From Planctomycetota bacterium (GTDB taxonomy: Bacteria; Planctomycetota; SZUA-567; H5-PLA8): DNA of 22,730 nucleotides. Below the pieces are notes generated by a model. That model made no database searches, was not told the DNA's origin, and saw nothing but the letters and a program-made list of their open reading frames with translations. Below, piece by piece: positions 1 to 22,730 of the stretch. The position numbers and the translations under genes are program-made. Numbering within the stretch: the stretch's first letter is position 1; every line of letters begins with the position of its first letter. The stretch is taken from assembly GCA_038227875.1 (NCBI GenBank), contig JBBRPR010000093.1, positions 1 to 22,730 on the forward strand, in the 5' to 3' direction.

Positions 1-140
1 CCAAACTCCGCTGCCGTAACCTCTCCCATGTGGCGTATCCTTTCTGCCCCGCTGTGGGGGCTTTGGTGTTCCTTTGACAGATCACCAAGGATACGCCGCA
101 CTTTTCCTCCCGCCCAATCCACAAGATTTGACAATACCCC
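1..140 (-). mobile_element. Left end of an insertion sequence, probably IS256 family: terminal repeat, RBS and first codons of a transposase running out of the window
   Basis: Minus strand begins GGGGTATTGTCAAATCTTGTG at ~140, resembling IS256-family ends. AGAAAGGA RBS then ATG at 29 gives MGEVTAAEF... A perfect 11-bp inverted repeat (32-42/87-97) covers the RBS. Protein-like coding on + begins only at ~141. Family assignment is inference. Confidence 0.6.
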
Positions 141-510
141 CAGCAGCGATCAGAACATTCTGTTGTCGAACTACTTCCCGAAAAGCAGCTCGTCGTCGAA
201 CATCTTCGACAGCAACCTGTATTTCGCGCCCGGCGGCGCCGCGGCGGCCCGGTGGATCTTCAACAAGAAAGAGCGCATTGGCTTCGACCAGTACCGGAAG
301 GCGACAGGGCTAGAGTCCAAATCCCAATTCATCGATCCATTGTTTGCGGCCCCTTCCGCTTCGCCGCCCGACCTGCGCCTTGGCACTCGTTCTCCCGCCA
401 TTGACGCCGCCGACACGGCATTCCAACCCGCAGCCGGCGAGACAGATTATGCTGGATCTCCCCGGTTGCAGGGGAACGCTGTTGATTTGGGCGCGTTAGA
501 GTCTCAGTGA
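141..510 (+). pseudogene. 3' fragment of a secreted right-handed beta-helix / choice-of-anchor-Q-type protein gene, interrupted by the IS
   Basis: C-terminus DPLF...DLRLGTRSPAIDAA...DYAGSPRLQGNAVDLGALE* matches the choice-of-anchor Q tail pattern. The first ~38 codons of the 28..510 ORF are IS-derived and not protein-like. Confidence 0.7.
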
Positions 511-617
511 GCACGGGAAGCGGACGAACGTCCACGCAACTCGAAACGAATTTGAAGTTGCCGGTATGGCACGCTTATAGTCGTCAGAAAATCACAGAGA
601 CGACAAATGTTGGCTAG

Positions 618-729
618 CAGTCCGTTGAAAAAGGTCAATTCCGCCGAGTTTCTCCGTGAAACGCCTGGCAGTAAAGGCGCTTCGCGGCGCAGTACAGGGG
701 TTATCACACAGGGGTTTATCAACGGGCTG
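618..729. mobile_element. MITE copy 1 (112 bp), IS1182/IS5-type ends
   Basis: Terminal inverted repeats CAGTCCGTTGAAAAA...TTTATCAACGGGCTG. CTAG on both flanks (614-617, 730-733). Homologous to 8692-8789, with a small internal duplication of ACAGGGGTT(T)ATC. Confidence 0.85.
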
Positions 730-1357
730 CTAGTGTAGTGTATTGAAAATAGAGTGACCTATAGCAGCGCGGACATGTTTCCTTTTCGAGGAGGGAACTT
801 GAACGTAAAACACGATCGATAGCAAAAAATAAGTTGTAAAAAGTAATACTAAAGGATTTATCACTAGTGCAATCGGTTTCAATAGCAAAGTCGGACATAT
901 TTTCCTAGCGACCCAACTGCATTTTTAAGTCATTTGTGCGTAATATTTTGTGGATTTTAAATATTCTGTTCATGACTTCTATTTGATCAAAATAAGCCAA
1001 TCTCCATGTTGTAAATAGTAGGACTGCTGTTTTTCTGTCAGTCCAGTCAAGTGTCTCCTTGGCGCCGCTATTTGTTGGAGGTGCAGCTTGTTCCATCATC
1101 GCTCCAAGGTCAAAAGTCCGCTTGGACCCGTGGAAAGCCCACCTCTCGTCAGCGCTGCGGCTGCAGCCTCCTCGTTCTCAGCGGCCGAAACGCAGGGCTG
1201 GCATGCAGATGCCAGCTGGCTCTTTTGAATGTCGGAATCGTCTCGGTTTAGTACTGAAACCTCTCGCTGTATTGCTCTACGGCTGGTGTATCTTATGCCA
1301 CAGCGCACGCGGGAGATCGAGGCTGTACGCGCATTCCTTCACCTGAGAGGCATCGCC

Positions 1358-3949
1358 ATGAATCCACGCTACACCGCTCCAGTTCTGACCCTCTCGATCT
1401 TTGCGACCCTTGTATTTGGGCTCGCCACATTCGCGCTGGCAGGTGTCTCCGCGGCTGACACGCCGACCGCGCCAACCGCTGAATTGATCAGCGCGCTGAA
1501 GAAGGTCAAAGACGGTCCGCTGCCGCAAAATTTCGACCCCGGGCGCGGCGTGGAGTTCCTCGGTGACTACATCTACCTCAGCGGCATCACCGCCGGCACG
1601 ATTCATTATTTCAAACGAGACGTAAAGACCGGCACAGTCGCCTACGTCGGCGCGATCAACGACACCACGATCAAGTCGATGATCTTTCTGAAAGCCGCCG
1701 GCGGACACCTGTACGGACTGGGCTGGACCGTCTGGGGCGTCAACGACGACGGCAAATGCAAAGGGCTCTCCTGGTACGACATCGAACCGGGAACCGGCAA
1801 ACCCGTCCAGAAAGGCACGCTCGATGTCGCCTCCGCCGCGCTGTTCAATGCGCGTTTCATCACCGGTCCGGAAGGCAAGGAACTCTACGGTCTGTTCAAC
1901 ACCGCCGCGGGCGTGAAACTGACGTGGGTGAAACTGGCCGCCGACGGCACGCCCTCCGTGGGCGGCGAAGTGGCCGGGCAGGGGCTTTCCGAAAACCTGA
2001 GCCTCTCGCCAGACGGCAAGTTCATCTACTCTGTTGCCGATCACAAGATTTCGATCATCGATCGCAAGCCCACCGGCGAAATCGCGTACAAGGGCAACGT
2101 TTCGCTGGATCCGCTGTATCCCATCGATGGCCCCAAGGCCGAGAACGAACGCGATCTCCGCCCGTCGCTGGCGGGTATTTCTCCCGACGGCAAATGGTTC
2201 TATCTTTGCATGCACAGCAACGAAGGCTTCGCCAACAGTTACTTCGCGATCTACAAGCGCGACGTCGCATCGGGCGAGCTGACGCTTTCGGAAGGTGGCT
2301 CGGCGTCCAATCCCGTCTGCGCCCGCTTCGCCAATCTGGCCGGCATGGAACTCCAGTTCCTCCCCGGCAGCAGCACCAAGGCCTATCTCACGAGCGGAAG
2401 TTGCCTGCTGCAATCCGTCGAGGTGGATGGGGCCACCGGCCGGCTGTCGGTCCTCTCCGATCTGGTCTTGGGGAAAGCGGAAGAAGTGAAGTGCCGCCCG
2501 ATTCAGCCGATTCTCTTCGATTTCAAAAATGGTCTCATGTACGGCATGGGCGTCTGGCAAACTGGATCGTACGGCGAACACCAGCGCGGGCTCTGGACCG
2601 CGAAGCTCGGCACAACACCCGCCACCGGCGAACGCGCGGACCTCAAAGCCACTGTCGCTTCCGCCGCCGACGCCAAGCCCGCCAACGAAGCCGACTGGCC
2701 CTGCTGGCGCGGTCCCAACGGCGACGGCAAAGTGTCGCTCAAAGGCATCCGCAAGGATTGGTCCGGCGGGTTGCGAAAAGTCTGGGACGTCGCCGGCCTC
2801 AGCCCCGGGGACGTCACCTGGTCGGCGCCCATCGTCCAGGGCAACAAGCTCTTCGTGATGGGCACCCACGGCTTCGTCGACGAACTTTTCTGCTTCGATG
2901 CCGACAAAGGCGGCCGCCCGCTCTGGATCTCCGAACTTCCCGGCGGCGGAGGCGATGTCACGCGTTCGGGCGGTCGCGACGGCTGGTGCGGCGGGCCGGT
3001 CGCCACACCCTATGCCAGCGGCGACAAAATCTACGTGACCGTCGGCGGCCGCTTCACCTGTTTCCAGGCCGCCGATGGAAAAGTCCTGTGGCGCAAGAAC
3101 GTCCTCTCCGCCTGCCACGTCTACGCTGCCAGTCCACTGGCCTGGGACGGCGTGTTGATCGTGCCTGGGATCTTTCCCCCTGGCGAAAAGCCGAGTCTGC
3201 TCGCCGGATTGAAAGCCGACAGCGGCGAGATCGTCTGGCGCTACGGCGTCGGCGAACCCAATGGCGGCGACTCGCCCACATTCGGCCACGTCTCTCCGTT
3301 GCGCATGAAAATCAACGGCGTCGAGCAGGTCGTCTACAACACTGGCGCGCTGGCTTGCGGCCTCGACCCCAAGACCGGCAAGCCGTACTGGGAACACCGC
3401 TACGTGGTGAAAGGCTCGAACGTCAATGCCACCGAACCGGTCACCGACGGCAGCATTCTCGCCGTGATGCTCGGCGATGGCGAAGGCTCGCCCATGGGCG
3501 TCCAGATCGAGAACAACACGACCGCCAAACCGCTGTGGGGCAAGAAGGGTTTCCGCGCGATGTGGAGCGACCCGATTCTGCGCGACGGATTCCTCTATAT
3601 GTTCGCGTCGGACGGACTCTACAGCGCCGGCAACAGCGACTTCCGTTGCGTGGATATAAAGACCGGCGACGCCAAGTGGATCGAAAAGAAAACCGGCTGC
3701 GGCACGACCGTCGAAGTCGACGGCTCTCTGCTCTGCCTGACCTATTCCGGAGACCTCTGGCTGCTCAATCCGACGCCGGAAGGCTTCAAAAAAATCACCG
3801 AATGGAAAGGTGCGATCAAGACCGAGCCCTGGTGGACCGCCAACGGCGGCAACTCCCCTGCCCCCTGCTGGTCGGTCCCGGTAATCGCGCGCGGCAAGCT
3901 CTACCTGCGCTACAGCAACACTCTGGCCTGCTATGATTTGTTGAAATAA
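1358..3949 (+). CDS. Secreted double beta-propeller protein (863 aa): lactonase-like propeller plus PQQ-binding-like (BamB-like) propeller
   Basis: GAGAGG RBS before ATG 1358, preferred over the 1229 start; signal peptide. N-half has lactonase-type blade repeats (LSLSPDGKFIY, ISPDGKWFY, YKRDVASGELT). C-half has DWPCWRGPNGDG, CFDADKGGRPLW, GLDPKTGKPYW and WSVPVIARGKLYLR...CYDL. Confidence 0.9.
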   Translation: MNPRYTAPVLTLSIFATLVFGLATFALAGVSAADTPTAPTAELISALKKVKDGPLPQNFDPGRGVEFLGDYIYLSGITAGTIHYFKRDVKTGTVAYVGAINDTTIKSMIFLKAAGGHLYGLGWTVWGVNDDGKCKGLSWYDIEPGTGKPVQKGTLDVASAALFNARFITGPEGKELYGLFNTAAGVKLTWVKLAADGTPSVGGEVAGQGLSENLSLSPDGKFIYSVADHKISIIDRKPTGEIAYKGNVSLDPLYPIDGPKAENERDLRPSLAGISPDGKWFYLCMHSNEGFANSYFAIYKRDVASGELTLSEGGSASNPVCARFANLAGMELQFLPGSSTKAYLTSGSCLLQSVEVDGATGRLSVLSDLVLGKAEEVKCRPIQPILFDFKNGLMYGMGVWQTGSYGEHQRGLWTAKLGTTPATGERADLKATVASAADAKPANEADWPCWRGPNGDGKVSLKGIRKDWSGGLRKVWDVAGLSPGDVTWSAPIVQGNKLFVMGTHGFVDELFCFDADKGGRPLWISELPGGGGDVTRSGGRDGWCGGPVATPYASGDKIYVTVGGRFTCFQAADGKVLWRKNVLSACHVYAASPLAWDGVLIVPGIFPPGEKPSLLAGLKADSGEIVWRYGVGEPNGGDSPTFGHVSPLRMKINGVEQVVYNTGALACGLDPKTGKPYWEHRYVVKGSNVNATEPVTDGSILAVMLGDGEGSPMGVQIENNTTAKPLWGKKGFRAMWSDPILRDGFLYMFASDGLYSAGNSDFRCVDIKTGDAKWIEKKTGCGTTVEVDGSLLCLTYSGDLWLLNPTPEGFKKITEWKGAIKTEPWWTANGGNSPAPCWSVPVIARGKLYLRYSNTLACYDLLK

Positions 3950-4123
3950 CGGCCTTGAACACGCGGCGTTTAATAGGCCTTTGGGCTCCAGCCTGGACGG
4001 GCTTGCCATCTCGGGCTTCGACAGGTTTCGAAAACAGTGTCGACGACGCCGATCCGTCAGACATGCGCTTGATCTATCCCCCGCCCGAGCGGACCCGCGC
4101 GTCCTTGGTCGCGGGCACCGTGA

Positions 4124-5241
4124 ATAAGTTACTTTGCAACCTCCGCGATTTCTTTGGCGCTCAGTGCGCGGTTGTAGATGCGCAGGTCGTCGAGTTCTCC
4201 TTCGAAGCAATTCTCGCCGAGGTGCGACTGGGCGACGGTCAATGGAATGCCTTTCAGATTGAAATTGCCGCTAACGGTATCGGACTTCTCGCCGTTGAGG
4301 TAGCTGATCAGCGTGGTGCCGTCGAAGGTCATCGCCACATGGGTCCACTTGCCGACTTCCAGTTTGGGGCTTAGTTGCGGTCCGCCCCAGGTACCGAAGG
4401 CGGTGCCGCCGGCGGGGTTGATCAGCCAATGGTGGCTGCCATCGCCCTCTCCACCCAGCAGCAGCAGCCACGCGCGCGTCTCCGGCAGTTTAGCGATCTT
4501 GATCCATGCCATGATGGTGTGTGGCGTATTTCCGGGGGTGAGTCCGTTGATGCTGGCGACACTCGCTCCGCTGTTGGAGCCCGCGGGGAAGGAGAGAGCG
4601 CCGTTGCTTCGGCCTTCAACCCAGGCGATTCTGCCGTTCAGCGTTCCGTCATTCAGATTCTCCGAAGCGTCTTCGGCGGTGGAGCCCATCCAATCTTTAA
4701 GTTTCCAAGACAACACGACGTCGCCGCCGGATTTGAGCGGCGCCGGGTTTTCAGACACCGTAAACGTCAGCGACTCACTGCGCGGCTCGCCCTGATCGAC
4801 CGGAAAGCATGGATACGTCAGATTGACGGTGTCGCCGGCTTTCCATGTTTTGTCGGTGGTCAGAATCACGCCGGTCGGAACGAGTTTGACATTCGTCACA
4901 GCCGCGCCGGAGATAGCATAGGTGGAAACCGCAGTCCAGATTTTGTGATCGAGGGAAGCTTTGCATTGCAGCTCGATCGTGTTGGCCTCGCATTTTGTGC
5001 ATTTAAGAACGCGCGCGGCACTCCAGCTGAACGCGGACACCGGCAGGCCGTTCTTCCCTTTTAGCGAGCCACTCGCTGCATACGAAATTTTGAATGGCGC
5101 GGGGACGTCTTTGATGTCGATGACAAGACTGTCACCGTCGAGCTTCGTCCTGGCCGGTTGGATGCCGGTGCGGCTGATGATCAGAACATCTTTCAAGCCA
5201 TTGGGCCCCAATGAGCCACCGGTCTGTCCGAATTGGAAGGT
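4124..5241 (-). pseudogene. 5'-truncated copy of the 3' 1.1 kb of the 13512..16475 gene (beta-rich stalk plus LamG domain)
   Basis: Colinear, indel-free match to 13507-14624 at constant offset 9383; about 47 mismatches by hand count (~96%). Stop at 4129-4131. No propeller region and no convincing start. Confidence 0.85.
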
Positions 5242-5622
5242 CGCGGCGATTTCGTGAATGTCGGCAGCACCGTTAATTCCGCCACAACCGACAACGCTGG
5301 ACAGAAGAACCCAGCAGCACCGCCTGAATTCTAGTTATTCCAATTCTCCTATGGAAAGAACTCGCACTACCGAATCTTCACTGCCGCGTTCAATCCAAAC
5401 GTATTCGCCAATGCACCAAATGTCGCGGATTTCTCGCCCCTGCAAGGTGCGCCGTTAGTCGCCGAGGTGGGCCGCCTTGACGGAACACAACTTTCTTGTG
5501 AATAAACAATTCAAGCGAGTAAACGCAAGAGTTCTTGGTCGGCAAATGGCGTTGGAAGCCAATGGCAGTCGTTTAGGACTGGCATTGGGACTTGCATCGT
5601 CGCCCTTAAAAGACGAGGTCCG

Positions 5623-6012
5623 CTAGTTTGACGGCGCTATCACTTTCGGAGACATCCTGACTATCACCGTTTTCAACTTCATCGCACAGTCCTCGGAATT
5701 GGGACTATCTGAGCGCAATGCTGCCAGAGCGTGATCGATGGACTTGTCGACCACTGTCCAGGCCGTTTCCGATTTTGGCCGCATTACCACTTCTGCGTTG
5801 TCCCAGGCCGTTTCTAGATCCTTGATCCGCGCTTTGGCGCCGGCCATGTCCTTTTTCTCAACGATTGCCAGCGTGTCCTCGGCAATTTTCTTGAATTCGG
5901 CAAGATCGCCCAGTGCGGCGATGTCGGCACTGGCAGTGGTGGGCTTTTTTGCGGTGGAACAGCCGGCGAGTTGAATCAACACCAACACAGCGAGGATAGG
6001 TTTTTTAAACAT
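5623..6012 (-). CDS. Small helical lipoprotein (129 aa), paralog of 7928..8299
   Basis: MFKKPILAVLVLIQLAGC lipobox. GGAG RBS lies inside the end of secDF, and the ATG is 1 nt after the secDF stop. Motif LGDLxxF...KxLExAWD...WxVVDKxID.AL. Confidence 0.9.
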   Translation of the reverse strand: MFKKPILAVLVLIQLAGCSTAKKPTTASADIAALGDLAEFKKIAEDTLAIVEKKDMAGAKARIKDLETAWDNAEVVMRPKSETAWTVVDKSIDHALAALRSDSPNSEDCAMKLKTVIVRMSPKVIAPSN

Positions 6013-6013
6013 T

Positions 6014-7828
6014 CTATTCTCCAAGAACAGGCGTCGTTACGGATTTCGGCGTGCAAGTAAGGCTGTACCAGATTGGACAAACCAAAAAAATCGACGAATA
6101 CGCACCGCAGATCAATCCCAGCAGGATCGCCAGGGCGAACATTTGTAGCGGTTCGCAACCGAGGAAAAGCAACGATGCGGACGCGGCCACCACGGTGAGT
6201 ACGGTGTAAAGTGAACGTGACATCGTCTGCCAAATACTCAGGCGAATCACCCGCAGCAAATCCTCGTTTGGCAGCAACGCCCGGTTTTCACGCAGCCGGT
6301 CGAAGATCACGATCTTATCGTTGATTGAGTAGCCCATCACCGTCAGGATCGCCGCGATGAATGTTACGTCTACTTCAAGCTTGAATAACGCGAATAGTCC
6401 CACTACGACCAGGATGTCATGAAGCAGCGCAAGAATGGTTGCCACGCCTGTCTGCCACGAAAACCGCCACGAAATAAAGAGCAGAATTCCCAGTCCCGAA
6501 ATCACGATCGACTGAATCGCCTTCGCGCCCAGTTCGGCCGCCATACCCGGATCGGACGTGTTCTCTTCGAACACTACCTTCGCGCCGTAAACTTTCTTAA
6601 AGGCGTTAACGGCCTGATTCAGGTCATCGGGCGCGAGCACACCGTCGAACCGAGCCGCGACGTGATCATTTTCATTTCCGCCGATCGCCACCGTCGCCGC
6701 CGGCACACCCGCGTCGAGAAAAATCTGTTCGGCCCTTCGCTGATCAATGGTTGCACCGACATCGATGTCCAGCGCGGTGCCGGCCGTGAAATCAATGTCC
6801 CAGTTGAAACCATAAGCGTAGTAGCCCCAGCCGCCGGCGGCCAGGATCGCCAGTGAGAGCCCCGCCGCCCGCCAGCGCGTTTTGACGAAGTCGTAGCGGC
6901 GCTCCGGCGCTTGGTGGAGATTCGGGGGGAAAAATGCGGCCGCGGGAATTGCATTACTGTTCACGAGCAGGTTCAGCAGCCAATGCGACAGAAACACATT
7001 AGTAACCAGGCTAATCGCGATGCTGGCGATCATGCTCAGCGAAAAACCCTGAATCGGGCCGATGCCCACCGCGTAAAGCACGATCAGCGCGATGCTGGCT
7101 GTGATGTTCGCGTCGAGAATTGTGCGCAGCGAGCCTGAAAATCCTGCTGGCACCGCTGCTTGGAGCGCTTTTCCATGCCGCAACTCCTCCTTGATGCGCT
7201 CGAAGGCGATGATGCTCGCGTCGGCGGCCATGCCGATACCCAGCACAAACGCTACGACCGCCGACAACGAGAGCGTCGCATGAATCAGATTGAAGAGCAC
7301 CAGCATCAACCACAGATGCGTCGCCAGCATCAGCACAGAGACGACCCCGGCAAGTCGGTACATCGCGATCATGAACGTCAATACCAGCATCGCGCCGACA
7401 ATACCAGCCGTGAGCGTTTCCTTCAGCGCCGTTGCGCCAAGCACCCCGCCGACTGTCTGCGTGTAACGTTCGACCAGCTTTGCCGGCATCGCTTCCGGTC
7501 CGCTGAGGATTTCGCGGATTTGGTCTTTCGTAGACAATCCCGCGATCTTGATGCGAATGCGATTAGAGCCTTCCAGTGCGATCTCCGGCTCCGCCATACC
7601 CAGCGAATTGGCCCGGCGTTCCAGGATGGCAGCGGCCGCAACAAGTTCCTGGTGCGTTAGTGTTTTGCCGGTGTTGAGCGGTTCGGCCGCGTACAGGATT
7701 TCATAGCCGCCATTGAATTCGAGTCCCAATCGGATGTTTTTAAGTAGTCGCTTCGAACTCAATCCGACTACACAAGTCAACGCTGCTATTGTGAACAGCG
7801 CCAGAATCAGCCTGTTTTTTTCGTGCAT
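6014..7828 (-). CDS. secDF: Fused protein translocase subunit SecDF (604 aa), unusually short
   Basis: AGGAGG RBS 5 nt before ATG 7828. SecD motifs LGLEFNGGYEILY, IGMAADASIIAFERIKEE and TILDANIT; SecF motifs DIDFTAGT, ALLHD, GYSINDKIVIFDRLRE, TMSRS and GAYSSIF; about 12 hydrophobic segments. Confidence 0.92.
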   Translation of the reverse strand: MHEKNRLILALFTIAALTCVVGLSSKRLLKNIRLGLEFNGGYEILYAAEPLNTGKTLTHQELVAAAAILERRANSLGMAEPEIALEGSNRIRIKIAGLSTKDQIREILSGPEAMPAKLVERYTQTVGGVLGATALKETLTAGIVGAMLVLTFMIAMYRLAGVVSVLMLATHLWLMLVLFNLIHATLSLSAVVAFVLGIGMAADASIIAFERIKEELRHGKALQAAVPAGFSGSLRTILDANITASIALIVLYAVGIGPIQGFSLSMIASIAISLVTNVFLSHWLLNLLVNSNAIPAAAFFPPNLHQAPERRYDFVKTRWRAAGLSLAILAAGGWGYYAYGFNWDIDFTAGTALDIDVGATIDQRRAEQIFLDAGVPAATVAIGGNENDHVAARFDGVLAPDDLNQAVNAFKKVYGAKVVFEENTSDPGMAAELGAKAIQSIVISGLGILLFISWRFSWQTGVATILALLHDILVVVGLFALFKLEVDVTFIAAILTVMGYSINDKIVIFDRLRENRALLPNEDLLRVIRLSIWQTMSRSLYTVLTVVAASASLLFLGCEPLQMFALAILLGLICGAYSSIFLVCPIWYSLTCTPKSVTTPVLGE

Positions 7829-7927
7829 CAATGCCTCCTACGATTTGAGACACGAAAAATGTAGCGATCTTCGAAAATTAGGTGGGAACTTGACCTTTAG
7901 TTAGGGTGTCAAAGTAACCGCTAAAAA

Positions 7928-8299
7928 TCACTTTTTTGAGGGCGTGCAGATATCGATGACCGCTTGGATTGCGTCCTTGCACTTGGTAGAATCGGTCTTG
8001 TCGGCGCGCACGGCGAACAACGCTTTGTCGATCAATTTGTCGACCACGCTCCACGGCGCCGCTGCCTTTTTCTTGAGCGTACCCTCGGACGCGTCCCACG
8101 CCGATTCCAATTCTTTCATTTTCGCCTTAGCTTCCTTCATGTCGTCGTCGTTCACGGCCTTGAGCGCCGCGTCGGCCGACGATTTGAACGCCGAGAGATC
8201 GCCAAGTGCTGAGACGTCCGTATCAGCGGCGATTGCGCCTCGGACCAGGCCCAGTGAAACCACGGCAGCAAGAGTGGCAATACAAATCATGCGCGTCAT
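7928..8299 (-). CDS. Small secreted helical protein (123 aa), paralog of 5623..6012
   Basis: GGAGG RBS 7 nt before ATG 8299; Sec signal ending AIA-A. Gapless alignment with the lipoprotein, 41/93 identities by hand. Confidence 0.9.
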   Translation of the reverse strand: MTRMICIATLAAVVSLGLVRGAIAADTDVSALGDLSAFKSSADAALKAVNDDDMKEAKAKMKELESAWDASEGTLKKKAAAPWSVVDKLIDKALFAVRADKTDSTKCKDAIQAVIDICTPSKK

Positions 8300-8691
8300 T
8301 GGCAATCCTCCACGAGAGTTGCGAAAATATTAATCTTCGCGTTGGACGAATACCATCCTCCTCATCCTCTATGAAGAAAGTGTAATAATTTCGGGTACCA
8401 CTTTAACGAGTTTGAGGTGAAATAAATAGTAAAATTGAAACTGTACTATGAACTGAGTTATCGTCGCTTGAATCAAACAAGTCTGCGGTTTTTAGCCGCA
8501 CTCATTCCTCGGTATTCATTCCATGGACCAGTGAGATTGGCGTATTCATAGACGTGAGCTTTTGGCCCAGGTCGGCGCAGTTTGGTAGGAGTGGGCCATC
8601 GACCGGATTTGCGTAACCCACTATCGAATCTAGTCTTTACATTAGCCAGTAGTAGTGGTGTGAGTCCTTGAGAAACGAGGAATTCAGTTAG

Positions 8692-8789
8692 CAGCCCGTT
8701 GAAAAAGGATTCTTCCGGCAATTTTCTCCGTGAAACGCCTGGCAGTAAAGGCGTTTCACGGCGCAGTACGAGGGATTATCAACGGGCTG
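8692..8789. mobile_element. MITE copy 2 (98 bp), IS1182/IS5-type ends
   Basis: CAGCCCGTTGAAAAA...ATTATCAACGGGCTG, with TTAG on both flanks (8688-8691, 8790-8793). Perfect 13-bp internal stem CCGTGAAACGCCT-N8-AGGCGTTTCACGG. Confidence 0.88.
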
Positions 8790-8984
8790 TTAGGGTTCCC
8801 TGGGGCGTTCTCGGCGGACTCCCGCCAAATCAGCCACCGCGCCCCGAACGACCTCACCTACTGAAATGCGATGTGCGGACGCGTATTGTCTTATCCATGC
8901 GTATTCGTGGGCAGAAATACGGAAATGAATAATTGCGTTTAACGCCGACGCTCCGAGCGGTTTTCGGCCAGCTTTTTGTTTCAT
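8790..8984 (-). CDS. Small basic protein (64 aa), possibly ribbon-helix-helix (CopG/MobC-like) DNA-binding protein
   Basis: GAGGG before ATG 8984. GRKP leader, strand-like IIHFRIS, then two helices (AHEYAWIRQYASAH, ISVGEVVRGAVAD). The stop is the TAA within the MITE flank. Confidence 0.5.
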   Translation of the reverse strand: MKQKAGRKPLGASALNAIIHFRISAHEYAWIRQYASAHRISVGEVVRGAVADLAGVRRERPREP

Positions 8985-9220
8985 TCGGGTTAACCCTCTG
9001 TTGAAAAACGCAGAAATGAAAAACTTATTAGGGCCGGTGGAGGCTTTTGCGTGAACGTGAGAATACTCAAGTGTACCGCGCTCAATATTCAGGAAAGGAG
9101 AGCAGATATCGTTGAAGAATACTTTCACGACCACTATTATGTACCACCGTAATGAACAACATTGGAGCTGGATTCCTACGCAACCCTGCCGATGAATGAG
9201 TTGGATGACAAGAGATTTAC

Positions 9221-9502
9221 ATGACAATCCAGCCAAGCAGCGACAATTCCAACTCAAAAACGGTTCAAGCTCCCATCGCCCCGGCGGCCCCGGCCCCGAC
9301 CGATTCTAAGCGGGAGGTTGCGAGTCCAGAAGGCAAAGTGCGGGCGGATTTGCTGGAGCTTTCACCCGCAGCACAAAAACTCGTGCAGAGTGGAAACGGT
9401 CCCACCCCACAGCAGGCCCAACAACTGGCCGCGCTGTACGCGTCGGCCAGAGGAATGGTTATGGTTACCGGCCAATGGCGGAAATCAACGCTTCCGGCGT
9501 GA
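9221..9502 (+). CDS. Hypothetical low-complexity protein with FlgM-like DxxELSxxAxxL motif
   Basis: Pro/Ala/Ser-rich N-terminus, then ADLLELSPAAQKL. The 3' end overlaps the convergent receiver gene by 38 bp, so it may be truncated. Confidence 0.4.
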   Translation: MTIQPSSDNSNSKTVQAPIAPAAPAPTDSKREVASPEGKVRADLLELSPAAQKLVQSGNGPTPQQAQQLAALYASARGMVMVTGQWRKSTLPA

Positions 9503-9815
9503 ATGGCTTCCGGACAAATGTGACTATATTCAGAAAATCGGCGCGTGCTTCCGCGATGTTGCTGGCTGTCGTCAATATGATTCGAGTTTTCGGCGATTGC
9601 TCACGTATCTGTTGACAGAATGAAAACGCACTCGTCCCCGGCATCATGTAATCCATGACGATCACGTCCACGTCCATATCCAAAAGCATGGCTAGCGCCT
9701 TGTCTCGATTCTCCGCGACTTGAACGTGATAGCCCTCCACCCGCAAAATCAGAGCGGTAATTTCCCGGCTGTCACGGTCGTCTTCGATGACTAGAAATCG
9801 CGTTGCTTGAGACAT
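9465..9815 (-). CDS. Single-domain response regulator (CheY-like receiver, 116 aa)
   Basis: FLVIEDD, VIVMDYMMPG (phospho-Asp), IILTT and FVRKPF. Start moved to ATG 9815 so it does not overlap the kinase. Confidence 0.9.
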   Translation of the reverse strand: MSQATRFLVIEDDRDSREITALILRVEGYHVQVAENRDKALAMLLDMDVDVIVMDYMMPGTSAFSFCQQIREQSPKTRIILTTASNIAEARADFLNIVTFVRKPFTPEALISAIGR

Positions 9816-9873
9816 GGATGATTGCACTCCCACGTGACAAATCTGTTGAAGGTCCTTTCGAACACGGTCGCGC

Positions 9874-10989
9874 TCACTGCGCACTCGCGCGGCCCACCCC
9901 CTGCTTCTTCGGCAACACCACAATAAAATCCGTCCCTTTAGCTTCTGAACTTTCGATTCGAACTGTTCCGTGATGCGCAGCAACCATTCCGCTTACCAAC
10001 GCCAGGCCCAGACCCCATCCCGAATTGCTGGTGGCGTTGGAAGCCCGCAGAAATCTTTCGAACAACGTCGGCTGGATTTCGATTGGAATCGGGTTCCCTT
10101 CATTGTGAATTGTGAATCCTGCCTGGATCGCATCTTGCGTCAGCGTCACGAGGACCGGGGAATCTTGATTTCCGTATTTCAATGCATTGATGATCAGATT
10201 CTCCAGCACGCGGCGCAGGCCAGGACGGTTCCAGGCGCCACTCGTCGGCTCATCGGCGTTGAGTTCAAATCTGCTCCCATAGGTTTCCTTCATTTCCCGG
10301 ACTACATCCTTAATCAATTCGTCAAGGCGCATCTCTTCGAACTCAAAATCGATTCCCATGCCTGCGCGGATGCGGCTTACGTCCAGCAGTTCCTTGAGCA
10401 TCGAATCTAGACGCTCCATCGTGGTGTCGATTTTTCCGGCGGCTTTCAGCGCGCTTGCCGATACCGACGGATCTCGCTGGATGGCATACACCCACATCCT
10501 CGCGACAGAAATCGGCGCACGCAGATCGTGCACGAGCGTCAGCGAAAAGTGCTCCTGGATTTCGTTCTGTACATCGGCAAATCGCACCGCGACGTCACTC
10601 ACCGTCTGGTCGAATATATCCAGGATCAGATTCCGGTCCGTGATCGGCAACGGTCCATCGCTTTCCAGCACCTTCAGTGCGACGTCGCGCATAATCTGGA
10701 ACTCACGCACGATTTCGGCCAGCGTGTAACTCAGCGGTACACGGCTCTGCTGATGCAGCCTGGCGAATTTCAGCGCGCTGGCACGGTCTTCCGCCACTTG
10801 GTACCGCGTCCTGTTGATCGAATTGTCGAGAGCGAAAACAAGCTGGTCGAGGAACGATTGAAAATGATCCTTCATCAACAGCGACGTCACTCCCCAGGAC
10901 GAGGGGATCTCCTGGTGAGCACGCACTTCCCAATCGGCAAGAATTTTGGGCGAAACACGTCTTAACTTTTCTGAAGTCTGCTTTGACAC
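9874..10989 (-). CDS. Cytoplasmic sensor histidine kinase (helical RsbRD_N-like N-domain, HisKA, HATPase_c)
   Basis: GGAGGAG RBS with GTG start. H-box LVHDLRAPIS, N-box ENLIINALKY, G1 variant IHNEGNPI, F-box LFERF, G2 GWGLGL. No transmembrane segment. N-domain identity is inference. Confidence 0.92.
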   Translation of the reverse strand: MSKQTSEKLRRVSPKILADWEVRAHQEIPSSWGVTSLLMKDHFQSFLDQLVFALDNSINRTRYQVAEDRASALKFARLHQQSRVPLSYTLAEIVREFQIMRDVALKVLESDGPLPITDRNLILDIFDQTVSDVAVRFADVQNEIQEHFSLTLVHDLRAPISVARMWVYAIQRDPSVSASALKAAGKIDTTMERLDSMLKELLDVSRIRAGMGIDFEFEEMRLDELIKDVVREMKETYGSRFELNADEPTSGAWNRPGLRRVLENLIINALKYGNQDSPVLVTLTQDAIQAGFTIHNEGNPIPIEIQPTLFERFLRASNATSNSGWGLGLALVSGMVAAHHGTVRIESSEAKGTDFIVVLPKKQGVGRASAQ

Positions 10990-11017
10990 AATCTCCTCCC
11001 GGATTCCAAGCTTTCTT

Positions 11018-11572
11018 TCAGCCAGAAAGTTTGCGAATGGTCGAGATCAATTCGCGGGGAGCTGTCGTCTTGGATAGGCAAGGTATCGAAAGCGTTTTTG
11101 CCGTTTCAGACGCATTCGGCGCGGTCGAAAACAGCACCATCGGCAGCATTCCATACCGCTCCCTGACCAACTCGACAAATTGCTCCAGTTTCATTCCAGG
11201 CATGTTCCAATCGACAATGATCAGCGCGGCGATTTCATGCGTCAAAATGTCCAACGCGTTATCCCGGGACGAGCAGGTTTTTACGCAGAAGCCTTCCAGC
11301 GCCAGCAGCGTGGACAGCGAATCCCGAAATGCCTCTTCGTCATCAATCACCAGCAACAGCTTCGACGCCGTTCTCCCGGAAACATCTGCACCTGGCGGTA
11401 GCACATCGATCTCGAGCAGCGACTGCGTCGAAAATTCGACACAGCCGTTGCATCGCGGGCATTTGGCCGTGTAACCCAGGTCTGAAGCAGGCACCGTAGG
11501 CGCTTCGATATACACGTCGAACGCGTTCCCACATCCAGCGGCGCCGCACGTTTGCATCGTTTTGAAATACAT
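11018..11572 (-). CDS. Response regulator with N-terminal Cys-rich zinc-ribbon-like domain and C-terminal receiver
   Basis: CGAAGC...CPRC in the first 45 aa. Receiver motifs LLLVIDDE, LIIVDWNMPG, MVLFS and LSK. Confidence 0.85.
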   Translation of the reverse strand: MYFKTMQTCGAAGCGNAFDVYIEAPTVPASDLGYTAKCPRCNGCVEFSTQSLLEIDVLPPGADVSGRTASKLLLVIDDEEAFRDSLSTLLALEGFCVKTCSSRDNALDILTHEIAALIIVDWNMPGMKLEQFVELVRERYGMLPMVLFSTAPNASETAKTLSIPCLSKTTAPRELISTIRKLSG

Positions 11573-11637
11573 GATCAGTCACTTCCACGCAGTGAGGCGA
11601 TGAGCGAATTACGAAAATTGACCGGCCAGAGCGCCCT

Positions 11638-12972
11638 TCACTGAGCGCTCTCAGGTGCGTCCCTTTCGTACGATTGCAATTTTATGACCAGAGTGCTGCG
11701 CGCCATCTGCAGGATCTTGGCCGCTTCGGACTTGTTTCCGTTCACACTTTCCATGACTCTAAGAATGTGACTCTGTTCAGCCGCGGCCATCGATTGGAGC
11801 GCATGGCCGGAATTTAAATTTGCCACCGCGTCTCCGTGCAATCCCAATTCGTCCGATTGAATGACATTGCCGGCTGAAAAAATGATTCCGTGCTCGATCG
11901 CCGCGCGCAATTCCCGGACGTTTCCCGGCCACGTATAGCTCTGCAAGCGGTCTTCTGTTGCCGCGCTGATGCTGCGCGTCCCGCCGCTCAGGAACCGAAC
12001 GAAGTGGCGCGCCAGCGGAATGATGTCCTCGCGGCGTTCGCGCAATGGCGGAACCACCAGCGTCACCGTGGCCAGCCGGTAATACAAGTCTTCGCGGAAC
12101 GCGCGCGTCTTGCAGGCCTCGCGCAGATCCTTGTTCGTCGCACAAATGATGCGCACGTTCACATGCTGATCCTTGTCGCTGCCCACGGGATGAACCATGC
12201 TGTCTTGGAGCGTGCGGAGTAGCTTGGTCTGCAGCGTGTAGCTGAGATCGCCGATTTCGTCGAGGAACAGCGTGCCCCCGTCGGCTTCGACAAACGCGCC
12301 CTTGCGATCCTTGTCCGCGCCGGTAAACGACCCCTTCTTGTGGCCGAACATCTCCGATTCGAATAGATTCTCGGGAATCGCCGCACAGTTGCGTGCCACG
12401 AAAATCTTTTTCGCGTCAGTTGAAAGTTCGAAGAGCTTCAGCGCAATGCATTCCTTGCCCGTTCCGCTCTCGCCCAGAATCAATACGCTCGCCTTGCTGG
12501 CCGCGGCCTTGCGAACGCGTTCCAGCAGCAGCTTCATGCTCGGCGATTCCGCGATCATTTCGACGGACGAGTTTGATTTGCGCAGCTGCGCCACTTCGCG
12601 TCGCAGTTCGCGTGTTTCTTCCACGCGGTCGAGGCGTACCTTGAGTTGATCGAAAGCGAAAGGCTTTTGTAAAAAGTCGGAGGCGCCCTCTCGCATGGCA
12701 TCGACCGCCACATTCACCGAGCCGTTGCCGGTGATGAGAATGACGGAGATCTCTGCGTTGCGCGTGCGGATTTCCTTAAGGAACCGCATCCCGTCAATGC
12801 CAGGCATCACCAGGTCGGTCAGTACGACGTCCCACTGGCGGCCTTCCAAAGCAGTCAGGGCCGTAGCCGCCGACTCATGCGCCTCCACGACGTATCCGGC
12901 GTGTAACAACTCCTGCGTCATGATTTCACGCATATCAGCCTGATCATCGACAATTAAAATGCGCAAGCTCAT
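11638..12972 (-). CDS. Sigma54-dependent response regulator (NtrC/AtoC-like REC-AAA+-Fis HTH, 444 aa)
   Basis: ILIVDD and VLTDLVMPG; Walker A GESGTGKE; ESEMFGHKKGSFTGA; Walker B LFLDEIG; FREDLYYRL; WPGNVREL; HTH GNKSEAAKILQMARSTL. Confidence 0.95.
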   Translation of the reverse strand: MSLRILIVDDQADMREIMTQELLHAGYVVEAHESAATALTALEGRQWDVVLTDLVMPGIDGMRFLKEIRTRNAEISVILITGNGSVNVAVDAMREGASDFLQKPFAFDQLKVRLDRVEETRELRREVAQLRKSNSSVEMIAESPSMKLLLERVRKAAASKASVLILGESGTGKECIALKLFELSTDAKKIFVARNCAAIPENLFESEMFGHKKGSFTGADKDRKGAFVEADGGTLFLDEIGDLSYTLQTKLLRTLQDSMVHPVGSDKDQHVNVRIICATNKDLREACKTRAFREDLYYRLATVTLVVPPLRERREDIIPLARHFVRFLSGGTRSISAATEDRLQSYTWPGNVRELRAAIEHGIIFSAGNVIQSDELGLHGDAVANLNSGHALQSMAAAEQSHILRVMESVNGNKSEAAKILQMARSTLVIKLQSYERDAPESAQ

Positions 12973-13259
12973 ATATCGAGGGTTCTCGGTATCGGGAAGT
13001 GCCTGTAGCAAGTGCTTTCGCATAACTTAATCGCAAAGCTTGAGCCAATGGCGAAGCGAAACCATCGCCGATATTCGGTATGATTTTCCTTGAAGTGTAT
13101 GGATTTCGATTGAGATGCCCGATTATCGGGAACTTCGTAGACAAGCTTGTGAAACGAGCCAGCGATGACTTCCAGCGCGAGATCGGTGAGTTCGGGAACG
13201 TCGCGGATTAGAGTGGGTTCCATTTGCGAGGGCGACTCATAGCAGGCTGTCATTTTCAA
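12969..13259 (-). CDS. Small hypothetical protein (up to 96 aa), translationally coupled to the sigma54 regulator
   Basis: Its TGA overlaps the downstream ATG (ATGA, 12969-12972). Start uncertain (TTG 13259 or a later ATG). Confidence 0.45.
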   Translation of the reverse strand: MKMTACYESPSQMEPTLIRDVPELTDLALEVIAGSFHKLVYEVPDNRASQSKSIHFKENHTEYRRWFRFAIGSSFAIKLCESTCYRHFPIPRTLDI

Positions 13260-13292
13260 GGCCTCAAATCATTTTAAGCACTTACTTTAGTG

Positions 13293-13485
13293 GGCGATCT
13301 TATAGGCGATCTAGTAAATTTTTAAGTCAATAATATTAAACAGTTTGTATTTATAATGTCCAGAGAAAGTAAGTGTCTTCAGGCGATTCCATAGGCGATC
13401 AAATGTGCGATCTCGCTGAATTTCTCTAGATCGACGGCGGTCACTTGGATTTCATCCTTCGCAATTTGGTGATTTTTCGGGCGAT
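13293..13485. promoter_or_regulatory. Array of GGCGAT hexamers with 12-bp period in an AT-rich intergenic region; putative regulator-binding sites
   Basis: Hexamers at 13293/13305; 13382/13394/13406 (TGCGAT); 13468 (GGTGAT)/13480. Confidence 0.6.
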
Positions 13486-13511
13486 GTCGCGGGCCCAGGC
13501 GGCTCTATAAG

Positions 13512-16475
13512 TTACTTTGCAATCTCCGCGATTTCTTTGGCGCTCAGTGCGCGGTTGTAGATGCGCAGGTCGTCGAGTTCTCCTTCGAAACAATTCTCGC
13601 CGAGGTGGGACTGGGCGACGGTTAACGGGATACCTTTCAGATTGAAATTGCCGCTAACGGTATCGGACTTCTCGCCGTTGAGGTAGCTGATCAGCGTGGT
13701 GCCGTCGAAGGTCATCGCCACATGGGTCCACTTGCCGACTTCCAGTTTGAGGCTTAGTTGCGGTCCGCCCCAGGCACCGAAGGCGGTGCCGCCAGCGGGG
13801 TTGATCAGCCAATGGTGGCTGCCGTCGCCCTCTGCACCCAGCAGCAGCAGCCACGCGCGCTTCTCCGGCAATTTGGCGATCTTGATCCATGCCATGATGG
13901 TGTGTGGCATATTTCCGGGGGAGAGTCCGTTGATGCTGGCGACGCTCGCTCCGCTGTTGGAGCCCGCGGGAAAGGAAAGAGCGCCGTTGCTTCGGCCTTC
14001 AACCCAGGCGATTCTGCCGTTTAGCGTTCCGTCGTTCAGATTATCCGAAGCGTCTTCAGCGGTGGAGCCCATCCAATCTTTAAGTTTCCAAGACAGCACA
14101 ACGTCGCCGCCGGACTTGAGCTGCGCCGGGTTTTCAGACACCGTGAACTTCAGTGACTCACCGCGCGGCTCGCCCTGATCGACGGGAAAGCACGGATACG
14201 TCAGATTGACGGTGTCGCCGGCTTTCCATGTTTTGTCGGTGGTCAGAATCACGCCGGTCGGAACGAGTTTTACATTCGTCACGGCCGCGCCGGAGATGAC
14301 ATAGGTGGAAATCTCAGACCAGATTCTGTGATCGAGGGAAGCTTTGCATTGCAGCTCGATCGTGTTGGCCTCGCATTTTGTGCATTTAAGAACGCGCGCG
14401 GCACTCCAGCGGAACGCGGACACCGGCAGGTCGTTCTTACCTTTTAGCGAGCCACTCGCTGCATACGAAATTTTGAATGGTGCGGGCACGTCTTTGATGT
14501 CGATGACAAGACTGTCACCGTCGAGCTTCGTCCTGGCCGGTTGGATGCCGGTGCGGCTGATGATCAGAACATCTTTCAAGCCATTGGGCCCCAATGAGCC
14601 ACCGGTCTGTCCGAATTGGAAGGTGAGCGTGTCTTTTTTCGTGATCACGTCTTTCACGTAAACGTGGTGTTCCTGCAGATCGTAGCAGGCTATGCCCATC
14701 TCCGTGCGCAAGAACAGCTTGCCATTGGCCAGCGCCATCGGCGCCCAAGGAACGACGCCGGGATCGAAAGTGCCGAGCGGAATGCACTTTTCCGGCGTCG
14801 CACTCACCATCGCGATTTTGTAGTCCTCCATCAAATAGTCGCCAAAGCCTTTGCCGACCGCCATGAGGATTTTTCCGTCGGCGAGGATCGAGGGCGTGTT
14901 TTCGGCGAAGTACGCATTGCCGTATTGCCAATTCAATGCGCCGGTCTTCAAATCAAAGCAGCACAAGCCGCCGATCTTCTGACGGCTGCCTTCGATACCG
15001 TTGACCAATTGGTATAGATGATCCTGATGGATCACCTGGTTGGCGTTGAATAGCGTGGTGGGAGAACATTCGGCTAGCGCGGCGACGGGCTGCAATTCCT
15101 GTTGCGTCATTGTGTAGATCTTACCCTCCGAGACGAACGCATTGCCATCGCGGCGACTGGCAAAATTGACCAGGGAGAATCCGCTGTTTTTGTACTTCAA
15201 TGTCCACGAGTCTTTGCCTGTTTCCAGGTCCATGCAGAAAATCGAATTCGTGGCGGCGCCGTCGCTGGCGATGATGCAGGTCTTTCCGCCGGAGGTCCAC
15301 AGCGACGGCGAGGTATTGCGGCCCCAATCATTCCAGCCCTTGTTGCTATCGCTTTTCCACACTGGCGTTTTCCAGAGCACCTTGCCGGTGTCGGCCTGAT
15401 ACGCCACGCCGCAATAGTAGACCACGCCATTGGCAACCAATACAGAGACGTGTTCGACGCCGCACTTGGACTGCCAGAGTACTGCGCCGTCTTTCGCGGA
15501 AAGACAATATAAGCCGCCGGCGCCGACAAAATAACATTTGCCGTTCCACACCGCCGGCGAACCGCAGAGGCCCAGAATGTCCGCCGTCCCGATGTAAATG
15601 TTTTTCAGTTTTTGAAGGGACTCGGCATCGAGCGGAAACTCCTTTTTCCAGAGCAACTTGCCGGTCGACGCGTCGAGGCAGACGAGCAGATCCAACTTCG
15701 TAAAGCTGCGCCGCCACGCGCTTTCCAGAATAGCCGAATTGTTAAAATGACGGTCGAGCGCGTTTTCCCATTTGAGTTCCTTTGGAAGTTGCGCCACACA
15801 TTCCCGCAAACTTACATAACCACCGGGTTTCAACTTGCTCAGTTTGACCAGATGTTCCCACGGTAGGCCGGTGGGCATACACAGTCGCCGGCGAATGAAA
15901 TCGCCATACTTCGCCGCCTCCGCTGGAGGCAATGTCGCGACGAAATCCTTGATGTACTTGTCCAACTCCGGTTGCTTGGACAGGTATTCGATCAGCTCCT
16001 TATCCTTTTCTTTCAGGTCTTTGGGATCCAGCCATTGCCAACCCGGAGCAGCGGGGCGGTCTTTGGCCGTACGCGCGACTTCGATTTTCTGGATCAGTTC
16101 TTCCGGCACGTCGCTGCGCCAACCCGCGCTTTCCAGAAATTCCGTCGAGAAGATGTTGTAGCGGTCGCCGCCGCCCACAGGTTGCTTGGCCGTCGCATAC
16201 ACGAACACTTTGCCGTCCGCCACCACCGGACCGCTGCAGCCGCCCTGGTACCAGCCGGGAATCCGTTCGCTCTTCCAGGCCAGCGGCGGACCTTCCTCCG
16301 GCCACGTGTCCAGCAATTTGGGGCTGTAAACTGCGATGCTGTCCCGATTCGGTCCACGGTACTGCGGCCAGTCGCTGTTCGTTTCGTTGGTCGCAGACTC
16401 CTGTGGTGGCGCTACGGCGGATAGCGCGCGCGTTGCCACCAAGCAGAGTAACAACACGAGCGGCAATCGCGTCAT
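13512..16475 (-). CDS. Secreted PQQ-binding-like beta-propeller protein with helical insert, beta-rich stalk and C-terminal LamG/ConA-like domain (987 aa)
   Basis: GAGGAG RBS and signal peptide. Propeller motifs DWPQYRGPNRD, CLDASTGKLLW and MALANGKLFLR...CYDL. LamG motifs TIMAWIK, GKWTHVAMTFDG..LISYLNG and FEGELDDLRIYNRALS..EI. Confidence 0.93.
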   Translation of the reverse strand: MTRLPLVLLLCLVATRALSAVAPPQESATNETNSDWPQYRGPNRDSIAVYSPKLLDTWPEEGPPLAWKSERIPGWYQGGCSGPVVADGKVFVYATAKQPVGGGDRYNIFSTEFLESAGWRSDVPEELIQKIEVARTAKDRPAAPGWQWLDPKDLKEKDKELIEYLSKQPELDKYIKDFVATLPPAEAAKYGDFIRRRLCMPTGLPWEHLVKLSKLKPGGYVSLRECVAQLPKELKWENALDRHFNNSAILESAWRRSFTKLDLLVCLDASTGKLLWKKEFPLDAESLQKLKNIYIGTADILGLCGSPAVWNGKCYFVGAGGLYCLSAKDGAVLWQSKCGVEHVSVLVANGVVYYCGVAYQADTGKVLWKTPVWKSDSNKGWNDWGRNTSPSLWTSGGKTCIIASDGAATNSIFCMDLETGKDSWTLKYKNSGFSLVNFASRRDGNAFVSEGKIYTMTQQELQPVAALAECSPTTLFNANQVIHQDHLYQLVNGIEGSRQKIGGLCCFDLKTGALNWQYGNAYFAENTPSILADGKILMAVGKGFGDYLMEDYKIAMVSATPEKCIPLGTFDPGVVPWAPMALANGKLFLRTEMGIACYDLQEHHVYVKDVITKKDTLTFQFGQTGGSLGPNGLKDVLIISRTGIQPARTKLDGDSLVIDIKDVPAPFKISYAASGSLKGKNDLPVSAFRWSAARVLKCTKCEANTIELQCKASLDHRIWSEISTYVISGAAVTNVKLVPTGVILTTDKTWKAGDTVNLTYPCFPVDQGEPRGESLKFTVSENPAQLKSGGDVVLSWKLKDWMGSTAEDASDNLNDGTLNGRIAWVEGRSNGALSFPAGSNSGASVASINGLSPGNMPHTIMAWIKIAKLPEKRAWLLLLGAEGDGSHHWLINPAGGTAFGAWGGPQLSLKLEVGKWTHVAMTFDGTTLISYLNGEKSDTVSGNFNLKGIPLTVAQSHLGENCFEGELDDLRIYNRALSAKEIAEIAK

Positions 16476-16581
16476 GGGATCGGTCTCCTCGTGGCTACGT
16501 TTCGCTCACCCATTACGCCACGCCGTAGCAGGTCGAATTGTCGCTGTGTAGCGATGGCAGAATTGGCCATGGGCAACATCG

Positions 16582-16712
16582 AATATACTCCGCCACCCGC
16601 GTCGACAGCATCCTTTTCTCGATGGACAAAGTAATCATACTTATGTACTTTCTTGTTGCGACGTCCCAGCCGTCGACAAACGGAAAAATCGTCCGCACAG
16701 GCGGAAAAATAG
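16582..16712 (-). promoter_or_regulatory. Divergent promoter region with 21-bp-spaced direct repeats, candidate AraC-family sites
   Basis: CGGAAAAAT at 16681 and 16702; GACA(G/A) at 16604 and 16625; GTCGACA at 16601 and 16672. Minus-strand -10-like TATATT at 16582-16587. Confidence 0.5.
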
Positions 16713-16758
16713 GATTGCGGCAATGGTTCCGATACGTCGTTTTTTTCCGAATTCAGCT

Positions 16759-17562
16759 ATGAAATCGACGCGCCTGTCGATCTTCGGAATCGGGATACTG
16801 GAGCATCGGCGACCATCTGTTACCTACCGGCCCACGGGTACCGGCGACTACCTGTTTATGTATTTATATGAGTCCGGATGGTTTCGAACCGAACGCGGTG
16901 TGGCGCGGCATCCGGCGGGGACAATGGTGCTCTGGCGTCCCGGCGAGCACCAGTACTACGGTTGTGAAGAATCGCGCTGGCGGCATTCGTTTCTTCATTG
17001 CGATGGATCCTGGGTGGAGGCCTGCGTGGAGTCGGCGGACCTCCAGTTCAATACAGCGATTCGCGTACTCGACCCCGTGGTGATCGAGCGGGGGTTGTTA
17101 AGCATCCATCAGGAAGTGATAGGATACCCGAATCCGGATGAACGAATCGTCTGCAATCTGTTTGAGAATTGGTTGCGCGATATTCGCCGCGCATCGCTGA
17201 CGGACGAACAGACGTCCACGACGCCGCCAAAGCTTCAGGCGTTGAAGACGCATCTCGATGCCCATTTTAATCAGGATCAATCTTTGGATGCATTGGCGCG
17301 CCGCATCCATTTATCTGTTCCCCGGCTGTGCAGCCTGTTCAAGCGGCACTACTCGTGCTCGGTGACGAAGTACATCATCGGCCTGCGGATGAAACACGCG
17401 GCGTACTTGCTGAAAGACCGCAACCTGTTGATCGCCGAAGTTGCCGGCCAGGTGGGATATGATGATCAGTTCCATTTTTCGAAGCTCTTCAAGAGCCGAT
17501 ATGGATTAAGTCCGCGTCAGTTCCAGAAGGTGAATGAGACGGAAGAAAAACCGCGCGGATAG
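16759..17562 (+). CDS. AraC-family transcriptional regulator
   Basis: Cupin-like N-domain (LWRPGEHQYY...WRHSFLHCDG). Double HTH SLDALARRIHLSVPRLCSLFK and IAEVAGQVGYDDQFHFSKLFKSRYGLSPRQF. Start 16759 or 16723. Confidence 0.95.
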   Translation: MKSTRLSIFGIGILEHRRPSVTYRPTGTGDYLFMYLYESGWFRTERGVARHPAGTMVLWRPGEHQYYGCEESRWRHSFLHCDGSWVEACVESADLQFNTAIRVLDPVVIERGLLSIHQEVIGYPNPDERIVCNLFENWLRDIRRASLTDEQTSTTPPKLQALKTHLDAHFNQDQSLDALARRIHLSVPRLCSLFKRHYSCSVTKYIIGLRMKHAAYLLKDRNLLIAEVAGQVGYDDQFHFSKLFKSRYGLSPRQFQKVNETEEKPRG

Positions 17563-17781
17563 TGCTGTCGACCACGTCGTTATAGCGAAATCGGAACCTT
17601 CGCGCACACGGTCACCCGCATAAAAGTGGGGTCCTTGCGCCACGCCCGGGGGCCCCACCCCACCACATTGACGCGAAGAGATGCCATGGCTGTCAGGAGC
17701 AAGCCGCCAAAGGCGATCCGGAAAACAGAGCGGCAAATGCTCTTTGTACCAATTAATGGTGGTGAAGAAATAATTGTTGCA

Positions 17782-20739
17782 TTATTTCCCCGCCTGCCCC
17801 GGCGGGTCGACGAATACGCCGCTGACGGTGGCGTTTTCTTTTCCGGTACTGAGGAAGTGGAAGGATGCTTGTCCCTTGATCTTCCAAACCAGATACTTTC
17901 CGTTCTTGAAATCCATCACGGTCTGAGTATCGAGTACGGCATCCGACACGGCGTCACGGACCTCCACTTTCACCGCTCTTCCCAACGCATCCCAATCCAT
18001 GAAGTACACGGCCACCTGATGCTCTTTGTCGTCCGTAGTTCCGACGTCGATATCGAAGGCCGTATCGCTAAACCAGCAGGCGGCGATGCGATCCTTGGCG
18101 TCGCCGGATTTTAGCAGCGCTCGGGCCTCTTGAGTCGTATCGACCCAGGTGCAATCCCGCTGATTCCTCGGGGTGACCGCGGCACACTTGGGAATGACCG
18201 ACGCGGCGTCGTGTTGGACCACCGCGCCTTCGGACCCATAGACGCCTTTCCACCCTCCAGACGTGGTTTCATCAGTCTTCACGAATTTTGCTGTCGCATG
18301 GACGACTTCCGGCGCGGTGAAGGTCAGTGTCTCACGCCGGGGGTCTCCCTGATCGACCTGAAAACACGGATACGTCAACGTTACAGTGTCGCCGGCCTTC
18401 CACGTCTGGTCTGTGGTCAAGGTTACGCTCTCGGCAAAGACGCTGACGGTGGTGACCTTCGCTCCAGAGACATCGAAATTTGCGGCGTTGTTCCAACCGG
18501 CTGTGAGCGGACGATTGCTGGTCAGGACAATCGTTTGATCAAAGCACTTCGCGTATTTCAGAGCGCGCACCGCGTTCCAGCTAAAGCCAGGTGCCGGGAG
18601 TTCATTCTTTCCCGCGAGCGCTCCGGTGCCTGCATAGGAAATCCCGAACGGAATGGGGACATCCTTGATATCAACCACGATTGTGTCGCCCGTCATCGTC
18701 GCCTTGGCCGGTTTGGCCGCGCCCTTGGCGTCGGTGATCATAACTTCCTTCGGGTCGTTCGTCCCATCTTTCAAAACGAGTCCGCCACCGGTCTGTTTGA
18801 AGCGGAAAGCAAGCGAGTCCTTCTTCGCAGTAACGCCCTCGAGATAAATGCCATGCTCTGCCAGATCGTAGCAGGAAATCCCAAATACAGTGCGGATGAA
18901 GAGTTTGCCGTCGGCCAGCGCCATGGGTGCCCAGGGAATCATGCCGGGCGCGAAGCATCCGAGTGGCTCAAATTTTTCAGTTGTCGCCCGCAGCATCAGC
19001 ACGTCCATGGATTTATCCCCGCCCCAGAAGTAGTAAGGGAGATCACAGATAGACATCAGGATCTTGCCGTCAGCCAGAATCGAGGGCGTCAGGCGGTACC
19101 CTTCAGTCCCAAGCCAGACTTCCTGCCTGACACCTTCCGACATCACGCCTTTCAAGTCCTTGGCCGTAACATCGCAGTTCCATTTGTCTTCCCCGGTCTT
19201 CAGATCCCAGCAGTTCACTCCCTGGTTCTTCAGGTGTCGTCCTTCCCCGGGATGGGTTTCCTGAAAGAGATACCCCTGATCAATAATGCCGCCGTTCATG
19301 ACAGGCTTGCCATCCACGGTCGTCTGCACCGGCGTCACCGCCGTCGGGCTCATCCGGTAGACTGTGCCCCCGGCTGTTAAAAGATCCCCATCGCGCCGCA
19401 AGGCAAACCAGTTAGGAACCCATCCGCGGGAAAAGACTTTACACGTCCACGCTTCTTTGCCGGTCTGCAGGTCCAGACACAAGAGCGTGGAGGAACCGCC
19501 GTTCACATCCACGACATAGTCCTTGCCGTCCGCGCGCCAGAGCACTGGCGAGGTGTTGGCGTCCCGGCACTTCTTCCAGAGCGGGGTTCGCCAGAGCTCC
19601 GCGCCGGTGTCGGCGCGGTAGGCCACGCCAGCGAAATACACCACACCGCCGCACACGAGCACAGAGGCCTGCGTTGGCGGAACGCTGGCTTTCCACAGGA
19701 TGGCGCCATCCTTGGCAGACAGACAGTAGAGCCCGGTGAATCCAGAAAAATAGCAGCGGCCAGCCGCGACGGCCGGCGTACCGCATGCCCCGAGGTTTTG
19801 AAACCACATGCTGTCGTCACAGGTCCCGAACCACGCCAAGGTTCTGTCATCCATCGGAATTTCCGTTGCCCAGAGTTTCTTTCCCGTGGCAGCATCCAGA
19901 CAGGTCAGTTGATCAACACGCGTGAATGATTTTTCAAATGCGCTCTTTAGAAACTTGTCGACAATCATGTACTTAGAGAACACGGGCGTCTGCACTCCGC
20001 CCTTGACCCAGGCAGCACCCACCGGAGCGCACGACTCCAGCACGGTGGCAAACTTCTGTCCCCGCGACTGTTCCAATTCGACGAGCGCAACACGGGTCAG
20101 CCCGTTATTAGCGTTCCAGTCCAATTTTGGTCTTGCGCAGAAGCGATATCGAATATAGGCGCCATATTTAAGCGCCTCCTCCGGGGTCAAGGTGGCGATG
20201 AAATCCCGGATGAATTTGTCCAACTCCGGCGATTTGGCCAGATATTCATCCGCAGCCTTATTTCGTTCCACCTCGTTACGAATCTCCCACCAGGAAAAAC
20301 TGGCGCCTTCCGGCATCGGGTGTTCTGGGGAAAGACGAGCCGCTTCAATCCGTTTTGACAGCTCTTCCGGCAATCCCGGCAGCCATCCTGCAGAGGCCAG
20401 CGCATCTGGCGTGAAGATATCGTAAGCCGCCCCACCCCCCACAGGTTTCTTTGCCGTTGCGTAGACGAACACCTTTCCGTCTGCCACCACGGGGCCGCTG
20501 CAGCCACCCTGGGTATAACCGGGGATCAGGTCACTTTTCCAGACCAGTGCCGGTCCGTTTTTCGGCCATGAGTTCGCCAGTTTCGGGCTGTTCGCCGCCA
20601 CGCTATCCCGATTCGGCCCGCCGAACTGCGGCCAGCCCTCATCAGCCGGCTGCGCTGGGCTTTCGGCGGCAACAGATATCGACTGTAGAATCGCAAGTGC
20701 AACTAGACACATGACACCTATCTTTCTCATAGTTTCCAT
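17782..20739 (-). CDS. Secreted PQQ-binding-like beta-propeller protein (985 aa), paralog of 13512..16475 with a different C-terminal beta-sandwich-like domain
   Basis: GAGAGGAG RBS and signal peptide. GWPQFGGPNRDS and shared IPG..QGGCSGPVVADGKVFVYATAK, PWAPMALA.GKLF.R and TWKAGDTV.LTYPCF.VDQG.PR. Tail DETTSGGWKGVYG...RIAACWF...YFMDWD...GKYLVW...VSGVFVD. Confidence 0.93.
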   Translation of the reverse strand: METMRKIGVMCLVALAILQSISVAAESPAQPADEGWPQFGGPNRDSVAANSPKLANSWPKNGPALVWKSDLIPGYTQGGCSGPVVADGKVFVYATAKKPVGGGAAYDIFTPDALASAGWLPGLPEELSKRIEAARLSPEHPMPEGASFSWWEIRNEVERNKAADEYLAKSPELDKFIRDFIATLTPEEALKYGAYIRYRFCARPKLDWNANNGLTRVALVELEQSRGQKFATVLESCAPVGAAWVKGGVQTPVFSKYMIVDKFLKSAFEKSFTRVDQLTCLDAATGKKLWATEIPMDDRTLAWFGTCDDSMWFQNLGACGTPAVAAGRCYFSGFTGLYCLSAKDGAILWKASVPPTQASVLVCGGVVYFAGVAYRADTGAELWRTPLWKKCRDANTSPVLWRADGKDYVVDVNGGSSTLLCLDLQTGKEAWTCKVFSRGWVPNWFALRRDGDLLTAGGTVYRMSPTAVTPVQTTVDGKPVMNGGIIDQGYLFQETHPGEGRHLKNQGVNCWDLKTGEDKWNCDVTAKDLKGVMSEGVRQEVWLGTEGYRLTPSILADGKILMSICDLPYYFWGGDKSMDVLMLRATTEKFEPLGCFAPGMIPWAPMALADGKLFIRTVFGISCYDLAEHGIYLEGVTAKKDSLAFRFKQTGGGLVLKDGTNDPKEVMITDAKGAAKPAKATMTGDTIVVDIKDVPIPFGISYAGTGALAGKNELPAPGFSWNAVRALKYAKCFDQTIVLTSNRPLTAGWNNAANFDVSGAKVTTVSVFAESVTLTTDQTWKAGDTVTLTYPCFQVDQGDPRRETLTFTAPEVVHATAKFVKTDETTSGGWKGVYGSEGAVVQHDAASVIPKCAAVTPRNQRDCTWVDTTQEARALLKSGDAKDRIAACWFSDTAFDIDVGTTDDKEHQVAVYFMDWDALGRAVKVEVRDAVSDAVLDTQTVMDFKNGKYLVWKIKGQASFHFLSTGKENATVSGVFVDPPGQAGK

Positions 20740-20755
20740 AACAAACTCCTCTCTT

Positions 20756-20842
20756 GATGCGATCCTTGGCGTCGCCAGATTTTAGCAGCGCGCGGGACTT
20801 TTGAGTAGCATTGACACACGTGCAATCCTGTTGATTCTTCGG
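20756..20842 (-). repeat. Degenerate copy of 18085-18171 (C-terminal domain coding sequence) directly upstream of the same gene's RBS
   Basis: 75/87 identical with no gaps; weaker similarity continues to ~20860. Confidence 0.9.
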
Positions 20843-21101
20843 CTCGTGGGAATGGCCGCGCCGCACCGCATTGGATCTTCGTGGCGTTCAATGTTCTTTA
20901 CACCAAAAGTCCAACGCCCCGGCCGTTATTTCGATGCTCAAGGTTATCAATAACATGCACTTTCTTATTGGATTGTGGGCTTCGGGCTTGGCAACCGGAG
21001 CGACGGGAAATGCACATGCTTATTGCCCGCGGTCTTGGCGACTTGTAACATAAATCTTGAAACATCGCAGCGTTGATCTTGTTGGCTTCGATGTCCGCTT
21101 G

Positions 21102-21306
21102 AAATTTTATGGATTACCCACGGTCGTGGCGCTGACAATCGTGACAGGTGGCATCGTTGGCTTGAATCTCGTTCCAACCACTATTCGCGTTGGCCCACCT
21201 GGAAAGTGATGGTGTTTGCGAATTGTATGGTTGGCCGATGAACAACGTAGTGGTCAATTCATGGAAATCAATTACTACCAGGAAACGCTATTTAGAGTTC
21301 ACGTGA
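21102..21306 (+). pseudogene. Possible frameshifted remnant of a small membrane protein
   Basis: KFYGLPTVVALTIVTGGIVGLNLVP... then, in another frame, ELYGWPMNN. This resembles 'TM helix-N...YGWP' small membrane proteins as I recall them. No start codon found. Confidence 0.3.
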
Positions 21307-21362
21307 CGGACACAATGATCCTGAGATGGTATCCGTTACCGCCGCCGCAAGCCGGGCACCTT

Positions 21363-21566
21363 TCAGGCAGCCGCGCGGCGTGAACTTCGTCGATGGAACG
21401 AAGGCTTCGTGCCATAGTCGTCGCCGCTCTTGCGGCCTGGCGGCCTGGGATCGGGCTTGGGTGGGCCTTTGGAAAAAGGGGCATCGGGCGATACGGTCGC
21501 GCTGCCGTTTAGCATGGCGAAACACCGCGATGTGAAAATGAGGAGAATTAATGCAAGATGTTTCAT
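21363..21566 (-). CDS. Small protein (67 aa) with signal-like N-terminus and Pro/Arg-rich tail
   Basis: GGAG RBS; ATG overlaps the upstream TAA (TAATG). Begins MKHLALILLIFTSRCFA. Confidence 0.5.
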   Translation of the reverse strand: MKHLALILLIFTSRCFAMLNGSATVSPDAPFSKGPPKPDPRPPGRKSGDDYGTKPSFHRRSSRRAAA

Positions 21567-21760
21567 TAGTTCTCCGATCTCGGTGGCCGCGCTTTGTTGT
21601 AAGATACGACGCGCGCCTTGTTCGCCGCACGCCATACCCGATTAATTTCCCGCATGCAGAAAACACACTGGCGGCGACGACCGCCCACGCCGTTTGACGG
21701 GAATTTGGACTCACTCAACCTTTTGAAACAGCGATTACATTTCTTTCTAACGTTCGTCAT
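21566..21760 (-). CDS. Small basic CxxC-x20-CxxC zinc-finger protein (64 aa), phage-like
   Basis: GGAGGG RBS; CNRC...CVFC followed by an Arg-rich helix. Start and stop both overlap neighbouring genes. Confidence 0.65.
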   Translation of the reverse strand: MTNVRKKCNRCFKRLSESKFPSNGVGGRRRQCVFCMREINRVWRAANKARVVSYNKARPPRSEN

Positions 21761-21999
21761 TTCTCATCCCTCCGTTTCCGCAGTTTGTATCGAGCGTTAG
21801 CCTCTCGGCGAATTCGGCGAAAGCGGGGATCGAGTTTCATATCCACGTATCGCTGCTTTGCTCGTTTGTTCTCGAATTTCCGCATGCACAGAACACAAAC
21901 CGTCCTACGACCGACGCGACCGCGATAGAAATGCTCGCCGGTTTTTTATTCCCAGCATGACGTACAGGGACGGAGTTCCTCGTCGGGGATATCGGGCAT
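21757..21999 (-). pseudogene. Paralogous CxxC-x19-CxxC zinc-finger gene with one in-frame TAA
   Basis: Manual translation: MPDIPDEELRPCTSCWE*KTGEHFYRGRVGRRTVCVLCMRKFENKRAKQRY...RRDEK*. AGGA RBS; TAA at 21946-21948; terminal TGA overlaps the next ATG. Confidence 0.65.
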
Positions 22000-22321
22000 T
22001 CTAAATTCCTATGGCGGGCTAAAGAGCGGTCCGCTGTGGGCGGTGCGGAGACCGTCCCCGCCCTCGCCCGCCTACCTATTTTTGTTTTAATGTGAACACG
22101 CGCTCGTTTGAATCAATTCGTGCGACTGTCAACCTATTCACAATTCTGCTAACACCGCTGTTGTCCGCATGGGCGATGCGTTGGCCTGCTCGGCCATGGA
22201 GCGCACGCTCGGCAGCGTCTTTACGCTGCCGCAATGCACCAAACAGGGGCGTTGCAAATGCGGACGAAATCCATCTGGTCGGATAAACCTCGCTCCCTCG
22301 AAACAGTAAGGGGACCCATAA

Positions 22322-22730
22322 CAGCCCGTTGAAGAATCATCATTTGCGTTCAAGTTACGCGGCCGGTTGTTGTCGCAACCCAGGCCCGTTGCTTGACGGC
22401 GCGGAGTGGCGAGTTGTCGCAAAGGGCCATTCCCAGACACCCCCAACTTCAATAGCGCGAAAAAGAGCAAAAACGGTGGCTTTAACGGCTCGCTGATATA
22501 CGTTCGAATTTCGGCGTCTGCGTGTGTCGTCAATACTTCATTGCTGTGATAGCCCTTGTCCGTCACCACCGCTTCTACGTACGGGTTGGTTTTTTTCTCG
22601 TACCGCGGATCTTGCGCCAGTTCCTCTAAATTCTCCGTGGCCTGCGTGACCGTCTGATAGATCGTCGTGGTGTCGCCCAAATCCGCATGTTGCAACGTTA
22701 CCGCGAGCACCGCGCCCGAATCCATGTCCA
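22322..22730 (-). mobile_element. Right part of an IS1182/IS5-like element with an internally deleted transposase
   Basis: DSGAVLAVTLQHADLGDTTT...VVTDKGYHSN...IRTYISEP, then an abrupt jump to a tail ending SSTGC that runs through the terminal repeat TTCTTCAACGGGCTG (22322-22336). Confidence 0.85.

Follow-up and report, generated by a model that had tools for sequence, protein, structure and literature searches.

A headless accessory SecDF between two MmfD-family proteins: a candidate mmf-type envelope cation-stress module built on SecDF in a Planctomycetota genome

The genome of a Planctomycetota bacterium (GCA_038227875.1) carries a three-gene unit in which an accessory SecDF without its periplasmic P1 head is flanked by two small exported proteins of the MmfD family, and we propose, at roughly even odds, that the unit is a SecDF-based variant of an mmf-type envelope cation-stress module. 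In the usual view SecDF has a single purpose, to assist the Sec translocon, and the P1 head is thought to pull on proteins. The two small proteins belong to a helical family for which the only description to date is that of mmfD, an uncharacterised gene of metal-induced bacterial clusters. The stretch of DNA analysed here, referred to as the window, comprises 22,730 nucleotides of the contig JBBRPR010000093.1.

The three genes are co-oriented on the minus strand, in open reading frames at 7928-8305, 6014-7831 and 5623-6024, and their likely starts were read from the sequence. The first gene, hpA (7928..8299), likely starts at the ATG at 8299 behind the ribosome-binding site GGAGGA and encodes a 123-aa exported protein, whose Sec-type signal peptide would by inspection be cleaved after …GAIA (GAIA/AD). 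The accessory secDF (6014..7828) likely starts at the ATG at 7828 and encodes 604 aa, while hpB (5623..6012), with a likely ATG at 6012, encodes a 129-aa lipoprotein with the lipobox LAG/C (by inspection). The secDF stop codon lies at 6014-6016, which leaves 1 nt between secDF and hpB. Both the frames and the starts agree with the initial annotation, which had described an exported helical protein, a 604-aa SecDF and a lipoprotein 1 nt past the secDF stop. It had also aligned the two small proteins without gaps at 41 identical positions of 93, a count that proved exact; over the mature regions 41 of 98 positions are identical, a value reached by none of 2000 shuffles, and BLASTP pairs the two proteins with 48/124 identities at E 2e-24. 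The motifs AWD and W(S/T)VVDK(L/S)ID (given there as WxVVDKxID), together with one aligned Cys, are all present in both. That hpA, secDF and hpB constitute one unit is the best explanation.

The 604-aa SecDF is headless. Two stretches of it match the Pfam family PF02355 (SecD_SecF_C, E 1e-58), so both six-helix SecD/SecF halves are present, and residues 66-110 match PF21760 (SecD_1st, E 8e-10), which corresponds to the P1 base. The head family PF22599 (SecDF_P1_head) has no match in this protein, whereas the canonical paralogue of the same genome matches it at E 3.8e-30. In the alignment with Thermus thermophilus SecDF (3AQP), residues 31-112 correspond to 31-109 and residues 96-587 to 229-719, and residues ~110-228 of 3AQP, that is, the P1 head of about 120 residues, are skipped, as the initial annotation had suspected. 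The P4 domain is kept, since it is covered by the continuous alignment to 229-719. D204, D505 and R539 align with D340, D637 and R671 of 3AQP, which reportedly form the proton relay of the T. thermophilus protein in work by Tsukazaki in 2011 and Furukawa in 2017. Among 119 family members, R539 is R in all 119, D204 is D in 103 and D505 is D or E in 106, and the P1 region is 109-116 aa long throughout. The headless SecDF is probably active as a proton-driven protein.

The family models give the same picture of a SecDF core. The SecF model TIGR00966 scores 307 bits (cut-off 160) and the SecD model TIGR01129 scores 249 bits (cut-off 244.4), while all the listed fused-SecDF equivalog models of NCBIfam stay below their cut-offs, including the best of them for full-length SecDF, NF009581, with 493 bits against a cut-off of 1058. 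There is only a local MMPL match (E 1.4e-5) and no ACR_tran match, and the ~1000-aa AcrB/CzcA architecture with porter and docking domains is absent; the protein shares the RND superfamily with such efflux pumps only through its SecDF core. With canonical SecDF (3AQP; E. coli SecD/SecF with YajC) it has in common the twelve-helix RND-type core with two SecD_SecF_C halves, the P1 base and P4. The canonical forms differ in having the P1 head and yajC/tgt neighbours; the window copy has neither, and its partners are MmfD-type domains. A YajC/TGT domain search found no yajC or tgt among the large open reading frames of the window, in line with the earlier remark that neither is adjacent.

The window SecDF is an accessory and not the housekeeping copy. 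The initial annotation had put it forward as an accessory protein, and a canonical tgt-yajC-secDF operon was indeed found elsewhere in the genome, on contig C2, encoding a SecDF of 992 aa with the P1 head. The window protein is ~29-30% identical to this canonical SecDF of the same genome and ~48-51% identical to short SecDFs of Pseudomonas. All four of the other genomes with a short SecDF also carry canonical SecD/SecF. Within the phylum, short SecDFs occur in 2 of the 401 genomes sampled, and in none of the 8 from the same family. The headless subfamily, defined at an identity of at least 45%, comprises 119 cluster representatives from Pseudomonas, other Pseudomonadota and this PVC-like genome. 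Sources that name its members call them only 'SecF'. A second short SecDF copy, on contig C1, has lost 1 nt from a TTT run, which shifts its reading frame, and the gene behind it is 71% identical to hpB, so that hpB follows SecDF in both copies; relatives at 84-88% identity are intact full-length proteins.

By sequence comparison, hpA and hpB are homologues of MmfD. In tblastn, hpA matches mmfD of the plasmid pHB44 with 45% identity over residues 32-117 (E 2e-8), and the chromid of Cupriavidus metallidurans CH34 is matched as well. A profile of the family recovers MmfD of pHB44 at E 3e-44, hpA at 2.7e-38 and hpB at 9e-48, and finds 735 cluster representatives at E<=1e-3. Neither Pfam nor NCBIfam has a family for hpA; a Pfam search of 52 helical-family members gave no family in more than 5 of them, with all matches weak, and every cluster that the helical domain retrieved from the ESM Atlas was labelled 'hypothetical protein'. 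The AF2 model of hpA (pLDDT 82.1, and above 90 over residues 31-120) predicts helices at 38-52, 56-72, 74-80, 82-100 and 106-120. Foldseek found no match to the model in the PDB at E<=1e-3, and VIA-align gave generic four-helix bundles (designed Zn cages, PsbQ-like proteins, SMBP, cytochrome b562/c') with Z 8-11.6, values below ~13 being common for helical bundles. A profile search of PDB sequences gave only a weak match to BRIL/cytochrome b562 (E 0.23). The up-down four-helix fold of cytochrome b562 and PsbQ-like bundles is predicted for hpA too, although its family has no conserved His/Met haem ligands, and both hpA and hpB would be four-helix-bundle proteins. An invariant acidic cluster is formed by E67, D71 and E74 on one helix and D89 and D93 on the next (hpA, numbering of the 125-aa ORF).

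Comparison of relatives supports a real functional link between SecDF and the helical domain. The initial annotation had proposed a survey of their co-occurrence, and the two do occur together: 58 of the 120 closest headless SecDFs carry one or two helical (MmfD-type) domains fused at the C-terminus, and the helical domain follows SecDF in 19 of 40 evaluable metagenome loci. Seventeen of the fused forms have one domain, and the other 41 belong to the 771-880-aa class (40 with two domains detected and 1 with one). In 56 of the 58, a hydrophobic 19-aa window stands after the SecDF core and before the helical domain; the fused examples L013 and L023 were read directly. Consequently, the option that the small proteins are dedicated substrates is rejected, because fusion after an additional membrane segment does not suit a substrate. 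In the tree, all 58 fused forms fall within one clade, to which the clade of the window protein is the sister group (support 96); one change suffices to explain the fusion state. A sister clade of 53 equally headless SecDFs has no fused helical domain, and in 18 of the 40 evaluable metagenome loci neither the helical domain nor DUF347 lies downstream of the short SecDF. Therefore, a headless SecDF can work without an MmfD-type partner. Residues specific to the SecDF clade linked to helical domains are densest in P4 (10/29), a pattern that is confounded by phylogeny and is a hint only.

The position of hpA is less common than that of hpB. A helical gene upstream of the short SecDF was found in 1 of the 40 loci, and in the helical-domain tree the closest relative of hpA is the DUF347-adjacent paralogue of the same genome; hpA may therefore be a later addition to the unit. 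This tree, in which 22 of 45 inner branches have support below 80, is too poor to match hpA and hpB to the fused domains 1 and 2.

Then, in what company is the helical family usually found? Of 80 genome loci of the helical family, 76 have DUF347 next to the helical-family gene and 4 have a short SecDF there, so the association with COG4705/DUF347 that the initial annotation had put forward is correct and is the dominant context. A third paralogue in the same genome, on contig C124, also lies beside DUF347 (E 1.2e-55). Among 28 long forms of the helical family, the domain is joined to DUF347 in 16, SecDF in 2 and PepSY in 1, and in a second census of 40 long forms the numbers are 23 for DUF347, 11 for PepSY and 6 for SecDF. 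Histidine kinase clusters occur near helical-family genes in 70 of the 80 loci and response regulators in 56, and in the same-phylum genome G373 a histidine kinase gene is directly upstream of the fused gene. ArnT-like, EptA-like and FTR1/cupredoxin genes are among the neighbours of helical-domain loci, and RND pump or OEP genes neighbour relatives of the module in the genomes G264 and G237, in the latter of which the helical-domain gene sits between a kinase and an efflux operon.

A known relative of this arrangement is the mmf cluster of Tn6048 (C. metallidurans CH34, plasmids pHB44/pBS64), which consists of mmfA (PepSY), mmfB (UppP/PAP2), mmfC1/C2 (DUF347), mmfD (secreted protein) and mmfR/S. 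The cluster is reported to be upregulated by Pb and Zn (PMC12029693), and another paper proposes metal uptake for it (PMC4914505). The 2010 CH34 genome paper describes the mmf genes as strongly induced by Zn and Pb and of unknown function, and a 2025 paper gives only predicted roles for them; the Zn/Pb induction is known only for CH34. The likeness lies in the homology of hpA and hpB to MmfD and in the C124 paralogue, which stands beside DUF347 as mmfD does. In other genomes, short SecDFs lie in rows with PepSY, DUF347 and OmpR-type two-component systems, including PepSY-short SecDF-DUF347 rows in the loci L135 and L137. An OmpR-type two-component system is co-localised with PepSY, DUF347 and PAP2 in L022, L067, L014 and pHB44, a grouping that may be analogous to the BqsRS/CarRS-type regulons of Pseudomonas. 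However, in the window a headless SecDF occupies the position of DUF347, MmfD is represented by two paralogues, of which one is lipid-anchored, and the module has no adjoining equivalents of mmfA, mmfB, mmfR or mmfS and no transposon frame. None of the usual partners (an OmpR-type regulator, as in the BqsRS/CarRS-type regulons, PepSY, PAP2 or DUF347) adjoins the module there; the neighbouring kinase looks soluble and the regulator is receiver-only.

An AT-rich region at 8300..8483 (minus strand) is the presumed promoter region of the unit. No sigma-70-like site was found on its minus strand, and the sigma-54 -24/-12 box has 10 matches in the window against 11.4 expected, none of them upstream of hpA. 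A terminator-like hairpin with a T tail at 8484..8500 (minus strand), a putative end of the transcription unit upstream, is supported only by a match to the consensus, and 5 such matches were found in the region against 6.5 expected. No Rfam family was found in the window. The sequencing runs listed for this stretch are DNA runs only, with no RNA run among them. A dispersed repeat of ~100 nt with inverted ends has one copy at 8689..8796, ~390 nt upstream of hpA, and a second at 615-706; the repeat gives 54 blastn hits genome-wide. The LamG gene adjoining hpB has its 3' end duplicated (1118 nt, 95.8% identical). The initial annotation had placed the cluster among mobile elements, but no significant transposase, integrase or relaxase domain was found in the window, which does contain the dispersed repeat and the LamG 3'-end duplicate; the best matches are DDE_Tnp_1 (E 0.058) in the contig-end ORF 22138-22728 and DUF6290/NikA-like (E 0.0018/0.16) in the ORF 8790-9257. 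Two short 90%-identical stretches of the hpB flank recur on contig C44, which encodes an MmfR-like regulator (46% identity); no link of C44 to the hpA-secDF-hpB module was found.

The reading that we favour, at the even odds given above, starts from an accessory proton-driven membrane protein of the SecDF type (RND superfamily) that has lost its polypeptide-gripping P1 head. The soluble hpA and the lipid-anchored hpB would be its periplasmic subunits, with the helical domains docking on the periplasmic face of SecDF, possibly at P4, and the acidic cluster E67/D71/E74/D89/D93 would bind a cation or a cationic ligand. The complex would spend the proton gradient on an envelope task under metal or cation stress and not on general protein export, as a SecDF-based version of the module in which PepSY, DUF347, MmfD and PAP2 appear to act under an OmpR-type two-component system. 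In favour of this reading are the intact relay residues, the accessory status, the MmfD homology, the fusions of the domain to headless SecDF, DUF347 and PepSY, and the recurrent two-component and envelope-modifying neighbours. A repurposed proton-coupled SecDF is, of the options raised by the initial annotation, the one that fits the evidence best, and its function is what we infer. The putative metal binding is suggested by the conserved acidic residues and the context, and the same residues could equally form a protein interface. Several observations count against it. The usual mmf partners do not adjoin the module, headless SecDFs exist that lack the helical domain, the upstream position of hpA is unusual, and metal uptake has been proposed for mmf. 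Moreover, the residue at +2 after the lipid-bearing Cys of hpB is Ser, which under the E. coli sorting rule would direct a lipoprotein to the outer membrane, so that hpB would go away from SecDF.

Could the short SecDF instead still be an export motor at SecYEG, with the helical proteins or fused domains taking hold of polypeptides as they emerge, perhaps specifically under stress in place of the housekeeping SecDF? We consider this rather unlikely, although it is the strongest of the alternatives. The head is missing, yet the P1 base, P4 and the proton-relay residues are kept; a covalent link keeps the helical domains at the periplasmic side of SecDF in those 58 of 120 relatives; and two domains per SecDF recur, in the 40 fused forms and as two genes in the window. 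Conditionally expressed SecDF paralogues are known, such as Vibrio SecD2/F2 under VemP, and the P1 domain is the substrate binder in the accepted model (PMC6028853). However, the same domain is found far more often on DUF347 or PepSY, which are unrelated to Sec and have no SecDF head to replace, and equally headless SecDFs exist without it (the 53-member clade and the 18 of 40 loci). The invariant surface is acidic, which is unexpected for a site that holds unfolded chains, and the neighbours are metal- and envelope-related, not Sec-related. The earlier suggestion that hpA and hpB stand in for the head in trans is weakened accordingly.

A smaller chance attaches to the helical proteins being periplasmic accessories of signalling, that is, CpxP/ZraP-like modulators or ligand sensors for the histidine kinase, with SecDF and DUF347 merely co-regulated outputs. 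The kinase and OmpR-type regulator beside the domain in most loci fit such a role, as does the G237 gene between a kinase and an efflux operon. However, where the domain is fused to SecDF or DUF347 it follows an additional membrane segment, which ties it to those proteins and not to the kinase; no kinase fusion was found among the 28 and the 40 long forms, and no periplasm-sensing kinase adjoins the module in the window.

It is very improbable that hpA is an export-monitoring leader (an arrest peptide of the VemP or RAPP type) or a dedicated SecDF substrate. V. alginolyticus, too, has an additional SecDF next to its housekeeping copy, the VemP-controlled SecD2/F2, and here as well a gene for a small exported protein lies upstream; the layout of VemP-secD2F2 and of the RAPP/RGPP systems matches that of hpA and secDF (PMC12992588). 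The VemP leader is an arrest peptide and not a conserved folded domain, whereas hpA is predicted with high confidence to be one. It is also homologous to hpB and to the 735 cluster representatives, most of which are not beside SecDF, and no RAPP or RGPP motif occurs in its sequence. The Vibrio SecD2/F2 paralogue is full-length with the P1 head and differs in ion use. Besides, hpA has its own stop codon, a gap of 96 nt separates it from secDF, which has its own ribosome-binding site, and relatives carry the domain as a C-terminal fusion to SecDF. Just as improbable is mere adjacency, in which SecDF would be a duplicate in decay and the helical genes would have come to lie beside it by chance as the region was rearranged: the C1 copy is frameshifted and the flank is a patchwork of duplicated segments, but the window copy is intact with all its relay residues, hpB follows SecDF in both copies, the close relatives are full-length, and the fusions and co-occurrence across phyla argue for function.

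Extending the favoured reading of a SecDF-based cation-stress module, we offer tentatively, and with less confidence than that reading itself, that headless SecDFs with MmfD-type heads, fused or separate, would form a class of their own among RND-superfamily machines, in which the proton motor has moved from export to cation-binding four-helix bundles. At the periplasmic face, the target of such a machine would be metal cations or an envelope lipid modified by a cation, to be moved, sequestered or sensed, and DUF347 would be a membrane partner that either cooperates with it or can take its place in a widespread, unrecognised metal-stress regulon. A literature search that covered mostly journals outside subscription found nothing on headless SecDFs or on their link to MmfD, DUF347 or PepSY. 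There is, then, a coherent subfamily of headless SecDFs, half of whose proteins carry another periplasmic domain instead of the P1 head, and the helical domain connects SecDF with the mmf genes. Through the natural fusions, the roles of MmfD and DUF347 can be approached directly, as can the possible re-use of the SecDF motor beyond protein export and the extent to which SecDF function needs the P1 head.

In the window, three co-oriented genes on the minus strand form a compact unit. As read from the ORFs and the DNA, hpA (ORF 7928-8305) probably starts at the ATG at 8299 behind GGAGGA and encodes a helical protein of 123 aa, the SecDF gene (ORF 6014-7831) probably starts at the ATG at 7828 behind AGGAGG and encodes 604 aa, and hpB (ORF 5623-6024) probably starts at the ATG at 6012 and encodes 129 aa. 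The secDF stop codon occupies 6014-6016, with the hpB ATG one base beyond; the arrangement described in the initial annotation is confirmed. On inspection, a signal peptide of the Sec type is seen in hpA and a lipobox (LAG/C) in hpB. A gapless alignment of these small proteins has 41 identical residues among 93, exactly as counted before; the identity of their mature regions was reached by none of 2000 shuffles, and BLASTP gives an E value of 2e-24. A terminator-like hairpin (8500-8484, minus strand) with an AT-rich stretch parts the hpA unit from the upstream gene. No Rfam family was found in the window, and a search of the window for sigma-54 boxes gave none above chance.

In Pfam the SecDF matches SecD_SecF_C in two places (E 1e-58) and also SecD_1st (E 8e-10), the domain of the P1 base; SecDF_P1_head gave no match. 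In an alignment with the Thermus thermophilus SecDF structure 3AQP, residues 31-112 correspond to 31-109 and residues 96-587 to 229-719, while the approximately 120 residues of 3AQP that form the head are without counterpart. The proton-relay residues of 3AQP, D340, D637 and R671, are matched there by D204, D505 and R539, so that the relay residues are intact in the window protein. It passes the cut-offs of the NCBIfam SecD and SecF domain models and fails by far all full-length SecDF equivalogs listed there (493 bits against a cut-off of 1058). Judged from its sequence, this SecDF is headless but complete in its other parts. In the accepted model the P1 domain binds the emerging chain and moves it off the pore by means of the proton gradient (PMC6028853). 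Consequently, losing the head takes away the proposed working part and leaves the motor.

The window's own genome (9.3 Mb in 176 contigs, 88% complete) has three SecDF-type loci. The canonical one, whose presence elsewhere in the genome had been raised as a check, is on contig C2, where tgt and yajC accompany a SecDF of 992 aa that has the P1 head (PF22599, E 3.8e-30). A second short SecDF, that is, one of the ~600-aa headless type, lies on another contig (C1:297484-299704; L002, L010) and shares 75-87% protein identity with that of the window. Loss of one nucleotide in a TTT run breaks it into ORFs of 221 and 433 aa; this copy is a pseudogene, or else the assembly is wrong here. An hpB-like lipoprotein gene (71% identity) follows, and hpA is absent upstream. 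With the canonical SecDF of its own genome the window SecDF shares only 29-30% identity, against 48-51% with short SecDFs from Pseudomonas and from a deltaproteobacterial MAG. Canonical SecD/SecF also occurs in each of four other genomes bearing a short SecDF. At E<=1e-80, short SecDFs were found in two of 401 sampled genomes of the phylum, the window genome and G373, and in none of eight sampled genomes of the same family. The window SecDF is an accessory copy.

The identity of the helical proteins came from plasmids. A word-index search gave only eight close relatives, none of them named, and Pfam, NCBIfam and Atlas hold no applicable family. With hpA as the tblastn query, a match was obtained on the Variovorax plasmid pHB44 to a gene annotated 'hypothetical protein' between two genes annotated 'membrane protein', and the same gene is matched on the Cupriavidus metallidurans CH34 chromid. 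The plasmid gene is mmfD, 'secreted protein, Tn6048', in the order mmfA (PepSY), mmfB (undecaprenyl-diphosphatase), mmfC1 (DUF347), mmfD, mmfC2 (DUF347), mmfR, mmfS, according to PMC4914505. The pHB44 MmfD matches the helical-family profile with an E value of 3e-44; hpA and hpB are MmfD-family exported proteins. Upregulation of mmf by Pb and Zn is restated in a 2025 paper (PMC12029693), and Pb induction of DUF347-UppP operons in Frankia is described in PMC4531530.

When 1.84 billion representatives were searched with a profile, 735 relatives reached E<=1e-3 (411 of them E<=1e-10), mostly of 100-150 aa, with the consensus LGDLS.F..IA.DTL..V.KGDL..AK.RIKDLETAWD.AE..LKP.....W...DKAID.AL..LR. Across 52 diverse members, E67, W85, D89 and D93 (hpA numbering in the 125-aa ORF) are invariant, and L34, G35, L37, L66, W70, D71, E74 and R100 nearly so. 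The AF2 model is a confident helical bundle (pLDDT 82 overall, >90 over residues 31-120). Fold searches returned no significant relative, only generic up-down four-helix bundles, and a sequence profile search of the PDB only BRIL/cytochrome b562 (E 0.23).

The link between SecDF and the helical domain is real. Among the 120 closest relatives of the window SecDF, all with at least 45% identity, 62 have no helical domain, 17 (701-770 aa) have one, and 41 fall into a class of 771-880 aa, with two domains detected in 40 and one in the other. For example, the fusion in G373, of the same phylum, has 877 aa and its start is overlapped by a histidine kinase gene, and three Pseudomonas genomes encode fused forms of 850-857 aa. 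Of the 58 fused forms, 56 have a hydrophobic 19-residue window beyond the SecDF core. In solved SecDF structures the C-terminus is cytoplasmic, so such a thirteenth segment would place the fused helical domains in the periplasm. Two unfused relatives carry the source names of Thaumarchaeota/Nitrosotalea MAGs. With four canonical rows as the root, a FastTree phylogeny places the 119 short SecDFs that it covers in a single clade (support 100), which divides into 53 unfused members and a clade of 66 (support 96). Within the latter, the window's group of five is sister to three unfused and all 58 fused forms, and one change of fusion state suffices.

A metagenome scan yielded 57 short-SecDF loci, 40 of them judgeable downstream, where the helical domain follows in 19 (17 in the SecDF frame), DUF347 only in three and neither in 18; the helical domain lies upstream in one of the 40. 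PepSY, short SecDF and DUF347 stand in a row at two loci (L135, L137). Seven metagenome loci (L125, L128-L131, L138, L153) belong to a sister clade whose SecDFs (~605 aa) are just as headless and have neither a helical domain nor DUF347 nearby; their contigs carry small regulators with N-terminal sequences like …IYEFIKNNPGAHLR….

DUF347 is the most frequent neighbor. It adjoins the helical domain at 76 of the 80 genome loci from the helical-domain alignment (258 relatives in all), which bears out the link given in the initial annotation. One case is a third paralogue in the window's own genome (C124:2058-3752; L009): 55% identical to hpA, it immediately precedes the sole DUF347 gene there (four repeats, E 1.2e-55). 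No PepSY, PAP2 or two-component system is near this mmfD-mmfC-like pair. A short SecDF occurs at four of the 80 loci, one of which (L028) has DUF347 as well; at the sole locus with neither, the contig ends 211 nt upstream of the match. Among long forms of the family, a first set of 28 comprised 16 with DUF347, two with SecDF, one each with PepSY and an enolase-like domain, two with weak matches only and six with nothing, and a second census of 40 gave DUF347 in 23, PepSY in 11 and SecDF in six. A third partner for fusion is PepSY, itself encoded among the mmf genes; the recurrent fusion protein of ~282-288 aa (P0286-P0297, P0056) is called 'uncharacterized membrane protein YkoI' by one source. 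Elsewhere in the phylum, an RND pump of the AcrB/CzcA type is immediately followed by a two-domain helical lipoprotein (G264:C2, L015), a histidine kinase and an outer-membrane efflux protein flank a single-domain helical protein (G237:C127, L016), and a DUF347 fusion is located beside PAP2 and PepSY-like genes (G394).

Kinase clusters are present at 70 and OmpR-type regulator clusters at 56 of the 80 genome loci. At Pseudomonas DUF347 loci the regulators are 77% identical to MmfR and the kinases 65% to MmfS; where the domain is fused to SecDF in Pseudomonas, a divergent regulator and kinase accompany ArnT-like (PMT_2) or EptA-like (Sulfatase) genes, and one such locus has FTR1 and a cupredoxin. 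An OmpR-type two-component system was also seen beside PepSY, DUF347 and PAP2 genes (L022, L067, L014 and pHB44). The helical domain has a recurrent two-component, metal and envelope neighborhood.

As for the window itself, a kinase (371 aa, no obvious membrane segments) and a receiver-only regulator are encoded at 9465-10989; the ORFs as listed overlap by 110 nt, and the regulator probably has a later start at MSQATRFLVIEDD…. Further upstream are a sigma-54 activator and another of the window's receiver proteins. The window also encodes an AraC regulator and three large beta-propeller proteins of the PQQ_2 type, one of which ends in a LamG domain. The unit had been said to sit among mobile elements, but no mobile-element protein domain is significant in the window. 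The DNA adjoining hpB is a patchwork: 4124-5241 is a 1118-nt, 95.8% identical duplicate of 13507-14624, the 3'-terminal part of the gene for the 987-aa PQQ_2/LamG protein, and makes up the fragmentary 360-aa LamG-domain ORF next to hpB; similarity ends abruptly at 5241, and beyond it come two short segments with 90% identity to contig C44. A ~100-nt dispersed repeat with inverted ends (…TAGCAGCCCGTTGA / TCAACGGGCTGCTA…), located at 8689-8796 (390 nt upstream of hpA) and 615-706, has 54 blastn matches genome-wide (75-92% identity) and may be a MITE- or REP-like element.

In other organisms, then, the helical domain is covalently coupled to headless SecDFs, DUF347 and PepSY. In the reading favored here, hpA and hpB would be periplasmic SecDF subunits, with the lipid anchor of hpB in the role that the thirteenth helix has in the fused forms; the invariant acidic cluster may bind a cation, and the complex would work on the envelope under cation stress and not in general export. 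Some observations count against this: the window has no mmf gene other than the MmfD homologues, its nearby kinase and regulator are of another kind, many headless SecDFs are without a helical partner, and hpA is unusual in its upstream position and has the DUF347-linked paralogue as its nearest relative. That the helical proteins replace the missing P1 head in trans is possible, but is weakened by the promiscuity of the domain and by its acidic surface. The suggestion that they are dedicated substrates, and that of hpA as an arrest-peptide leader, do not fit: the domain is a conserved folded unit that occurs fused to SecDF C-termini, and it has no RAPP/RGPP motif.

Follow-up and report, generated by a model that had tools for sequence, protein, structure and literature searches.

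A conserved SecDF paralog family without the P1 head domain, linked to exported four-helix-bundle proteins

In current models the action of SecDF centres on a swinging P1 head: the head captures the emerging precursor, and proton flow through the transmembrane (TM) core drives the motion. A contig from a Planctomycetota bacterium (assembly GCA_038227875.1, contig JBBRPR010000093.1; the whole analysed stretch of 22,730 nucleotides is called the window) encodes a fused SecD-SecF protein in which, according to an original prediction made from the letters alone, this head is absent while the proton-relay residues are intact. Is the head really missing, is the gene intact, and what could such a protein do in the cell?

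The open reading frame spans window positions 6014..7831 on the minus strand, and its frame is open across all 604 codons, as had been predicted. The ATG at 7828 is most likely the real start, because it has GGAGG 7 nt upstream and yields the 604-aa length of a 99%-identical database protein. Hydropathy analysis gave 12 TM segments and a P4 loop of ~93 aa, while the P1 loop measures ~110-112 aa. Pfam placed PF21760 (SecD_1st) at residues 66-110 and matched PF02355 twice (E 1e-58). Together with hydropathy and the alignment to Thermus thermophilus SecDF (3AQP), the two PF02355 matches give an RND-type 12-TM core with one SecD_SecF_C domain per half. A match to PF03176 (MMPL) at residues 138-275 (TM2-6; 24.7 bits against a cut-off of 20.5) reflects the likeness of this core to other RND families. 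Among NCBIfam models, the protein scored 307 for TIGR00966 (SecF; cut-off 160) and passed TIGR01129 (SecD) by a narrow margin (249 against 244.4), whereas it fell short of the cut-off of every full-length SecDF equivalog, the best being NF009581 with 493 bits against 1058. Proteins of this kind are currently annotated simply as "SecF" or "SecDF". Rfam had zero matches over the whole window, and a promoter and terminator scan of 5300-8900 returned no more sites than shuffled sequence. Features of the locus are collected in Table 1.

Table 1. Features of the head-less SecDF locus in window coordinates; relay conservation was counted among 51 unfused family members.
Feature	Position	Strand	Description or basis
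Fused SecD-SecF paralog without head	6014..7828	-	604 aa + TAG stop
Periplasmic P1 region, residues 26-137	7418..7753	-	SecD_1st-type base only, without head
GPEA, residues 110-113, site of the P1 head in canonical SecD	7490..7501	-	Alignment, codon check
D203, TM4, equivalent to T. thermophilus D340 (esAspIV)	7220-7222	-	3AQP alignment; D in 44, G in 7 of 51
D504, TM10, equivalent to T. thermophilus D637 (esAspX)	6317-6319	-	Alignment; D in 30, N in 13, E in 8 of 51
R538, TM11, equivalent to T. thermophilus R671 (esArgXI)	6215-6217	-	Alignment; R in 51/51
Upstream HEL, 123 aa	7928..8299	-	Type-I signal peptide (...VRGAIA/AD, judged by eye), then four-helix-bundle domain
Downstream HEL lipoprotein, 129 aa	5623..6012	-	Lipobox LAG/C; sequence, AF2 model

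The Pfam model of the head, PF22599 (SecDF_P1_head), found no match in the protein even at E<=1, although the same model detected the canonical SecDF encoded on another contig of the assembly (C2) at 109 bits. In a phmmer search against the PDB, residues 31-112 paired with residues 31-109 of T. thermophilus SecDF and residues 96-587 with residues 229-719, which left ~135 T. thermophilus residues (roughly 110-246) without a counterpart. Residue 114 likewise falls at model positions 235-256 of the NCBIfam SecDF models. The predicted absence of the head is thus borne out, and the range 7440-7740 in which it had been noticed corresponds to residues ~30-130, i.e. the entire P1 loop. The prediction also held that the two halves of the P1 base are joined directly through GPEA. 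The quoted strings and the GPEA are present; however, residues 96-112 (IAGLSTKDQIREILSGP) fit equally well to the beta-alpha unit preceding the head (T. thermophilus 93-109) and to the one following it (229-246), and the loss therefore takes in one of these two similar beta-alpha units as well as the head, and is not a single-point cut. By alignment, the short P1 may be read as ferredoxin-like. An hhalign comparison of P1 with P4 of the head-less family was weak (probability 12%, E 0.0024), with a topologically sensible alignment, and is given no weight as evidence.

The same architecture recurs well beyond this contig. Among 121 proteins from many phyla (the window's own and the 120 homologs listed), the spacing from the KIAGL-type strand to the TVGGxLG motif was 31 aa in 114, including the window protein, and 30 aa in the other 7, and PF22599 was found in 0 of the 120 homologs listed. 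The closest homologs (72-99% identity) share the length of the window protein, and the deletion is thus not private to one strain. In a FastTree phylogeny of 183 core columns, 30 head-less proteins formed one clade against 17 canonical SecD(F) proteins, a set that takes in copies from the same genomes, with an SH-like support of 1.0 and a branch length of 1.0.

Carriers of the head-less gene also encode the usual protein. The canonical, head-bearing SecDF on C2 is ~30% identical to the head-less copy, and all 10 other carrier genomes that were tested, named Pseudomonas assemblies among them, also proved to have a head-bearing SecD(F), making 11 of 11 when the window's genome is counted. The window contig has a G+C content of 0.56 against 0.60-0.615 for C2 and a further contig, C1, and contamination of the binned assembly is put at ~4%. 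Co-residence of both proteins in one cell rests here on binning, while the 10 other genomes are independent of it. The head-less gene itself is patchily distributed. It turned up in none of 40 relatives (including one unpublished genome, G017, without which the outcome is unchanged), and each of the 40 encodes the long canonical form, ~30% identical to the query. A sample of 400 other genomes from the phylum yielded a single carrier. These data are best explained by a distinct paralog family that is old and horizontally mobile. The head-less protein is not the general SecDF of the cell; the C2 copy fills that role.

The resemblance between the sequences flanking the head position raises the question of artefact, since it could favour an assembly collapse between the two similar beta-alpha units, and an 80%-identical paralog on C1 carries a 1-nt frameshift. 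A collapse of this kind, a private deletion or a pseudogene is nevertheless extremely improbable as the origin of the short P1. The junction is the same in all 121 proteins across many phyla, the frame is open, and comparison with the C1 paralog gave a dN/dS of 0.074 (dS 1.14, 602 codons) for the head-less gene and 0.11 for the downstream neighbour. A Logan contig of sequencing run X1 also covers 7295-8400 with zero differences, X1 being possibly the source sample and hence not independent; contigs of run X2 end at 7502 without crossing the junction. No RNA run was listed as carrying the sequence. To the extent that sequence data can decide, decay and assembly artefact are refuted. The head-less SecDF is under strong purifying selection, and its low dN/dS, the conserved junction, the lack of PF22599 in the 120 homologs listed and the single clade support a gene that is functional and not decayed.

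Equivalents of the three relay residues were predicted and could be assigned by alignment (Table 1). D340, D637 and R671 are essential in T. thermophilus SecDF according to the available text of PMC5974789. Across the family the relay varies, with Gly in TM4 (7/51) and Asn (13/51) or Glu (8/51) in TM10. Because the relay is not family-wide, coupling to the proton motive force (PMF) is inferred for the window's clade only.

The gene is flanked by two small, paralogous genes for exported proteins, one secreted and one a lipoprotein, which share a domain of ~95 aa called HEL (HMM E-values of 1e-37 and 2e-28). A single base separates the SecDF stop from the ATG of the downstream gene (TAG A ATG), an arrangement suggestive of translational coupling. 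The upstream protein carries the invariant motifs LExAWD and W..VDKxID..L...R, and both flanking proteins fit the family pattern LExAWD ... W..xD..ID..L...R. In the mature downstream protein, AF2 modelled a four-helix bundle (pLDDT 91, pTM 0.82). HEL comprises about 1000 sequence clusters and gave sub-threshold matches only in Pfam and NCBIfam, with no family model of its own. Eight residues, L43, E44, W47, D48, D66, D70, L73 and R77, were invariant over 61 diverse HELs with either membrane partner, and at the level of sequence HEL carries an invariant acidic cluster. In a search for a specific fold relative, Foldseek of the HEL model against the PDB returned nothing at E<=0.001, and wide VIA-align gave Z<=10.9 (designed bundles, talin, PsbQ, cytochrome b562 and SMBP), below the meaningful level for helical bundles. 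A protein atlas gave unnamed clusters alone, with DUF4363 on 28% of the members of one cluster scoring 0.89. These generic matches allow no assignment beyond "four-helix bundle".

The association of HEL with the head-less SecDF is covalent in other taxa. The window clade is sister, in the tree, to a clade in which the head-less SecDF carries one or two HEL domains at its C-terminus, joined through an additional TM helix, and HEL-free proteins make up the other main clade. Lengths of the 121 proteins follow the fusions: 63 do not reach 650 aa, 17 of 700-765 aa have one C-terminal HEL, and 41 of 800-877 aa mostly have two. The free HELs of the window share 42-54% identity with the fused ones. 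HEL was fused or adjacent to DUF347 (PF03988; 69 loci) and/or head-less SecDF (12 loci) in 78 of 80 reference-genome loci, and three of the four HEL genes of the window's genome adjoin a head-less SecDF, the fourth a DUF347 protein. DUF347 directly adjoins the head-less SecDF in some operons (L011, L054, L056, L111, L133, L137, L139 and L157) and was absent from 14 of 14 control model genomes; metal export by DUF347 is the speculation of one paper, in its available text (PMC4531530). Fusions of HEL with PepSY occur as well, in YkoI-like proteins of ~280 aa.

HEL is not universal in the head-less family. Of 53 metagenome loci, 20 had SecDF-HEL fusions, 2 a separate HEL and 3 DUF347 without HEL, and 7 were cut by contig ends; the remaining 21 held complete-looking genes with neither HEL nor DUF347, 9 of them flanked by 1.5 kb or more on either side.

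The gene could encode a true minimal SecDF that aids ordinary SecYEG-dependent export by its P1-base/P4 sheet and relay, perhaps under particular conditions. The intact relay, the PF21760 and PF02355 matches and the TIGR00966 and TIGR01129 scores agree with this, as do the export roles of second SecDF copies in Vibrio and Streptomyces (available text of PMC4139356), and the head-less protein might be the only SecDF of the HEL-free clade with archaeal-type neighbours, where proteins carry the labels Nitrosotalea/Thaumarchaeota. However, the P1-head cavity is a documented precursor contact site in the available text of PMC5974789, and the canonical mechanism therefore cannot apply as such. The canonical SecD(F) in 11 of 11 carrier genomes, the presence of the gene in just 1 of 400 other phylum genomes, the long branch away from canonical SecD, the full-length equivalog cut-offs that were all missed (e.g. 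493 against 1058) and the coupling to HEL, operonic here and covalent elsewhere, make this job distinctly unlikely. The original prediction of a functional natural minimal SecDF rather than decay thus stands as to function, on dN/dS, junction and clade, and is not supported as to an ordinary SecDF job, since the protein is an extra, patchily distributed and HEL-coupled paralog.

Other genomes place HEL near signal transduction. OmpR-type response regulator/histidine kinase pairs lie beside many HEL, DUF347 and SecDF-HEL genes; by NCBIfam they are generic OmpR/PmrA/QseB/CopR-like pairs, all below curated cut-offs, so that no specific signal can be assigned. HEL could then modulate or co-sense a histidine kinase, as DbfQ does on DbfS, with SecDF or DUF347 as an anchor or a sensor of membrane state or PMF instead of a transporter. 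The pairs directly beside DUF347+HEL or SecDF-HEL genes in many genomes fit such a role, and so does the HEL-PepSY fusion in YkoI-like proteins, since small periplasmic PepSY proteins next to two-component systems act directly on the neighbouring kinase, according to the available text of PMC12714742. That the invariant HEL residues are identical for either membrane partner would also suit a common third partner or ligand. Against this, no OmpR-type two-component system is adjacent in the window or at the loci on C1 and C124, a full 12-TM core and relay kept at a dN/dS of 0.07 exceed the needs of an anchor, and the covalent fusion indicates a direct functional unit of HEL and SecDF. We consider a signalling accessory unlikely.

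The MMPL match over TM2-6 and the near-symmetric P1 (~112 aa) and P4 (~93 aa) would also be expected of an RND-type exporter of small molecules or lipids, similar to HpnN or MmpL, that moves an envelope lipid or hydrophobe with HEL as the periplasmic acceptor, and some relatives have a PAP2 phosphatase, PMT_2 glycosyltransferases and a MacB-like ABC/FtsX system as neighbours. Yet similarity to SecD and SecF is far above that to any other RND family, P1 and P4 aligned only weakly by hhalign, and the window has no lipid-related gene, which leaves such an exporter very unlikely.

We believe it probable that the head-less SecDF belongs to an accessory, PMF-driven envelope module, a three-gene HEL-SecDF-HEL unit in which HEL would be the periplasmic working part, and that it does not serve general export. 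The working unit would be the operon of secreted HEL, head-less SecDF and HEL lipoprotein. In this family P1 has shrunk to a base similar in size to P4, and the substrate-binding head is missing throughout. Proton flow through the RND core would then most likely be converted into movement of a small periplasmic sheet. HEL at the membrane surface may handle the ligand or cargo in the periplasm, as the head does in canonical SecDF, and the PMF-driven motion of the P1-base/P4 sheet could act on HEL or on the load of HEL. An accessory role in the envelope or in cation stress, rather than in general protein export, appears likely because of the invariant acidic cluster, the DUF347 and PepSY partners and the OmpR-type two-component neighbours found elsewhere. 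The stress-response part of this reading is borrowed from relatives; genes for OmpR-type two-component systems, DUF347 and PepSY are all missing from the window. More tentatively, and with well below an even chance of being right, the protein could be a so far unrecognised proton-driven machine in which HEL replaces the P1 head as the mobile ligand-holder; with DUF347, PepSY and OmpR-type systems it would form a widespread cation- or metal-stress system of the envelope, and the head-less protein of the HEL-free clade, with its archaeal-type neighbours, would possibly be a sole SecDF.

In the open-access papers searched, neither a natural head-less SecDF nor HEL was described; they held only an engineered deltaP1 SecD and the speculation on metal export by DUF347. 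What is new here is a natural, large, conserved, cross-phylum SecDF family without the head, with the proton-relay core kept and with a link to HEL. Either the core has an activity independent of the head, or another protein provides the periplasmic part, for which the gene fusions point to HEL as a candidate. Should the HEL-free clade use its head-less protein as the sole SecDF, it would show what a SecDF core does without the head. HEL also connects three poorly understood envelope components, the head-less SecDF, DUF347 and PepSY proteins. The function is testable in culturable Pseudomonas strains, environmental isolates such as those behind L016 and L033 carrying the 850-aa fusion, and the plain names given to head-less proteins are an annotation problem.

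Compared with the canonical SecDF of T. thermophilus (3AQP/5YHF) and D. radiodurans (5XAM/5XAN/5XAP), the window protein has in common the fused 12-TM SecD-SecF arrangement, the two PF02355 domains, PF21760, P4 and the Asp/Asp/Arg triad. It differs in lacking the P1 head plus one beta-alpha unit, ~135 aa, and in being an accessory, patchily distributed and HEL-coupled protein whose clade stands apart on a long branch. P1 is reportedly required for function, the claim made by the title of Nouwen et al. 2005. An E. coli SecDF without the P1 domain (SecD deltaP1) could be made and purified, and served as an AFM control in the available text of PMC9508474. That protein is a laboratory construct, whereas the window protein is a natural and conserved form. 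Extra paralogs beside a housekeeping SecDF are likewise found in the VemP-controlled SecDF2 of Vibrio and the fused SecDF of Streptomyces coelicolor. Vibrio SecDF2 retains the head. The S. coelicolor protein has 795 aa and two large extracellular domains, and horizontal acquisition has been proposed for the fused Streptomyces SecDF (available text of PMC4139356). Unlike the window protein, neither has a link to HEL. DUF347 proteins are an alternative membrane partner for the same HEL domain, with a fold unrelated to SecDF that consists of four repeats of a 52-residue unit. DbfQRS of V. cholerae and PA2658/PA2659-BqsRS of P. aeruginosa resemble the HEL loci of other genomes in placing small exported proteins beside OmpR-type two-component systems. 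They differ in fold, HEL being an all-helical bundle and not a PepSY fold, and the operon in the window stands without such a two-component neighbour.

SecDF_P1_head (PF22599) gave no match to the SecDF protein of the window in a Pfam scan down to E<=1, and the same model scored 109 bits on the other SecDF of this assembly, encoded on contig C2. The matches obtained were SecD_1st (PF21760) at residues 66-110 and two copies of SecD_SecF_C (PF02355). Translation likely begins at ATG 7828, which has GGAGG 7 nt 5′ of it and gives 604 aa, also the length of a 99%-identical database protein. In alignment to solved structures, residues 31-112 corresponded to residues 31-109 of T. thermophilus SecDF (3AQP), and residues 96-587 to 229-719; therefore about 135 canonical residues are missing, and NCBIfam SecDF models concurred, placing residue 114 at model position 235-256. 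Since residues 96-112 fitted the beta-alpha unit preceding the head and the unit following it equally well, the protein lacks the head plus one of these two similar units. D203, D504 and R538 aligned with T. thermophilus D340, D637 and R671, named as essential in a review (PMC5974789). The original prediction, that the P1 head is absent and the proton-relay residues are intact, was thus borne out on both points.

Features of the window and of two further contigs (C1, C124) of the same assembly
Feature	Position	Strand	Remark
PQQ_2 beta-propeller and/or Laminin_G_3 (concanavalin-like) protein	1229..3949	+	carries PQQ_2
977-aa ORF	1277..4210	-	antisense to the PQQ_2 gene at 1229..3949; without family match
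PQQ_2 and/or Laminin_G_3 protein	4129..5211	-	
Downstream HEL lipoprotein, 129 aa	5623..6012	-	lipobox LAG|C; ATG one base past the SecDF stop
Head-less SecDF	6014..7831	-	open reading frame
Upstream HEL protein, 123 aa	7928..8299	-	predicted cleavable signal peptide
Signalling gene cluster	9465..13023	-	
PQQ_2 and/or Laminin_G_3 protein	13512..16475	-	
PQQ_2 and/or Laminin_G_3 protein	17782..20739	-	
Second head-less SecDF paralog	L090 8889..10705 (C1, ~297.9-299.7 kb)	-	~80% DNA identity to the window gene
Fourth HEL gene, 124 aa	L171 2058..2432 (C124)	+	
DUF347 protein, 292 aa	L171 2874..3752 (C124)	+	HEL gene ~440 nt upstream

In a search of 5.8 billion proteins 813 hits were obtained, and PF22599 was found in none of the best 120 of them. 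Across the junction the spacing was 31 aa in 114 and 30 aa in 7 of 121 aligned rows, comprising the listed 120 minus the fragment P0006 (391 aa), plus the window protein and the canonical SecDF of its assembly, whose spacing is that of its aligned post-head unit. In a tree of the SecD half (183 core columns), 30 head-less proteins of diverse origin formed a single clade. A branch of length 1.0 (support 1.0) set this clade apart from 17 canonical SecD(F) proteins, among them canonical copies of the same genomes; therefore the head-less state, as judged from this tree, is the mark of an old family. The second copy, on contig C1, has the same junction and is followed by a HEL lipoprotein of 157 aa. 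Over 602 codons the two copies gave dN/dS = 0.074 at dS 1.14, with similar values on both sides of the junction. The C1 copy carries a 1-nt deletion directly 5′ of the GIGMAAD motif, which leaves frames of 221 aa and 433 aa; given the low dN/dS, the deletion is an error of assembly or else has made the copy a pseudogene only very recently. For the window gene, as far as sequence evidence goes, the shared junction spacing, the low dN/dS and the single clade speak against a private deletion, in agreement with the original prediction, and decay or artefact is extremely improbable. About 82 nt around the RBS and start codon (window 7796..7877) were 74% identical between the two paralogs and had no Rfam match, and their remaining upstream DNA was not alignable.

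Outside the clade of the window, the relay varied. In an alignment of 51 unfused head-less SecDFs, Arg was kept in all 51, TM4 Asp was replaced by Gly in 7, and TM10 Asp by Asn in 13 and Glu in 8. Six of the 7 proteins with Gly at TM4 had Glu at TM10, and Asn at TM10 occurred in the clade with archaeal-type neighbours.

The window gene is not the housekeeping SecDF. A canonical SecDF with the head is present on C2 as a 994-aa open frame, and head-bearing SecD(F) was also present in all 10 of the other carriers of a head-less SecDF that were examined. None of 40 relatives searched in the family, order and class had the head-less gene, with or without the unpublished genome G017; all 40 had only a long canonical SecDF with ~30% identity to the window protein. 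Among 400 other genomes sampled evenly across the phylum, one (G398) had a head-less homolog, 47% identical and HEL-fused. That the gene is simply an ordinary minimal SecDF is unlikely. As a caveat, these contigs belong to a binned assembly with 88% completeness and 4% contamination. G+C was 0.56 in the window contig vs 0.60-0.615 in the C1 and C2 regions, and the contig may represent an acquired island or have been mis-binned from a related organism.

HEL, an exported four-helix-bundle domain, occurs in the window as two paralogous proteins flanking SecDF. Counting the window protein and its 120 listed homologs, 63 proteins were <650 aa, 17 were 700-765 aa and 41 were 800-877 aa, and in the two longer classes TM12 is followed by an additional TM helix and then by one or two HEL copies, 42-54% identical to the free HELs of the window. 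The HEL-fused clade is sister to that of the window. An AlphaFold2 model from 61 diverse HELs was a four-helix bundle (pLDDT 91, pTM 0.82); L43, E44, W47, D48, D66, D70, L73 and R77 were invariant among these HELs, and two i/i+4 acidic pairs were formed by E44/D48 in helix 3 and D66/D70 in helix 4. Neither Pfam nor NCBIfam contains a HEL model, and at E<=0.001 our profile found 1019 clusters, of which 604 remained at the stricter E<=1e-10.

In the best 80 HEL loci of reference genomes, DUF347 (PF03988) adjoined HEL as a separate gene in 42 and was fused to it in 24, SecDF was fused to HEL in 11 (3 also with DUF347), a separate head-less SecDF was present in one, and the remaining 2, both contig-end fragments, had neither. 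In the assembly that contains the window, three of the four HEL genes adjoin a head-less SecDF and the fourth, on C124, adjoins a DUF347 gene; both types of HEL module are therefore present in this assembly. Many ~280-aa YkoI-like proteins (P0150-P0209) were PepSY-HEL fusions, which adds PepSY to head-less SecDF and DUF347 as fusion partners of HEL; PepSY genes also lay 5′ of head-less SecDF and DUF347 at L137 and L139. The usual Pseudomonas order is DUF347, HEL, OmpR-type response regulator and histidine kinase, and OmpR-type pairs adjoin SecDF-HEL genes too. In the part of one study available, a small PepSY periplasmic protein directly controls the neighbouring kinase (PMC12714742). Considering these neighbours, a signalling accessory is a somewhat unlikely reading of the module. 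The signalling cluster of the window (a receiver-only response regulator, a soluble histidine kinase, a second receiver protein and a sigma-54 activator with RR, AAA+ and HTH_8) differs from the OmpR-type pairs that adjoin HEL modules in other genomes.

HEL is not universal among head-less SecDFs. In 53 metagenome loci, we found 20 SecDF-HEL fusions, 2 separate HELs, 3 loci with DUF347 only, 7 truncated genes, and 21 complete-looking genes with neither partner, 9 of which were flanked by 1.5 kb or more on each side. Several HEL-free loci had archaeal-type wHTH neighbours, and some family members in databases bear the label Nitrosotalea or Thaumarchaeota; as a lead from these sequences, ammonia-oxidising archaea may carry the family, possibly as their only SecDF. 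At the HEL-free metagenome loci L117, L119, L120, L121, L128 and L145, HVO_0163-type and HTH_45 winged-helix regulators accompanied a DUF7471-like protein upstream, all archaeal-type families.

Elsewhere in the window, the four large PQQ_2/Laminin_G_3 proteins within 22 kb look like a paralogous family, probably surface or secreted, and the 977-aa antisense ORF is probably a spurious frame in G+C-rich DNA.

Sequence comparison shows the window gene to be a head-less paralog of SecDF that is conserved and under selection, retains the proton-relay residues and is coupled to HEL genetically. We infer that it probably still uses the PMF, that HEL would supply the periplasmic working part, and that the module would have an accessory role in the envelope, possibly one related to cations, instead of general export; metal export by DUF347 is a speculation in one paper (PMC4531530). 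An RND exporter of a lipid or hydrophobe is very unlikely. A search of open-access papers turned up nothing beyond engineered deltaP1 SecD and second copies that bear the head. Databases already contain the head-less sequences, named "SecF" or "SecDF".
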